Origin: Phaeodactylibacter sp.
Lineage (GTDB): Bacteria > Bacteroidota > Bacteroidia > Chitinophagales > Saprospiraceae
NCBI GenBank assembly: GCA_024103175.1
Contig: JAGFJE010000061.1
Location: 72 to 64,071 of the forward strand
DNA length: 64,000 bases
Direction of reading: 5' to 3'
Under the pieces are notes generated by a model. The model saw nothing but the letters and a program-made list of their open reading frames with translations. It was not told the DNA's origin and did not search any database. Of this stretch, positions 1-64,000 are shown piece by piece. A program made the position numbers and the translations under genes. The number at the start of each line of letters is the position of its first letter. The first letter of the stretch is position 1.

Positions 1-108
1 GCGTTTCTAAAAAAGAGAAGAAAGGCTTTTCCAAAGCTGCTTCTTCAGCACGATAGACAACTTGGTTATCGCCGGCGTTTTGTCGGTTTAAACCAATTAA
101 GTAACTGA

Positions 109-152
109 AAAGAGCTTTCTTCGTTTCCGCGGAGAAAGCTCTTTCCCTTTTT
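109..152 (+). terminator. Candidate intrinsic terminator hairpin for an upstream plus-strand gene
   Basis: 12-bp perfect stem AAAGAGCTTTCT (109-120) / AGAAAGCTCTTT (133-144), 12-nt loop, followed by CCCTTTTT. It lies before the first ORF of the window. Confidence 0.5.
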
Positions 153-255
153 AGTGAAATGAAGGAATGATTGATAGAATGATCGAATAGCCGGGCTGCC
201 AGTCATTCCTTCCCCGTCTTCGTACCTCGGCCGGGTAAAATTCCTTCAATCCACC

Positions 256-1272
256 ATGCTCACCCACGAAGAACGACAACTCCTCCTCCTCCTGGGCTGG
301 TTCCGCCGCCATTATGCCCTCTACCTGGGCCTGAGCCGGGAGCGCCCGGCCACGCGGGAAAGCCTCCTGCAGTTCGGCCTCGCCTGGTTCGGCGAACACC
401 TGCTTGGCATTGAGCCGGCTTTTTCCAGCCTGGAACATAAAGGCCTGATCCGGCTAACCAAAGCCGGATACGAATTCAGGGAGGAGGGCCTTGCCCGCTT
501 TGCCGAACTGGACGTCTCCGAGACCTTCTACCGCTACGAGTACGACAATTTCTTCACCCTTTCGGAAAACAGCCCGGCCCATGCCCGTTTCTGCGAGCGC
601 GTATACGGGGAGAACCTCAATCAGCACGGCCTGGCGGATACGGAGGAGCTGCAGCAATTGCTTTCCTTTGTGAAAATACAAGAAGAGGCTGATGTGCTTG
701 ACCTCGGCTGCGGCAAGGGCCTGATCACCGATTACCTCCAACGCCACAGCGGCGCCCGTTTCCTGGGGGTAGACATTTCTCCGGAGGCCATCCGCCGGGC
801 AGGGCAGATCCCCAATCCTCAGTTGTCCTTTCGGGTAGCGAATATGAATGCGCTGTCTCTCCCCGAGCGGTTCGATCTCATCACCGCTGTCGATACCTTA
901 TATTACGCGGCCGATCTCCGGAAAACAGTGGAGGACTGCCTTTCTCACCTGCATCCCGGCGGGGTTTTCGCCTGCTTCTTCTCGCAGTGGATATCCGAAG
1001 AGGGAGAAAAGCCTTTGCTGGAAGGCAACAATACCGGCCTGGCGCAGGTTTTTAATGCACTGGGCCTGCCTTTCGAATTTCTGGATATCTCGGATTCCGG
1101 CCGCCGGCACTGGCGCCGCAAACGGGACGCCCTCCTGGCCATGCGCCCGGATTTCGAGGCCGAAGGCAGCCTGGCCCTCTGGGATTACCGCTTCCGGGAG
1201 GCCAACCGCTATGCGGAGTGGAGAAGTGACTTTTATTCACGGTATATTTGTAAGGTGCGGAGAGCCGCCTGA
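256..1272 (+). CDS. Class I SAM-dependent methyltransferase with a ~110-aa N-terminal extension (possibly winged-helix-like)
   Basis: 338-aa ORF with SAM-binding motif I VLDLGCGKGLITDYL, then FLGVDISPEAI and DLITAVDTLYY. The N-terminal part has no motif I can name. Confidence 0.8.
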   Translation: MLTHEERQLLLLLGWFRRHYALYLGLSRERPATRESLLQFGLAWFGEHLLGIEPAFSSLEHKGLIRLTKAGYEFREEGLARFAELDVSETFYRYEYDNFFTLSENSPAHARFCERVYGENLNQHGLADTEELQQLLSFVKIQEEADVLDLGCGKGLITDYLQRHSGARFLGVDISPEAIRRAGQIPNPQLSFRVANMNALSLPERFDLITAVDTLYYAADLRKTVEDCLSHLHPGGVFACFFSQWISEEGEKPLLEGNNTGLAQVFNALGLPFEFLDISDSGRRHWRRKRDALLAMRPDFEAEGSLALWDYRFREANRYAEWRSDFYSRYICKVRRAA

Positions 1273-1400
1273 TCCGGTTTACTATTTCCTCTGCGTGTTC
1301 CGCTTACCACAGGGAGCGCAGAAAAGCGCGGAGGATAGTCTCTATCCTCCCCGTGGCGAAGCAAAACGGGCCACTTCTTCGTTTTAATAAAAACCTAACC

Positions 1401-1787
1401 ATGAAACGACAACTCATCTCCTCCGGCGCCCCCTGGGAAGCCACCGTCGGCTATTCCCGGGCAGTGAAAGTGGGCAGCCACATCTACGTTGCCGGCACCA
1501 CGGCCGCAGACGAGCAAGGCGCCACCGTTAGCCCGGACGACGCCTATGCCCAGACAAAGTACATCTTCGAAAAAATCGGCAGGGCACTGGAGGCTGCCGG
1601 CGCCTCCTTGGAAAATGTCGTCCGCACCCGCATGTTCGTCACCGATATCACCCAGTGGGAAGCCATCGGGCGGGCCCACGGGGAGGTATTCCGGAACATT
1701 CGCCCCGCCGCCACTATGGTGGAGGTGAACCGCCTGATCGGCCATGGCATGCTGGTGGAGATCGAGGTGGATGCGGTGGTTGGGTGA
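1401..1787 (+). CDS. RidA/YjgF/TdcF-family protein
   Basis: Family-typical segments GYSRAVKVGSHIYVAGTTA, VRTRMFVTDI and MVEVNRLIGHGMLVEIEVDAV. ATG at 1401 (MKRQLISS) is preferred to the ORF-track start at 1353. Confidence 0.8.
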   Translation: MKRQLISSGAPWEATVGYSRAVKVGSHIYVAGTTAADEQGATVSPDDAYAQTKYIFEKIGRALEAAGASLENVVRTRMFVTDITQWEAIGRAHGEVFRNIRPAATMVEVNRLIGHGMLVEIEVDAVVG

Positions 1788-2018
1788 CTGAGTTGGTTGG
1801 TTGATAGGCTATGGCGGGGCTCGCCGGGGTTAATTGGGTTGATTGAGTAGGCCAGCTCTTGTGGCACAGGGATTGCGTGGCCCAATCAACTCAATCATCT
1901 GATCAACCAATTTTACCCAGAGCTTGCCGAGAGGGCAATCAATAAGCAGTTCATTTCACATCCCTGCCGTTCCAGGTTTGGCCTTCGACAACAATATTTT
2001 TCCCCCCAGCGTTTATCT

Positions 2019-2067
2019 AAGTGTCAGGCTCACTCAATAGTCCAGCGCTGGCGTGAGGCTGACACTT
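2019..2067 (+). promoter_or_regulatory. Nested palindrome in the leader of the OmpA-family gene
   Basis: Arms AAGTGTCAGGCTCAC (2019-2033) and GTGAGGCTGACACTT (2053-2067), 14/15 complementary. They enclose the perfect 10-bp palindrome CCAGCGCTGG (2042-2051). The element ends 15 nt before the ATG at 2082. Confidence 0.4.
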
Positions 2068-2081
2068 AAACAAAATCTAAT

Positions 2082-4058
2082 ATGGCCCGGAATTTCACAA
2101 TACTCGCCTTTATCATCGCACTGATCACCGCCTGCACCTACACCATGAAGGTGCGCGACGGCCGCACCGCTGTGGACGTCAAACAATACGCCGTTGCAGT
2201 GGATCTCTTACAGAAAGAATACGACAAGGCCAAGAGCCGCGTCGAGCAGGGGAGGATCGCCTTCCTGTTGGGGGAGTCCTACAAGCGCCTCAATAAGAGC
2301 GACCAGTCTATCCGCTGGTACCGCATCGCCTATGACAACCAGTACGGGGTGGATGCGCTGAAGGAATTCGCTTACGCCCTCAAACGGGCGGAACGATACG
2401 AGGAAGCCATGCGCGCCTTCAAAGACCTGGGCATCGAGATCGGCAGCCCCTACGAATATCGCCGGGAGATCAGCGCCTGCCAGATCGCTCAGGGGTGGAA
2501 AGATCTGCCGCCGGAGTACGAGATAGAGGTGCTCAGCTTCAATACCGGCAATGCCGATTACTCGCCGGTAATATACAAAGACAATAAACTGGTGATCACC
2601 TCCGACCGCTCCGCCAGCACCGGGGATGAGATCTATAACTGGACCGGCAACGCCTATTCCGACCTTTTCCTGGTAGACCTGAACTCGAACAGCGTCACCG
2701 GTTTCGACAATAACCTCAATACCGATAATAACGAAGGCGCCGCCGCTTTCACCAAAGATTTTTCCGAGGCCTATTTCACCCGCTGCTTCAGCAAAGACAA
2801 ATACGAGGATGCCTACTGCAAGCTGATGATCAGCGAAGGGGCCGGTAATACCTGGTCGGCGCCCCGCCCTCTGCCCTTCATCGAGGACGGGGTCAACTAC
2901 GTGCATCCCAGCATTTCCGCCGACGGCAATACCCTCTATTTCTCCAGCGACCATCCCGACGGCTGGGGGGGCTATGACCTTTACTTTGTGGAACGCGAGG
3001 GCGACGGAGACTGGGGCCTGCCTCAACTGCTCGGCCGCTCCATCAATACACCGGGTGATGAGAAGTTCCCCTTTATCGACGGCGATACCCTCTACTTCGC
3101 TTCCGACAGCCATACGGGTATGGGCGGGCTCGACATCTTCCGCACCTACCAACTCGGCAACGGCTCCTGGGCGCCCGCCTACAACCTCAAGGCCCCCATC
3201 AACTCTGGAAGAGACGATTTCGGCTATGTGATCGACTACAACGCCCCCAAACCGGAGGGCGTCCTGCAGGTGGGCTATTTCACTTCTACCCGCGAAGACG
3301 GAATCGGCGGGGACGATATCTACCGTTTTACCAAGGTCGTACCGCCTGAACCGCCGGTGGTGGAAGTACCGGAAGAGATCGAATACAAACTCATCCTGGA
3401 AGGTTTCGTCCTGGAAAAGATCTACAACAACCCCACCGACCCCAACAGTAAGGTGCTGGGCCGTAAGCCATTGCCCGGCTCGGAAGTGGCGATCCAGTTT
3501 GATAAAAAGAAGGAAACCGTTACGGTGGGAGAGGACGGCATGTTCCGCCTCGAACTGAAGGAAAATACCGACTACAACTTCCTCGCCTCGAAGGAGAACT
3601 ATCTCAAGAACGACGCCTTCTTTTCTACCATCGGCATCGGCCGCGACCCCAACAACCCGGTGCAAACCTTCGAACTCGAGATCGTCCTCGACAAGATCTT
3701 CCTCGATAAGGAGATCACCCTGGAGAATATCTACTACGATTTCGACAAGTGGGACATCCGCGCCGACGCTGAACCGACCCTCAATGAGCTGGCCCGCAAC
3801 CTGAAGCTCAACCCCGATATCCGCATCCAGCTGGGCTCCCACACCGACTGCCGGGGCGCCACCCGCTACAACGAAGACCTCTCCCAGAAGCGCGCCCAGT
3901 CGGCCGTGGACTACCTCATCGCCAGCGGTATCGACCCGGTCCGCCTCGTGGCCCGCGGCTACGGCGAAAGCCAGCCCGAAGTCGACTGCATCTGCGCCCG
4001 CTGCACCGAGGACGAACACCAGGCGAACCGAAGGACGACGTTCAAGATTATTGAGTAA
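2082..4058 (+). CDS. OmpA-family outer-membrane lipoprotein with TolB-like (PD40) beta-propeller repeats
   Basis: Lipoprotein signal (LITAC). Repeated ...G.TLYFSSD/FASD segments typical of PD40 repeats. C-terminal OmpA/MotB peptidoglycan-binding domain (IYYDFDKWDIR...LGSHTDCRG...YNEDLSQKRAQSAVDYL...RGYGESQP). Confidence 0.85.
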   Translation: MARNFTILAFIIALITACTYTMKVRDGRTAVDVKQYAVAVDLLQKEYDKAKSRVEQGRIAFLLGESYKRLNKSDQSIRWYRIAYDNQYGVDALKEFAYALKRAERYEEAMRAFKDLGIEIGSPYEYRREISACQIAQGWKDLPPEYEIEVLSFNTGNADYSPVIYKDNKLVITSDRSASTGDEIYNWTGNAYSDLFLVDLNSNSVTGFDNNLNTDNNEGAAAFTKDFSEAYFTRCFSKDKYEDAYCKLMISEGAGNTWSAPRPLPFIEDGVNYVHPSISADGNTLYFSSDHPDGWGGYDLYFVEREGDGDWGLPQLLGRSINTPGDEKFPFIDGDTLYFASDSHTGMGGLDIFRTYQLGNGSWAPAYNLKAPINSGRDDFGYVIDYNAPKPEGVLQVGYFTSTREDGIGGDDIYRFTKVVPPEPPVVEVPEEIEYKLILEGFVLEKIYNNPTDPNSKVLGRKPLPGSEVAIQFDKKKETVTVGEDGMFRLELKENTDYNFLASKENYLKNDAFFSTIGIGRDPNNPVQTFELEIVLDKIFLDKEITLENIYYDFDKWDIRADAEPTLNELARNLKLNPDIRIQLGSHTDCRGATRYNEDLSQKRAQSAVDYLIASGIDPVRLVARGYGESQPEVDCICARCTEDEHQANRRTTFKIIE

Positions 4059-4063
4059 TTGTT

Positions 4064-4098
4064 CAGATCTTCCAGATCTCCGAGACCTGGAAGATCTG
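4064..4098. terminator. Hairpin between convergent genes (possible bidirectional terminator)
   Basis: Perfect 12-bp stem CAGATCTTCCAG (4064-4075) / CTGGAAGATCTG (4087-4098) with an 11-nt loop. It sits in the 45-nt gap between stops at 4058 (+) and 4104 (-). There is no clear U-tract. Confidence 0.45.
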
Positions 4099-4103
4099 AA
4101 ACA

Positions 4104-7100
4104 CTACCACCCCACCACAAACCGCCCGCTATACACCAGCCGGCCTCCCGACCGCAGCACCAGCCAGTACGCGCCGGCCGGCAGCCGCCCGGCATCCATC
4201 TGTACCCGTTGTTCAGGCAGGGCGTCCAGCGGCCTTTCCAGCCACACCCGCCCCAGCGCATCCTGCACATACAGTTCCAGCGGCATCGCTTCGGTGAGCT
4301 GCAGCTCCAGCCACAGCTCTCCGGAAGTAGGGTTGGGAAACAGGTTGGCGCTGCGGACCAATTCCGTTTCATAGGTGGAGGAGACAATGACGCTGGCCGT
4401 GGCCTGGCAGCCGGCCTGGTCGGTGACAGTCAGGCTGTACTCCATTCCCACCACGACGGGGATCGTGGCGGTAGTGCCCCCCGTGCTCCAAAGAAAGCTG
4501 TAATCTGGGATACCACCCGTGACGATAGCCGTTGCCATCCCGCCCTGCTGCCCGTTGGGCGGGCTGATGTCGATGGAAATATTGATCCGCTCCGGTTCGG
4601 GCAGCTCGAATTCATATTCCCGTACGCAATTGTTGGAATCCCGAAGGATGAGCGCATAAGCACCTGCCTCCAGTTCATCCAGCCGGTTGGTGTCGGGCAT
4701 CGGGATGAGCATGCCTTCGAAGTACCACTCGAAGGAATAGGGCGGGCTGCCGCCGCTGATGCTGGCCTCAACGGCGCCGTCCGTTGCTCCGAAGCAGGAA
4801 ATGGTATCGGCCTCCACATTCACCTCCAGGACGGTAGCGGGCTCCTCCACCACGAAGTTGCCGAAAATGGCCTCACAGGTATCGGTATCGGTGACGGTGA
4901 GGCTGTAGGCGCCCGGCGGCAGGTTGCTGATGTCCCGGGTGGTGCGGCCGTTGTTCCAGGCGTAGGTGAAGGGGGGCGAACCGCCCAGCACCGTCAGGCT
5001 GATGGCGCCGTCGGCTTCTCCCTTGCATCGCACATGCTGAATGTTTACCAGGGTATCGCGGATGAGGGCGCTCACCGAGGGCACCGTGCCCATGACGGAA
5101 GCCGTGCAGCCGTGGGTGTCCGTTACATAGCCAATATACTTTCCGGCAGGCACATCCAGCAGGTCGCCACTGATGCCAACGAGGGTGTCCCGCTCATCGA
5201 ACCAGGTGTAAAAGTAGGGCGCAGTGCCGCCGGTAGCGGTGGTATAAATGCCGCCGTCGTTACTGGAAAAGCAGTTGACCTCCTCGATGCTGTCGCGGCG
5301 GAAGAAGAGCGGGGGCGGTTCGCTGAGGGGGAGCAGCGGGGAAATAGCGGTGCAGCCGGTGGCCTGGTCCGTCACCGTCACCCGGTAATTGCCCGCAGCG
5401 AGGCCGCAGATGGTGACGCTGTCGCCCACGTTCTGCCGGATGGCCCCATTGCTGAAATGGAAGCGGTAACCGGAATAGCCGCCGGAGACTACGGCGGTGG
5501 CGCAGCCGTCATCGGCTCCGTTACAACTCACCTGATCGACGGAGAACTGCTCCAGGCGGAAGGGCTCCACATTTTCATCCACCTTGATAGAAAGCGACTC
5601 TGCTGTACAGGCATTGGCGTCGGTAACGCTGAGCACATAGTCGGCCGGCTCCGGGCCCGCCAGGAAGGTGTTGGTGGAGCCGTTGCTCCATTGCAGGGCG
5701 TAGGGAGGCGACCCGCCGTTCACCTCAGCCGCCAGCTCCTGTACGGCGCCGCCCTCGCAGATGTCGTCGGCGGTAACGGTGATCCCGGCGGTCAGCGGCG
5801 GCGGCTGGCCCAGGGTGAAGGTGGTGTCGATGGGGCAGGAGTTGGCGTCCTGCACCAGCAGGCGGTAGTTGCCGGCAGGAATTCCAAAGAGGTCCTCCCC
5901 AGTATAGTTCTGCCCAACCCAGTTGTAGGCGTAGGGCGAGCTGCCGCCCCGAACGGTCACCTCGATGAAGCCGGTAGAATCGCCGAAGCAATTGATCTCG
6001 CCCACCCCTTCCAGGCCCAGCTCCAGCCGGGGCGGGCTCTCTATACTTATAGCCGGCGGAACGTGCCGGCAGCCGTTGGCGTCGCTGATGGTGACGATGT
6101 AGTCGCCGTCGGCCAGGTCCAGCCGCATAGCGCCGGTGGCGCCGTCGTTCCACCTGAACTCGACGGGCGGCTGGCCCGTTTGCAGCAGGTTGATGTCGAT
6201 CAGCCCGTCGCCGGTGCCGAAGCAGGTGGGCTGCACCACATTGGTATTGGCCTGAAACACCTGCAGGGCCGTCAGGACAATAGAGGTGTCATACAGGCAG
6301 CCTTCCCCATCCTCGATCCGGACGCAGTAATAACCGGTGTCCAGCCCGTTGATCACCGGGGTAGTGTCACCCCGGCACCAGGTGTAGGAAAAAGGCGGCA
6401 CGCCGTTGGGCTGAAGGCTGATGCTCCCGGTTTCCTGGCCGATGCAGCCAGGGGAAGCCACAGCAATATCCAGGTCGAGGATGGAAACGGCGGATAGCTC
6501 TACCGCCAGCGTATCCGGCGGGCAGTTGTTGGCGTCGGTGGCGTAGGCGTAGTAAGTTCCTACCGGCAGGTTCAACAAAAGGCTGTCGGTTCCGGGCTCG
6601 CTCCAGCCGTATTGGTAGGGCGGCGTTCCGCCGGAAGCTGCCACTGCGATCTCCCCGTTCTTATCTCCCACACATTCCGGCTGGACGATGTCTACAACCG
6701 ACAGGCCAACCGGAGCAGGTTCATTAAGAGAAAAGGGCCGGACGGACTGGCATCCGTTGAAGTCGGTAACTGTCAGCGTGTAATTTCCCCGCCTCAAATT
6801 GACGATGAGAGGGGCGTTACTTCCGTTGCTCCAGGTATATTGATAGGGGAGTGTTCCTCCTTGCGCACTGGCTTTAATGAAGCCGTCAGCCAGGCCATGG
6901 CAGGACGGAGCGGCCAGGGAGTCCGGCCCGACGGCCAGTTGAGGAGGGGCCGGCAGTGTGAATGTTCGGATGAGTGAACAATCATTGGCATCAGTGATGG
7001 TGACGGAATAGTTTCCCCCCATCAGGTTTCCTGCATTTGCACCGGCGCCGCCGGTGCTCCACAGAAAGGAATAGGGGGGCGTTCCGCCAAAGGCCTCGAG

Positions 7101-10073
7101 TTGAATGGAGCCATTGGCGGACCCGGAACAGGCCGGCGGCTGCAGGCGCCCCACCACGCTGAGGCTGTCCGGCTCTTCGATGATTATGTCTTCGATCACA
7201 CTCTCACATATTCCTTCGGTGACCGTTACCGAATAGGCGCCCCCGGGCAGGCCCGAGGCGCATCGCTGCGTGCTGCCGTTACTCCAGCGGTACTGCGGCG
7301 TCCCGCCGAATACTTCCAGGCAGGCCTGTCCGTCGGCGGCCCCGGCGCAGCTTACATTTTCGGTATTGATATCCTGGACCACAGCCCCGGGCCCGTTGAC
7401 GATGACCGAGCGCAGAATGAGCCGACAGGCTTCTTCGGAATTGTCCGTTACCGTTATCCGGTAAGAGCCCTGAGAGAGATTCAAAATACGCAGCGTATCC
7501 GCTATGCCGGACGTATCGCCGCTGATGCCGTTGCTTCCCTGCCATTGGTAGGAAAAGGGGCTGGCGCCGTTCAGCGGGACCAGCGTCACCCTGCCGTTGG
7601 AGCCGGCACAGGTGCTGACGTTGGTGACAAAGAGCCGAAGGGAATCTATACTGGCGGTCGTATTTACCCGGGCGCTGTCGAGGCTAAAGCATCCTTCCGC
7701 ATCGGTAACCTGCACCGCGTAATAGTTGGTAACCCCCGGGGTGAAACTGGCCTGAATGGTAATGCTGTTGCCGGTGGCGCCGTTGCTCCAGAGGAAGGAG
7801 TAGGGGGGCTGCCCTCCGTTGGCCTGTACGCTGAGCAGGGCGCTGTTGTCCCGGCAGAGGGAAAAAGAGTCGGCAGGAGAGAAGGTGAGGCTGGGGCCGG
7901 GGCGGACCCGGACGGTTACATTGCCCACATCCGTGCACCCTCCGGGGGTGGTAGCCTTGAAATAATAAATGGTGTTCTGAACCGGGCCGACAGCCGTTGA
8001 TGGCAGCAGGCTGGCGTCCGTAGCCGGCAGGCTGGAATGAAAACTGATGGTACTGCCCGTAAAGTTGGCGTCCTGGATGTTGAGGCCGGCAAGGTCAAAA
8101 GTTGCTCCCCGGCATATTTCGGGCGCATCTGCCGTGCTTACATCGGGCAGGGGGTTGACCACCACTGAGGCGGCGGCCCGTTGGCCGGAAGCGCAGAAGC
8201 CGTCGGTTTCTTCGGCGTAGTAGGTAATGGTGATAGGCGCCGGGCCGTCATTTTCCAGCGGGATGGGGGGGCTGAAAAGCTCGCCCGCTCCGATGGGGTC
8301 GCCTCCGGTGGGGCTTTCGTACCAAAGGATGAATTTATCGAAACCGGGAACAGCCTGCAAAAAGGCATCTGCTCCGGAGCAGATCGTATCGTTGGCGGTG
8401 GCCGGCGGCGGAAGAATGGGGTCGTCGTCGTTGCCGTTGCAATTCTCATCCGTGTTATTGCAGGGAATTTCCGGCATGCCGGGGTTGATGTTGCGGTTGT
8501 TGTCATTGCAGTCGCCGGGCCGGGCGGCATAGCCGGCGGGGGTGGCGCCGATGCAGCTGCTGATGGTTTGGGCGGCATTTCCGAACCCGTCATTATCATT
8601 GTCCACATAGTATTCAAAGGCCGGAGGGCCGAGGCTGACGGAACCGTAGAAGCTGATCTCGTCCAGGGCCATATCCCCCCGGGAACTCCCGGCCTCGGCG
8701 CCGGAGAAGCGAAACTGCAATACCTGCCCGTCCGCATAATCGCTGAGGCTGATATATACCTTATGCCAGGCCGTGCCCTGGTTGCCGCTTTTTTGCCATA
8801 AGGTATTCCAGGAGAAGCCCCCATTGGCCGAAACCTCGAGCCTCAGCGTGCCGATGCCCACGCCGTACATGTGGTAATTGAAAGAAAGGTGGCAGGTATC
8901 GCTGCCCTGTTTATCCAGTTGTATACAGTCGGACAACAGATAGGCGGTTTTATTGGGCTGGCAGGCCTCCCCGGATGTCTCCAGATAGACGTAATTGCCG
9001 CCGCCGCTGATGTCATCGGAAGGGCCGGTGCCAAAAGTGGGGGTTCCTCCTGCATCCACCAGCCAGTCGAAGCCGTCGTCCCGGCTGTTGCGCCAGATAC
9101 CGGTAATGTCGCATTCGGTATCGCAGAAAAAGCCGCAGGCGGGAAGATCGTCGAAATCGGTGTGCAGGGTCCGGCCGGCGGGTATGCAGCCCGTTTCAAA
9201 GAGTACGGGGCAGGAATTGCCGGAAAAGGCGCCGTTATCACAATTCTTGCGGATGTAGATTTCGTATTGGGTTTCCGGCTGCAGGTTGTCGAGGGTGAAG
9301 GGCGGGCAGCCATTTACCGTCATGGCGGCGCCCTGCCCGGCCGAAGTCCCGGTTCCGGGGGTGAACCCCGGCGGCCCGTATTCTATTATGGAAGTTCCAC
9401 AGCTGTTGAAGGGCGTCCAGTTGATGGTAACGGCGTTGCTGTCCTGGGCAATTACGCTTACGGTTTCCACCGGAAGGCAGGAGATGGGAGCGAAGATCAG
9501 GTTGACGTAATCGAGGCGCCCGGTGTGTACCTGGGCGTCATCGCATATGTTGACCTTCCACGGGCCGTTGGGGTTGGTCGTCCCGTCATTGAAGGTGAAG
9601 AAGCTGCCCTCGGGGCGGAGGGGTTCCGCCGTAAAGGGAGCCTGGGCTTCGCTGACGGGAACGCAGCTTTCCATGGTAAAGCGAACCGGGGCGCCGCAGT
9701 TCGGCACATTGGGGTCTCCGTAGTTGTCCTCGCCGCCCCCGTTGTCGAGGGTGAGCGGTATGGTGACGCCGGAGGGAGAAGACAGGGTAATGTCCAGGTC
9801 GTTGGCCCAGGGGTGGCGGATGATGAGTTGCACCTCTTTGAGAAAAACGTCGCCTCCCAGGCGGATGCCCGGCGCGTTGTTGACGTTGACCACCACCTGC
9901 TCCGGGTCGGGGACGACATTCACGGTGGGGTCACAACCGGCATCCGGAATATTCAACCCAATGGGGCATTGGGATGGGTTGTTGACGACAACGCTCTGGG
10001 CGGCGCCGGAGAGCGGCTGGAACAGGAAAAAGGCCAATTGCAGAGCTATTGAACGTAGGGGCAATTCTCTCAT
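4104..10073 (-). CDS. Giant (1989 aa) secreted multidomain surface protein: P-domain, FN3, MAM, Cys/Asp-rich metal-binding-like motif, 15 SprB repeats and a T9SS type A C-terminal sorting domain
   Basis: N-terminal signal peptide. P-domain-like LIIRHPWANDLDITLSSPSG. MAM-like region (GFDWLVDAGGTPT...LRLEVSANGG...GDMALDEISFYG). YVDNDNDGFGN...CNDNNRNINPG motif. Fifteen ~75-aa repeats each carrying GG.PPY.[FY].WSNG-type cores. C-terminal NLFPNPTSGELWLEL...YWLVLRSGG. Confidence 0.85.
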   Translation of the reverse strand: MRELPLRSIALQLAFFLFQPLSGAAQSVVVNNPSQCPIGLNIPDAGCDPTVNVVPDPEQVVVNVNNAPGIRLGGDVFLKEVQLIIRHPWANDLDITLSSPSGVTIPLTLDNGGGEDNYGDPNVPNCGAPVRFTMESCVPVSEAQAPFTAEPLRPEGSFFTFNDGTTNPNGPWKVNICDDAQVHTGRLDYVNLIFAPISCLPVETVSVIAQDSNAVTINWTPFNSCGTSIIEYGPPGFTPGTGTSAGQGAAMTVNGCPPFTLDNLQPETQYEIYIRKNCDNGAFSGNSCPVLFETGCIPAGRTLHTDFDDLPACGFFCDTECDITGIWRNSRDDGFDWLVDAGGTPTFGTGPSDDISGGGNYVYLETSGEACQPNKTAYLLSDCIQLDKQGSDTCHLSFNYHMYGVGIGTLRLEVSANGGFSWNTLWQKSGNQGTAWHKVYISLSDYADGQVLQFRFSGAEAGSSRGDMALDEISFYGSVSLGPPAFEYYVDNDNDGFGNAAQTISSCIGATPAGYAARPGDCNDNNRNINPGMPEIPCNNTDENCNGNDDDPILPPPATANDTICSGADAFLQAVPGFDKFILWYESPTGGDPIGAGELFSPPIPLENDGPAPITITYYAEETDGFCASGQRAAASVVVNPLPDVSTADAPEICRGATFDLAGLNIQDANFTGSTISFHSSLPATDASLLPSTAVGPVQNTIYYFKATTPGGCTDVGNVTVRVRPGPSLTFSPADSFSLCRDNSALLSVQANGGQPPYSFLWSNGATGNSITIQASFTPGVTNYYAVQVTDAEGCFSLDSARVNTTASIDSLRLFVTNVSTCAGSNGRVTLVPLNGASPFSYQWQGSNGISGDTSGIADTLRILNLSQGSYRITVTDNSEEACRLILRSVIVNGPGAVVQDINTENVSCAGAADGQACLEVFGGTPQYRWSNGSTQRCASGLPGGAYSVTVTEGICESVIEDIIIEEPDSLSVVGRLQPPACSGSANGSIQLEAFGGTPPYSFLWSTGGAGANAGNLMGGNYSVTITDANDCSLIRTFTLPAPPQLAVGPDSLAAPSCHGLADGFIKASAQGGTLPYQYTWSNGSNAPLIVNLRRGNYTLTVTDFNGCQSVRPFSLNEPAPVGLSVVDIVQPECVGDKNGEIAVAASGGTPPYQYGWSEPGTDSLLLNLPVGTYYAYATDANNCPPDTLAVELSAVSILDLDIAVASPGCIGQETGSISLQPNGVPPFSYTWCRGDTTPVINGLDTGYYCVRIEDGEGCLYDTSIVLTALQVFQANTNVVQPTCFGTGDGLIDINLLQTGQPPVEFRWNDGATGAMRLDLADGDYIVTISDANGCRHVPPAISIESPPRLELGLEGVGEINCFGDSTGFIEVTVRGGSSPYAYNWVGQNYTGEDLFGIPAGNYRLLVQDANSCPIDTTFTLGQPPPLTAGITVTADDICEGGAVQELAAEVNGGSPPYALQWSNGSTNTFLAGPEPADYVLSVTDANACTAESLSIKVDENVEPFRLEQFSVDQVSCNGADDGCATAVVSGGYSGYRFHFSNGAIRQNVGDSVTICGLAAGNYRVTVTDQATGCTAISPLLPLSEPPPLFFRRDSIEEVNCFSSNDGGIYTTATGGTAPYFYTWFDERDTLVGISGDLLDVPAGKYIGYVTDTHGCTASVMGTVPSVSALIRDTLVNIQHVRCKGEADGAISLTVLGGSPPFTYAWNNGRTTRDISNLPPGAYSLTVTDTDTCEAIFGNFVVEEPATVLEVNVEADTISCFGATDGAVEASISGGSPPYSFEWYFEGMLIPMPDTNRLDELEAGAYALILRDSNNCVREYEFELPEPERINISIDISPPNGQQGGMATAIVTGGIPDYSFLWSTGGTTATIPVVVGMEYSLTVTDQAGCQATASVIVSSTYETELVRSANLFPNPTSGELWLELQLTEAMPLELYVQDALGRVWLERPLDALPEQRVQMDAGRLPAGAYWLVLRSGGRLVYSGRFVVGW

Positions 10074-10427
10074 TAGTAAGAATTTGGTTCATTTCTGGGA
10101 TCAGGCCTTCCGGCAGTCCAGGAAACCGGGGGGCCGAAAATTGACATCAAATATAGCGTGTTTACTCGTATGGGGATGATCGCAAAAACGAAAAGCTGAG
10201 GCCAATTCTTTTCAAATAGCTATAAAGTAACCAATTCTGGCTCACATTTTGAAGAAAAAATTGCCAATTTGGGCAAATGTTGGCGCATACCTGACGGAAA
10301 AGGGGCCCGGCTCGGATAAGAATCAGCCTTTCGTCACCGAGCCATTACTTTCCTCGGCGCCGAAACGCTGGCCATCTTTTCCGAGGGGGAAGGCGGGGCG
10401 CCTTCCATAGCCATTTTGGCCTCAGCC

Positions 10428-13088
10428 TCAATACACCACCGTCAGCGCCCCATTCTCCACAATGACCTGCCCGGTGACCAGCTCCAGCTCGGCCACGAAG
10501 GCGTAGATGCCCGCCGGCACCAGGTTGCCGTTGAAGACGCCATCCCACCCGAAACCAGGGTCATTGGGCGGGAAGTCTTCCCGGCTGTACACCATGTTGC
10601 CCCAGCGGTCCATGATGCGCAGGGAGGCAACGCGCTGGAATTCGGGGCCGGTATTGACGAAGAAGACGTCATTGCGGCCGTCCTCATTGGGAGAGAAGGC
10701 GTTGGGGATGTAGTAGCGGAATTTCTGCTCCACAAAAACGGTGAGGTTGTCCGCGGCGCGGCAGCCGTTGATGTCGGTGACGCTAACCGTGTAGGTGGTG
10801 GTCTGTTTAGGCATGACGAGGGCCTCGGCGCAGAGGTTGCAACTATCTGGCGCCGGGAACCAGGATATGGAGCTGATGTCGGCGCCGCCGCCGGTGATGA
10901 TGGCCCTCAGCAAGAGGCTGTCTCCCAGGCTGATCCGCGGAGGGTTCTCTCCGGAGGCGGGGACGAGTTCGACGGCCAGTTCGGCGCCCGCCTCGACGGT
11001 GATGTCCGCACTGCCGTCGCACTCATTGCCATCGATAACATAAACGGTGTAGTTGCCGGCCGAGAGGTTGAAAAACTGGGCCGAGGGGCCGTAGTTCTCC
11101 CCATCGATACTGAAGAGGAACGGTTCCACCCCGTTGATTACCGAATCGACGCTGATCACCGCCTGCCCCTGGACGAAGCAATCGCCGGCAAATACCGAAA
11201 GCCGGGGTTCGGGGAAGGTGACCTGCTCTTCGACCACAGTTGTGTCGCTGGCGCGGCAACCGGACTGCAGGTTAATAACCGTCAAAGCGTAGACGCCGGG
11301 CGCCTGGGCTTCGGGTGTGGCGCTGGCCGGGCCGTTGAGGGCGGCCCCTTCGATCACTTCCCAGGAGTACTGGTATTCAGGGCCGCTGCTGGTGGCGGCG
11401 CCTCCCAGCGTGGCGGTGGTGTCGCCGCAGTTGAGAGACTGGGGCTGGCCCGCATCCGCAACGGGCGCAGGCAGCACCCCGATCTCTACTTCACTGGCGC
11501 TGGGGGCGCAGCCGGCCGGGCCTTCCACGGAGTATTGGAAGGTATAGGCGCCGGGCGCCAGCTGAGCCGGGTTGACGGTGGCCGCCGCCGGGTCGAAAGC
11601 ATTGCCGCTGGGTACGGTGGAAATGTCAGTCCAGGCGCCTCCGGCCTCTTCTCCACTGAGAATGTCCTGTAGCTGAAAGAGGGTTTCCGTGCCGGTACAA
11701 GCTTCCTCCCGGCCGCCCTGGCCGGCATTGGCGGGTTGGTTCACCTCCACGAAGAGGGGAGGGGGGAGGTTGGTAAAGACACAGTTGGGCGCGCTGCTGT
11801 CGACAAAGGAATTCACTGTTACGGTAAAGGACTGGGGCGGGCTGAAGGAAAGGCTGGTTTCCCCGGATTCAACTCCTTCGAGGATAAAGGGCAACTGGCC
11901 GGGGTCTACGATCATGGAAAAAGGCCCTGCGCTGGTAGTATTGATGTTCAGGGTGAATTGGGCCTCCTGGCCCGCGCAGATCGCGGTGGGGCCGTCGAGG
12001 GTGACTTCCAGTTCCGGGCAGGGTTGGGTGCGGCAGCTGACATTCGTTGTGCTGTTTCCGCAGGGGCCGTTGCCCAGGGCAGTGACCTCGAAGTCGGCCG
12101 GCGTATCCGGGGGCAGCCCTGCCAGCCGGTAGGTGGTGTCGTTGACAAATACTCCGTCCGGGCCGTTGAGCACATCCACTTCGTATCCGGCGGCGCCGGG
12201 CACGGAGGCCCAGGAGAGTTGTATGGCCCCTGTCGTGCTGCTGCAGCTGACTACCGGGGCGGCCGGGGGCGCGCTAAGCGTTACGGTGACGGAGTCCTGG
12301 TATTCGCAAACCGGGCTGAAGGATATGTCGTCGAGGGCAAAGTCGTTGCCCGCCGGGTCTTCATTGACGTTGACGATGCAGATGCGGGCAGAAGTGGCGC
12401 CGCCCGATGGCCAGTACTGGGCAAATTGCTGCCAGTTGCAGGTGTTGGCTGAGGCGTCGTACCGGGCACCCAGGGGCGCTCCGTTGATATAGAACTGCAG
12501 GCTGGCGGGGTTCTGGGAGACCACCGACGTCACCCAGGCGCTGAAGGCGTATTCCGTATTGGGCTGGACGGTGACCGTCTGGCACCAGACGCTGTCGGGG
12601 TTGCCGGAGCCGTTGACCACCATCATATTGCCGCTGGAGCTGGTATGGTCGGCGCAGTTGGCGAATTGGTTGTGGGTATTTCGGGGGTTGGTGGCGATGG
12701 CATACTGTCCTTCCTGGGTGAGCAGCCCCACCGGCCCGCCGGTGCCGTAGATGTAGTCGCTGTCGAAGCCATTGTCGCCGGCGCTGAAATTGCCGTTGAA
12801 GATGAGGTTCTGGGAGGACACCGAACGCACCGTGAGGGTGTAGGTGGTGGTGGCGTTCACCGCCGCTGTGGTTTGAAGGCCGTTGGGGTTGGCAATCCCG
12901 GAAGTGGGCGACCAACTGGCGGACAGGGGGGTAGGGCCGCTGAACGTGCCGTCGAGAGAAATACTTTCTCCCGGCTGGCAGATCGTGACGTCGTTACCGG
13001 CATCAACCGTTTCATTGCAGTTTTGTGCGCGGAGGCCGGCCGTTGTCCAAACGATCAACCCCATAAAGGCGATCAGTTCCTTCTTCAT
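10428..13088 (-). CDS. Secreted 886-aa protein with CBM-like and FN3/Ig-like domains and a T9SS type B (gliding-motility CHU_C-type) C-terminal domain
   Basis: Signal peptide. DAGNDVTICQPG Ig-like start. IFNGNFSAGDNGFDSDY (CBM4_9-like). FN3 (LSWASVPGAAGYEV). C-terminal YIPNAFSPNEDGRNDVFFV...GWDGVFNG...PAGIYAF, characteristic of type B sorting domains. Confidence 0.85.
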   Translation of the reverse strand: MKKELIAFMGLIVWTTAGLRAQNCNETVDAGNDVTICQPGESISLDGTFSGPTPLSASWSPTSGIANPNGLQTTAAVNATTTYTLTVRSVSSQNLIFNGNFSAGDNGFDSDYIYGTGGPVGLLTQEGQYAIATNPRNTHNQFANCADHTSSSGNMMVVNGSGNPDSVWCQTVTVQPNTEYAFSAWVTSVVSQNPASLQFYINGAPLGARYDASANTCNWQQFAQYWPSGGATSARICIVNVNEDPAGNDFALDDISFSPVCEYQDSVTVTLSAPPAAPVVSCSSTTGAIQLSWASVPGAAGYEVDVLNGPDGVFVNDTTYRLAGLPPDTPADFEVTALGNGPCGNSTTNVSCRTQPCPELEVTLDGPTAICAGQEAQFTLNINTTSAGPFSMIVDPGQLPFILEGVESGETSLSFSPPQSFTVTVNSFVDSSAPNCVFTNLPPPLFVEVNQPANAGQGGREEACTGTETLFQLQDILSGEEAGGAWTDISTVPSGNAFDPAAATVNPAQLAPGAYTFQYSVEGPAGCAPSASEVEIGVLPAPVADAGQPQSLNCGDTTATLGGAATSSGPEYQYSWEVIEGAALNGPASATPEAQAPGVYALTVINLQSGCRASDTTVVEEQVTFPEPRLSVFAGDCFVQGQAVISVDSVINGVEPFLFSIDGENYGPSAQFFNLSAGNYTVYVIDGNECDGSADITVEAGAELAVELVPASGENPPRISLGDSLLLRAIITGGGADISSISWFPAPDSCNLCAEALVMPKQTTTYTVSVTDINGCRAADNLTVFVEQKFRYYIPNAFSPNEDGRNDVFFVNTGPEFQRVASLRIMDRWGNMVYSREDFPPNDPGFGWDGVFNGNLVPAGIYAFVAELELVTGQVIVENGALTVVY

Positions 13089-13515
13089 GGATTGGATGGT
13101 TTTTGTGCCATACGGCTAGACATTCACGTGTAGATGTGTAAAGGTGTAAAAGAATTTGCCTCAAGTCCTTTATACCCTTACCTTTTTACACCAATGGGCT
13201 GAAATGTCCAATAGTATGATCTGATATAAATTTTACAGTTGATTATTCCGGTGTTTGAGTTAGTTATGTAGGGTGTGTGTGGGCAAGCGGAGAGCCCGGG
13301 TGTTGCCTCCCCGGACGTGCAAAGATAGGAATTCCTGGATTAGTTTAATAGCGGGGGAAGCTTTCTTCGGGTAAGGCTGTTGAATACAGAAAACAAAACA
13401 GCCCGGGCTTCGGCTGGCAAACCAAAGCGCGGGCTGTGTAAATTTATCCGGTACATAAGGTTGAGCAGTTTCGAAGGCCGTACAGGCCCCGGGCGTTCTG
13501 CCCAGCCTGACAAGC

Positions 13516-14820
13516 TTACTGGTTTTCGTTCAGCGGGATCGGGAACTGTGTGAACACCTGGTCGCCCGGGCGGTCGATCGGCAGGTAGTCTGCATTCAGC
13601 AGGCCGTATCGGCGCAGGTCGAACATGCGGTGCCCTTCCGCGAACAAGGAATAAGCGCGGTGGTAGAGGAGTTCTTCAGTGAGGGCCTCTTCGGTAACTG
13701 CGCCAGTGTAGTCGCCGAGCCCATAGGCATTGCGGATGACGTTGAGGGCAGTCACGGCATCGTCGAGCTTGCCAGTTTGCATATTGGCCTCGGCGGCGAT
13801 CAGGATCAGCTCCTCATTGCGGATGATGCTGATGGGCGCCGTGGCGGAGGGGTAAACGGCAGATTCGTGCGTGCCGTTCAACCCGTCCTGGCTGGTCGGG
13901 TTAGGCCGTTCGTTGAACTTGCTGATGCGCGTGTCGCCGGCTTTCAGGTTGTTGATGATAAAGTTGTGGACGATGATCTGGTCGCCGCTCTGGTTCAGCG
14001 GGCGGAACACCGGGTTGAGGATGTCGCCGGAAGCGGTGCTGAAGATCATCTCCGGGCCTTCCTGGAGGTCGCCGTTCAGATCGTAGAAGGAGTTGTCGAG
14101 ATAGCCCTGGGCCTGCCCGTAGCGCTCCGACCAGATGGCGGCGCGGGCGGCCACGGCGCGGTTGAACCGGGCGAAACCGGCGGGGTCGTCGTAGCCGGCA
14201 AACCCGCTGGAAAGCTGGAAGGTGAATTCTGCACTCTGCAGCTGGGTGTAGGCCTCATCGAGCATGCCGAAGATCGCGTCGAAAGCGGCCTCCTTACTGA
14301 CGAATGGCCCCAGGTTGTCGGGGTCGGCGACGTCGACGCGGATGCCGTTGTCGTTCAGGCGCATCAGCTCATTCATCAGCATGAGCGCCTTGATGGTCTT
14401 GGCGAACCCTTCGTAGCCGTTGCGCTGAGCCGTCGTAACTGCGGTAGTATTGGCAACGCCTTGCAGCAACAACTCGCAATTCCGGACCACTATAAAGGCA
14501 TTGCCATAGGATGCCGTCAGATAGAAGGTGTTGTTGTCGAGTTGGGCGCCGTCTTTACCAAGCAGGTCTTCGGTATTCCGGGGGTCCGCATCGAAGAGGT
14601 AGAGTTCCCGGGCGATGGTGCCGGTGGAGGTGATGTAGCTGTCCCGGTTGTTGCGCAGGCGGGACTCGGCGCCGTACACCAGCAGGTCGAGCTCGCCGGT
14701 AGTGGCGTCATTGGTGACGCTGGTAATGCTGGGGCCATTGGGGTCGACCTGGTCCTCGATCGTGCAGGACGAAACGGCGGTCATCAGGCCCAACAGGATA
14801 AATAAAGTTATATTTTTCAT
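13516..14820 (-). CDS. SusD/RagB-family nutrient-binding outer-membrane lipoprotein
   Basis: Lipoprotein signal (AVSSC). Located 38 nt downstream of SusC. Family-like C-terminus (RAYSLFAEGHRMFDLRRYG). Confidence 0.85.
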   Translation of the reverse strand: MKNITLFILLGLMTAVSSCTIEDQVDPNGPSITSVTNDATTGELDLLVYGAESRLRNNRDSYITSTGTIARELYLFDADPRNTEDLLGKDGAQLDNNTFYLTASYGNAFIVVRNCELLLQGVANTTAVTTAQRNGYEGFAKTIKALMLMNELMRLNDNGIRVDVADPDNLGPFVSKEAAFDAIFGMLDEAYTQLQSAEFTFQLSSGFAGYDDPAGFARFNRAVAARAAIWSERYGQAQGYLDNSFYDLNGDLQEGPEMIFSTASGDILNPVFRPLNQSGDQIIVHNFIINNLKAGDTRISKFNERPNPTSQDGLNGTHESAVYPSATAPISIIRNEELILIAAEANMQTGKLDDAVTALNVIRNAYGLGDYTGAVTEEALTEELLYHRAYSLFAEGHRMFDLRRYGLLNADYLPIDRPGDQVFTQFPIPLNENQ

Positions 14821-14858
14821 AGGAGTAAATCCTTTTTTGGTTCAGATAATGGTTTTCC

Positions 14859-17729
14859 TTAGAACTGCATCCCGATATGGAAATAGACCTGGCGGGAGCT
14901 CGGGAACGGCGTTACCTCGATGCCGGTAGACAGGCCGGTTCCCCCCTTGGTGGAAGTTTCCGGGTCGTAGCTGCTGTAGTCGGTCAGCGTCAGAAGGTTC
15001 CTTCCGGAAACGCCCAGGCGCAGGCGCTGCAGGGTATTGCTGAACTTGGGCAGGGTGTAGTACAGGCCGACCTCGCGGAGGCGGAAATAGGAGGCGTCTT
15101 CGACAAAGCCTTCCAGGTTTTCATACTCCCTGGGGGTGTTGCCGCCGATGTCCGTCAGGAGGCGGGAGAGGTTCAGCACATCGCCGCCCTGCTTCCAGTG
15201 GGCGAGGAAGTTGAAGTCGATGTTCTTGCCGATCTTGATCTCGTTGTACCATCCCAGCTGGAAGTCGGGTTCTACATCACCGATGGTTTCCGGGCCTTCA
15301 TCGTCGCTGCCTTTCAGTTGGGTGATGGGCTCGCCTTCTTCAACATAGAAGGTGCCCAGGCCGAGGCCGAAGGCCACGCCGGAAGGAACGAAAGGCGGAA
15401 CGCCCAGGCGGGTCACTTCCGAACGGTTGAACCAGAAGTTGACCATGGAGTTCCAGTTGAAGTTCTGGGTAGAAACCGGGTTGATGTTCAGCGATACTTC
15501 CAGGCCGCGGTTCTGCAGGTCGAAGTCGTTGCGGATCTCGTTATTGAAGCCTGTTGAAGAAGGAATGTCAAACAGGAAGAGCAGGTTCTGGACGTTGCGG
15601 ATGTAGTAGGTCAGCCCCAGGTTCAGTTTGTTGCCCAGGAAGCCGAGGTCGGTGCCGAATTCGATCTCTTCGGAGGTTTCCGGCTCGAGGTCGGTGCGGC
15701 CGAGGTTGCCGCCGGCGGAGACGCCTATCTGGCCGTTGATGTTGGTGCTGGCCAGAGAGGAGAACAGGGAGCCGAAGGTAGCGCTGCTACCCGTTTGGCC
15801 GTAAGCTACCCGCAGCTTGAACTGGTTGACGGCCGTGGAGTTCCAGAAGTCGAAGTTGGCGACGTTCAACGCCAGAGATGCCCTTGGGAAAGCGAAGAAC
15901 TTGTTGGGGTCGCCGTTGAGGCTCGACTTGTCGAAGCGCACGCCGACGGTGGCGATGACCTTGTCGTCCCAGTTGGCCTGCTCCTGGACCACCATACCGA
16001 ATTCTTCCTCGGTTTCAATGGCCTGGTCAATGTTCTGGGCGCCGCCCTGTGACAGGTTTATCTGCCCGGGCACCAGCTGAGTCGCCCGGTTCAGGATGAA
16101 GTTGCGGTCGAAATTGAGGTACGTCACACCGACCTGGGTGTTGAGGTTCAGGTTGCCGGCGGAGAAGTAATCCAGGATACCGAAGGCCTGGTAGTTGTAG
16201 TTCAGCAATTTGTTACGGCCTTCGCCGATGAAACCGTTGTTGGTACCCACCTGCGACTGGTGCGTTTCCGGAACGTAAACGGACGTCTCATTCAGCAGGA
16301 AGTCCAGGCCGGCGTTACCGACGAGCTTGAAGACGACATTATCCGACTGGAAGACGTTGTACTCGATGTTGGTTCCGGAGATGAGGCGGTTGTTGCGCTC
16401 ATCGTTCCGGGCCTGGTCGCGCACAAAGATGGGGTTGCCGGCGTAGTTCGGGTTGAAAGGATATACGCCCTGCTCGTTGGGGAAGAGGTCTACCCAGTCG
16501 CGGGTGAAGGCCAGGGTGTAGCCGTAGCTGAGGCCCCCTTCGTTCTCGTTGCCGGTAAAGCTTCGGGCGGCAAAGGAGTTGATGTAGTTGGTATTGACGC
16601 CGACCTTGATCTTGTCGGATACCTTGTGGTCTACGTTGAGGCGAATAGAGAACCGGTCGAATCCGGTGTTCTCGATAATACCTTCCTCGTCGCGGTAGCT
16701 GGTGTTGAAGTAGAAGGTGGTCTTGTCATTACCGCCGGAGATAGACAGGCGGGAGTCGCTGATGAAGCCGGTATTGCCGTAGATCTCTTCCTCATAGTTA
16801 AAGATCTTGCCGGCGGCCTGGGCCGCTTCGAACTTGGCGCGCTCGTCGGCGCCGAAAGCTTCTTCCACTTCGGCGGCGGTGTACTGGCGGCGGCCGACGT
16901 AGTTTTGAATGGTGTTCAGGCCGAGGTCCTGCTCGAAGCTGACCTTCGTCCTGCCGGCCGAACCCTGCTTGGTGGTGATGATTACCACACCGGCGTTGGC
17001 GCGGGTCCCGTAGATGGCGGCGGCGGAAGCCCCTTTAAGCACTTCGATGCTTTCGATGTCTTCCGGGTTGAGGTCGGCCAGGCGGTTGGAGGCCCCTTCC
17101 TCGGTGCCGGAGTTGGCGCCGGAGGCGAAGCGCTGGCCGCTGGGGATCTCTGCATTGGTGATGTACACCCCGTCGATGATGAACAGCGGCTGGTTGTTGC
17201 CATTGAGGGAAGACACCCCGCGCAGGCGCATAGCGATACCCCCTCCCGGGGCGCCGTTGCTCTGCACGATGTTCACGCCGGGAAGCTTGCCATAGAGGGC
17301 GCCGTCGACCGTTTGTTGTGTGGTCACTTCGGTGAGTTCCTTGCCGGAGACCGTAGCCACGGCATTGGCCAGGTTGGACCGCTTGATCCCGGTGGCCAGG
17401 CCGGTAACGACGATCTCCTCCAGGTTGGCGATGTCCTCCTCCAGGGTTACGCTGATATCCGTTTTAGACGAGGAGACCTCGGCTTCTTCCGGCTTGAAGC
17501 CCGTGTAGGAGAACAGGAGCGTGGCAGGGCCGCTACTAACATTAATGTTGAAATTGCCGTTAAAATCAGTAACGGTTCCCGTCGTAGTGCCTTTGACGAT
17601 GATGGAAACGCCGATCAGGGGTTCCCCGTTTTCGTTTTGCACGACACCACTTACAGTGTACTGCGCCATAGCTGCAGCGGAAATGAATAACATCGCTAAC
17701 AGCAGGCATGACTTGGTAAAGTACTTCAT
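14859..17729 (-). CDS. SusC/RagA-family TonB-dependent outer-membrane transporter
   Basis: 956 aa. N-terminal carboxypeptidase-regulatory-like domain (VSGVVQNENGEPLIGVSIIVKGTTTGTVTDFNGNF), plug domain, and terminal ...YFHIGMQF beta-barrel ending in F. Confidence 0.9.
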   Translation of the reverse strand: MKYFTKSCLLLAMLFISAAAMAQYTVSGVVQNENGEPLIGVSIIVKGTTTGTVTDFNGNFNINVSSGPATLLFSYTGFKPEEAEVSSSKTDISVTLEEDIANLEEIVVTGLATGIKRSNLANAVATVSGKELTEVTTQQTVDGALYGKLPGVNIVQSNGAPGGGIAMRLRGVSSLNGNNQPLFIIDGVYITNAEIPSGQRFASGANSGTEEGASNRLADLNPEDIESIEVLKGASAAAIYGTRANAGVVIITTKQGSAGRTKVSFEQDLGLNTIQNYVGRRQYTAAEVEEAFGADERAKFEAAQAAGKIFNYEEEIYGNTGFISDSRLSISGGNDKTTFYFNTSYRDEEGIIENTGFDRFSIRLNVDHKVSDKIKVGVNTNYINSFAARSFTGNENEGGLSYGYTLAFTRDWVDLFPNEQGVYPFNPNYAGNPIFVRDQARNDERNNRLISGTNIEYNVFQSDNVVFKLVGNAGLDFLLNETSVYVPETHQSQVGTNNGFIGEGRNKLLNYNYQAFGILDYFSAGNLNLNTQVGVTYLNFDRNFILNRATQLVPGQINLSQGGAQNIDQAIETEEEFGMVVQEQANWDDKVIATVGVRFDKSSLNGDPNKFFAFPRASLALNVANFDFWNSTAVNQFKLRVAYGQTGSSATFGSLFSSLASTNINGQIGVSAGGNLGRTDLEPETSEEIEFGTDLGFLGNKLNLGLTYYIRNVQNLLFLFDIPSSTGFNNEIRNDFDLQNRGLEVSLNINPVSTQNFNWNSMVNFWFNRSEVTRLGVPPFVPSGVAFGLGLGTFYVEEGEPITQLKGSDDEGPETIGDVEPDFQLGWYNEIKIGKNIDFNFLAHWKQGGDVLNLSRLLTDIGGNTPREYENLEGFVEDASYFRLREVGLYYTLPKFSNTLQRLRLGVSGRNLLTLTDYSSYDPETSTKGGTGLSTGIEVTPFPSSRQVYFHIGMQF

Positions 17730-17779
17730 ACTCTAGTGAGTTTAGATAAAAAATACTCTAGTGAGTTTAGATAAAAAAA
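17730..17779 (-). repeat. Tandem 25-bp duplication abutting the susC start codon
   Basis: ACTCTAGTGAGTTTAGATAAAAAAT (17730-17754) is repeated as ACTCTAGTGAGTTTAGATAAAAAAA (17755-17779). The first copy touches the ATG (17727-17729, minus strand). Confidence 0.9.
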
Positions 17780-18194
17780 GGTTGTTTGTTAACCAGTGGT
17801 TTTAATACAAATGGAGTAAACGTTTGTACGATTATTTGCGCGGCTTTACGGGGCATAGAATTTTCGTTTTCTTTGCCTGAAAAGAAGAGAATTCGCTAAT
17901 GGAGTTTGTTTGCGGAAGTTATAACATAGGAAGTTTCGTACAGGGGGTAAAGATAAAAATTTTCCCGATTATCCCATTCAGGAAATAATCATTTTCTGAT
18001 TTTATTGTCCGGCCGATAATTTTGTAAGCCTGGCTCTTTGATACGCCGATACACCCTACATTCAGGCCGGTTATTTTTCGAGGGTGTTTCAGGAGAAGTT
18101 TGGATTTCGGCCAAGTGAGGTGAAGAAGAGTTGATTAAGGCGGGTTGCGGGTTTACGAGCGGCCAGGCCTTTTCGCACCCCGCCAACATGCCCT

Positions 18195-19520
18195 CTACCC
18201 CCCCAGCCCTGCTTTCGGCTCCGGTATCCAGTGCCCGTGCCCGCCGGCCCTTTTGTCGTTAAATTCGGTAGGAGCTTTTCCGGAATCCATGTAGTCTTTC
18301 CAGCTTTCATGGGTTGAGCCGTCGTCCTTTCGCACCATAGTGATGCAGTTTTCCACCGGGCAGACCAGCGAGCAGAGGTTACAGCCCACACAATTTTCTT
18401 CAATAATAGCCGGTACGCGCCCCTGGCCGTTGCCGGGCAGGGCGATGGCCTGATGGGCGCCGTCTTCGCAGGCCGTATAGCAGAGCTGGCAGCCGATGCA
18501 GGTGTCGGCATTGATGGCGGCGATCACCTTGTACTTCAGGTTCAGGTTCTCCCAGGTAGTGACATTGGACACGGCCTTGCCGATGAAGTCGGGCAACTGC
18601 CCGAAGCCTTTTTCGTTCATGTACTCTTCCAGGCCGGCCAGCATCTCCCGTATGATGCCGAAGCCGTAATGCATCACGGCGGTGCACACCTGCACGTTGT
18701 TGGCGCCCAGGAGCATGTGTTCTACCGCGTCCCGCCAGTTCTCGATGCCGCCGATCCCGGAGATGGGGATATTCACGCCCTGGTGCTGAGCGCAGTTCTT
18801 AACCATGTTCAGGGCGATGGGTTTGACGGCGGGGCCGCAGTAGCCGCCGTTGGTGCTCTTCCCGTCGACGGTGGGGTAGGGGACGAACCGGTCGAGGTCG
18901 ACGCCCATCAGGCTCTGAATGGTGTTGATGAGGGAAATGGCGTCGGCGCCGCCCTTTGCTGCTGCGACGGCCGGCTCGGTGATGTCTGTGATATTGGGCG
19001 TCAATTTGACGATAACCGGCACGGTGGCCACTTCCTTCACCCATCCGGTGATGGTTTGGAGGACGGCCGGTTCCTGCCCGACGGCCGAGCCCATTCCCCG
19101 TTCGCACATGCCGTGCGGGCAGCCGAAGTTGAGCTCTACCCCGTCTGCTCCGGCGTTTTCGACATCCTTTACGATCTGATGCCATTCTTTCCGGGACTCC
19201 ACCATGAGGGAGGCCACTACGGCATGATCGGGGAAGTATTTCTTCACCTCCTCGATCTCCCGCAGGTTGTCGGCCAGGGGCCGGTCGGTGATCAGCTCGA
19301 TGTTGTTGAAGCCCACCATGCGGCTGCTCCGGTAATTGATGGCGCCATAACGACTGGAAGTATTGACGACGGGAATACCCAGGGTCTTCCATACGGCTCC
19401 GCCCCAGCCGGTCTCGAAGGCCTTCATGACCTGGTAGCCCGAATTGGTGGGCGGCGCCGAGGCCAGCCAGAAGGGGTTCGGGGAAAGGATGCCGGCGAGG
19501 TTGGCGGTTAGGTTTGGCAT
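18195..19520 (-). CDS. preA: NAD-dependent dihydropyrimidine dehydrogenase subunit PreA (DHOD-like FMN domain plus 2x[4Fe-4S])
   Basis: N-terminus LSPNPFWLASAPPTNSGYQVMKAFETGWGGAVWKTLG resembles E. coli PreA. C-terminal ferredoxin motifs CIGCQLCYTACEDG and CVGCNLCSLVCPVENC. Confidence 0.9.
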   Translation of the reverse strand: MPNLTANLAGILSPNPFWLASAPPTNSGYQVMKAFETGWGGAVWKTLGIPVVNTSSRYGAINYRSSRMVGFNNIELITDRPLADNLREIEEVKKYFPDHAVVASLMVESRKEWHQIVKDVENAGADGVELNFGCPHGMCERGMGSAVGQEPAVLQTITGWVKEVATVPVIVKLTPNITDITEPAVAAAKGGADAISLINTIQSLMGVDLDRFVPYPTVDGKSTNGGYCGPAVKPIALNMVKNCAQHQGVNIPISGIGGIENWRDAVEHMLLGANNVQVCTAVMHYGFGIIREMLAGLEEYMNEKGFGQLPDFIGKAVSNVTTWENLNLKYKVIAAINADTCIGCQLCYTACEDGAHQAIALPGNGQGRVPAIIEENCVGCNLCSLVCPVENCITMVRKDDGSTHESWKDYMDSGKAPTEFNDKRAGGHGHWIPEPKAGLGG

Positions 19521-19595
19521 GGTCTGTTTTTTTACGCCAGGTTTTTTGCCTGTAGCGTTGGTTTAAAAGTAAACTTTCGGTTTTTGCCCGGAGCA

Positions 19596-19715
19596 GTGTA
19601 CGGTGTACGGGGCTGGCAGCGGGCTTATTGATGTACGGTGTACGGGCTGGCTGTGGGCTCATTGGTGTACGGGGCTGGCTGCGAGCTTGGCTGTGTACGG
19701 TGTACGGAAGGGCCG
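19596..19715. repeat. About 3.5 tandem ~34-nt units rich in GTGTACGG
   Basis: GTGTACGGTGTACGGGGCTGGCAGCGGGCTTATTG / ATGTACGGTGTACGGGCTGGCTGTGGGCTCATTG / GTGTACGGGGCTGGCTGCGAGCTTGGCT / GTGTACGGTGTACGGAAGGGCCG. Confidence 0.85.
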
Positions 19716-19811
19716 TCGATTATTAAGTTATCCAATTTTTGATTGGAAGGTAGTCTTGTAAAGAATACCAACCAAGCCCATTTTGAACATCTTACAAGCC
19801 CCCAGGCTCCT

Positions 19812-19965
19812 TTCCGGCCCCGTCCACCGTACATGCCCCTGGCCTGTCCCCGGTTCGTACACCGTACACGCCCCTGACCCATCACGGCCCGCCCACGCCC
19901 GGGTTCCCTTCCGGCCCCGTCCACCGTACACGCCCCTGGCCTGTCCCCGGTTCGTACATCGTACA
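19812..19965. repeat. Two 57-nt direct repeats (19812-19868 and 19909-19965) rich in CCGTACA, inverse in orientation to the 19596-19715 array
   Basis: TTCCGGCCCCGTCCACCGTACA(T/C)GCCCCTGGCCTGTCCCCGGTTCGTACA(C/T)CGTACA. The copies differ at 2 positions with a 97-nt offset. A further CCCGTACATCGTACAC lies at 19986-20001. Confidence 0.9.
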
Positions 19966-20042
19966 AGCTTTAAGCCCCCGGATAGCCCGTACATCGTACA
20001 CTACATCAATAAAACTTCAATCAATATTTTCAATCTCCATTT

Positions 20043-21374
20043 TCACTTTGAACTGGATACATATTTATCAATCCCCCTGGCCGCCATCTTGCCCTCCGCC
20101 GCTGCGTTCACTACCTCTGCGCCTCCATTGACCGCGTCGCCGGCGGCGAAATACTTCGGGCGGGAAGTCTGGAAAGATTGAGGATTGACCTTAATGCAGC
20201 CCCGGCCGTCCTTTTCCAGGCTATCGATCAGGTTGAGGAATGCCGACTGTTTGGCCTGGCCGGTGGCCAGGATCACCATGTCGCAGGCCATCTCGAATTC
20301 ACTGCCCGGTATATGCTTTAATTTCCCGCCTTCATTCTGGGTCTTGATGAACCGTACGCCGCGTACCTTTTCTTCTCCCAGAATGGCCAGTGGCGCGGCG
20401 TTGAACAGCCCCATGACGCCTGCCGACCGGGCCAGGCCGTATTCAAATGCATACGCCCGCATCTCCTCCTTGGAGCGGCGGTAGGCCACGGTTACGGCTT
20501 CTGCTCCCAGGCGGGCCGATTCGGAGGCGGCGTCCATGGCGGTATTGCCCCCGCCGATGACGATCACGCGGCGGCCTACCTCGAGGGCCAAGGGCATCAG
20601 CTTTACCTGTTCGATGAACTCGGTGGCGCCGATGCAGCCAGCCAGCCCTTCGCCCTCGAGGTTGAGCGCCTGGGTAGGGCCAAGGCCGACGCCCAGCAGG
20701 ATGGCGGCGTAATCGCGCTCCAGGGCAGCTATCTGTTCTTTGGTTTTGACCGGCTGCTTGTAGTGAACCCGGAATTGGAATTGTTCCTGCAGGTAATTGA
20801 TCTCCTCCAGGACGTCCTCGTTGGTTACCTTGTAGGGGGCACAGCCGTAGATGGCCAGTCCGGAGGGGTGGCTTTTGGCCTCAAAGATGTCCACCTCGTA
20901 TCCCAGCAGCCGCAATTCGCAGGCGCAGGAGATGCTGGCCGGCCCGGCGCCGATAATGGCTATATGGTACCCATTAGTCGGGCCCGGCTCGTAGAGTTTC
21001 CGGCCCTGGCGGATCATGTCGGCGGCGGCGTAGCTCTGCAGCCGCCCGATCTCGATGGGCTTTACATCCTGCAGGTTGTATACGCAGGCGCCCTCGCAGA
21101 GCACTTCCGTAGGGCACACCTTGCCGCAGATGTTCCCGAAGTAATTGGAATCGTAAATGGTGCGGGCGGCCCCTTCCAGGTTGCCGGTATGGATCTGCCG
21201 GATGAACAGGGGGATGTCGATGCCGGTCGGGCAGGCCTTCACGCAGGGCGCGTCGTAGCAGAACAGGCAGCGGGAGCTTTCGTAGTACGCCATGGTGGCA
21301 TTCATGTACGGCTTGATCTGTTCGAAGCTGGTTTCGAGGTCTTTTTCGGTGGTGGGTGTCTGGTATTCGGCCAT
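20043..21374 (-). CDS. preT: NAD-dependent dihydropyrimidine dehydrogenase subunit PreT (glutamate-synthase small-subunit-like)
   Basis: N-terminal Fe-S motifs (CLFCYDAPCVKACPTGIDIP, CGKVCPTEVLCEGAC). Rossmann motif IAIIGAGPASISCA. Second dinucleotide motif VIVIGGGNTAMDAA. Confidence 0.85.
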   Translation of the reverse strand: MAEYQTPTTEKDLETSFEQIKPYMNATMAYYESSRCLFCYDAPCVKACPTGIDIPLFIRQIHTGNLEGAARTIYDSNYFGNICGKVCPTEVLCEGACVYNLQDVKPIEIGRLQSYAAADMIRQGRKLYEPGPTNGYHIAIIGAGPASISCACELRLLGYEVDIFEAKSHPSGLAIYGCAPYKVTNEDVLEEINYLQEQFQFRVHYKQPVKTKEQIAALERDYAAILLGVGLGPTQALNLEGEGLAGCIGATEFIEQVKLMPLALEVGRRVIVIGGGNTAMDAASESARLGAEAVTVAYRRSKEEMRAYAFEYGLARSAGVMGLFNAAPLAILGEEKVRGVRFIKTQNEGGKLKHIPGSEFEMACDMVILATGQAKQSAFLNLIDSLEKDGRGCIKVNPQSFQTSRPKYFAAGDAVNGGAEVVNAAAEGKMAARGIDKYVSSSK

Positions 21375-21420
21375 TAATTATGGGTTTAACTTGAATCGGG
21401 TGATGTCTATGAGTAGTCAA

Positions 21421-21544
21421 ATTTGCGATTTATGACGTGTGATTTATGAGGTTTGATTTGTGCCATACAAGGGCTGCTCCAGGATAGCTGCCACACTGCC
21501 GGCACATCAAAAATCAAACATCGCACATCAAATATCACAAATAT
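21421..21544. repeat. Opposed word arrays (GATTTATGA-type vs CACATCAAA-type) forming a long imperfect inverted repeat
   Basis: The left arm 21421-21462 and the reverse complement of the right arm 21503-21544 align over ~42 nt with roughly three-quarters identity by eye. The loop is ~40 nt. Confidence 0.7.
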
Positions 21545-21557
21545 ACAAGAGTAATGC

Positions 21558-22430
21558 TCACAACTCCGTCAGCTTCCCGTACGTCTCCGGCCGGCGGTCG
21601 CGGAAGAACTGCCAGGTGGAGCGCACCTCTTCGATCATATCGAGGTCGAACTCGGCCACCAGCAGTTCGTCCTGGCCTTCGGAAGCCTGAGCGAATATCT
21701 GCCCGCGCGGGTCCACGAAGTAGGAAGAGCCGTAGAAGCGGCCGATGTTCCAGGGGGCTTCCGTGCCCACCCGGTTGATGCAGCCCATGAAGTAGCCATT
21801 GGCGGCCGCGTGGGCCGGCTGCTCCAGCTTCCACAGGTACTGCGACAGGCCGGCCACCGTGGCGGAGGGGTTGTAGACGACCTCGGCGCCGTTCAGGCCC
21901 AGGATGCGCGCCCCGTCCGGGAAGTGGCGGTCGTAGCAGATGTAGACGCCCACCCTGGCGTAGCGGGTCTCGAATACCGGGTAGCCCAGGTTGCCGGGCT
22001 TGAAGAAGAACTTCTCCCAGAAGCCCGAGGTGTGGGGGATATGGTTTTTACGGTATTTTCCCAGATAGGTTCCATCCGCATCGATCACGGCGGCGGTGTT
22101 GTACAGCACGCCCGGCTGTTCCTTCTCAAAAATGGGCACGATCATCACCATCTGGTGCTTTCTGGCGTACTCCGCCATGCGCTCCACCGTTGGGCCGGGT
22201 ATGGATTCAGCCGAGGCGTACCATTTGGCGTCCTGCCCCGGGCAGAAATAGGGCGTGTTGAATATCTCCTGCAGGCAGAGGATCTGTACGCCCTGCTTGC
22301 CCGCATCTTCGATGAAGGGAATGTGCTTCTGCACCATGGCCTCTTTGATCTCTTCTATGGTGCCCTGCCCTTCGGTCTTGGCGAGGCTCATCTGGATCAG
22401 TCCGGATTTTATTTTTCTTGGCATAGACAA
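21558..22430 (-). CDS. Beta-ureidopropionase / N-carbamoyl-beta-alanine amidohydrolase (nitrilase-superfamily type)
   Basis: 290 aa. CN-hydrolase hallmarks: LCLQEIF (Glu), YRKNHIP (Lys), VYICYDRHFP (Cys). Sits between preT and dihydropyrimidinase. Confidence 0.8.
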   Translation of the reverse strand: MSMPRKIKSGLIQMSLAKTEGQGTIEEIKEAMVQKHIPFIEDAGKQGVQILCLQEIFNTPYFCPGQDAKWYASAESIPGPTVERMAEYARKHQMVMIVPIFEKEQPGVLYNTAAVIDADGTYLGKYRKNHIPHTSGFWEKFFFKPGNLGYPVFETRYARVGVYICYDRHFPDGARILGLNGAEVVYNPSATVAGLSQYLWKLEQPAHAAANGYFMGCINRVGTEAPWNIGRFYGSSYFVDPRGQIFAQASEGQDELLVAEFDLDMIEEVRSTWQFFRDRRPETYGKLTEL

Positions 22431-22449
22431 TAATTGTTATTCAATATCT

Positions 22450-22532
22450 TTATTCATTTTGATTCAGAATATATTGTGGTGTATCGTACATAAAATTCAA
22501 TTGAAGAAATCGCCTGGAATCAGAAGCACCTC
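22450..22532 (-). pseudogene. Remnant of a toxin-C-terminus / immunity-N-terminus junction (truncated duplicate of 24010-24059)
   Basis: Minus-strand reading gives ...EVLLIPGDFFN* (stop 22497-22499), then MYDTPQYILNQNE* (22491 down to 22450). The intact locus has ...HIPLDDITDSFLNNFFN* followed by MYDTPQYILNQINSN.... There is 40-nt perfect identity between 22466-22505 and 24015-24054. Confidence 0.7.
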
Positions 22533-22559
22533 CTATTCAATGGCCCTGCTCTAACGGCC

Positions 22560-23072
22560 TCAGCGGGAGGGAGATTGCCCACTATAAAATGGATTTATTG
22601 AATCATCTGTTTTAATGGCTTTCTCAGTAATATATGAGACTACTTTCAATAAATGATCAAGGTCTACCTCGCTATCAGGGATTTTCAGATCATAGCCATT
22701 TGATGCTCCGTTATCAAGTTTTTTCAAGTCTTCCTTTATACTTTCTACTAAGGGCATCAATCTTTCCTTAACAACCAATTTCCAGTCTTTATCTATTTGC
22801 ATTAATACTCCTATGTTGCTATACGGTTTTGTGGAAATTAATTTTAACCAGTCCGCCCTGAATTCGCCAAACAAGCTCATAGATTGCGCTGATAAATTGT
22901 TTAGAAGCCAATCCTGGTGCAGAAAATCTTTATTCATGATTTCAGTACCGTTGATCAATTCGTCAAATGCGGAGTCATAGTCAAACGATAACCTGGCCAA
23001 ATCATAATAAAGGTTTTTAATTAACCTTAGTTCCATAATATTGTGGAGCAAGGGTTTATCTGTTTGCCTCAT
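22560..23072 (-). CDS. Hypothetical protein, paralog 3 of 3 (candidate immunity protein)
   Basis: 170-aa AT-rich ORF with a 17-nt overlap onto the upstream paralog. A 66-aa ungapped hand alignment with the 23531-24040 product gives 24 identities (W..N.LS..S..L..EF...W.......PY........ID..W...VKE.L.PL.ES...D....D). Confidence 0.6.
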   Translation of the reverse strand: MRQTDKPLLHNIMELRLIKNLYYDLARLSFDYDSAFDELINGTEIMNKDFLHQDWLLNNLSAQSMSLFGEFRADWLKLISTKPYSNIGVLMQIDKDWKLVVKERLMPLVESIKEDLKKLDNGASNGYDLKIPDSEVDLDHLLKVVSYITEKAIKTDDSINPFYSGQSPSR

Positions 23073-23496
23073 AATTATTCAATTTTTTATAAAGGCTATC
23101 GACAGACCTGATAATATCTTCATCCGAAGGCCTGTCAATTTCTTGCTTGGGACATTTTTCATAATCAATGCCGCGCGCTAAAAGATCTTTCTCAATGCTA
23201 TCAAGCAAAGGCAATTGATTTTGGTCTAAAAGATCTCTATAGGATACATCTATCAATTTAAGTGCTGTGCTGTTTGAGTAGGAAACGTTCTTATAATAGT
23301 CCTGGAGTTGGTAAATAAGCCTATTATACAGGTCCACTGTTTTTGATGAGAAAATCGTAGAATCGCCATCCAGAATATAAGCGAAATCCTCCATAAGGGA
23401 CATTATTGTGGATTCATAGAATTCATCGAATCGCCTCAGCCGGCATATTTCGGAATAGAAAAGCAAAGCATGATTAATTTCAGGCTTCAGGTTCAT
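23056..23496 (-). CDS. Hypothetical protein, paralog 2 of 3 (candidate immunity protein)
   Basis: 146-aa ORF. It shares LPLLDSIEKDL (cf. VPLIESFQRDF) and the tail PSDEDIIRSVDSLYKKLNNY (cf. PTNQDVLQRVSTLYNLLINH, 7/20 identical) with paralog 1. Confidence 0.6.
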   Translation of the reverse strand: MNLKPEINHALLFYSEICRLRRFDEFYESTIMSLMEDFAYILDGDSTIFSSKTVDLYNRLIYQLQDYYKNVSYSNSTALKLIDVSYRDLLDQNQLPLLDSIEKDLLARGIDYEKCPKQEIDRPSDEDIIRSVDSLYKKLNNYEANR

Positions 23497-23530
23497 AGTT
23501 CTTACTATCTGAATACCCCAATAATAGTTA

Positions 23531-24040
23531 TCATTTTACCTCTTTATTCATTACCCCATGATTGATGAGCAGATTATATAAGGTTGATACCCTTTGAAGG
23601 ACATCTTGATTTGTTGGTTGATATACAACTTCGCTTAGATCACCTTTAAAATAGTCCATATCCGTAGTTTCAAAATCACGTTGGAAACTTTCGATTAGCG
23701 GCACGAGCTTTTCCTTTACAATACTATGCCATGTTGGATCAATAAGCACGAATATTTCATCTTCACCATACGGATAACTTTTTCGGTAATTTCTCCATTG
23801 ATTTTCAAATTCTTCAAGCAATTTGAAAGATCTTGAACTAAGAATATTTGCGCCCCATTTCTCATTTATAAGAGGAGTCAGCTTATATTCCATGTATAAA
23901 TCTTCGAGTGCACAGGAATAGGCCATTTTTTCCTGTTTAACTATTTTGATTAAATAGTCGTAAATATTTAACAATATTCTTTTTTCTTCCTCTAAATTCG
24001 AGTTGATCTGATTTAGAATATATTGTGGTGTATCGTACAT
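23531..24040 (-). CDS. Hypothetical protein, paralog 1 of 3 (candidate cognate immunity protein)
   Basis: ATG at 24040 lies 5 nt after the upstream stop. The ORF-track TTG start at 24049 would overlap that stop. No signal peptide. Apparently helical and acidic. Confidence 0.6.
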   Translation of the reverse strand: MYDTPQYILNQINSNLEEEKRILLNIYDYLIKIVKQEKMAYSCALEDLYMEYKLTPLINEKWGANILSSRSFKLLEEFENQWRNYRKSYPYGEDEIFVLIDPTWHSIVKEKLVPLIESFQRDFETTDMDYFKGDLSEVVYQPTNQDVLQRVSTLYNLLINHGVMNKEVK

Positions 24041-24045
24041 AAAAT

Positions 24046-24978
24046 TCAATTGAAAAAATTGTTTAAAAATGAATCTGTAATATCATCCAAAGGAATGTGA
24101 GCTGCTGGAGAATTTCCAGGAACTGGGTTTCCATTGATGTCGATGAAACTGTTGCCTTTATGGCATTTTACATATTTTACATGTTGAGAGGGCCACGGAG
24201 AATTGGGATTAGCATCCATGATCCTTAAGTGATGATTACTCGTTTTCTCCCAATATAGCCCTTGTCCATACGCCAATTTCGATCCCGGCAGATCCTTCCA
24301 GCTCTTCGGCATCTTATTGAGTATCCTCTGCCCGCCGGCTGTTGTAAAGAGCCTGTTCCACAGTACAAAAACTTTTTTCACTTTCTTCCACGCATCCCGG
24401 ATATTATCGGCCTTCCTTATCACCTTGATCACCTCATCTCCGGGCACTATGGAGCCGACGATGCCCACAATTCCCCAAAAGTAGCTCCCGGCCTGGAAAT
24501 CATTATAGGCGCCGACCAGGTCTCCTATCCCAGGTGTAAACTCCAGTAAGATCGGGAACAACTCTTCCTGAAACACTTCCATTGCAAGCTGCCACAGATA
24601 AGGGTCATCCGGATCCTCGCCCACTTCTTCCATGAAAGCCTCGTACATTACTGCCGCAGCAAGGTACACATCCGCTCCATATTGATGTATAAACGCTTCA
24701 ATGTCTACATTGGCCGCAGCGTAATTGGGATAGTTGGCGAGGAGGTATTCGTGTTTAAGCCTGGCATATACACCCAATGCCACCAATACCTCTCCGTTAT
24801 GCTTACAACTTTGCGAAGCCGAAAGTTTTTCTTCGTAAGCCGACTCGGCCTGGAAGCCCAGTAAGGAGGGGTAGCCCGCCTCGTTTCCTACTACCGAATA
24901 ACTGATAAGCACTATACCACAGAGCAGCCACCCTCTTAGCATGTTTTTAGTTTTCAGGATTTGATGTTTACTTTTCAT
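24046..24978 (-). CDS. Signal-peptide protein with a pre-toxin-TG-like segment and an unassigned ~120-aa C-terminal module (candidate polymorphic toxin)
   Basis: N-terminal hydrophobic signal (MLRGWLLCGIVLISYSVVG). LLEFTPGIGDLVGAYNDFQAGSYFWGIVGIVGSIVPG resembles my recollection of the PT-TG motif. The C-terminal tip is ...SNHHLRIMDANPNSPWPSQHVKYVKCHKGNSFIDINGNPVPGNSPAAHIPLDD. Hand G+C counts fall from 55-57% (24421-24660) to 35-37% (24061-24180) within the gene. Confidence 0.55.
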   Translation of the reverse strand: MKSKHQILKTKNMLRGWLLCGIVLISYSVVGNEAGYPSLLGFQAESAYEEKLSASQSCKHNGEVLVALGVYARLKHEYLLANYPNYAAANVDIEAFIHQYGADVYLAAAVMYEAFMEEVGEDPDDPYLWQLAMEVFQEELFPILLEFTPGIGDLVGAYNDFQAGSYFWGIVGIVGSIVPGDEVIKVIRKADNIRDAWKKVKKVFVLWNRLFTTAGGQRILNKMPKSWKDLPGSKLAYGQGLYWEKTSNHHLRIMDANPNSPWPSQHVKYVKCHKGNSFIDINGNPVPGNSPAAHIPLDDITDSFLNNFFN

Positions 24979-25018
24979 TCATCTATCATGAGATGCTTTT
25001 AAGCGCCTCTGACAAACA

Positions 25019-25066
25019 CTGCCGGGTTGTTCTGAGGGGAGCCTGGCCAAAACCCGGCAGGTTAAG
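25019..25066. repeat. Hairpin element, copy 1 (CTGCCGGGTT ... AACCCGGCAG GTTAAG)
   Basis: 10-bp perfect stem 25019-25028 / 25051-25060. The 20-mer CCAAAACCCGGCAGGTTAAG (25047-25066) is identical to 26878-26897. Confidence 0.8.
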
Positions 25067-25081
25067 CATCTAACAATCAAG

Positions 25082-25134
25082 CAATATAGCCATATAACAA
25101 TATAGCCATATAACAATATAGCCATATAACAATT
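25082..25134. repeat. 3.3 tandem copies of the 16-mer CAATATAGCCATATAA
   Basis: Perfect copies at 25082-25097, 25098-25113 and 25114-25129, plus a partial copy. The array starts 5 nt past the dihydropyrimidinase stop. Confidence 0.95.
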
Positions 25135-25138
25135 ACCC

Positions 25139-26521
25139 CTACACCACCTTCGACGCCTTCCCCCTCCTCACAAACTGCCCATACCCCTTCTTAATTTTCA
25201 CCTCCCCCTTATCAATAGCCACTTCCCCCCTCAATATCACCGTCTCACATTTGCCCTTCACCTTCCAGCCCTCGTAGGCGGAGTAGTCCACGTTCATGTG
25301 GTGGGTTTTTGCCGAAAGCTCGTGTTGCTTTTCCGGGTCGAAGATCACCAGGTCGGCGTCGGAGCCGGCGGCGATGCAGCCTTTCCGGGGGTACATGCCA
25401 AAGATCTTTGCCGGGTTGGTGGAGGTCACTTCCACGTACTTATTGGCGCTGATGCGGCCCTTCTCCACGCCTTCCGACCAGAGCAGTTCCATGCGGTGCT
25501 CGATGGCGGGGTGGCCGTTGGGAATTTTCGAAAAATCATCCTTGCCCATCATCTTCTGCTCCCATTTGAAGGGGCAGTGGTCGGTGGCTACGACCTGGAC
25601 CAGCCCCTGGTTGAGGCCGGCCCAGAGCGTCTCCTGGTCTTTTTTCTGGCGTAGGGGCGGGCTCATCACCCACTTTGCGCCTTCGGGGTTCTTCTCGTAG
25701 AGGGAGGCGTCGAGCAGCAGGTACTGGATGCAGGTTTCGACAAATACCTTCTGGTTGCGGTAGGTGGCCTCGCGCACCTGATTGAGGGCGCCCTCGCAGG
25801 TGAGGTGCACGATGTAGGCGGGCACGCCGGTGTAGTGGGCCAGGTCGACAAACCGCCCGGAAGCCTCGGCCTCAGTTACTTCCGGCTGCGACAAGTAGTG
25901 GTACAAGGGGGAGAGCTTGCCTTCCGCCCGGTGTTGGGCGATCAGGCTGTCGATCATATCGCCGTTGGTGGCGTGCACCGTCACCATGCCGCCCCGTTCT
26001 TTCACCTCCTGCATCAGGCCCACCATCTGGCCGTCGTCGATCATCAGGGCGCCCTTGTAGGCCATGAAGGCCTTGAAGGAGGTGATGCCTTCCTTTTCGA
26101 TCAGTTGCCCCACCTCCTTTCGCGTGGATTCATTGAAATCCGTGACCGCCATGTGGAAGGAGTAATCGCTGAAGCAGTTGCCGTCGGAGCGGCCGCGCCA
26201 GGCGTCCAGGGCGTGGTAGAGGGGCTTGCCTTGAGTCTGTAGTACGAAGTCGATCACCATGGTGGTGCCGCCGTGCAGGGCCGCCCGCGTGCCCGTCTCG
26301 TAGCTGTCGCTGGAAAAGGCGCCCATAAAGGGCATGTCGAGGTGCACGTGGGGGTCGATGCCGCCGGGAAAGATGATCTTGCCCGTGGCGTCGATGGTTT
26401 GGCTGGCGCGCACGTTCAGGTTCTTGCCGATGGCCTGAATGCGTTCGCCTTCTATATAGATGTCGGCATGATAATCGTCTGAAGCGGTGAGTATCCGTGC
26501 GTTTATGATAAGGATGGACAT
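25139..26521 (-). CDS. Dihydropyrimidinase (D-hydantoinase family)
   Basis: 460 aa cyclic amidohydrolase: GGIDPHVHLDMPFMG metal-binding HxH motif, carboxylated-Lys region FKAFMAYKG, ATDHCPF. Confidence 0.9.
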   Translation of the reverse strand: MSILIINARILTASDDYHADIYIEGERIQAIGKNLNVRASQTIDATGKIIFPGGIDPHVHLDMPFMGAFSSDSYETGTRAALHGGTTMVIDFVLQTQGKPLYHALDAWRGRSDGNCFSDYSFHMAVTDFNESTRKEVGQLIEKEGITSFKAFMAYKGALMIDDGQMVGLMQEVKERGGMVTVHATNGDMIDSLIAQHRAEGKLSPLYHYLSQPEVTEAEASGRFVDLAHYTGVPAYIVHLTCEGALNQVREATYRNQKVFVETCIQYLLLDASLYEKNPEGAKWVMSPPLRQKKDQETLWAGLNQGLVQVVATDHCPFKWEQKMMGKDDFSKIPNGHPAIEHRMELLWSEGVEKGRISANKYVEVTSTNPAKIFGMYPRKGCIAAGSDADLVIFDPEKQHELSAKTHHMNVDYSAYEGWKVKGKCETVILRGEVAIDKGEVKIKKGYGQFVRRGKASKVV

Positions 26522-26848
26522 AGGTTTTACCTCTTGGTGTTAAGCGTTGATGAGCTGAATTCGTCTAAATTTAGTTCAAAATTCCTAAAACTACTAAAAG
26601 GAGGGCGAGGAAAAGCTCAACAGCCTAATGTTCAGATGGAGTAAGAACGTGAGGGCTACCCGTCTAAGGTTAGACAGCAGCAGAAGGTAGAACCCAGGAG
26701 TCTTAGGGAATGCGCCACCTGGGGCGCCCCGCCAGGGTGCGGTTTTCCACCGTGGCCTGGCTTAAGGAGCAAAAAGGACGATATCCGGCATCTCCGATAA
26801 ACCTGCCTGCCCGCCTGGCTAGGCGCCAGCCGGCCTGGCAGGCAGGCG

Positions 26849-26897
26849 CTGCCGGGTTATGCCAAATAGGGCCAACCCCAAAACCCGGCAGGTTAAG
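26849..26897. repeat. Hairpin element, copy 2, overlapping the NCS1 permease stop codon
   Basis: Stem CTGCCGGGTT (26849-26858) / AACCCGGCAG (26882-26891). The shared 20-mer is at 26878-26897, and the permease stop (TAA) is the TTA at 26893-26895. It is preceded by a second GC-rich hairpin, CCTGCCTGCC (26802-26811) / GGCAGGCAGG (26837-26846). Confidence 0.8.
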
Positions 26898-28362
26898 GCT
26901 GCTTTTTCAATTGCATCAACGCCCAATAAAGCCCGAAAGCCACGAAAAACGTCACAAACCAGGCGTAGGAATACAAGTCCATCCAGAACGCACCAATGCT
27001 TTCCGCCGGTATGAGGTAAACCGTGGCCAAAAAACCGGGAAGCACCGGCAGCAGGCTCACCGCAAAAGCGATCCACGCCCGCTGGTTCCACCCCTTGTAG
27101 ATGCCGCCCAGCCGGAACAGCTGCGCCAGGTCGAGCTCCGTCTTGCGGATGATGTAGTAATCGCAGATCATCACGCCGGCCAGAGCGCCCAGCAGGGCCG
27201 AATAGGCGATCAGCCAGACGAAGATGTAGCCGTGCGGGTCGGCCAGCAGTTTCCACGGAAAAATGATGATGCCGATGATACCGGTGATGTAGCCGCCCAT
27301 GCGGAAGCTGATCTTGCTGGGCATGATGTTGGCGATGCTGTTGGCCGGCGCCACTACGTTGGCGGCAATATTGGTGGAAAGCGTGGCGATGGTCAGCCCG
27401 ATCATAGACAGGGCCACCACCAGCGGGGACTCGAAGCGCGCCAGCAGGGCCACCGGGTCCCAGATGGCCTCTCCGAAGATGATCACCGTGGCGCTCGTCA
27501 CCGCAATGCCGATGAAGGAGAACAATACCATCGTGCCGGGCAGCCCGATGGCCTGGCCGATGATCTGGTCTTTCTGCGTTTTGGCGTAGCGTGTGAAGTC
27601 GGGAATGTTGAGGCTCAGGGTGGCCCAGAAGCCCACCATTGCGGTCAGGCCGGGCCAGAAGATCTTCCAGAATTGCACGTCGGAGCCTTTGGCCAATACG
27701 TAGGACGCATCCAGGATCTGGCTCATGGAGCCCACCCGGAACCACGCCCAGAGCAGCAAGCTCACCCCGATCAGCAGCAGAAAGGGCGCCGCCCAGTTTT
27801 CCAGTTGCTTGATCGACTCGATGCCCCGGTAGATGATCCACATGTTCATCAGCCAGAACAGGAGGAAGCAGAAGAGCTGCCCCAGGTTGAGGCCGATGAG
27901 GCCGCCCAGGTAGGGGCTGCCGGCCAGTCCCGGCCATACGATGAGCAGCAACTGGTAGATGGCCGCCCCGCCGATCCAGGTCTGAATGCCGAACCAGCCG
28001 CAGGCGACCAGCCCCCGGAGCAGGGCCGCCAGCACCGCGCCGTCCACCCCGAAGTTGAGCCGCAGGAATACCGGCAGCGGGATGCCGTACTTGGTGCCCA
28101 CATGGGCGTTGAGGATCATGGGAATGAGCACGATGACATTGCCGAGCAGAATGGTGAGCAGCGCCTGCCACCAGTTCATGCCCTGCTCGATCAAGCTACT
28201 GGCCAGCATATAGGTGGGAATGCATACGGCCATGCCCACCCAGATGGCGGCGATGTTCCAGCGGTTCCAGGTGCGCTCCGCCGCCGGCACCGGGGCGAAG
28301 TCCTCACTGTACAGAGGCGAATCGCTCACGTCCTCTGTAAGCTCAATAATTTCTTCTTTCAT
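26893..28362 (-). CDS. NCS1-family nucleobase:cation symporter (uracil/cytosine/allantoin-type permease)
   Basis: 489 aa polytopic membrane protein. N-terminus NSPLYSEDFAPVPAAERTWNRWNIAAIWVGMAVCIPTYML is typical of NCS1 transporters. Embedded in the pyrimidine cluster. Confidence 0.85.
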   Translation of the reverse strand: MKEEIIELTEDVSDSPLYSEDFAPVPAAERTWNRWNIAAIWVGMAVCIPTYMLASSLIEQGMNWWQALLTILLGNVIVLIPMILNAHVGTKYGIPLPVFLRLNFGVDGAVLAALLRGLVACGWFGIQTWIGGAAIYQLLLIVWPGLAGSPYLGGLIGLNLGQLFCFLLFWLMNMWIIYRGIESIKQLENWAAPFLLLIGVSLLLWAWFRVGSMSQILDASYVLAKGSDVQFWKIFWPGLTAMVGFWATLSLNIPDFTRYAKTQKDQIIGQAIGLPGTMVLFSFIGIAVTSATVIIFGEAIWDPVALLARFESPLVVALSMIGLTIATLSTNIAANVVAPANSIANIMPSKISFRMGGYITGIIGIIIFPWKLLADPHGYIFVWLIAYSALLGALAGVMICDYYIIRKTELDLAQLFRLGGIYKGWNQRAWIAFAVSLLPVLPGFLATVYLIPAESIGAFWMDLYSYAWFVTFFVAFGLYWALMQLKKQP

Positions 28363-28434
28363 GCTTAATTGGTTGATTCGTCGATTTGTGAATTGGGTTG
28401 ATTAGGAGCAGGCCCGGGGAAGAACGCCGGTGGC

Positions 28435-28500
28435 AACCTAATCAACTCAATCAACCTAATCAACTCAATCAACCTAATCAACCTAATCAACCTAATCAAC

Positions 28501-28510
<10 letters not shown>
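28435..28510. repeat. 8.4 tandem copies of a 9-mer (AACCTAATC / AACTCAATC) overlapping the aminotransferase stop codon
   Basis: Units read at 28435, 28444, 28453 ... 28498. The gene's last codons and stop (GTGGTTGATTAG on the minus strand) are part of the array. An inverse partner GGGTTGATTAGG lies at 28395-28406. Confidence 0.9.
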
Positions 28511-29823
<1,313 letters not shown>

Positions 29824-29837
29824 GGTTTAGATTGAAT

Positions 29838-29913
29838 GAAGGAATGATTGAATTAAGGAATGATTGAATTTTACCCGGAAGAGCCTATGGCGAAGACGGG
29901 GAAGGAATGATTG
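29838..29913. repeat. Three copies of the GAAGGAATGATTG word
   Basis: GAAGGAATGATTGAATT (29838), AAGGAATGATTGAATT (29855), GAAGGAATGATTGG (29901). AAGACGGGGAAGGAATGA (29893-29910) recurs reverse-complemented at 203-220. Confidence 0.85.
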
Positions 29914-30056
29914 GCGTCAATAACCAATCAAACCAATAACCAATGACCAGCCGTGAACAATATTCCTCCCAAGCTCGGGGGCACTGCCAGGACAACAATA
30001 CAGCCATATAACAATTCAACAATATAACCCCATAACTACTGCTTTCCTGCCTAACC

Positions 30057-30108
30057 GAATCAACGAATCAACCAATCAACGAATCAACCAATCAACGAAT
30101 CAACCAAC
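30057..30108. repeat. Three tandem copies of the 16-mer CAACGAATCAACCAAT running into the mmsA stop codon
   Basis: Copies at 30061-30076, 30077-30092 and 30093-30108 (last base differs). The stop codon is at 30108-30110. Confidence 0.9.
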
Positions 30109-31580
30109 TACGTCGTCCAGTCCGTCCACGCTTCCGGGTTCCACTTGGTGGTTGTCTTTTTCAACTGTGTCCAGAAGGGAATGGAGGTTTTTCCGGTGAT
30201 GTCGCCCACGCCGAAGCGCGATTCGTTCCAGCCGCCGAAGGGGAAGGGTTCCCGCGGCACGGGCACGCCGATGTTGACGCCCACCATGCCGGCGCTGACC
30301 TTTTCGGTGACGTACTGGGCCAGGCCGCCGTTCTCGGTGAAAACCGAAGAGGCGTTGCCGTAATTGGAGCTGTTCTCGATGCGGATGGCCTCATCGGCCG
30401 TATTGGCGCGCAGGATGGCCAGTACCGGCCCGAAGACTTCTTCCCGGGCAATGGCCATATCAGGTGTGACGTAGTCGATGACGGTCGGGCCGACGTAAAA
30501 GCCACCTTCCCTGCCCGGCACCGTGGCATTGCGCCCGTCGACCAATACTTTGGCGCCGGCGGCCTCGGCTTCAGTAATATATCGTTCGATGCGTTCTTTG
30601 GCTTCCCTGCTGATCACGGAGCCCAGGTTTTCGCCCGGAATGATCTTACGGGCCTCCTCGCAGATCTTTTCGATGATGTGATCCGTCTTGCCCACCGCCA
30701 CCATGGCGGAGGCCGCCATGCAGCGTTGCCCGGCGCAGCCCGACATGGAAGCGGCGATGTTGGCGGCCGACATGTCCACGTTGGCGTCCGGAAGCACAAT
30801 GAGGTGGTTCTTGGCGCCGCCCAGGCAGAGGGCGCGCTTAAGGTGGGACGTGGCTCGCCGGTAGACGATCTTCGCCACCCGGGTGGAGCCGACAAAGGTT
30901 ACGGCCTTGATGCCCGGGTGGTCGCAGATGGCCTCGACGATTTCCTTGTCTCCGTTCACGATGTTGAAAACGCCATCCGGCAAACCGGCCTGCTTGAGCA
31001 ATTCGGCGATCTTCTGGGCGCTCAGGGGCACCAGCTCCGAAGGTTTCAGGATCATGCAGTTGCCCAGGGACAGGGCGTTGGGGATGGACCAAAGGGGCAC
31101 CATGAACGGGAAGTTGAAAGGAGTGATAGAGGCCACCACGCCCATGGGGACATGAGAAGTGCGGCATTCTACCCCTTTGCTCACTTCCTGCACTTCATCG
31201 CTGATGATCTGCGGCAGGGAGCAGGCAAATTCCGACAGCTCGATGCCCTTGAGGACTTCTGCTTCCGCCTCTTCTCTGGTCTTGCCATTCTCCGCCCGAA
31301 CCAATTCCGCAAGCTCCTCTTTCTGTTCTTCCAGCAATGCCCGAAACCGGAAAAACACCTGCACTCGTTCTTTGACGGTCAGCCCGGCCCATTCCGGCAG
31401 AGCCCGGCTGGCAGCCTCTACGGCTTTGTCCAGTATTTCTTTACCTGACAAGGTAACGGAGGAGATGGTGCTGCCGTCCAGCGGGCTGATGACCGGCATG
31501 GCGCGAGAGCCGTTTTGCAGGAATTCGCCGGCGATGTAATTCTTCGCCTCGGGATAGGATAGGGTAGGTATGCTCATCAC
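30108..31580 (-). CDS. mmsA: CoA-acylating malonate/methylmalonate-semialdehyde dehydrogenase
   Basis: 490 aa ALDH-family protein. NYIAGEF start, catalytic Cys region GCAGQRCMAAS, FVGST. Length and motifs are typical of MmsA. Confidence 0.85.
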   Translation of the reverse strand: MMSIPTLSYPEAKNYIAGEFLQNGSRAMPVISPLDGSTISSVTLSGKEILDKAVEAASRALPEWAGLTVKERVQVFFRFRALLEEQKEELAELVRAENGKTREEAEAEVLKGIELSEFACSLPQIISDEVQEVSKGVECRTSHVPMGVVASITPFNFPFMVPLWSIPNALSLGNCMILKPSELVPLSAQKIAELLKQAGLPDGVFNIVNGDKEIVEAICDHPGIKAVTFVGSTRVAKIVYRRATSHLKRALCLGGAKNHLIVLPDANVDMSAANIAASMSGCAGQRCMAASAMVAVGKTDHIIEKICEEARKIIPGENLGSVISREAKERIERYITEAEAAGAKVLVDGRNATVPGREGGFYVGPTVIDYVTPDMAIAREEVFGPVLAILRANTADEAIRIENSSNYGNASSVFTENGGLAQYVTEKVSAGMVGVNIGVPVPREPFPFGGWNESRFGVGDITGKTSIPFWTQLKKTTTKWNPEAWTDWTT

Positions 31581-31644
31581 TTAGTGGTTTTAAAATGGCA
31601 AGGAACCACTAAATATAAGGGCTTTGCACCAATGAAACAAGCGC

Positions 31645-32202
31645 TTATACAAGGAGGGCGTTTACCGGCGCGGAAATGTTGAATGCAGAAATGGGAATCT
31701 CATCTTCCGGGAAGTAGATCTCCCGGGAACGATACTGGCCTTTAAATGGAGACTGGTACACTTCAATCTCTCGTTTTTCGACATTAACGATCCAATATTC
31801 CGGAATTCGGCCAGCCGCATAGATGGGCAGTTTTGACTGGCGGTCTATTTCCAGGGAAGAATCAGCTACCTCTATGATCAAGATGACATCTTCGGCAGTT
31901 GGATGTTTGTCAGCATAGTAATTCTCTTTTCTTTTTAATATGGCGATATCTGGTTCCGGTTCGGAAAGATCACTCATGATCACCGGATTTTGAGCCCTTA
32001 CCAGAGCTAATCCAGAAAGCACTCGCCTCAGAAATTCGTCCGTTTTATCTACGCAGGCCGCATGTTTACTTCCAATCGGGCTCGTCTTGATGATTTTGCC
32101 GTTCAGCAATTCAACCCTGTCATCCGGCTTCAGGATGCCCGCCTCTGCCATTTTGTGGTATTCCTCGACCGTAATCAGCCGTTGTTCGAGTAGAATTTCC
32201 AT
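31645..32202 (-). CDS. Uma2 (DUF820) family putative endonuclease
   Basis: 185 aa. EPEPDIAI...VILIIEVADSS...D...K...YAAGRIPEYWIV matches the PD-(D/E)xK-like Uma2 pattern. Confidence 0.75.
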   Translation of the reverse strand: MEILLEQRLITVEEYHKMAEAGILKPDDRVELLNGKIIKTSPIGSKHAACVDKTDEFLRRVLSGLALVRAQNPVIMSDLSEPEPDIAILKRKENYYADKHPTAEDVILIIEVADSSLEIDRQSKLPIYAAGRIPEYWIVNVEKREIEVYQSPFKGQYRSREIYFPEDEIPISAFNISAPVNALLV

Positions 32203-32258
32203 AAATGTGGATTAAGTTTACCCGCCTCAAGATACAAAATTATTGCATGAGAAAGCGG

Positions 32259-34667
32259 CTACAGTTTACCTGGAAACCGCCGCGGATTCATCTCCCGCAT
32301 GATCTTGTATACCGCCTCGAACACATCCTCCGGGCTGGGCTTGCTGAAGTAGTCGCCGTCTGAGCCGTAGGGCGGGCGGTGTTCGCGGGCAGTGAGGGTA
32401 GCCGGGGCGGAATCGAGGTATCGGTAGCCGCCCTGCTTTTCCAGCACTTCGTTCATCATAAAGGCGCTGGCGCCGCCGGGCACATCTTCATCCATAAACA
32501 GGATGCGGTTGGTCTTTTTCAGCGATTCCAGGATGCGGTGCTCCCGGTCGAAGGGCAGCAGGGTCTGCACGTCGATCAGCTCGACGGAGACGCCCTGCTT
32601 TTTGAGCAGTTCGATGCCGGCCTGAGCCACGCGAATGCAGGAGCCGTAGGTCGCCAGTGTGATGTCGGCGCCTTTCTGGAGCACTTCCGGAACCCCCAGG
32701 GGAACGGTGAATTCTCCGATATTTTCCGGCATATTTTCCTTGAGGCGGTAGCCGTTGAGGCATTCGATGACCAGGGCTGGGTCGTCGGACTGCAGGAGGG
32801 TGTTGTACATGCCGGCGGCCTGCGTCATATTGCGGGGGACGCAGACGTACATGCCCCGCAGGGAGTTGATGACCATGCCGAGGGGGGAGCCGGCGTGCCA
32901 GATGCCTTCCAGGCGGTGGCCGCGGGTGCGGATGATGGCCGGGGCCATTTGCTGGCCGTTGCTGCGGTAGCGCACAGTGGCCAGGTCGTCCATCAGCGGT
33001 TGCAGGCCGTAGATGAGGTAGTCGAGATACTGGATCTCGGCAATAGGGCGCAGGCCGCGCATGGCCATGCCGATGGCCTGCCCCATGATGGTGGCCTCGC
33101 GGATGCCGGTGTCGAACACGCGCCCTTCCCCGTATTTTTTCTGCATGCCGGCGAAGCCCTGGTTTACGTCGCCGATCTTACCCACGTCTTCACCGAAGGC
33201 AAAGAGCTCGGGGTATTTTTTCAGGGCCTTGTCAAAAAAGGTATTGAGGATCTCATAGCCATTTTTCAGGTTCGGGTTTTCCGGATAGCGGGCCGGCACG
33301 GCCGGCGCCCGGAGGGCCGATTTCGGGGAGTTGCTGTACAGATGAGTGTGGTAACGCCGGTTGGCAACCTGGTATACGTTTTCGATCCAGTTGGCCAGTT
33401 CCTGTTCGGCGGGCTGGCCGGCGCCCATCAGGTGGAAGTACATGCGGCGGGCGTTCTGCGCCAGCTCGCTGATAAGGGGGTTCATGAGGGATTTCAGTTC
33501 CCTGCGGATGGCGTCGGCCTCTTCATCGCCGGCTGGAATGCGGGAGTAGATGTCCTGCAGGGACTTGAGTTTTTCTTTTGTTGGAGCATTGAACGCTTTC
33601 CATGCCCGGTCGCGGCATTGTTTGACGTAGGTTTTTGCCTCTTTGCGGATGGCGTCGAGTTCTTCCTGCGTGGCGATCCCCTCTTTTACCATCCATTCTC
33701 CCATAAGGCGGATGCAGTCTTTTTCCTGTTCCCACTGCAGGCGTTCTTTGGATTTGTAGCGCTCATGGGATCCGGAGGTGGAGTGCCCCTGGGGTTGGGT
33801 CACTTCCTGTATGTGCAACAGCGCGGGCGTGTGAGTGGCGCGGACTTTCGCGATGGCGTCGGCGTACAGTTTGACCAGGGCGGGGTAATCCCAGGCTTTG
33901 GCGGTATAGGCTTCTATCCCTTTCTGGCCCTCTTCCTCTACCTGCATTCCGGACAGTGCTTCGGAAATACTACCCTTGGCAGTCTGGTATTCGATGGGTA
34001 CGGAGATGCCGTAGCCGTCGTCCCATACGGAAATGGCGAGCGGTACCTGCAGGACTGCGGCGGCGTTCACCGTTTCCCAGAAGATGCCTTCCGAGGTGGA
34101 AGCATCGCCGATGGTGCAGAAGCAGACTTCATTGCCCCGGTTTGAAAATTTCGTTTTTTCGGGCAACACCTTGCTTTCCCGATATTGTTTGGAGGCCAGG
34201 GCCAGGCCCAGTGCCCGTGCCATCTGGCCGGCTGTGCTGGAAATATCGGCGCTGATGTTGTAGGAAGACATGTGATTGCGCCACTCGCCGTTTTCATCTA
34301 TAGTGGCGGTAGCAAAGTGGCTGTTCATCTGCCGCCCCCCGGAGAAGGGGTCGTTTTCGGCATCGGCGTACAACTGGGCAAAAAAGTCTTCGATGGAAGA
34401 CAGCCCCAGGGCAAAAAGGAAGGTTTGGTCGCGGTAGTAACCGCTGCGCCAGTCTCCTTTTTTAAAGGCCCTGGCCATGGCCACCTGGGGTACTTCTTTA
34501 CCATCGCCAATGATGCCGAACTTGGCCTTGCCGGTCAATACTTCTTTTCGGGCCAGAATGCTGGCTTCCCGGCTGATGCAACAGATCTCGAAATCGCGGA
34601 GAATAGATGCCCGGGAGAGCTCGCTATCCGTATTGACTGGCTCATTTAAGGTCAGGTTGTCTATCAT
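32259..34667 (-). CDS. Fused E1 alpha/beta 2-oxoacid dehydrogenase component (TPP-dependent)
   Basis: About 800 aa. The N-terminal half is E1-alpha-like (GDGKEVPQVAMA, FCTIGDASTSEG). The C-terminal half is transketolase-like E1-beta (VFDTGIREATIMGQAIGMA). ATG at 34667 is preferred to 34712. Confidence 0.8.
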   Translation of the reverse strand: MIDNLTLNEPVNTDSELSRASILRDFEICCISREASILARKEVLTGKAKFGIIGDGKEVPQVAMARAFKKGDWRSGYYRDQTFLFALGLSSIEDFFAQLYADAENDPFSGGRQMNSHFATATIDENGEWRNHMSSYNISADISSTAGQMARALGLALASKQYRESKVLPEKTKFSNRGNEVCFCTIGDASTSEGIFWETVNAAAVLQVPLAISVWDDGYGISVPIEYQTAKGSISEALSGMQVEEEGQKGIEAYTAKAWDYPALVKLYADAIAKVRATHTPALLHIQEVTQPQGHSTSGSHERYKSKERLQWEQEKDCIRLMGEWMVKEGIATQEELDAIRKEAKTYVKQCRDRAWKAFNAPTKEKLKSLQDIYSRIPAGDEEADAIRRELKSLMNPLISELAQNARRMYFHLMGAGQPAEQELANWIENVYQVANRRYHTHLYSNSPKSALRAPAVPARYPENPNLKNGYEILNTFFDKALKKYPELFAFGEDVGKIGDVNQGFAGMQKKYGEGRVFDTGIREATIMGQAIGMAMRGLRPIAEIQYLDYLIYGLQPLMDDLATVRYRSNGQQMAPAIIRTRGHRLEGIWHAGSPLGMVINSLRGMYVCVPRNMTQAAGMYNTLLQSDDPALVIECLNGYRLKENMPENIGEFTVPLGVPEVLQKGADITLATYGSCIRVAQAGIELLKKQGVSVELIDVQTLLPFDREHRILESLKKTNRILFMDEDVPGGASAFMMNEVLEKQGGYRYLDSAPATLTAREHRPPYGSDGDYFSKPSPEDVFEAVYKIMREMNPRRFPGKL

Positions 34668-35031
34668 AAGCTCTTCTGGTTGAATTTGGTTAGTATGGCA
34701 GGTGCTTCGCACTTTTGCGAAATAAAATTCGCCTAATGCTTTTCACACCCCGGCGAATATACGAAAAATTTTGTAAAAACTCATGTAAAAGAAATACAAT
34801 TCAGGGGCATTAAAGGTTCATTCTGAGGGTGTTGGCGGCGCCTGCTCCCGAGCCGGCCAGTGATAAATTTGACGAAGGAGTGGCCCTTTGAAAAGATCAT
34901 CGTCTACAGGGAAGGCGAGCCAAACAGGGTTTGGTTTAACATCTCATTAACCATTTCGCAAATACAAAACTTTTTTTTTGCCCAGGAGTACAGTATTTTT
35001 GTACCTACTCATTAAAATAAAAAAAACCGTG

Positions 35032-35499
35032 ATGAAGAAAGTACTTTCAGCTTTGGCAATGCTGCTTTTGGTAGCTGCCGTAGGATACAGCCAAAACGAT
35101 GCAGCAGCTAACCAGGCTGCGGAAAATCAAGACGGCCCGGCGATGGCCTTCGAAACCGAAACGGTCGATTATGGCGTCATCGAACAGGGGTCTGACCCTT
35201 ACCGCGTCTTCAAGTTCACGAACACGGGTAACGAACCTTTGATCATTACCAGTGCTAAGGGGAGCTGCGGCTGCACCGTCCCCACCTACCCGAAAGAACC
35301 GATCGGCCCGGGTGAATCCGCTGAGATCAAGGTGCGTTATGACACCAACCGCCTTGGCAAGTTCACCAAGCGCGTAACCCTGACCACCAACGCCGGCGAT
35401 GAGAAGCAAATGCTGACCATCCAGGGCGAGGTAGTCAAAAAGCCGGAAGAACCGGCCGGCCTTCCCGCCAACGAAGGCAATATGTTCAACAATAACTGA
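35032..35499 (+). CDS. DUF1573 domain-containing secreted protein
   Basis: Signal peptide MKKVLSALAMLLLVAAVG. The hallmark KGSCGCTVP motif, with F.F.N.G..PL.I before it. Confidence 0.8.
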   Translation: MKKVLSALAMLLLVAAVGYSQNDAAANQAAENQDGPAMAFETETVDYGVIEQGSDPYRVFKFTNTGNEPLIITSAKGSCGCTVPTYPKEPIGPGESAEIKVRYDTNRLGKFTKRVTLTTNAGDEKQMLTIQGEVVKKPEEPAGLPANEGNMFNNN

Positions 35500-35556
35500 T
35501 TCGACGGGATAAAGACAAGAAGGCAATCGGCCTTCTCTCTTGCTGCCGAAAACGTG

Positions 35557-35594
35557 AAAAGGCCATGGGAATATCTCCCGTGGCCTTTTCGCTT
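35557..35594 (+). terminator. Rho-independent terminator of the DUF1573 gene
   Basis: 14-bp stem AAAAGGCCATGGGA / TCCCGTGGCCTTTT (one G-U pair), 5-nt loop ATATC, and a stem ending in TTTTC. It lies 58 nt after the stop. Confidence 0.75.
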
Positions 35595-35600
35595 CGGATG

Positions 35601-35769
35601 GGCTACTTTTACTGGACTTTGGACGGCCTGGCGCTAAAGGCGGAAATCGGAATTCGGAAGTCGGAAAAACAGGCCCTGAACGCACATTTGTTGACTGTTT
35701 CCGACTTCCGACTTCGCACTTCCGACTTCAAACAGAGGCACGTCCAAAGTCCAGTACTTTTAAGTGGCC
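35601..35769. repeat. Long imperfect inverted repeat (~70-nt arms) with internal CGGAAGT / ACTTCCG word arrays
   Basis: Perfect 15-bp core ACTGGACTTTGGACG (35611-35625) / CGTCCAAAGTCCAGT (35741-35755). Inner arms CGGAAATCGGAATTCGGAAGTCGGAAA vs TTTCCGACTTCCGACTTCGCACTTCCGACTT. Confidence 0.8.
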
Positions 35770-36093
35770 CATCCGAAATAAAAAACCCTTGCTCACAAGA
35801 AGCAAGGGCCTCTAACCCAAACAAATAAACACAAAAACTACTTTTTAAGATTCTATACAAACATATGCTGTTTTTTAATAAAAGACAACTTATTCCCTGT
35901 TTTTTTTGTGACGGCCTTTATCCGCCTCTGACAGAAAAAAGCTTTGAAAAAGAGGCTTTTTAGCGGATTTATTGTGACAAGCTACCAAGATGTTTTTCAG
36001 TTGCGTCTAAGTCACAGTTTGTCTGAAAACATGAATGCTTGTTTTTTTATTTACGTTTCTTAAGATCTGTGACAGCATAAAAAACGAATTGAT

Positions 36094-36855
36094 ATGATCC
36101 TTTTGCTTTCCCCTTCCAAGACATTGGATTTCTCAGAGCCGGAGTACAGCCGGTATTCTCAGCCCCGGATGCTGGAAAAGAGCGAATCACTGATAGGTAT
36201 CCTCCGGGAAAAGACGGAGGAAGAGCTCAGGAAACTGATGAAGATCAGTGACGATCTGGCGGTAATCAATGCGGAGCGGTACCAGGATTTTGAAACGCCT
36301 TTCGACCTCAGCAATGCCAAACAAGCCCTGCTGGCTTTCAAGGGGGATGTCTATCTGGGCTTGAATGCGGAATCCTTCAACCGGGAAGACCTGGAGTTTG
36401 CCCAGTCACACCTTCGCATCCTGTCCGGCCTGTATGGCCTGCTTCGGCCGCTCGACCTGATGCAGCCCTACCGCCTGGAAATGGGGACGCGCCTGCGGGT
36501 GGGAAAAGCCAAAGGCCTGTACGATTTCTGGGGGGAGGAGATCACCCGCCTGCTCAATGAAGACCTGGAAACCACCGGCGGGAAAGCCGTTGTCAACCTG
36601 GCTTCCCGGGAGTACTTTTCCGCCGTGAAACCAGCTATCCTCAAGGGGCGGTTGTTCCACATCCATTTCAAGGAGGCGCACAAAGGCTCGTTCAGGGTCA
36701 TCGCGGTTTACGCCAAAAAGGCACGGGGGGCAATGGCCGCTTACGCCATACGCCGCCGCATCGGGGCGCCGGATGGCCTCAAAGGCTTCAATTGGGAAGG
36801 TTACACCTTCAACGAGGAGCTTTCTTCGGAATACGAATTTACTTTTACCCGTTAG
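36094..36855 (+). CDS. yaaA: Peroxide stress protein YaaA (DUF328/UPF0246)
   Basis: MILLLSPSKTLDF N-terminus and 253-aa length match the YaaA family. Confidence 0.85.
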   Translation: MILLLSPSKTLDFSEPEYSRYSQPRMLEKSESLIGILREKTEEELRKLMKISDDLAVINAERYQDFETPFDLSNAKQALLAFKGDVYLGLNAESFNREDLEFAQSHLRILSGLYGLLRPLDLMQPYRLEMGTRLRVGKAKGLYDFWGEEITRLLNEDLETTGGKAVVNLASREYFSAVKPAILKGRLFHIHFKEAHKGSFRVIAVYAKKARGAMAAYAIRRRIGAPDGLKGFNWEGYTFNEELSSEYEFTFTR

Positions 36856-36857
36856 CT

Positions 36858-37406
36858 TTACAGTGCCTCCGTCAGCCGCAGATAATCCCGGACGGTGGTG
36901 CTGTAATAACTGCGCGCGTCTGTGCCTTCCAGGGCCGGTATCCAGGTTGAATCGGTGCTCATGGCACTGAGCCGGTGGCCTGCCTGCAGGCTTTCAAAAA
37001 GCCGCATGGCCAGTTCGTACTGCTTGTCGGCGCTGTCCGGTTGCAACCGGTATATCCCTTCATCGGGCCCAGTTCTCCAGCGTATGGTAAGCGGAACGGC
37101 AAATGCCGGCCCGGTGGCTTCCAGCAGGAGATAGGCTTCGTCTTCAAGCCAGTTGTTGGCAATGACTGGGATAATGATGTTTTGCTGTTTCAATTGGCTG
37201 AATTTGCGCAGCCGGTACAGTTCGGTGCGGGCGCCCGGCAGCTCTGTTTGTTCATAGTAGGCGCTGCGCATGTTTTTGAAGTACAACACAGAGGGAGGGG
37301 TGGTCCTGAATCTGGAATCCGAAGATGAGGCAGTGGGCGGCCCGCCGGGATTCCCACAGGAAAAGAGGGCTAACCCCAAAATGAGGAGGAGAGGATTTTT
37401 TTTCAT
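36858..37406 (-). CDS. Hypothetical lipoprotein
   Basis: MKKNPLLLILGLALFSCGNPGG lipobox at the ATG 37406. No recognisable domain. Confidence 0.55.
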   Translation of the reverse strand: MKKNPLLLILGLALFSCGNPGGPPTASSSDSRFRTTPPSVLYFKNMRSAYYEQTELPGARTELYRLRKFSQLKQQNIIIPVIANNWLEDEAYLLLEATGPAFAVPLTIRWRTGPDEGIYRLQPDSADKQYELAMRLFESLQAGHRLSAMSTDSTWIPALEGTDARSYYSTTVRDYLRLTEAL

Positions 37407-37469
37407 ACATTGAGTTCTTTCCAGAAAAAGGGGAGCGGTATCCCCGAACAAAAACACATTCCAAACAAC

Positions 37470-39896
37470 ATGCGGATCGTAAAGTTTTTGGCGGCCGCCG
37501 CCTTATCAGCCGCACTGGTGGTAGTTACAGATACACACCGGCCTTTCGGGGCAAATGTTCCGGCCCTTGGCCCATTATTCAGCCCCTTCGCCGGCTTCTG
37601 GCAGAATGCCGAACCGGTGGGGCGAGAGCCGGAATGGGCGCCTGCCTTCGCTGCCCTGCAGGCGCCGGTACAGGTGGCGTTTGACGAGCGGATGGTGCCC
37701 CATATTTTTGCCGAGAACCTGCATGACGCCGCTTTTATCCAGGGATATGTGACGGCCAGAGACCGCTTGTGGCAAATGGATTTTCTCACCCGGGCGGCGG
37801 TCGGGCGCATTTCGGAAATAATCGGGGAGCAGGCCCTGGAGTATGACCGGGGCCAACGCAGGAAGGGGATGCTGCTGGCTGCCGAGAATGCGCTGAAGGG
37901 CTGGAGCCGGTCTCCGGATGAAACAGCCCTGCTCCAGGCCTATTCAGATGGGGTGAATGCCTACCTGGAAAGCCTGAGCCCGGCGGATTACCCACTGGAA
38001 TTCAAGCTAATGGGCTATGCGCCCGAACCCTGGGCGCCCCTGAAGTGCGCCATTTTCTTCAAATACATGGCCGAGACCCTCTGTTTTCGCAGCTATGACA
38101 TACCGGCCAGCAACACCCTCGGCCTGCTCGGGCCGGAGCTCTTCGGCCAGTTGTTCCCGGAATATAACCCCCGGCAGTCCCCCATTATCCCCGAAACAGT
38201 GGAATGGGGTTTTGAAAAAGTACCGCTGGAAAGAGCGCCGGCGTCCTCGCCGGAAATGATGAGCGGCCCGGTTCGCCACCGGCAGCTGCCCCAGGCGCCG
38301 GATGGTATCGGCAGCAACAACTGGGCGGTGGCGGGCAGCAAAACAGCGACGGGCCGCCCCATCCTCTGCAACGACCCCCACCTGGGCCTGCGCCTGCCGG
38401 CCATCTGGTATGAGGTGCAGCTTTCGATTCCCGGCCTCAATGCGTATGGCGTATCCCTGCCCGGCGTTCCGGGGATTATCATTGGTTTCAACGATCAGAT
38501 AGCCTGGGGCGTAACCAATGCCGGCCACGATGTGCTCGACTGGTATGAGGTCGAATGGGCGGACGAAGAGAAGAATACCTACTATTACGATGGCAAGCCC
38601 CAAGTGGTGAGCCGCCTGGTGGAAGTCATCAATGTCCGTGGCCGGCAGGAGCCGGTGCTGGACACTGTAAAGTATACGGCCTGGGGGCCGGTCGTTTACG
38701 AAGGCGGCGGGCCCGGGCAGAGCCTGGCGATGCACTGGGTGGCGCTGAGCACTCCCGAACCCAAGCCTTTTTATGAGATAGGTACTTTCCTGCGGCTGAT
38801 GCAAAGCCAGGGCCTGGGGGATTATGTGGATGCGCTCAAAGGTTTCGAAAGCCCGGCGCAGAATTTCGCCTTCGCCAGTGCGGCCGGCGATATTGCGATC
38901 ACCGTCAATGGCAGCCTGCCCTTAAAAAGGGATCAGCAGGGGCGTTTCATTCAGGACGGCCGCGATCCGGAGAATGCGTGGTATGGGTTTATTCCCCGCG
39001 ATCAGATCCCCCGGGTGGCCAATCCGGAACAGGGCTTTGTCGCTTCGGCCAATCAGCGGTCCACCGGGCAGGATTATCCTTACTATTATAACGGCAAGTT
39101 CGACCATTACCGCGGGCGTTACATCAACCGCCGGCTCGAACAGATGGACAGCATCACCGTAGAGGATATGATGGCGCTGCAACTGGACAACTACAGCATC
39201 CTGGCGGAGGAAGGGGCGCCCCTTCTGCTCAGCCTCCTGGATGCCACGGCCTCTGCCCGCAAAGACGATCCTGAGATAGAAGCGCTGCGCAGTTGGGATT
39301 TCCGCTTTGAAAAGGAAGCCCAGGCTCCGGTGCTCTTCAGCCGTTGGCTCGAAGAAACCCAACGCCTGGCCTTTGACGAAATTTATACCCGGGAGGATTC
39401 GATGGAGCTGATCGCCCCCGAGCCCTGGCTGCTGCTGAGCCTGCTGCGCTCCGAACCCGGCCACTCCATCTTCGACATTCAGGGGACGGGCGCCATCGAA
39501 ACGGCCTATGAGGTGGCGGTGCAGGCCCTGGAGAGCGTCTTGAAGGAAGATCTGCTGGAAAACTGGAGCATTTACAAAAACACCCATATCGGCCACCTGG
39601 CCCGGATCGCTCCGTTTTCCATTGGCTTTGTCGATATAGGTGGGTTCGGGGAAGCGCCCAACGCCATCAAAGACGATCACGGCCCTTCCTGGCGAATGGT
39701 GGTGGCTCTGGGAGAGCCGGTAGAGGCCTATGGCGTCTATCCCGGCGGCCAGTCGGGCAACCCGGGCAGCCCGTATTACCAGAGCATGGTGCAACAGTGG
39801 GCGGAAGGCGAATACAACCCGCTCTTTCTGATGAAAGGGCCGGAGGACAGGCGGCAGCCGGTCCGGTTTACGGTGGTTTTTGAGAACGGGAAGTGA
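37470..39896 (+). CDS. Penicillin acylase (S45, Ntn-hydrolase) family protein; possibly an acyl-homoserine-lactone or beta-lactam acylase
   Basis: About 808 aa with a signal peptide. Autoprocessing site and nucleophile context DGIGSNNWAVAGSKTATGRPILCNDPHL. Confidence 0.85.
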   Translation: MRIVKFLAAAALSAALVVVTDTHRPFGANVPALGPLFSPFAGFWQNAEPVGREPEWAPAFAALQAPVQVAFDERMVPHIFAENLHDAAFIQGYVTARDRLWQMDFLTRAAVGRISEIIGEQALEYDRGQRRKGMLLAAENALKGWSRSPDETALLQAYSDGVNAYLESLSPADYPLEFKLMGYAPEPWAPLKCAIFFKYMAETLCFRSYDIPASNTLGLLGPELFGQLFPEYNPRQSPIIPETVEWGFEKVPLERAPASSPEMMSGPVRHRQLPQAPDGIGSNNWAVAGSKTATGRPILCNDPHLGLRLPAIWYEVQLSIPGLNAYGVSLPGVPGIIIGFNDQIAWGVTNAGHDVLDWYEVEWADEEKNTYYYDGKPQVVSRLVEVINVRGRQEPVLDTVKYTAWGPVVYEGGGPGQSLAMHWVALSTPEPKPFYEIGTFLRLMQSQGLGDYVDALKGFESPAQNFAFASAAGDIAITVNGSLPLKRDQQGRFIQDGRDPENAWYGFIPRDQIPRVANPEQGFVASANQRSTGQDYPYYYNGKFDHYRGRYINRRLEQMDSITVEDMMALQLDNYSILAEEGAPLLLSLLDATASARKDDPEIEALRSWDFRFEKEAQAPVLFSRWLEETQRLAFDEIYTREDSMELIAPEPWLLLSLLRSEPGHSIFDIQGTGAIETAYEVAVQALESVLKEDLLENWSIYKNTHIGHLARIAPFSIGFVDIGGFGEAPNAIKDDHGPSWRMVVALGEPVEAYGVYPGGQSGNPGSPYYQSMVQQWAEGEYNPLFLMKGPEDRRQPVRFTVVFENGK

Positions 39897-39978
39897 CAGG
39901 GCCAAACACCTCGCCAAATCACTTCTTTTGCCCTGTGGGGAATATAAGCAGCAAATACACACAACAAGCGGACAATTT

Positions 39979-40347
39979 ATGAAAACAGCCCTTTACATTT
40001 CAGCCCTGATCCTCCTCGGAGGCGCCCTTCAGCTATATTTTCCCTGGTGGTCTTTGGCGGTTGCCGCTTTCCTCCTCGCCCTTTGGTTTCCTTTCGCGCC
40101 CCGGGAGGCCTTTCTCGCCGCGTTTTTGGGCGCCGCCCTGCTATGGGGTGGATACGCCGGTTACATCAATGTGCTGAACGACGGCATCCTGGCGGGAAAA
40201 ATGGGGGAGCTTTTTGGCGTGTCGGGAGCATGGACAACGGTGTTGCTGTCAGCCCTTTTCGGCGGCCTTTTCGGCGGCCTGGGCGCCTGGACGGGCAGCC
40301 TGGCGAAACAGGCTTTCTTTTCGTCGGAAAAAGTTGCAGCCGAATGA
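39979..40347 (+). CDS. Small integral membrane protein (hypothetical)
   Basis: 122 aa with 3-4 hydrophobic segments. ATG at 39979 (MKTALYISALILLGG). Confidence 0.55.
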   Translation: MKTALYISALILLGGALQLYFPWWSLAVAAFLLALWFPFAPREAFLAAFLGAALLWGGYAGYINVLNDGILAGKMGELFGVSGAWTTVLLSALFGGLFGGLGAWTGSLAKQAFFSSEKVAAE

Positions 40348-40436
40348 TGATACCTGTAATTTAAAGGCTTACTGAATTTAAACGCCCGCGCTCAGTGTTG
40401 CTGGGCACGGGGGCCTTCATTCAAAATTGCCTGCTC

Positions 40437-40799
40437 ATGTCTGATTATGAATATGAGGCGGCCCGGCGCCGTATACGCCAGAAAAAGAATTATTTCCGTA
40501 GGATAGCTTTCTATGGCGTGTTGACCGCCCTTCTGGCCGCCATCAACCTGATAACTTCTCCCGGCGCCTTGTGGTTTCCCTGGGCGGTCCTGGGTTTTGG
40601 TATTGACCTGATAGTCAAATATTTTCAGGTATTTGGCTTTCCGGGGGGCGCCGGAAGTGAAGACTGGGAAGCCCGGGAGATGGAAAAGGAGATCCGCCGC
40701 CTGGAATCCGGCCGGCGCGAAGAAGACGAAGAACTCGAACTCCGGGAACTGGAAAAGCCCAAACGCCCCAAGAACTGGGATGATGACGAACTGGTTTAA
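40437..40799 (+). CDS. 2TM domain-containing protein
   Basis: YFRRIAFYGVLTALLAAINLITSPGALWFPWAVLGFGIDLIVKYF fits the 2TM domain pattern. Charged C-terminal tail. Confidence 0.65.
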   Translation: MSDYEYEAARRRIRQKKNYFRRIAFYGVLTALLAAINLITSPGALWFPWAVLGFGIDLIVKYFQVFGFPGGAGSEDWEAREMEKEIRRLESGRREEDEELELRELEKPKRPKNWDDDELV

Positions 40800-42625
40800 A
40801 CCAACCCTTCCAGTTCTCCTCCTTTGGTAAACATGCTGTCCACCTTTTCCTTCACCTTTTTATCCTCGATCAGCGGCGGCGCATGATGGGGCTTGATGCG
40901 GGCGTCGATGATGAGCGTCCCGTGGCAACCCCAGTGTTTGTGCTCTGTGAAAGCCTTAACCCCGTGAATATCATGGGATGGGTTGGCGCGGGTAAAGGTG
41001 GCCCACAGAAAGTTATTGAACGTAGCGCTGAGGAAGCTGCTGTCATCGCAGAGGACGGCCAAGGGGATGCCCTGCATGGAGAAGCGCTCCAGGTCTTTGG
41101 CGAGCAGCTCCCCGTCTTTGTAAGAACCTTCATCGGTAAAGGCCGGCCCTTCGATGGCCAGGATGCCCGGGCGGGCGAAGCGGGGGTTGTGGTAGCCTTC
41201 CGGAAGGCTGAAACCGGCGGGCAGTTCCGTTGCCAGGCTTCGCTTTTTGTCTCCGCAACAGGCGACCACTACTTTGGAGCCGGCGTTCCAACCGGTACCG
41301 GAATAGTCGAGGGTATCGATGGTGGTTTTGGTCTGGAAGTGGAGGTCGCGCGTCCAGTCCACCCGTTCCAGCACATGGCTGAAGAAGCCGCCGATGTCGT
41401 GGGTATTCAGCCCCGGGCTGTCGCCCTGGGCGGCGATGAACAGGAACTTGGCCAGCGAGGTCTGCCCCGATCCCAGAATGCGGTTGGCCTGGGTGAGGAT
41501 CTCCTCCGGCCGGCGCTCCCGGAAGGGCATATAGCGCTCGCTGCCGATGGCCAGCAGCAGGGGGTGCACGCCGGCGGCATCCACCGCATTGATCTCTACG
41601 ATGCCGGGGAACTCCTGCGGCGTCAGCAGCTTGACCAGCTCGTGGATGAGGTAGCCGAAGCTGGAGTCCTCCTGGGGCGGGCGCCCCACTACGGTGAAGT
41701 GCCAGACGGCATTCTTCCGGTAATAGACATTTTCCACCTCCATAACGGGGAAGTCGTGCTGCAGGCTATAATAACCCAGGTGGTCGCCGAAGGGCCCCTC
41801 GGGCTTTTTCTCTCCCTTGCGGATGATGCCGGTGATCACAAAATCGGCATCGGCGGACAGGAGGTGGCCCTCGTGCCACAGATAGCGGAAGCGCCGCCCG
41901 CCCAGCATGCCGGCGAAGGTGAGCTCGGACAGGCCCTCGGGCAGGGGCATGATGGCGGCGAAAGCGTGGGCCGGCGGCCCGCCCACAAAGATGGAGGCCC
42001 GGAAGGGCTCATCGCTTTGGTTGTAGGCCGTGTGGTGCACGCCGATGCCCCGGTGGATCTGGTAATGCATGCCCACTTCCTTATCTTGCACATATTCGTT
42101 CCCGGAAAGCTGGATGCGGTACATGCCCAGGTTGGACTGCATGATGCTGCGGCTGCCGGGCGGCAGGGTCAGCACCTGGGGGAGGGTAACAAAGGCGCCG
42201 CCGTCCATCGGCCAGGATTTGACCTGCGGCAGCTGGCTCACCGTCGTCCTGCCGTGCAGGATGGGCGCGCCGAACCGCTTGCGCATGGGCAGGGCGGAAA
42301 GGGCGGTGAACGGGGCCGAGGCATACCGGAACGGGTTTTTGAAAAAATTGGCCGGATCGGCTTTCAGCTCGATCACTTTCTGCACCTTCTTCAGGGTGTG
42401 CCGGAAGAGGAATTCCGTCCGTTCGAAAGTACCATAGATATTGGACAGGGCGGGGAAGGGGCTGCCCTTGACCCGCTCGAAGAACAGGGCGGGCCCCTGC
42501 GCCTCATAGACGCGCCGGTGGATCTCCGCCATCTCGAGATCGGGGTCCACTTCCATCTTTATTCTTGCCAGTTTGCCGTTCAGCTCCAGGTCGCGGACGG
42601 CGTCTATCATGCTGTGGTAGGACAT
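40796..42625 (-). CDS. UbiD-family (prFMN-dependent) decarboxylase
   Basis: About 609 aa from ATG 42625 (MSYHSMIDAVRDL). EGPFGDHLGYYS motif typical of UbiD enzymes. Confidence 0.85.
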   Translation of the reverse strand: MSYHSMIDAVRDLELNGKLARIKMEVDPDLEMAEIHRRVYEAQGPALFFERVKGSPFPALSNIYGTFERTEFLFRHTLKKVQKVIELKADPANFFKNPFRYASAPFTALSALPMRKRFGAPILHGRTTVSQLPQVKSWPMDGGAFVTLPQVLTLPPGSRSIMQSNLGMYRIQLSGNEYVQDKEVGMHYQIHRGIGVHHTAYNQSDEPFRASIFVGGPPAHAFAAIMPLPEGLSELTFAGMLGGRRFRYLWHEGHLLSADADFVITGIIRKGEKKPEGPFGDHLGYYSLQHDFPVMEVENVYYRKNAVWHFTVVGRPPQEDSSFGYLIHELVKLLTPQEFPGIVEINAVDAAGVHPLLLAIGSERYMPFRERRPEEILTQANRILGSGQTSLAKFLFIAAQGDSPGLNTHDIGGFFSHVLERVDWTRDLHFQTKTTIDTLDYSGTGWNAGSKVVVACCGDKKRSLATELPAGFSLPEGYHNPRFARPGILAIEGPAFTDEGSYKDGELLAKDLERFSMQGIPLAVLCDDSSFLSATFNNFLWATFTRANPSHDIHGVKAFTEHKHWGCHGTLIIDARIKPHHAPPLIEDKKVKEKVDSMFTKGGELEGLV

Positions 42626-42638
42626 GGTGTTATTTATT

Positions 42639-42675
42639 CGGTGTTCGGTGTTCGGTGTTCGGTGTTCGGTGTTCG
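42639..42675. repeat. 5.3 tandem copies of the heptamer CGGTGTT, 14 nt upstream of the UbiD-family start codon
   Basis: CGGTGTTCGGTGTTCGGTGTTCGGTGTTCGGTGTTCG, followed by complementary words CCGAACC..GCGAACAACCAACACCG (42676-42707). Confidence 0.9.
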
Positions 42676-42756
42676 CCGAACCTGCGAATAGCGAACAACC
42701 AACACCGTTTACCAACAAAGATAACCACCTAAAGTTGGTAAGAAAAGTGTCAGGAA

Positions 42757-43815
42757 TTACCGGAGGAAAAATCCATGGCGAAACGGGTCTTCCGGATCGA
42801 TGAAAAACTCCTGCTGCCCGGTGATGAAAGCTGTGCCTTCCACGCAGGGAACTACCGCCCGGTAAGGGCCGTATTCCTCTTCCCGGACAATGGAGCCTTT
42901 GAACACGCTGCCGGTGATGCTTTCTACCGTCATCACCTCCCCGATGGCGATCTCTCCGCGGGCGTAGTGGATGGGCAGGCGCCCGGAGACTCCCGACCCG
43001 GTCGGGCAGCGGTCGACTTCCCCTTCGGCAAAGACGCAGACGTTGCGGCTGTCGATACCCTCGCTTACCGGCCCGCCGATGAAGATGGCCCCGTACAGAA
43101 AGCTCAGGTCCTGCTCGAAGGGGTGCTCCACCGGCTGGGGCGAGGCCGTCACCGCCCGTTTTATTTGCATGCCGGCCTGTATGATGCGGCTGTAGTTGGC
43201 GGGCGTGAGTTGCAGCCCGGCCTGTCCGGCGTCCACGTAGGCGTAGAAAGCGCCCCCGTAGGCCAGGTCATAAACAATACGGCCCAGGCCGGGAACCTCC
43301 ACTTCCAGGCCCAGCCCAACGACGAAGGAGGGGACGCCATGGAAGTAAGCTCCCCGGATCTTTCCTCCTTCCACTTTCACAAAAGCCTGCAGCCGGCCGC
43401 AGGGCGCATCGATCACTATCGGCGTTTCCGGCTCCCGCCGTTCCACCCAGCCCATTTGTACCGCCAGGATGGCAATGGCGATGGTGGCGTGGCCGCACAT
43501 GGTGCTGTAGCCCTCATTGTGCAGGAATAGAATGCCGAAGTCGGCCCCTTCATCGTTGGGCGGCAGCAGGAGGCAGCCGTACATATCGGCATGGCCGCGG
43601 GGTTCGTGCATCAGGGCGCGCCGCAGGTGGTCGTGGTGTTCGCGTACGTAGCGCCGGTATTCCAGCACGTTGTTCCCTTGCAGGGGCGGGAAGCCGTCGA
43701 GGATCACCCGCAGGGGCTCGCCCCCGGTGTGCATGTCGATGGTGCGGATGCGATGCCAGTGGGCGGGAGGGGGGAAGGTGGTTTGTTGTAGAATGCGTTG
43801 GTAGGTGGCAGGCAT
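42757..43815 (-). CDS. Proline racemase superfamily protein; the Cys/Thr catalytic pair suggests trans-3-hydroxy-L-proline dehydratase
   Basis: IDMHTGGEP start. First catalytic motif STMCGHAT (Cys). The second motif reads DRCPTGSG where racemases/epimerases have DRSPCGTG, placing Thr at the second catalytic position. Confidence 0.7.
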   Translation of the reverse strand: MPATYQRILQQTTFPPPAHWHRIRTIDMHTGGEPLRVILDGFPPLQGNNVLEYRRYVREHHDHLRRALMHEPRGHADMYGCLLLPPNDEGADFGILFLHNEGYSTMCGHATIAIAILAVQMGWVERREPETPIVIDAPCGRLQAFVKVEGGKIRGAYFHGVPSFVVGLGLEVEVPGLGRIVYDLAYGGAFYAYVDAGQAGLQLTPANYSRIIQAGMQIKRAVTASPQPVEHPFEQDLSFLYGAIFIGGPVSEGIDSRNVCVFAEGEVDRCPTGSGVSGRLPIHYARGEIAIGEVMTVESITGSVFKGSIVREEEYGPYRAVVPCVEGTAFITGQQEFFIDPEDPFRHGFFLR

Positions 43816-44002
43816 TTTTTGGGTTAAAGATAAGGGGGTTTTATGGGCGGTGGACGGTGGGATGGTAGGACGTTAGGGCGGAACATACAACAGGAAGGGG
43901 CTAATGGAATAGTTCATTTTTCTGTGTCTTCTGAAAAATACCCCTTGATTTTCAGGGACTTGCGAACAGCGAACACCGAATTGCGAACACTCCCGGGCTA
44001 AT

Positions 44003-44641
44003 TTATTGAGAAGTTACCGTGCCCGCATACACATCCCTCAAACTCAACATCTTTTCACCAATCTTAAAACCATCCTCCGGCTTGTCGTAGGCGGTTTCCA
44101 GCCATTTATCCGGGCCTTCCAGGCGCTCCATGACAGTGATGCGGGGCCGCTCGCTGTCGATGTACAGAATCTGCTGCAGAGAGGGTATCTGTTTGTAGCA
44201 GGGCAGTTTTTCTCCCCAGTCGCGTACGCGGGTGCTGGGGGAAAGGACTTCGAAGAGGACTATGGGAGTTAGTTCGGCGTTCATGCCTGGGCGGTATTCG
44301 TAAAATTTGGCGGGTAGTTGAATGACGGAGCCATCCGGATTGAAGATGGCGTTATTGCATCCAGGAATACAGACTGGGCGGTTGCTGTTGCCGAACCGTA
44401 CTTCCTGCCCCTGGAAAATGGTTTGCAACAGGAACATGAGTTTATTGGTAATATCTGAGTGAACGTCAGATTCATAGCTCATGGCCGCAATGATTTCATT
44501 ATTATAAAAATCCACCCGGTACTCTGCCTCCTCGAGCAGGGCCCAGTATTCCTCCTCCGTTCCTGGAAACCGGACGGGTTGCCCGCCGCCGAGTTCATGC
44601 AGCTCCTCGTTGGTCCGTGGAAATCTGGTTGTCGTTGCCAT
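44003..44641 (-). CDS. Uma2 (DUF820) family putative endonuclease
   Basis: 212 aa. NPDGSV...PIVLFEVLSPSTRVRDWGEKLPCYKQIPSLQQILYID follows the Uma2 PD-(D/E)xK-like pattern. Confidence 0.65.
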   Translation of the reverse strand: MATTTRFPRTNEELHELGGGQPVRFPGTEEEYWALLEEAEYRVDFYNNEIIAAMSYESDVHSDITNKLMFLLQTIFQGQEVRFGNSNRPVCIPGCNNAIFNPDGSVIQLPAKFYEYRPGMNAELTPIVLFEVLSPSTRVRDWGEKLPCYKQIPSLQQILYIDSERPRITVMERLEGPDKWLETAYDKPEDGFKIGEKMLSLRDVYAGTVTSQ

Positions 44642-44711
44642 GGATCTCGTTTTCTGATTACCTGTTCAATATACAAATTTTTTGGAGGGCAGGTTGCACG
44701 CCGCCCCGGCA

Positions 44712-45836
44712 TTACCTCTTTACCATCCGGAGTACCGTGAGGCCCTCCGCCGATCTGGCCTCCACCAAGTAGATGCCCGGGCGCCAGGCGGAAACGTCCA
44801 GCGTCGTGGCGCCGGAGAGTTGTTCCTGCAGCAGGGCTTGCCCGACGGCATTGTAGAGGGTAACCTGCAACGGCGCGGCGCCGGCCTCCAGGTGGATCAG
44901 GCCCGCCGTGGGGTTGGGGTAGAGCCGAAGGACAGGCTCCGCCTCTGCCGCTTCTTCCAGAGCGGAAATTTCCCCCAGCGTAAACCGGCTGAAGAAGCGC
45001 CAGATCTCCACGCTGGCGCTGATGTCCTGGTTGGTGGAGCCGATGCTGAGAATGCTGCCCGGCCAGGTGTGCCCGCCGCCGTTGACGCGGAGCAGGGATA
45101 CCTGATGGCCGTCGTCACAACCGTTGTAATCAAAGCGGGTGATGGTGGACCCGTCCAGAGGAGCCGTATCGGGCAGGTTTTCGGCGGCTGGCCCCGGGGT
45201 GCAACCATTGTTGGCGGCCCAGAAACCGATTACAGAGTCGATGGGCAAACTGATGTCGGCCTCCCCTTCGTAGGGCACCACATCGTCCGCCGTCCCGTGG
45301 ATCTCCATTACCGGGACCGCCCTGCCGGGGTTGCAGTTGCCGAAATATTCCGGCACCATGCTGCCCGTTACGGAAGCGATGGCGGCGATCCGGGTGTTGA
45401 GCTCGCAGGCCAGCCGGTAGCTCATAAAGCCGCCGTTGGACATGCCGCAGGAGTACACCCGCTGGGGGTCGATGTTGTAATTGGCCGATAATTCATCGAT
45501 CAGGGCGTTGATAAAGCCCACATCGTCGGCCGTGCTGCCGAAACTCCAGCCGACGTTCCAGGCATTGCTCCTGCCGTTGGGGTAGCAGACGTAGAACCCG
45601 GCGGTGTCGGCCACCGCATTCATCCCGGAATAGAACTCCTGCTGGGTAGCGTTGGAGCCGAAGCCGTGCAGGTTGAATACCAGCGGAAGGGCTTCGCCCG
45701 TCATATCGGCGGGGGGGAGATACAAACGGTAGTTTCTCTCCAGCCCGTCGTGGATAATGGCGCCGGTGATGACTTCCTGGGCCGGAAGGAAACAGGGAAA
45801 AGCAGAGAGGGCGATAATGCTGTAAAAGTATTTCAT
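44712..45836 (-). CDS. PHB-depolymerase-family esterase (LpqC-like) with a T9SS type A C-terminal sorting domain
   Basis: Signal peptide. PLVFNLHGFGSNA. Nucleophile elbow CGMSNGG. C-terminal LYPNPTAGLIHLEA...GIYLVEARSAEG sorting domain. Confidence 0.8.
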   Translation of the reverse strand: MKYFYSIIALSAFPCFLPAQEVITGAIIHDGLERNYRLYLPPADMTGEALPLVFNLHGFGSNATQQEFYSGMNAVADTAGFYVCYPNGRSNAWNVGWSFGSTADDVGFINALIDELSANYNIDPQRVYSCGMSNGGFMSYRLACELNTRIAAIASVTGSMVPEYFGNCNPGRAVPVMEIHGTADDVVPYEGEADISLPIDSVIGFWAANNGCTPGPAAENLPDTAPLDGSTITRFDYNGCDDGHQVSLLRVNGGGHTWPGSILSIGSTNQDISASVEIWRFFSRFTLGEISALEEAAEAEPVLRLYPNPTAGLIHLEAGAAPLQVTLYNAVGQALLQEQLSGATTLDVSAWRPGIYLVEARSAEGLTVLRMVKR

Positions 45837-45873
45837 ATATTCAGGTTTAGCGGAAGCGGGGCCTGAGAAAGGC

Positions 45874-45919
45874 CGTTATAAATGTAATTATTACTTTTAT
45901 GACGATTACATTTATAACG
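45874..45919. promoter_or_regulatory. Perfect 15-bp inverted repeat in an AT-rich divergent promoter region (operator candidate)
   Basis: CGTTATAAATGTAAT (45874-45888) / ATTACATTTATAACG (45905-45919) with a 16-nt spacer. It is followed by tandem ATTATAAAAATAAC at 45920-45933 and 45935-45948. Confidence 0.45.
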
Positions 45920-46032
45920 ATTATAAAAATAACAATTATAAAAATAACGAATAATTTTGAGTTGCCCCTTCTTTCGGAGATATTTCCAGAAGTTGGGGGC
46001 CTTATAATAATCCTGTTTCAATCGTATTGCTT

Positions 46033-46509
46033 ATGAAAGCAGCCAGCATCAGGGAATTGAAAGAAGCGATGAAAAGCCTCACGGCCGGGGAGCTGATGGA
46101 GCTGTGCCTTCGGCTGGCCAAATTCAAAAAGGAGAACAAGGAGTTACTGACTTATCTTTTGCTGGAGCTTCCCGATGAAGCACAGTATGTGGAAAGCGTT
46201 AAAGCGGAGCTGTCGGCCCAGTTCGGGCAGATCAATACCAGGAGTTATTATTACATGAAAAAGAGCGTGCGGAAGATCCTGCGGGCCACCCAGAAATACA
46301 TTCGTTATTCCGGGAAAAAGGAGACGGAGGTAGAGTTGCTGCTCCATTTTTGCTTTTTGTTGAAGGCTCTGAGCCCTTCCGTATTCCGGAACACGGCGCT
46401 CCGCAGCCTTTATGAGCGGCAGCTGGGCCGCGTTCGGAAGGTGGTGTCTACCCTGCATGAGGACCTGCAGTATGATTATGAGTTGGAGATGGGCCGGCTC
46501 GGGCTATGA
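46033..46509 (+). CDS. Hypothetical protein
   Basis: 158-aa ORF with host-like composition and no recognisable motif. Confidence 0.5.
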   Translation: MKAASIRELKEAMKSLTAGELMELCLRLAKFKKENKELLTYLLLELPDEAQYVESVKAELSAQFGQINTRSYYYMKKSVRKILRATQKYIRYSGKKETEVELLLHFCFLLKALSPSVFRNTALRSLYERQLGRVRKVVSTLHEDLQYDYELEMGRLGL

Positions 46510-46519
46510 CTGCTCGTTA

Positions 46520-46921
46520 CTATTCTTCTTCCTCCTGTATGGTTTTAAGGTAGGCCACCAGCTTCCGGATCTTTTCTTCAGCTTTTTCCGACGGCCCTTC
46601 CTGCCGGAAGGCGTCCCCCCATACCGGCATTTCGCTGTTGCCGTGAACGCGCACTTCCCTCCGGCCATCTATGACCTGCTGGATCTCTTTTTCGGGGAAA
46701 GCGCCGTCCCTTCTCAGGGCGATGCGGGTCAGGTCGGCCGGCGGCAGGACCAGGTACTGAGCGACAGGGCCATTGCCTTTTCCCGCCTCGCCGTGGCACG
46801 ACTGACAATAGGTTTGATAGAGGCTTTTGCCGGCAGCGGCCTCTCCGGTGAGCGCCTGGCCCATCGAGGCCAAGGAGAACAGGAGGAAAAAGGCAGTCAG
46901 AGTAGTATTGGTTTTCTTCAT
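46520..46921 (-). CDS. Class I c-type monoheme cytochrome
   Basis: Signal peptide. Single CQSCH heme motif, with a distal Met candidate in GNSEMPVWG. Confidence 0.8.
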   Translation of the reverse strand: MKKTNTTLTAFFLLFSLASMGQALTGEAAAGKSLYQTYCQSCHGEAGKGNGPVAQYLVLPPADLTRIALRRDGAFPEKEIQQVIDGRREVRVHGNSEMPVWGDAFRQEGPSEKAEEKIRKLVAYLKTIQEEEE

Positions 46922-47311
46922 ATACGATTCTTCCTTTTAGAATTGGCGAATGCAGCGTTCAAAGTTAAGAATTTAAGGCGTTACCGCGGGCGTGCAGCCA
47001 GGGTGTTCTGCTTTGGGCATTGATCAGACAAAAAATCGCGCTGGCCGGCATTGCTTTACAGCCGGTATTTATCTGGTTGTCCTTTCCGGTGATAAAGAGC
47101 CGCGTATTTTTAAAGTGGTGGCCCAGTGAAAGAAAAGGCGGGGCTCTTGGGGGGGCTTTCTTCCATATTATAAAAACCTTTGTTGGGGGTTAGTGGCATT
47201 CTAAAACGAGAACTGCTGGCCCGTCCAGCTTGTTTCGCACGAACACATCGCGCTGAGCTTCAGGCAGTTCCGCCAAAGCGGCAGACAGCCCTTCCCACTG
47301 TTACCCAGGCC

Positions 47312-47971
47312 CTACTCCTCCAAAAACGCCAGTTTGGCATTCCTGTATTTATCCTCTTTCAGCATTTCCCGCATGCCTTTAATGGTGTTAACCGGGCCGT
47401 TGTCTACGGCGAGGTTGATGAGCCAGGCCGGCAGAGCGCCGCCGGGGTCGGAATGGAGGCGGTAGTTCATTTTCACCTTATTGCCGGGCAGGGGGATGAA
47501 TTCATAATTAATATTCATTTTTTTGATACGTACAAAGCCGTCCTTTTCCGGCAGGTAGGCGGGGGCGCATTGAACGTCGATAAAGACGTGTTTGGAGTTG
47601 GGGTCCTGCCGGAGTTTGCTTTTGGCGATAAAATCGCGGTCGCTCAGTGGCCAGGGGAAGTCGATACCGCAGTAGTAGACGCTGGAGGTATTGGCGCCCG
47701 GCTCCAGGCGCTCGGCCGCGCTGCATTTGTAGATCCACTTCGAATAAGCCGGCACGTCTTTCAGCACTGCGATAACAGAAGAAAGGGAGGCGTCGAATGT
47801 GGTTTCTATTTTGACCTCCTTGATATTGGAGTTTTCTGCATCGCGCAGATAAACCTTCAGCCCGTCGGCCTGTTTTTTGAGCTTCCATTCCCCGGTTTGG
47901 GCGGACAGTGGAGCCCAGGCTAATAGTAATGTTATGATAATCAAAGTGTTAAAGCCTGGTTTTGTTTTCAT
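47312..47971 (-). CDS. START/SRPBCC-like lipid-binding domain protein (secreted)
   Basis: Signal peptide. W.L.K..DGLKVY.R......IKE.K....F.A......AVL.D...Y..W pattern reminiscent of bacterial START domains. Confidence 0.55.
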   Translation of the reverse strand: MKTKPGFNTLIIITLLLAWAPLSAQTGEWKLKKQADGLKVYLRDAENSNIKEVKIETTFDASLSSVIAVLKDVPAYSKWIYKCSAAERLEPGANTSSVYYCGIDFPWPLSDRDFIAKSKLRQDPNSKHVFIDVQCAPAYLPEKDGFVRIKKMNINYEFIPLPGNKVKMNYRLHSDPGGALPAWLINLAVDNGPVNTIKGMREMLKEDKYRNAKLAFLEE

Positions 47972-48150
47972 TATAGTGAGTTTTTAGCCAGAAATTCCAT
48001 ATTTTAACGCCCCAGAATTAGGCTGGTTCCAAGACATTGCTAATTTTGCGTAACAGAACCAGCCCTTTTATCTATTCAACCCGGCTTCCAACGCTGCCCT
48101 AAAGCGATTTGACTTGCAAAGCAATTAACAGATTAGCCGATTTTTATCCT

Positions 48151-49056
48151 ATGCGCCAGTATTTGGACCTTTTACAGCACATCAAGGACAATGGCATCCG
48201 GAAAAATGACCGTACCGGTACGGGTACGCTCAGTGTATTTGGCTACCAAATGCGCATGGATCTGCAGGAGGGCTTTCCCCTGCTCACTACCAAGAAAGTT
48301 TACATACGGTCGGTCATTCACGAATTGCTCTGGTTTCTGAAAGGCGATACCAACATACGCTATCTGGTACAGAACGGGGTCAATATCTGGAATGAATGGC
48401 CTTACCAGAACTGGCTGCGGGAAACCGGCCAGGAAGACAAGTACCCGAAGTACAGCGAGGAATGGAAGGACAGGATGAAGGGCTTCATCGAACAGGTAAA
48501 GGAGGACGAGAATTTTGCGCGCCGGTGGGGAGAACTCGGGCCCGTATACGGCCGGCAGTGGCGCAACTTCGAGGGCGTCGACCAGATGGCGGAAGTGGTG
48601 GAGGCCATCCGGCGCAATCCCGACTCCCGCCGCCACATCGTTTCGGCCTGGAACCCCAAAGACATACCGGGCATGGTAAAGTCGGGCCTGCCGCCCTGCC
48701 ACACCCTGTTCCAGTTTTACGTCGCTGAAGGGCGCCTATCCTGCCAGCTGTACCAGCGCTCTGCCGACGTTTTCCTGGGCGTGCCCTTCAACATCGCGTC
48801 CTACTCCCTGCTGGCTATGATGGTGGCCCAGGCCTGTGATCTGCAACCCGGGGATTTTGTTCACACTTTCGGCGATGTGCACCTTTATCTGAACCACCTC
48901 GAACAGGCCAACCTGCAGCTGAGCCGGGAGCCCCGGCCGCTGCCCAAAATGAAGATCAATCCGGAAGTGAAGAACCTCTTTGACTTTAAGTTCGAGGATT
49001 TTGAATTGCAGGATTACGGCCCGCACCCGCCGATCCGGGCCCAGGTGGCGGTGTAG
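48151..49056 (+). CDS. thyA: Thymidylate synthase (ThyA, long form)
   Basis: [11 protein letters not shown]...[12 protein letters not shown]...[12 protein letters not shown] (catalytic Cys)...[20 protein letters not shown]. Confidence 0.95.
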
Positions 49057-49065
49057 GGGTTATGG

Positions 49066-49142
49066 AGTGAGTGAGTAAATGAATGAATGAATGAATGAAT
49101 GAATGAATGAGTGAATGAGTGAATGAGTGAATGAGTGAGTGG
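49066..49142. repeat. Tetranucleotide-based array (GAGT/GAAT)n immediately after the thyA stop
   Basis: GAGTGAGTGAGTAAATGAATGAATGAATGAATGAATGAATGAGTGAATGAGTGAATGAGTGAATGAGTGAGTGG. Confidence 0.9.
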
Positions 49143-49338
49143 ATGTTACCCGGCTGAGCTATGGCGAATACGGGTGTGAATATCACGAGGCTTGGCCATT
49201 TTTCTGACATTTATGGTTTCCTGCGCACATATCGGAAAATTTATATCTGTTCATGAGTTGTTGTATGAAATAATTCACGGGCGGGGCAGGGTGCGGGCAT
49301 ATTTTCATCACCGGCGCGAAGCTCGGGGAAAGCATTTC

Positions 49339-49361
49339 TTATTTAGATGCAATCTAAATAA
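49339..49361. promoter_or_regulatory. Palindrome TTATTTAGA-N5-TCTAAATAA upstream of actA (operator or RNA hairpin candidate)
   Basis: Perfect 9-bp arms. The centre lies 124 nt upstream of the actA ATG. The same arms and spacer length recur at 58706-58732. Confidence 0.5.
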
Positions 49362-49473
49362 TTGCGGGTTTTACACTTTTGTTGTTAAAAAATTAACACG
49401 AAAGTTATCTTTGCGCTGACATAAAAATGACACTCACGTATTGACGAAATTATATATTAAATAGCACCACGAG

Positions 49474-50931
49474 ATGACATATAAGCAGTTGATTAGCCGA
49501 TTTTTGCTCCTTCTCGTTGTGGCGCTGTTCTCTTTCCCTGCTTTCGCTCAGGAGGCCGGGGGAGGGGAACAACCTGCCGCCGAAGCCTCTGCTCCCGCCG
49601 GAGAGGCCAACATCGATGAAGGAAAGACGCTTTTCCGCAATTACTGTGCGACCTGCCACAACAAAAACATGAAGGATAACCTGACCGGCCCGGCCCTGGG
49701 GGGCATGGAAGAACGCTGGTCAGACTATCCCCGTGAGGACCTCTACCGCTGGATCCGCAATTCCCAGGCCATGATCAACGAGGGGCACCCCCGCGCCGTT
49801 GAGCTGTGGAACGAGTGGAAGCCCACGGTGATGAACAACTTCAACCTCACCGACCAGGAGATCGAAAACATCATCGCTTACGTTGATTATGTTTATACAG
49901 GCAAAGACCAGCAGGCTCAGGGGCCTGCCGCCGGCGTTCCGCAGCAGGCGGTGGAAAAGCCCAACAACACGCCGTTGTTCATTGCTCTGGCGGTGATCCT
50001 GGCCATCCTGGCCGTCGTTCTGGCGCGCATTGTGGCCAACCTCAATTATATGGTGCAGGTGCGCGAGGGGAACGCGCCGGCTCACCGCAAGACGCTGGTG
50101 GAGATCCTGACCAGCAAGGGCCTCATTGCTTTCGTTATCTTCGCCCTGGTGGTGCTCGGCGGTTATACTACCGTCAATAACGCCATCATGCTGGGCCGCC
50201 AGCAAGGCTACGCTCCCGAGCAGCCCATCAAGTTTTCCCACGCTACCCACGCCGGCCTGCAGAAAATCGACTGCCAGTACTGCCACGACGGCGCCCGCCG
50301 CTCCAAGCATTCCGTCATCCCGGCGGCCAATACCTGTATGAACTGCCACGCCGCCATCAAGGTAGGCTCTACCTACGGGACGGCCGAATTGAGCAAGATC
50401 TACGCCTCCATCGGCTGGAACCCCAATACGGATTCCTACATCGAAAATTACGATGAGATGAGCCAGGCAGAGATCGAAGACATCTTCAGGAAGTGGATCG
50501 GCGACAATTACATCAAGGAAAAGGGCAGCCTCGATGCCGAAGGGGAACAGACGATCGAAAGCCAGTGGGAAGGCATCGTCAGCTCGCTGACCAACGAGGA
50601 CAAGAAGAAAATACAGGGCCCGATCGAATGGGTTCGCATCCATAACCTTCCCGACCACGCCTACTTTAACCACGCGCAGCACGTCTCCGTGGGTAAATTG
50701 GAATGCCAAACCTGCCACGGGCCGGTCGAGGAAATGGAAGTGGTGCAACAGTACTCTCCGCTATCTATGGGCTGGTGCGTAAACTGCCACCGCCAGACGG
50801 AAGTGCAGTTTGCCGGCAACGAGTACTACAAGACTTACGCCAACTACCACGATGAAATTGCCAGTGGTGCGCGCGATAAGGTCACCGTCGAGGAGATCGG
50901 CGGGCTCGAATGCCAGAAGTGCCACTATTAA
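49474..50931 (+). CDS. actA: Alternative complex III subunit ActA (multiheme cytochrome c) with an extra N-terminal monoheme domain
   Basis: Six CxxCH motifs: CATCH, CQYCH, CMNCH, CQTCH, CVNCH, CQKCH. First gene of the act cluster. Confidence 0.85.
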   Translation: MTYKQLISRFLLLLVVALFSFPAFAQEAGGGEQPAAEASAPAGEANIDEGKTLFRNYCATCHNKNMKDNLTGPALGGMEERWSDYPREDLYRWIRNSQAMINEGHPRAVELWNEWKPTVMNNFNLTDQEIENIIAYVDYVYTGKDQQAQGPAAGVPQQAVEKPNNTPLFIALAVILAILAVVLARIVANLNYMVQVREGNAPAHRKTLVEILTSKGLIAFVIFALVVLGGYTTVNNAIMLGRQQGYAPEQPIKFSHATHAGLQKIDCQYCHDGARRSKHSVIPAANTCMNCHAAIKVGSTYGTAELSKIYASIGWNPNTDSYIENYDEMSQAEIEDIFRKWIGDNYIKEKGSLDAEGEQTIESQWEGIVSSLTNEDKKKIQGPIEWVRIHNLPDHAYFNHAQHVSVGKLECQTCHGPVEEMEVVQQYSPLSMGWCVNCHRQTEVQFAGNEYYKTYANYHDEIASGARDKVTVEEIGGLECQKCHY

Positions 50932-50971
50932 TTCATGCCAATCCGCCCATTTGAACCTGAAAAAAGAAAAA

Positions 50972-53900
50972 ATGAAGAATAAGAATAACGGTGTTTGGAT
51001 CGGGGTAGACCAACTGGCCAACACCCCCGAATACAAAAAAACCACCCAGCAGGAATTCAACAACAACGAAGAAGTATTTGAAAAGGGATACAGCAGCCGC
51101 CGTGATTTTCTGAAATACCTGGGCTTCGGTATCGGAGCTGCTACGCTGGCCGCCAGCTGTGACATTCCCGTCAAGCGCGCTATTCCTTATGTAGTAAAGC
51201 CCGACGAGATCGTGCCCGGCGTCGCCACCTATTACGCTTCCAGTTTTGTACAGGGCGGAGACTATTGCTCCGTACTGGTCAAGACCCGGGAAGGCCGCCC
51301 CATCAAGATCGAGGGCAACAGCCTTTCCAAAGTGACCGGCGGAGGCACCAGCGCCCGGGCGCAGGCCAGCGTGCTGAGCCTGTATGACACCAGCCGCCTG
51401 GACGGCCCCTACCGCGTGGCCGACGGCAAGATCGACAAGCCGGCCGACCGCAATAAAAAAGGCCCGTCCTGGGCGGAGATCGACCAGGAGATCACTTCCA
51501 AGCTGAATGCCAACTCCCGCGTGCGCATCGTCGCGCATACCGTGATGAGCCCGACGGCCAAAAAGGCCATTATGGACTTCCGGACAAAATACCAGAACAC
51601 CGAGCTGGTGATGTACGACCCGGTTTCCAGCTCCGCCATCCTGGAGGCCAACCAGCTGAGCTTCGGCCAGGCGGTAATCCCCGCCTACCACTTCGATAAA
51701 GCCAAGACGATCGTCAGCTTCGACGCCGACTTCCTGGGCACCTGGATCTCTCCGATCGAGTACGCCGCCCAGTACGCCAAGGGCCGGAAGATCGACGATG
51801 TGGAAAACCCGAAGATGTCCCGCCACATACAGGTGGAAAGCCATGTGAGCCTGACCGGCTCCAATGCCGACAACCGCATCATGGCCCGCCCGTCGGAGCA
51901 GGGCGCGGCTATCATCGCCCTCTACAACGCCCTGGCGGGCAAGGCGGGCCTCGCCACGGTGCGCGGGCCACAGCTGGAAGGTGAAAAGGCCGGTAAGATC
52001 CAGAAGGCTGCCGATGAGCTGTGGAGCCACCGCGGCGAAGCTCTGGTCGTTTCCGGTTCCAACAACCTGGGCGAGCAGGTGCTCATCAACGCGATCAACG
52101 ACATGCTGGGCAGCTACGGCAGCACCATCGACTTCACGAACGCTTCCCTGCAGCGCCAGGGGATGGACAAGAATATACAGAACCTCATCAAAGATATGAA
52201 TGCCGGCAGGGTAGACGCGCTTTTCGTTATGGACGGCGCCAACCCGGCCTACGATGTGCCCAATGCCGGCGAGTTCCGCGAGGGCTGCGCCAAGGTTGGC
52301 CTGAAGGTCTCCTTCGCCGGCGTGCCCAATGAAACGGCCTACCTGTGCGATTACATCACCCCCACTCACCACTATCTGGAGAGCTGGGGCGATGTTGAAC
52401 CGAAGCGCGGCCACTACAGCCTCATTCAGCCGGCAATTGCACCCATCTTTGCCAGCGTAGGCCGCCACGGCACCCGGCAGGCAGAGGAAAGCCTGTTGCG
52501 CTGGGCCGGCGTAGAGGCCATGGGAAGCGAAGCCCCGGCCGCTCCGGCAGACACTACGGCCCAAGAGAGCGCCCCCGCTCCGGCGGACAACCCCTACTGG
52601 AAAAAAGCAATGGCCGAAACCGGCTATTTCTACTACGAATACCTGCGCAAGCACTGGGAAGAGCAGTTCTTCCCGCAGCAGAGCGACTTTGCCACCTTCC
52701 AGTCTTTCTGGGACAGCACGCTGCACGACGGCGTTTTTGAGGCGCCGCAGGCCACCATCCTGCAGGCCTTCTCCGCCGATGTGAACGAGGCGGCCAAGCG
52801 CGTCCGCCAGCCCAACAGCAATGCGGAGGCCCTGGAGATCTCCTTCTTCGAAACCGTCAATATGGGCAGCGGCGTATACGCCAACAACCCCTGGCTGATG
52901 GAAATGCCCGACCCGGTCAACCGCTGCTCCTGGGGCAACTACCTGGGCATTCCCGTATCCTGGGAAGGCGGCAACGACTACGTCGCTTTTATGGGCCTGA
53001 ACCCGGATGAGATCAAGGGCAAGGCCGATATGGTGAACGTCTCCATCGGCGGCAAAGAGAGCGCCTGCACGGTAGTCCGCCAGTTTGGCCAGATGCCGGG
53101 AACGCTTTCGCTGGCCATCGGTTACGGCCGGAAGAAGACGGGCCAGATGGGCCGCGCCCTGGGCAATAATGTCGGTACCAACGTATACCCGTGGTTGACG
53201 CTGGACGACAACGGCAACGTTCAGTACTACGCTACCGTGGAGCGTGTTTCCGAACCGGTAGGCGTCGACGATGAGTTCGCCTGTGTACAGTACCACCACG
53301 CCATGGGCCTGAAAGCGGAAGACCCCGATTCGGGCAACGTGATCAACGTGGATGAGAAAACAGCCATGGCGCTGGGCGAAGGCTACCAGGGAGGTATCAC
53401 CAACCGGTCTATTATCTTTCAGGGCCGCCTGGATGAACTGCCGGAGCTGATCCACCACATCGAGGAGCACCGCGCCGAGGCCGCAGAGCTCAACTCCAAG
53501 ACGCTTTATCCGTACGAAGAATATAAGGAAGAATTCTACAGCCAGGGCCACCACTGGATCATGCACGTCGACCTGAACGCCTGCATCGGATGCGGCGCCT
53601 GCCAGGTGGCCTGCATCGCGGAGAACAACGTTCCGGTGGTCGGCAAGCGGGAGGTCTCCCGCCACCACGAGATGACCTGGTTGCGCATCGACCGCTATTT
53701 CTACGGAGACTTCGAGAACCCCAATGTGGTCTATCAGCCGCTGATGTGCCAGCACTGCGACAACGCTCCCTGCGAAAACGTCTGCCCGGTGGCCGCCACC
53801 AACCACAGCTCGGAAGGCCTCAACCAGATGACTTACAACCGCTGTATCGGGACGCGTTACTGCGCCAACAACTGCCCCTACAAGGTGCGCCGCTTCAACT

Positions 53901-54313
53901 GGCTGGATTATACCACCGCCGACCTCTTCGGCGCCAATGAAGTGGAGATGAACGGAGAGAGTGTGCCTTTTGGCGCGGACAACCTCACCCGTATGGTGCT
54001 GAACCCGGACGTGACGGTGCGCTCCCGCGGCGTGATCGAGAAGTGCAGCTTCTGTGTGCAGCGCATCCAGGAAGGCAAACTGACCGCCAAGCGGGAAGGG
54101 CGCATGCTGCGTGACAACGACGTCAAAACGGCCTGCCAGACGGCCTGCCCGACCGGCGCTATCGTCTTCGGCGACAGCAACAACAAGGAAGGGGTTGCCA
54201 CTAAAAAGCTGGACAACCCGCTCAACTACCTGGTACTGGAAGAGATCAACGTGAGGTCTTCCGTCACCTACCAGGCCAAAGTGAACAACCGCAGCGAAGA
54301 GCTGGAAGCATAA
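50972..54313 (+). CDS. actB: Alternative complex III subunit ActB (Tat-exported molybdopterin-oxidoreductase-like plus Fe-S domains)
   Basis: Twin-arginine signal [23 protein letters not shown]-terminal 4Fe-4S motifs [11 protein letters not shown] and [17 protein letters not shown] 50972 is preferred to the ORF-track 50810. Confidence 0.9.
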
Positions 54314-54384
54314 AAACGAACACAAGGGATCTGGGCCGAAAGGGCCTGACACCCAATTAACAAACTTATAACGCTTCAACTATA

Positions 54385-55803
54385 ATGAGTGCAGTAGTAT
54401 CTCCGATACGCGAACCGTTGATCGAAGGTGGGAAATCGTACCGCCAGATTACCGAGGATATTTGTTCGCCTACTGAAAGCGCCCCCAATGTCGCCTGGAT
54501 AGTGGCCTTTATCATATCTGTGGCGGCTCTGGCCTTCTACGTCTTCTGCGTAGTCTGGACCGTCTGGGTGGGTATCGGTAGCTGGAACCTCAACCGCACC
54601 ATTGGCTGGGGATGGGACATTACCAACTTCGTCTGGTGGATCGGTATCGGCCACGCCGGAACGCTGATCTCGGCCATCCTCCTGCTGTTCCGCCAGAAAT
54701 GGCGCACCGGTGTGAACCGGGCGGCGGAGGCCATGACCATCTTCGCGGTGATGTGCGCCGGCCAGTTCCCCCTTATCCACATGGGGCGCCTGTGGCTGGG
54801 CTTCTTCATCTTTCCGTATCCGAACACCCGGGGGCCGTTGTGGGTGAACTTCAACTCCCCGCTGTTATGGGACGTGTTTGCCATCTCAACTTATTTCACC
54901 GTCTCCCTCCTGTTCTGGTATACGGGCCTGGTTCCGGATTTCGCCACCCTTCGCGACCGCGCCAAGGGCATCCGCAAGAACATCTACAACTTCCTTTCTT
55001 TCGGATGGACCGGCGCCGCCAAGCACTGGCAGCGCTTCGAGAGCCTCTCCCTGGTGCTGGCCGGCCTGGCGACGCCCCTGGTGCTTTCCGTTCACACCAT
55101 CGTATCCTTTGACTTCGCCACCTCCGTGATCCCGGGATGGCATACCACCATCTTCCCGCCCTACTTCGTCGCCGGGGCCATCTTCTCCGGCTTCGCCATG
55201 GTGCAGACCCTGATGGTGATCACCCGCAAGGTGCTGAAGCTGGAGCAATACATCACCCTGGGCCATATAGAAAGTATGAACAAGGTCATTCTGGTGACCG
55301 GCACAATAGTAGGGGTAGCGTACCTGACGGAGCTCTTCATCGCCTGGTACTCCGGTTACATCTACGAACAGTACGCTTTCTACAACCGGGTAATGGGCCC
55401 CTATTACTGGTCGTATATCGGCATGATGTCTTGTAACGTATTGTCTCCGCAGATCTTCTGGTGGAAAAAGATGCGGCGCAGCATCTTCGTCACCTTCGTC
55501 ATGTCCATCTTCGTGAATATCGGGATGTGGTTTGAGCGTTTCGTGATCATCGCCACCACGCTGGCCCGCGATTACCTGCCCTCCAGTTGGAGCTACTATA
55601 CGCCGACCTGGGTTGAGATCGGCCTGTTCGTCGGTACGCTGGGCCTGTTCTTCACCCTCTACCTGATCTTCACCCGCACAGCGCCGGTGGTGGCGGTAGC
55701 GGAGGTTAAGGCCATCCTGAAGTCGGCCGGCGACCAGTATCTGGAGCCGAACGCCAGGCATGCCGCCAAGGTGGTGAAGGAAGAAGTGGAAACGCAGGCG
55801 TAA
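54385..55803 (+). CDS. actC: Alternative complex III subunit ActC (NrfD/PsrC-like quinol-binding membrane subunit)
   Basis: 472-aa polytopic membrane protein directly after actB. Confidence 0.85.
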   Translation: MSAVVSPIREPLIEGGKSYRQITEDICSPTESAPNVAWIVAFIISVAALAFYVFCVVWTVWVGIGSWNLNRTIGWGWDITNFVWWIGIGHAGTLISAILLLFRQKWRTGVNRAAEAMTIFAVMCAGQFPLIHMGRLWLGFFIFPYPNTRGPLWVNFNSPLLWDVFAISTYFTVSLLFWYTGLVPDFATLRDRAKGIRKNIYNFLSFGWTGAAKHWQRFESLSLVLAGLATPLVLSVHTIVSFDFATSVIPGWHTTIFPPYFVAGAIFSGFAMVQTLMVITRKVLKLEQYITLGHIESMNKVILVTGTIVGVAYLTELFIAWYSGYIYEQYAFYNRVMGPYYWSYIGMMSCNVLSPQIFWWKKMRRSIFVTFVMSIFVNIGMWFERFVIIATTLARDYLPSSWSYYTPTWVEIGLFVGTLGLFFTLYLIFTRTAPVVAVAEVKAILKSAGDQYLEPNARHAAKVVKEEVETQA

Positions 55804-55858
55804 ACCCCGCTGGGGCCAAGCAGAAAATAAATTAAAAGACCCTACAATTCACTATACG

Positions 55859-56389
55859 ATGAGCAAAGAAAATAAAGATGTGCTGTACGGCTTATACGAC
55901 GATGAGGAAGTGCTGCTGAAAGCCGTAGACCAGGCCAACGCCGGCCATCTCGAGATCATGGACGTCTTCTCGCCGTTCCCGGTACACGGGCTGGACCCGA
56001 AGCTGGGCCTATCGGAGAGCCGCCTTCACATCGCCGGGTTTGTCTTTGGGGCCATTGGCACCCTCACCGCCTTCTTGTTCATGACCTGGGTGTTTACGCG
56101 GGACTGGCCGATCATCTTCGGGGGAAAGCCCTACTGGTCGGTGCCGGCCTTTATTCCCATCACCTTCGAGCTGACGGTCCTTTTCGCCTCAATCGGTATG
56201 GTAGTGACTTTCTATACCATCTGCGGGATGGCGCCGGGCATCTGGAACCCGATCCTGGATGACCGCATTACCGACGACAAGTTCTGCATCGCTTTCGATG
56301 TGACCGGTTCGGAAGAAGCCGAAAAGGAAAAACTGAAGAGCTTCTTCACCGCTTCCGGCGCCTCCGAAGTGAATACGAAGACGATTTAA
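55859..56389 (+). CDS. actD: Alternative complex III subunit ActD (DUF3341)
   Basis: 176 aa. YGLYDDEEVLLKAVDQANAGHLEIMDVFSPFPVHGLD plus two TM helices, in the actD position. Confidence 0.8.
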   Translation: MSKENKDVLYGLYDDEEVLLKAVDQANAGHLEIMDVFSPFPVHGLDPKLGLSESRLHIAGFVFGAIGTLTAFLFMTWVFTRDWPIIFGGKPYWSVPAFIPITFELTVLFASIGMVVTFYTICGMAPGIWNPILDDRITDDKFCIAFDVTGSEEAEKEKLKSFFTASGASEVNTKTI

Positions 56390-56409
56390 CGTACTTTCAA
56401 CCAAAAGTG

Positions 56410-57330
56410 ATGAAAAACCTGAAACATATAGTCATAGCGATTGTCGCCACCGTTGTACTCTACTCCTGTGCTCCAGCGGACAACAACTTCCCGGGTAGTG
56501 AATACATGCCCGACATGGCCCACTCCATCGCGCAGGAGGCCAATGTCTACAATTACTATCACTACAATACCTGGGACAGCGCCAGCACCGTGCGGCTCAA
56601 GGAACTGTCTTACCCGGGCCTTCCGGTAGAGGGCACGGTGCCGAGAGGGTACGCCGGCCTGTATTTCGCCTCTGAAAAGGGAGAGAACGCCAGCGATGTG
56701 ATGGATCAGCTGCGGGGCGCGGGCGACGTCAACAACATCGCTGTGCCGGTCAACGGCCACGTTCCGTATTACTACGGCGATACCGAAGCGGAGCGCACCC
56801 GGGCAACCGAAGAGATTATTGCCAATCCGTTCCCGATCACCGCCGCGGGCCTGGAAAAGGGCAAGGAACTGTACGTCATTTTCTGCGGGATCTGCCACGG
56901 AGAGAAGGGCAACGGCCTGGGCTATCTGGTCAGCGATGACAACCCCAGCGTCAAATACCCGGCGGCGCCGGCCAACTTCCTGCTGGATGATTTCATCAAT
57001 TCGTCCAACGGGCGTTATTACCACAGCATCATGTACGGAAAGAACGTGATGGGCGCCTACAAGGACAAAATTTCCTACGAAGAACGTTGGCAGGTGATCC
57101 ATTACATCCGCTCCCTGCAGGCAAAGGAGAAGGGCCTGGAATACAGTGAGCAGGCCAATACCCTCAACCCCGATTATGGCGTGCCGGGCAGCCAGGTATC
57201 TACCCTGGCGGAGAGCATTTCCGATGCGGAAGCCGCGCCGGAAGAAGGAACCCCGGCTGAAGAAGAGGCGGCGCCTGCCGAAAGCCAGGGCGAAAGCACC
57301 CACGGAGGCGATAGCACCGGAAAAAAGTAA
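56410..57330 (+). CDS. actE: Alternative complex III subunit ActE (monoheme lipoprotein cytochrome c)
   Basis: Lipobox VLYSC. Single CGICH motif. Acidic low-complexity tail. Confidence 0.8.
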   Translation: MKNLKHIVIAIVATVVLYSCAPADNNFPGSEYMPDMAHSIAQEANVYNYYHYNTWDSASTVRLKELSYPGLPVEGTVPRGYAGLYFASEKGENASDVMDQLRGAGDVNNIAVPVNGHVPYYYGDTEAERTRATEEIIANPFPITAAGLEKGKELYVIFCGICHGEKGNGLGYLVSDDNPSVKYPAAPANFLLDDFINSSNGRYYHSIMYGKNVMGAYKDKISYEERWQVIHYIRSLQAKEKGLEYSEQANTLNPDYGVPGSQVSTLAESISDAEAAPEEGTPAEEEAAPAESQGESTHGGDSTGKK

Positions 57331-57381
57331 CCGGCTTTACCAACTGACTCAATTGACGAAACCTTCAAACAAAGGCATAAA

Positions 57382-58689
57382 ATGAACCAGTTTTCCTTCG
57401 ACAGCAGATTAAAAAACATCCTCATCGGGTTCATGGTTCTGGGCCTGGTATGCCTCGGCATCACCTTTTTTGTGGATGACGAGCTGCACACCCGTTTCTG
57501 GACCAACTATCTGCACAATAGCGTGTTCTTCACGGGTATCGCGCTGATGTCCCTGTTCATCATGGCGGCCTTTACCACGGCCTGGAGCGGATGGCATACC
57601 CTGGTGAAGCGCATATGGGAAGCTTATTCCTTGTTCCTCATACCGGGCCTGATCCTGATGCTGGTCGTCATCATCGGCATCTGGGGCCATTTCCACCACC
57701 TCTACCACTGGGCAGATGCCGAAGCTGTGGCCGCCGACCCCATCCTGCAGGGCAAATCCTCTTTTCTGAACCCCGGCTGGTACACCTTCGGCACCCTCAT
57801 CATCGTAGGGTTGTGGATACTGTTTGCCGTGCGCATCCGCCAGCTTTCCGTTGATGAAGACGCGAACGGCACCACGGATTACGACCACCACCGCAAGATC
57901 CGGATCTGGTCGGCCGCCTTCCTGCCCCTGGCCGGCTTTTCCAGCGCCGCCGTCATCTGGCAGTGGATCATGTCTATCGACGCCCACTGGTACAGTACGC
58001 TTTACGCCTGGTATACCGGCGCCAGCTGGTTCGTAGCCGCCATGGCGCTGACCATTCTGACCATCATTTACCTCAAGAGCAGGGGGTATCTCGAGAAAGT
58101 GAACATCGAGCACCTCCACGACCTGGGCAAGTACATGTTCGCTTTCAGTATTTTCTGGACTTACCTCTGGTTCTCCCAGTACATGCTGATCTGGTACGCC
58201 AACGTGGGGGAAGAGACGGTTTACTTCCTGGAGCGCCGGGAAAACTACCCGGTCCTGTTCTATGGCAACCTGATCCTGAACTTCGTGGCGCCTTTCTTCA
58301 TCCTGATGCGCAACGACACCAAGCGGAAATACGGCACGCTGGTTTTCACTTCCATCGTGGTATTCTTCGGCCACTGGTGGGATTTCTTCCAGATGATCAA
58401 GCCGGGCGCCCGTACGACCGCTATGGAAGCCCTGGCGCACCACGCCGGTGAGCACGGCCACGAAATGATCGCACACGGCGAAATGGGCGCGCACGAACTG
58501 CCCTTCGCCCTGGGCTATACCATTCCCGGCTTCCTCGAACTGGGCACGATGCTCGGCTTCCTGGCGCTGTTCCTGTTCGTCGCATTCGACCGCCTGAGCA
58601 AGGCTTCGCTCGTTCCGAAGAACGATCCTTACCTGGCGGAAAGCCTTCAGCACCACGTAGAGATCCACGGAGAGGAAGGCGCGCACTAA
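57382..58689 (+). CDS. actF: Alternative complex III subunit ActF (second NrfD-like membrane subunit)
   Basis: 435-aa polytopic membrane protein in the actF position. Confidence 0.8.
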   Translation: MNQFSFDSRLKNILIGFMVLGLVCLGITFFVDDELHTRFWTNYLHNSVFFTGIALMSLFIMAAFTTAWSGWHTLVKRIWEAYSLFLIPGLILMLVVIIGIWGHFHHLYHWADAEAVAADPILQGKSSFLNPGWYTFGTLIIVGLWILFAVRIRQLSVDEDANGTTDYDHHRKIRIWSAAFLPLAGFSSAAVIWQWIMSIDAHWYSTLYAWYTGASWFVAAMALTILTIIYLKSRGYLEKVNIEHLHDLGKYMFAFSIFWTYLWFSQYMLIWYANVGEETVYFLERRENYPVLFYGNLILNFVAPFFILMRNDTKRKYGTLVFTSIVVFFGHWWDFFQMIKPGARTTAMEALAHHAGEHGHEMIAHGEMGAHELPFALGYTIPGFLELGTMLGFLALFLFVAFDRLSKASLVPKNDPYLAESLQHHVEIHGEEGAH

Positions 58690-58705
58690 CTAAGTGAAAA
58701 TTGAA

Positions 58706-58732
58706 GTTTATTTAGACGGATTCTAAATAAAC
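58706..58732. promoter_or_regulatory. Palindrome GTTTATTTAGA-N5-TCTAAATAAAC between actF and coxB
   Basis: Perfect 11-bp arms (58706-58716 / 58722-58732). It lies 17 nt after the actF stop, with its centre 113 nt before the coxB ATG. The core is identical to 49339-49361. Confidence 0.5.
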
Positions 58733-58831
58733 TTGGCTATTGATCACAGCCGCACAGTACCTTGTTATATGGCTGTATTTTTACGGACGAAGAGACATCG
58801 TTCAATTTTAAAATAAACTAGAACAGAAATA

Positions 58832-60007
58832 ATGACCGCTTTACTGGCAACAATCTGTCTGATCCTTATTTCGATCATCGTGGTACAGATCGGTAAAGTT
58901 ACCGAACTGGCCGGCAAGATCCGTGGGGAAGAGGAAGTTCAGGAGCAATCCAATAAGCGCCACGCCAATTACTCCCTGATATTCATGGTGCTGTTCCTGG
59001 CCGCCACCCTGGTATCGGCCTGGTATTACAAGGATAGCATGCTGTGGTACGGCCCCAACGAATCGGCATCAGAGCACGGCAGCAGCCTCGACAGTATTTT
59101 CAACATCACGCTCTTTTTTACCGGGCTGGTGTTTATCATCACGCAGATCCTGCTGTTCTACTTCGCCTGGAAATACCGTGGCCAGCGTGGCAGAAAGGCG
59201 TTGTACATGCCGCATGACAACCGCCTGGAGGTGATCTGGACGGTCATTCCGGCAATCGTGATGACCTTCCTGGTCGTTGGCGGCCTGGACGCCTGGAACG
59301 AAGTGATGGCGGACGTAGACCCCAACGAGGAATACATCGAGATCGAAGGCACGGGATATCAGTTCGCCTGGCACCTGCGCTACCCCGGCCCGGATGGCAA
59401 ACTGGGGACGAGGGACTACCGCCTGGTTTCGGGTACCAACCCGCTGGGGCAGGACTGGACGGACCCGAAGAACCTGGACGACTTCCACCCGAGCGAGATC
59501 TACCTGCCGGTCGGCAAGAAGGTTCGCGTACGCATCACAGCGCGCGACGTACTGCACAACTTTTACCTGCCGCACTTCCGCGTGAAGATGGACGCCGTGC
59601 CGGGCATGCCGACTTATTTCGTCTTCACCCCCAAGACGACGACCGAAGAATACCGCCGGAAGCTGGGCGCCCTGAACCTCAACGGGGAACCGATGTACCC
59701 GGAATGGCACGAGCCGGTAGACCCCTCCGACCCGGAGAGCCCCAAGAAGTTTGAGGCCTTTGACTTCGAGCTGGCCTGCGCCGAGCTGTGTGGGGAGGGC
59801 CACTACGCCATGCGCCGGGTGGTCAAGATCGTCTCGGAAGGCGAGTACCAGGATTGGCTCAGCAAGCAGCAGCCCTATTATGAAAGTACCATCAAGGGCA
59901 CGGACGATGACCCCTACAAGGAGGAGGCGGCCCCGGAATCGGAGGTGGAAAGCCAGCCCGAAGAGGCAGAACCGGAAACTCCTCAGACGACAGAGACAAC
60001 AGAGTAA
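58832..60007 (+). CDS. coxB: Cytochrome c oxidase subunit II (CuA)
   Basis: Two N-terminal TM helices. CuA motif HNFYLPHF...CAELCGEGHYAM. Acidic C-terminal tail with no cytochrome c domain. Confidence 0.9.
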   Translation: MTALLATICLILISIIVVQIGKVTELAGKIRGEEEVQEQSNKRHANYSLIFMVLFLAATLVSAWYYKDSMLWYGPNESASEHGSSLDSIFNITLFFTGLVFIITQILLFYFAWKYRGQRGRKALYMPHDNRLEVIWTVIPAIVMTFLVVGGLDAWNEVMADVDPNEEYIEIEGTGYQFAWHLRYPGPDGKLGTRDYRLVSGTNPLGQDWTDPKNLDDFHPSEIYLPVGKKVRVRITARDVLHNFYLPHFRVKMDAVPGMPTYFVFTPKTTTEEYRRKLGALNLNGEPMYPEWHEPVDPSDPESPKKFEAFDFELACAELCGEGHYAMRRVVKIVSEGEYQDWLSKQQPYYESTIKGTDDDPYKEEAAPESEVESQPEEAEPETPQTTETTE

Positions 60008-60070
60008 GGCAATACACAACAATTTTTGAAACCGATATTCCTTTAGGATAATACATAAATTTTTCAGCAG

Positions 60071-61924
60071 ATGGCTAACGTAGAAACCAAACCGGTAGTA
60101 CACGAAGAAGACCTCTTAATTGAGGAGTACGGATACGACGACCACTTTCACGAGCACCACCATGGCGATAAATATCAGTCGAACTTCATTACGACCTATA
60201 TTTTCAGCCAGGACCATAAAATGATCGCCAAGCAATTCCTGATCACAGGTATGTTCTGGGCGATCGTCGGCGCCGCTATGTCTCTGATCTTCCGCCTTCA
60301 ACTGGGTTTTCCGGAAGAGAATATGGCATGGCTGAAGCCGTTGCTCGGCAAATGGATCACCGTCAATGAGGCGGGGATAGGCTCGCTGGCGCCGGAATTC
60401 TATTATGCGCTGGTGACCATGCACGGCACCATCCTGGTATTCTTCGTACTGACAGCCGGCCTTAGCGGTACTTTTGCCAATTTTCTCATTCCGTTGCAGA
60501 TCGGAGCGCGGGATATGGCGTCTCCCTTCCTGAACATGCTGTCCTACTGGTTCTTTTTCCTGTCCGGGCTGATCATGTTCCTGTCCCTGTTCCTGAATAC
60601 GGGCCCCTTTTCCGGAGGATGGACGGCCTACCCGCCGCTCAGCGCCCTGCCACAGGCCTCGAGCGGGTCGGGAGCCGGTATGACCCTGTGGCTGCTCAGC
60701 CTGGTCTTTTTCGTAGTCTCCGTACTACTCGGCGGGATCAACTACATTACCACGATACTCAACCTGCGGACCAAGGGGATGAGCATGTGGCGCATGCCGC
60801 TGACCATCTGGGCGCTCTTTGTAACGGCCATCCTTGGCCTGTTGTCCTTCCCCGTACTGGTATCCGCTTTCCTGTTGGTGATGTTCGACCGTGGCCTGGG
60901 CACCAGCTTCTTCCTCAGTGAGATCTTCATCGGCGGGCAGGCGCTCGACCACGTGGGCGGAAGCCCGGTGTTGTACCAGCACCTGTTCTGGTTCCTCGGC
61001 CACCCGGAGGTGTACATCATCATCCTTCCGGCGATGGGCCTGGTTTCAGAAGTGCTCTCGGTACACTCCCGCAAGCCGATCTTCGGATATAAGGCCATGG
61101 TTTACTCCATTCTGGCCATCGGCTTCCTGTCCTTCATCGTGTGGGCGCACCACATGTTCATGTCTGGTGTGAACCCATTCATCTCCAACTTCTTTGTGAT
61201 CTTTACGCTGATCATCGCAGTGCCTTCGGCGGTCAAGGTATTTAACTGGATCGCCACCCTGTACGGCGGTAACGTCCGGTTCACCGCCGCCAGCCTTTTT
61301 GCCATCGGCTTTGTGTCTATGTTCATTTCCGGCGGTTTGACCGGTATCTTCCTGGGTAATTCCGCCATCGATATTCAGCTGCACGATACCTACTTCGTCG
61401 TGGCTCACTTCCACATCGTGATGGGGGTTGCCGCTTTCTTCGGCATGTTTGCCGGTATCTACAACTGGTTCCCGAAGATGTTCGGCCGCTTCATGAACGA
61501 GACGCTGGGCAAGATCCATTTCTGGGGCACGATCATCGGCGCCTACGCCGTTTTCTGGCCGATGCACTACCTGGGTATGGCCGGCGTCCCCCGCCGCTAC
61601 TACCGGTTTGACAGCTTCGCCGCTTTTGGCCAGTTCGATGCCATGAACCAGTTCATCACCATTGCCGCCATCGTTACCTTCGGCTTCCAGGTCCTGTTTG
61701 TGATCAATTTCTTCTACAGCATCTGGAAAGGCCGCAAGATGACGAGCCGCAACCCCTGGGGGGCGACAACCCTCGAATGGACCACGCCGCTCGAACCCGG
61801 CCACGGCAACTGGCCCGGCAAACTGCCGACGGTACAGCGCTGGGCTTACGACTACGGTAAGGACGGTAAGGAATTCATCCCTCAGATCCAGCCTCTGGAA
61901 GAAGGAGAGAAGGAGGGGCATTGA
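60071..61924 (+). CDS. ctaD: Cytochrome c oxidase subunit I
   Basis: 617 aa. LFWFLGHPEVYIIILP, WAHHMFMSG, HDTYFVVAHFHIVM. Confidence 0.95.
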   Translation: MANVETKPVVHEEDLLIEEYGYDDHFHEHHHGDKYQSNFITTYIFSQDHKMIAKQFLITGMFWAIVGAAMSLIFRLQLGFPEENMAWLKPLLGKWITVNEAGIGSLAPEFYYALVTMHGTILVFFVLTAGLSGTFANFLIPLQIGARDMASPFLNMLSYWFFFLSGLIMFLSLFLNTGPFSGGWTAYPPLSALPQASSGSGAGMTLWLLSLVFFVVSVLLGGINYITTILNLRTKGMSMWRMPLTIWALFVTAILGLLSFPVLVSAFLLVMFDRGLGTSFFLSEIFIGGQALDHVGGSPVLYQHLFWFLGHPEVYIIILPAMGLVSEVLSVHSRKPIFGYKAMVYSILAIGFLSFIVWAHHMFMSGVNPFISNFFVIFTLIIAVPSAVKVFNWIATLYGGNVRFTAASLFAIGFVSMFISGGLTGIFLGNSAIDIQLHDTYFVVAHFHIVMGVAAFFGMFAGIYNWFPKMFGRFMNETLGKIHFWGTIIGAYAVFWPMHYLGMAGVPRRYYRFDSFAAFGQFDAMNQFITIAAIVTFGFQVLFVINFFYSIWKGRKMTSRNPWGATTLEWTTPLEPGHGNWPGKLPTVQRWAYDYGKDGKEFIPQIQPLEEGEKEGH

Positions 61925-61932
61925 GGGGGAGT

Positions 61933-62079
61933 GATTGAAGGAATGAATGATTGAAGGAATGAATGATTGAAGGAATGAATGATTGAAGGAATGAATGATT
62001 GAAGGAATGAATGATTGAAGGAATGAATGATTGAAGGAATGAATAACAGACAGAAGGAATGAATAACAGACAGAAGGAA
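61933..62079. repeat. Seven perfect tandem copies of the 16-mer GATTGAAGGAATGAAT, then 1.75 copies of the 20-mer AACAGACAGAAGGAATGAAT
   Basis: 16-mers at 61933, 61949, 61965, 61981, 61997, 62013 and 62029. 20-mers at 62045-62064 and 62065-62079. The array fills the ctaD-ctaB spacer. Confidence 0.95.
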
Positions 62080-62081
62080 AA

Positions 62082-62981
62082 GTGCAGACAAAAGCGGTAG
62101 AACAAAGCATATGGGCCCTGGCCTTGCAGAAGGTACAGGATTACAAGATGCTGGTCAAGTTCAGGTTGACCCTGACGGTGGTTTTTTCCTCCGTGATGGC
62201 CTTCCTGATCGCGGTGAGCGGGCCGGTGAGCTGGGTTGCCGTTGCCATTCTGGCGGCGGGAGGCTTTCTGGTGACCGGCGCGGCGAATGCCCTGAACCAG
62301 GTTTTGGAGCGCGACTATGACAAGTTGATGAAGCGCACGGCGGGCCGGCCGCTGGCCGCCGGGCGGATGGGGACTTCCGAGGCGGTGATGGCGGCGGGTT
62401 TTATGAGCCTATTCGGTATCACGCTCCTGGCGCTTTTCAACCCCTGGGCTGCTTTTTTTGGCATGCTGGCCCTGGTGACCTACGCCTTTCTGTACACGCC
62501 GATGAAGCGCCTGAGCCCGTCGGCGGTGGCCATTGGCGCAGTACCGGGGGCGTTGCCGACGCTCATCGGCTGTGTGGCGGCGCAGGGGGAGCTCACTTTT
62601 CTGGGGCTCAGCCTTTTTGCGCTGCAGTTCCTCTGGCAGTTTCCCCATTTCTGGTCTATCGGCTGGCTGGGCTTTGAAGATTACTCCAAGGCCGGCTACA
62701 AGCTGATGCCCACCAACCGGAGGGGAGAATGCGACCGCCGGATCGGCCTGCAGGCTTTCCTGTATGCCATTTTTCTGGTACCGGTGGGCCTCATCCCCTT
62801 TATGCTGGGGGTGAGCGGTTGGGTTTCGGCAGCGGTAGTGGCGGCGCTCAGCCTGGGCTACGCTTACTTCGGCTGGAACTTTTACAAGGCGGGGAGCCGG
62901 AAATCGGCTTTACAGCTGATGTTTTTTTCCTTTGCCTATATACCAGTATCACTGGTGGTATTATTTGCAGATAAAATTTAG
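62082..62981 (+). CDS. ctaB: Protoheme IX farnesyltransferase (heme O synthase)
   Basis: NALNQVLERDYDKLMKRTAGRPLAAG and multiple TM segments. GTG start at 62082 is assumed because the conserved KVQDYKMLVKFRL lies upstream of the first ATG. Confidence 0.85.
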   Translation: MQTKAVEQSIWALALQKVQDYKMLVKFRLTLTVVFSSVMAFLIAVSGPVSWVAVAILAAGGFLVTGAANALNQVLERDYDKLMKRTAGRPLAAGRMGTSEAVMAAGFMSLFGITLLALFNPWAAFFGMLALVTYAFLYTPMKRLSPSAVAIGAVPGALPTLIGCVAAQGELTFLGLSLFALQFLWQFPHFWSIGWLGFEDYSKAGYKLMPTNRRGECDRRIGLQAFLYAIFLVPVGLIPFMLGVSGWVSAAVVAALSLGYAYFGWNFYKAGSRKSALQLMFFSFAYIPVSLVVLFADKI

Positions 62982-62989
62982 TTAAAAAT

Positions 62990-63568
62990 ATGAACGCGAC
63001 TTTGGCGACGACGGATTACAGAAGGAGCAGGATGCACCCCAAAAAGTTTGCGCTTCTGATAGCCTGCGCGAGCATTCTGATGATGTTCGCCGCTTTTACC
63101 AGCGCCTACATCGTGCGCCAGGCGGCGGGCAACTGGCTGGAGTTCAGGTTGCCGGACCTGTTCTACCTGAACACCGGCGTGATCCTGCTGAGCAGCCTGA
63201 GCCTGCACTCTTCCTACCTGGCATTCAAGCGGGGCAAAACCCTCATGTACAGGTTGTTCCTGGTAGGCGCCCTGATCCTGGGCCTTGCCTTTCTGGTGTT
63301 GCAGTACCAGGGCTGGCAGGCGCTGACGGCGATCGGCGTTGAGCTGACCACCAACCCTTCAGGGTCCTTTGTTTATGTGATCTCGGGAGTGCACGCAGCA
63401 CATATCCTGGGGGGCATCGCCGCCCTCCTGGTAGCTATTCTGCATGCTTTTGCGTTGCAGCACCGCGTAACGCCCGCACGGAAATTGCGCTTTGAGCTGA
63501 CGCTCATCTACTGGCATTTTGTCGATCTCCTGTGGGTATATCTTTTAGTGTTCTTCACTTTTTCGTAA
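62990..63568 (+). CDS. Heme-copper oxidase subunit III-family protein (short form)
   Basis: 192 aa, five TM segments. C-terminal YWHFVDLLWVYLLVFF signature. Confidence 0.75.
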   Translation: MNATLATTDYRRSRMHPKKFALLIACASILMMFAAFTSAYIVRQAAGNWLEFRLPDLFYLNTGVILLSSLSLHSSYLAFKRGKTLMYRLFLVGALILGLAFLVLQYQGWQALTAIGVELTTNPSGSFVYVISGVHAAHILGGIAALLVAILHAFALQHRVTPARKLRFELTLIYWHFVDLLWVYLLVFFTFS

Positions 63569-63597
63569 ACGTCTAATAACCAAACAAAAGATAACTG

Positions 63598-64000
63598 ATG
63601 GCGACGTCTGATACCGTTATTGAACAAAAAGAAGTGCAGAACCAGGCCGATGCCTGGTCGGGAGGGAAAGCGCCCTTCAAGGCGAGCTATGGCAAGCTGA
63701 TGATGTGGTACTTCCTTCTGTCGGATGCCTTTACCTTTGCCGGGTTCCTGATCGCTTACGGCGCTTTGCGCTTCAGCAGCCCGACCTGGCCGGTTCCGGA
63801 CTTTGTGTTTTCCACGGCGCCTTTTGGCGTACACCACGCCCCGCTGATCTTCGTGACCATCATGTCTTTCCTTCTCATCGTCAGCTCGGTGACCATGGTG
63901 CGCGCCGTGCAGGAAGGGCATAAGGAAAACAAGAACGGTGTGGTATTCTGGATGTTCATGACCATCCTGGGGGGCGCCGGCTTCCTCAGCTGCCAGGCCT
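63598..64000 (+). CDS. Cytochrome c oxidase subunit III-family protein, 3'-truncated by the window end
   Basis: My own translation from ATG 63598: MATSDTVIEQKEVQNQADAWSGGKAPFKASYGKLMMWYFLLSDAFTFAGFLIAYG...VFWMFMTILGGAGFLSCQA. It stays open to the window edge. It is not in the ORF track because no stop is reached. Confidence 0.7.
   Translation, partial: MATSDTVIEQKEVQNQADAWSGGKAPFKASYGKLMMWYFLLSDAFTFAGFLIAYGALRFSSPTWPVPDFVFSTAPFGVHHAPLIFVTIMSFLLIVSSVTMVRAVQEGHKENKNGVVFWMFMTILGGAGFLSCQA

Follow-up and report, generated by a model that had tools for sequence, protein, structure and literature searches.

What are four small genes of unusual base composition doing inside a pyrimidine catabolic operon, and do they encode a toxin together with several immunity proteins, as an earlier note on this DNA had proposed? 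The 64-kb stretch of Phaeodactylibacter sp. DNA that we analysed (hereafter the window) contains four co-oriented minus-strand ORFs of 310, 169/172, 146 and 170 aa in the gap between the dihydropyrimidinase (dht) and beta-ureidopropionase (bup) genes. Both flanking genes were identified from 91-97% identical orthologs with Pfam Amidohydro_1 and CN_hydrolase, respectively. The features of the locus are as follows:

26521-25139, minus strand: dht, flanking gene
24979..25138, minus strand: spacer between dht and the putative toxin gene, with a tandem repeat, a hairpin and a leader conserved with the related loci L001 and L004
24978-24046, minus strand: putative toxin precursor gene (310 aa), with a signal-peptide-like N-terminus, a conserved pre-toxin middle and a PT7-like C-terminal toxin domain
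24886..24978, minus strand: presumed Sec signal peptide or signal anchor (residues 1-31), with a basic n-region and a hydrophobic helix (16-31)
24379..24627, minus strand: conserved pre-toxin region (residues ~118-200), EFTPGIGDL.GAYNDF..G.YFWG..GIVG..VPGDE, PT-TG-like in motif and position
24049..24366, minus strand: C-terminal toxin domain (residues 205-310; divergent PT7-like clade), basic (pI 9.7), with GC below the rest of the gene
24040-23531, minus strand: S1, 169 aa from ATG (172 aa from TTG at 24049), presumed cognate immunity gene
23496-23056, minus strand: S2, 146 aa, S1/S3 paralog, presumed orphan immunity gene
23072-22560, minus strand: S3, 170 aa, S1/S2 paralog, presumed orphan immunity gene
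22429..22510, minus strand: S3-bup scar, in which a copy of the toxin 3'-end/S1-start junction precedes a stretch like the 3' end of S1
22430-21558, minus strand: bup, flanking gene

The ORF coordinates agree with the tight packing described in the earlier note (gaps of 5 nt and 34 nt, then an overlap of 17 nt), and the ORF list contains no integrase or transposase within 18195-29823, again as that note had stated. The ORFs are real genes, since orthologs of the S genes found elsewhere show dN/dS of 0.16-0.21 (as compared to 0.03-0.09 for the flanking genes).

The low G+C that the earlier note had counted in parts of the cassette is confirmed. GC is 0.30-0.38 across 22400-24200 and about 0.60 in the flanks, and the kilobase 23001-24000 (GC 0.343) is the lowest in the whole window (next lowest 0.483; window mean 0.566). 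Within the putative toxin gene, GC and GC3 are 0.50 and 0.58 for residues 67-229 and drop to 0.39 and 0.35 for residues 230-310 (flanking genes have GC3 of 0.83-0.84). Because the fall from 0.50 to 0.39 takes place inside one gene, the compositionally foreign C-terminal tip is real.

To characterize this tip, a profile was built from 8 C-terminal domains of the Lewinellaceae type and searched against 1.84 billion cluster representatives. The search returned 206 representatives, 41-1926 aa long, and every one of them ends in this domain. Pfam domains found in a scan of 103 representatives include Phage_Mu_F (5), RHS_repeat (5), PT-HINT (4), PT-TG (4), RHS (2) and WXG100_2 (1), and three further long representatives carry DUF637 (CdiA-like), Phage_portal_3 and DUF6443. 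Since it is always C-terminal and is found fused to RHS, CdiA-like, PT-HINT, PT-TG, MuF, portal and WXG100 modules, the ~105-residue C-terminal domain is, judged by position and fusion partners, a polymorphic-toxin module.

According to phmmer, the window protein matches 8owu_B among the PDB sequences (E = 0.002, residues 216-297), and the 8owu_B sequence is the C-terminus of 'pre-toxin TG domain-containing' proteins of the Bacillus cereus group, each followed by a small ORF. BLASTP aligned the window protein with one of these Bacillus proteins collinearly over the PT-TG region and the C-terminal domain (141-296 / 796-960, E = 8e-8). The Bacillus C-terminal domain itself matches many of the representatives by BLASTP (e.g. 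P0143 at 9e-11 and P0039 at 7e-8), and P0039 matches the window-clade profile at 5e-31, which provides a transitive link to the Bacillus PT7 domain; the clade profile reaches 8owu_B directly at E = 0.044 only. The window domain thus appears to be remotely related to PT7, a Bacillus toxin. PT7 of Bacillus cereus was reported to be an EDTA-sensitive, Mg2+-dependent non-specific endo-DNase and was crystallised with its immunity protein PIM7, and mutation of D37 or H47 abolishes its toxicity in vivo (Nachmias et al., bioRxiv 10.1101/2021.10.19.465003); wild-type PT7 degrades rRNA too (bioRxiv 10.64898/2026.07.31.742022). Entry 8OWU probably corresponds to PT7(D37A)-PIM7, as suggested by its origin, the length of the chain and the replacement of D by A where this was expected: position 54 of 8owu_B (residue 37 after a 17-residue tag offset) is Ala, the native Bacillus sequences have Asp there, and His is found at the position expected for H47. 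A literature search on the PDB code 8OWU found nothing, and the 8owu_B sequence had no match in the phage collection.

In an alignment of 129 sequences, PT7 D37 corresponds to A256 of the window protein (G in 92 sequences and A in 26; the loop alignment around D37 is uncertain) and PT7 H47 to Y269 (Y in 113, H in 15). R33/R252 and H73/H294 (PT7/window) are invariant or nearly so. With D37 and H47 replaced in this clade, the chemistry may differ. Nucleic-acid cleavage would still be the most likely activity, because the domain belongs, by homology, to a superfamily that contains the PT7 endo-DNase (also reported as an rRNase). AF2 modelled residues ~240-310 with pLDDT of 87-94. Foldseek with the full-length toxin model against the PDB gave nothing below E = 0.6 and did not retrieve 8owu, a result that is uninformative because the query was untrimmed and two thirds of it is of low confidence.

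For the 310-aa protein we found 11 homologs, all in assemblies of the Lewinellaceae/Phaeodactylibacter type. Its N-terminus, which the earlier note had read as a signal peptide, is signal-peptide-like by hydropathy only, with a basic stretch (residues 1-40, pI 9.75) followed by hydrophobic residues 16-31 (up to 2.06 in a Kyte-Doolittle window of 15 residues), and the AF2 model has a helix at residues 11-31. The protein contains no T6SS, T9SS, CDI or RHS module, and no secretion system or delivery domain was identified for it. The pre-toxin region contains invariant and near-invariant columns among the homologs, and a search with an HMM built on it placed it immediately N-terminal to the toxin domain in about 13 cluster representatives. 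It resembles PT-TG by motif and position, and BLASTP aligns it with the PF14449 region of the Bacillus toxin. Actual membership in PT-TG is unsupported: the Pfam PT-TG model (PF14449) matches neither the window protein, nor its middle segment, nor 10 homologs at E <= 10, and the probability from hhalign, run against four aligned PT-TG sequences, is 22%. Pfam, NCBIfam and PADLOC gave no meaningful match to any of the four proteins, and Pfam found nothing in any of the 11 toxin homologs or 23 small-protein homologs.

The three small proteins are mutual paralogs as noted before, with pairwise BLASTP E-values of 8e-14, 5e-12 and 3e-5. They are acidic (pI 4.7-5.1; S1 4.9) and contain no hydrophobic segment; the toxin residues 200-310 have a pI of 9.7. 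The AF2 model of S1 is all-alpha (pLDDT 77.6). Foldseek with the small-protein model against the PDB gave nothing below E = 0.6, a PDB profile search with the family gave chance matches only, and Pfam, NCBIfam and PADLOC matched no known immunity family. The S family is also unrelated by hhalign (probability 0.1%) to the 117-aa protein encoded after the Bacillus toxin gene, which is presumably PIM7, and the two differ in predicted secondary structure as well.

In a polymorphic toxin system, a small immunity gene is expected next to the toxin tip and should vary along with it. An S-family gene lies directly 3' of the toxin domain in every locus examined (the window, L001, L004, L010-L012, L095, L006-L008, L009 and L005), including loci outside the pyrimidine operon. 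Among the loci the middle region of the toxin is 82-91% identical, and the C-terminal region is 42-59% identical between three types and 96% (window vs L010) or 90% (L004 vs P0005) identical within a type; the break in identity coincides with the drop in GC3 from 0.58 to 0.35. Each of the three C-terminal variants has a different first S gene: S1 in the window and L010, S2 in L001, and S3 with L004 and P0005. Two of the three pairings recur in independent contigs. The S2 ortholog directly after the L001 toxin gene is 79% identical (dN/dS 0.17), the S3 ortholog after the L004 toxin gene is 84% identical, and an S3-type gene follows P0005 in L095; the S3 type (dN/dS 0.16-0.21) is the sole gene after toxins of the L004/P0005 type. 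Since each variant is paired with its own S type, the window probably has a single cognate immunity gene plus two orphans, S1 being the presumed cognate immunity protein of the resident variant and S2 and S3 the presumed orphans. The toxin and poly-immunity reading of the earlier note is thereby largely supported, by a toxin domain that is only ever C-terminal, by the adjacency of S genes and by a divergent tip that is paired with them.

The cassette occupies the same dht-bup site in the related Phaeodactylibacter/Lewinellaceae genomes L001, L004 and L010 and is absent from 78/80 Bacteroidota species compared. It retains its low GC in L001 and L004, so that, given this and its absence from 78 species, these are not genes of host-like composition shared by all related operons. 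Synonymous divergence in the S genes (dS 0.50-0.67) is on a par with that in the flanking genes (0.37-0.80), which indicates an old insertion that has been vertically inherited, and recent horizontal acquisition was rejected on the same values.

The array has left repeats behind. A 51-nt direct repeat (96% identical) links 22460-22510 with 24009-24059, a 30-nt repeat (77% identical) links 22429-22458 with 23523-23552, and L001 contains an analogous 68-nt junction copy (91% identical). In both the window and L001 the distal end of the array carries such a copy of the boundary where the toxin gene ends and the first immunity gene starts, and the copies between S3 and bup are read as recombination scars. 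We speculate that the ancestral array was cyclic (S1-S2-S3-S1...); such an order is compatible with the window, L001, L004 and L010 and would account for both the differing gene orders and the terminal scars. The spacer upstream of the toxin gene contains a 16-nt tandem repeat (x3.2, 25082-25133) and a hairpin (arms 25051-25060 and 25019-25028; -22.8 kcal/mol), whose z-score of only -0.9 provides no evidence for a terminator. The fold of the S3-bup spacer (z = +0.75) is uninformative on transcription, and a promoter/terminator scan gave counts at the level of shuffled sequences.

Taken together, the locus is most probably a polymorphic toxin-immunity cassette that entered the dht/bup intergenic site in an ancestor common to a narrow Phaeodactylibacter/Lewinellaceae clade, with vertical inheritance from then on. 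The 310-aa protein would be a compact toxin precursor, with a Sec-type signal peptide or anchor for putative export, an acidic helical middle ending in the conserved Gly-rich PT-TG-like motif, and a basic C-terminal domain of ~105 residues predicted to cleave nucleic acid in the cytoplasm of competitors. The three acidic, all-alpha cytoplasmic paralogs are predicted immunity proteins that would bind and block the toxin domain, S1 acting on the resident variant, and S2 and S3 on the two other variants, found in sister lineages. The data above show the anatomy and composition of the locus, its family relationships, the conserved adjacency of toxin and S genes, the pairing of variants and the age of the insertion; nuclease activity, neutralisation, cognate identity, export and delivery into target cells are inferred.

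Two further proposals seem to us equally unlikely. In the first, the cassette is a decaying relic: this lineage would have lost export or activity of the toxin and would maintain just the immunity genes, for protection against toxin-bearing relatives. This would suit L010-L012, where an inserted restriction-modification system has cut the toxin gene to 200 aa with loss of the N-terminus and S1 and S3 are kept, as well as the many family members in other assemblies that are fragmentary or interrupted by IS elements or frameshifts, and the purifying selection on the S genes. The toxin ORFs of the window, L001 and L004 argue against it, being full length with an intact N-terminus, a middle conserved at 82-91%, and R252 and H294 present. 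The second extends the preferred reading to a 'kill and eat' scheme, in which the cassette would be co-transcribed with the operon, free pyrimidines would induce the toxin, the nuclease toxin would lyse or degrade neighbouring cells, the released nucleic acids would yield pyrimidines that induce their own catabolism and further toxin production, and the immunity array would set which sister lineages are spared. The earlier note had likewise proposed that expression may be tied to pyrimidine availability. In other genomes, however, the dht-bup gap has repeatedly taken up unrelated cargo, and any functional interpretation of where the cassette sits is weakened by this.

A purely nutritional role, somewhat less probable again, would make the 310-aa protein a nuclease for scavenging, recruited to the operon and paired with inhibitors inside the cell as barnase is with barstar. 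It would degrade extracellular DNA or RNA to supply PreT/PreA-Dht-Bup with pyrimidines, and the small proteins would do no more than protect the producer. In favour of this, the cassette shares the orientation of the operon, four genomes retain it between dht and bup, the toxin domain is akin to a DNase/rRNase, the N-terminus is signal-peptide-like and the paralogs are acidic and inhibitor-like. The same domain family, however, is fused to antagonism modules (RHS, CdiA-like, PT-HINT, MuF and WXG100), and outside the clade the module is found in loci unrelated to pyrimidine metabolism; the gap holds unrelated cargo elsewhere, and 78/80 species do without the cassette. Three diverged variants with inhibitor types of their own, together with extra inhibitors that have no matching nuclease, point to strain discrimination rather than nutrition. 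Finally, an intracellular toxin-antitoxin or addiction module, or a selfish element of another sort that does not act between cells, would explain small, tightly packed, low-GC genes without housekeeping homology, but it is very improbable given that the toxin comes first and is followed by several partner genes, that its N-terminus is hydrophobic and signal-like, that its domain family is attached to extracellular delivery modules and that PADLOC found no match.

Under the preferred reading of a vertically inherited toxin-immunity cassette, the system is of a known kind in an unusual place, a core catabolic operon, where it can persist for long while foreign in base composition. The new, uncatalogued parts are a Bacteroidota clade of the recently described PT7 nuclease superfamily in which neither residue mutated in the founding study is kept, an all-alpha candidate immunity family, and a pre-toxin region, rich in Gly, that escapes the Pfam PT-TG model. 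Three toxin variants and three immunity types spread over sister genomes form a natural test set for cognate specificity and orphan immunity. A true coupling of transcription to pyrimidine availability would make the locus a clear example of antagonism between bacteria that is gated by a nutrient.

Orphan immunity genes and poly-immunity arrays were reportedly described for polymorphic toxin systems by Zhang, Aravind et al. in 2012; orphan modules are known from CDI/Rhs systems, and the acquired interbacterial defence islands of Bacteroidales were reportedly described by Ross et al. in 2019. The window shares with poly-immunity systems a conserved N-terminal and middle part with a divergent tip, an adjacent and presumably cognate immunity gene, extra toxin-less paralogs, GC below that of the host and junction-repeat scars. 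It differs in that its toxin is very small and has no recognised delivery domain, and in that its array lies inside a catabolic operon, has no recombinase or mobile element, and is old and vertically inherited rather than recently acquired. Of the two marks of AID / rAID islands (recombinase/integrase, recent transfer) we found neither: there is no recombinase ORF, and dS is equal to that of the flanks.

The 'PT-TG toxin' and 'PT-TG singleton' groups comprise short proteins with a Gly-rich pre-toxin motif and a C-terminal toxin but no known trafficking domain; they occur in both monoderm and diderm phyla, and their secretion route was reported as unknown (Becerra Soto et al., mSystems 2026, PMC13483458). 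The window protein has the same short architecture, likewise without a known trafficking domain, and differs in scoring nothing with the Pfam PT-TG model, and proteins such as this one would have been missed by the survey of Becerra Soto et al.

As compared to PT7/PIM7, the match is remote (E = 0.002 with the single sequence, 0.044 with the clade profile), and D37/H47 are A/G and Y in the window clade. The presumed PT7 partner is the 117-aa protein encoded after the Bacillus gene, whereas the window partners belong to an unrelated all-alpha family of 146-170 aa. The window belongs to a diderm Bacteroidota, and the reported hosts of PT7 are Firmicutes and Proteobacteria; at its N-terminus the window protein has a putative signal peptide, and PT7 proteins have choline-binding repeats or LXG. 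What the two have in common is a short C-terminal polymorphic-toxin domain with a small gene directly downstream, and sequence similarity over the whole domain, including the positions R33/R252, D59/D280, N63/N284 and H73/H294 (PT7/window) and the P..W and G motifs. In the Bacillus homolog the domain follows a PT-TG domain, the same position that the Gly-rich motif takes in the window.

We examined the four minus-strand ORFs that lie between the dihydropyrimidinase (dht) and beta-ureidopropionase (bup) genes, i.e., a large ORF (big) and three small ones (S1, S2 and S3). The cassette and its neighbors in the window are as follows:

29823-28501, minus strand, aminotransferase, neighbor of the cassette
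28362-26893, minus strand, NCS1-type permease, neighbor of the cassette
26521-25139, minus strand, dihydropyrimidinase (dht), adjoining the cassette
24978-24046, minus strand, big, ORF of 310 aa
24040-23531, minus strand, S1, ORF of 169 aa (ATG start) or 172 aa (TTG start at 24049)
23496-23056, minus strand, S2, ORF of 146 aa
23072-22560, minus strand, S3, ORF of 170 aa
22430-21558, minus strand, beta-ureidopropionase (bup), adjoining the cassette
21374-20043, minus strand, preT-like gene, neighbor of the cassette
19520-18195, minus strand, preA-like gene, neighbor of the cassette

The flanking genes form a pyrimidine-catabolic set on the same strand as the cassette, and they were identified through 77–97% identical orthologs in related contigs that carry the expected Pfam families. 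The ORF calls reproduce what the earlier note described from the sequence, namely four co-oriented ORFs of these sizes, separated by a 5-nt gap (big/S1) and a 34-nt gap (S1/S2) and ending in a 17-nt overlap (S2/S3), with three mutually paralogous small proteins (BLASTP E = 8e-14, 5e-12 and 3e-5). Its claims on base composition held as well: GC is 0.30–0.38 across 22400-24200 as compared to about 0.60 in the flanks, and 23001-24000 is the lowest-GC kilobase of the entire window (0.343, against a window mean of 0.566). The foreign C-terminal tip proposed for big is seen as a drop from GC 0.50 and GC3 0.58 (residues 67–229) to GC 0.39 and GC3 0.35 (residues 230–310), while the genes flanking the cassette have GC3 of 0.83–0.84. 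A second, smaller low-GC patch (0.36–0.40) lies outside the cassette region, at 17600-18050 downstream of preA.

The spacers of the operon contain several repeats. Short, perfect or near-perfect tandem repeats are found after dht (25082-25133; 16 nt, 3.2 copies), between the aminotransferase and permease genes (28434-28510; 9 nt, 8.6 copies), and upstream of the aminotransferase gene (29830-29870; 16 nt, 2.6 copies). In the preA/preT spacer (19596-20000), GTGTACGGTGTACGG motifs are densely clustered and occur in both orientations, and a 71-nt sequence is directly repeated there (19801-19871 and 19898-19968, with 92% identity). In L004 and L010 (two of the related loci), related short repeats of the GGTGTAT type are found just 3' of the dht stop codon, and all of these may belong to one family of intergenic repeats.

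None of the four cassette proteins, which the earlier note could not place in a named family, has a match in Pfam, NCBIfam or PADLOC, and neither do their homologs; the parts of this cassette are uncatalogued. Both families are rare: a collection of 5.8 billion proteins contains 11 proteins related to big and 22 related to the small family, of which the few with a named source come from MAGs of Lewinellaceae or Phaeodactylibacter and the others are metagenome sequences.

We consider it likely that the cassette encodes a polymorphic toxin accompanied by an immunity array, as had been proposed; three lines of evidence favor this reading, i.e., the toxin-module C-terminal domain of big, the constant adjacency of small genes to it, and the covariation between the toxin tip and the first small gene. 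For the first, we built a profile from eight Lewinellaceae-type C-terminal domains and searched 1.84 billion cluster representatives (E ≤ 0.001), which returned 206 proteins. Among the matches listed, the domain always forms the C-terminal end of the protein, whose length ranges from 41 to 1926 aa. A Pfam scan of 103 of the 206 proteins detected Phage_Mu_F (5), RHS_repeat (5), PT-HINT (4), PT-TG (4), RHS (2) and WXG100_2 (1), and DUF637 (CdiA-like), a phage portal domain and DUF6443 are present in another three long members. These fusion partners are standard delivery or pre-toxin modules of polymorphic toxins, and the C-terminal domain of big is a genuine polymorphic-toxin module. Longer relatives of the toxin (P0010, 513 aa; P0011, 388 aa; L009) contain Gly/Ser-rich linkers (GGSGSGSGG...). 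The N-terminus of P0010 is lipoprotein-like (..LWASCENDQ), and its Cys is followed by acidic residues reminiscent of a Bacteroidota surface-export signal, which hints that some members of the family may be surface lipoproteins.

For the second, a member of the small family is found immediately 3' of the toxin domain in every locus examined (the window and the related loci L001, L004, L010–L012, L095, L006–L008, L009 and L005), and for this reason we regard the small proteins, from their context, as probable immunity proteins. In L006–L008, an IS3 element has split a protein of >649 aa, and the toxin is what is left of its 3' part; L009 and L005 additionally contain transposases and other toxin-like pairs. 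The small proteins are acidic (pI 4.7–5.1 for S1–S3) and contain no hydrophobic segment. AlphaFold2 predicts an all-alpha fold for S1 (pLDDT 77.6, pTM 0.72), and searches of the PDB gave no relatives of the small proteins by structure or sequence.

For the third, the small family divides into three subtypes, and the first small gene changes with the toxin tip. The C-terminal region is 42–59% identical between the three toxin types, as compared to 82–91% for the middle region.

Toxin C-terminal variants and the small genes that follow them
Window: window type; followed by S1, S2, S3
L010: window type (96% identical); followed by S1 type, S3 type
L001: L001 type; followed by S2 type, S1 type
L004: L004 type; followed by S3 type only
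L095 (toxin P0005): L004 type (90% identical to L004); followed by S3 type only

In the most straightforward interpretation, the cognate immunity gene of each toxin is the one directly after it, and S2 and S3 of the window would be orphan immunities that counter toxins from sister lineages. The three toxin variants in sister loci provide a natural test set.

To place the insertion, we compared 80 Bacteroidota species genomes that contain a close dht homolog. The order dht–bup is the rule in these genomes (usually 40–500 nt apart); only L015 and L016 (the L004 and L001 contigs, respectively) carry the cassette, and in the closest relative that lacks it (dht 83% identical), 54 nt separate dht and bup. 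The L001 and L004 cassettes likewise retain low GC. The dS of orthologous S genes (0.50–0.67) equals that of the flanking genes (0.37–0.80), so the array is older than the split of these genomes and was inherited vertically with differential loss. The S genes are under purifying selection (dN/dS 0.16–0.21, versus 0.03–0.09 for the flanks), indicating that the array genes are functional. At the distal end of the array, 22460-22510 duplicates the boundary where the toxin gene ends and the first immunity gene begins (24009-24059, 96% identical), and after it come 30 nt that resemble the 3' end of S1; L001 contains a 68-nt copy of this junction (91% identical), also at the distal end. These copies are recombination scars like those of orphan-module arrays. 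In L001, bup is present at 12035-12898 (tblastn, 91% identical) with no gene called there, perhaps owing to a frameshift or because gene calling missed it.

Other cargo is found at the same site. In L010, a related metagenome contig (6117-9339; also in L011 and L012), it additionally carries genes for an HTH controller, for two type II DNA methyltransferases and for a presumed restriction enzyme of 414 aa (no family match); this insertion shortens the toxin gene to 200 aa and leaves the S1-type and S3-type genes in place. In many other Bacteroidota genomes (L018, L019, L022, L026, L029, L031, L035, L036, L040, L041, L047, L055, L058 and L088), the dht–bup gap (600–1500 nt) holds unrelated ORFs, usually of lower GC than the flanks, whose products seem, by sequence, to resemble GxxExxY-type, Uma2-type and nucleotidyltransferase-type proteins. 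Insertions appear to have reached this gap repeatedly, and the position of the cassette within a catabolic operon, unusual and long-lived, looks like a historical accident rather than functional coupling. Co-transcription with the operon is plausible; promoter, terminator and hairpin analyses at the locus were uninformative.

The toxin domain can be linked to a characterized one. A phmmer search of big against PDB sequences gave one match, 8owu_B (E = 0.002, residues 216–297), a 95-residue chain deposited under the name 'Transposase'. Its sequence recurs, with 85–99% identity, at the far C-terminal end of large Bacillus cereus-group plasmid proteins annotated as 'pre-toxin TG domain-containing protein'. 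One of these (963 aa) contains choline-binding repeats, Pfam PT-TG at 795–854 and then the 8owu_B-like domain; it is collinear with big (141–296 of big with 796–960; BLASTP E = 8e-8) over the PT-TG region and the terminal domain. Its gene is followed by a 117-aa ORF, whose product is unrelated to the small proteins. The Bacillus domain matches PT7, a new-fold B. cereus toxin domain that occurs in Firmicutes and Proteobacteria, acts as a non-specific and EDTA-sensitive endo-DNase, and was crystallized as PT7(D37A) together with its immunity protein PIM7 (Nachmias et al., bioRxiv 10.1101/2021.10.19.465003); wild-type PT7 also degrades rRNA (preprint 10.64898/2026.07.31.742022). We infer that 8OWU is the PT7(D37A)–PIM7 structure, because 8owu_B has Ala at position 54 (residue 37 after a 17-residue tag; Asp in native Bacillus sequences) and His where H47 is expected; a literature search for the code found no document tying it to the PT7 paper.

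The Bacillus PT7 domain matches many representatives found with the window profile (e.g. P0143, BLASTP 9e-11; P0039, 7e-8, which matches the window profile at E = 5e-31), so the two groups are linked transitively. In an alignment of 129 sequences, R252 (PT7 R33) is invariant, H294 (PT7 H73) is conserved in 128, and P224, W227, G240, D280, G283, N284, I295 and P296 are highly conserved, whereas PT7 D37 corresponds to A256 (G or A in most of the family) and PT7 H47 to Y269 (Y in 113 of 129). Since the clade profile reaches only E = 0.044 against 8owu_B and Foldseek found no match with the full-length model of big, the domain is best described as a divergent PT7-like clade, for which nuclease activity is a reasonable inference by analogy. 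From what is known of such families, the toxin domain would cut nucleic acid, aided by the conserved Arg/His/Asp/Asn set, and the acidic small proteins would bind and thereby block it, with S1 acting as cognate and S2 and S3 as orphan immunities.

The rest of big has a modular anatomy. Its N-terminus looks like a signal peptide, with basic residues ahead of a hydrophobic segment (residues 16–31); residues 41–199 are acidic and helical and end in a strongly conserved motif (EFTPGIGDL.GAYNDF..G.YFWG..GIVG..VPGDE); and residues 200–310 are basic (pI 9.7). AlphaFold2 is confident only in the C-terminal part (pLDDT 87–94 from about residue 240), which contains several beta strands and a C-terminal helix. 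An HMM of residues 118–200 detects this region in about 13 representatives, where it immediately precedes the terminal domain; the HMM does not match the Bacillus PT-TG region. Membership of this pre-toxin region in PT-TG is not established, as the Pfam model matches neither big nor its homologs even at E ≤ 10 and hhalign against a small PT-TG alignment gives a probability of 22%; in motif and position, the region resembles PT-TG. A recent survey (PMC13483458) reports 'PT-TG toxin' and 'PT-TG singleton' proteins that lack any known trafficking domain, occur in monoderm as well as diderm phyla and are secreted by an unknown route, and big would be a Bacteroidota analogue of these groups, invisible to the model used in that survey.
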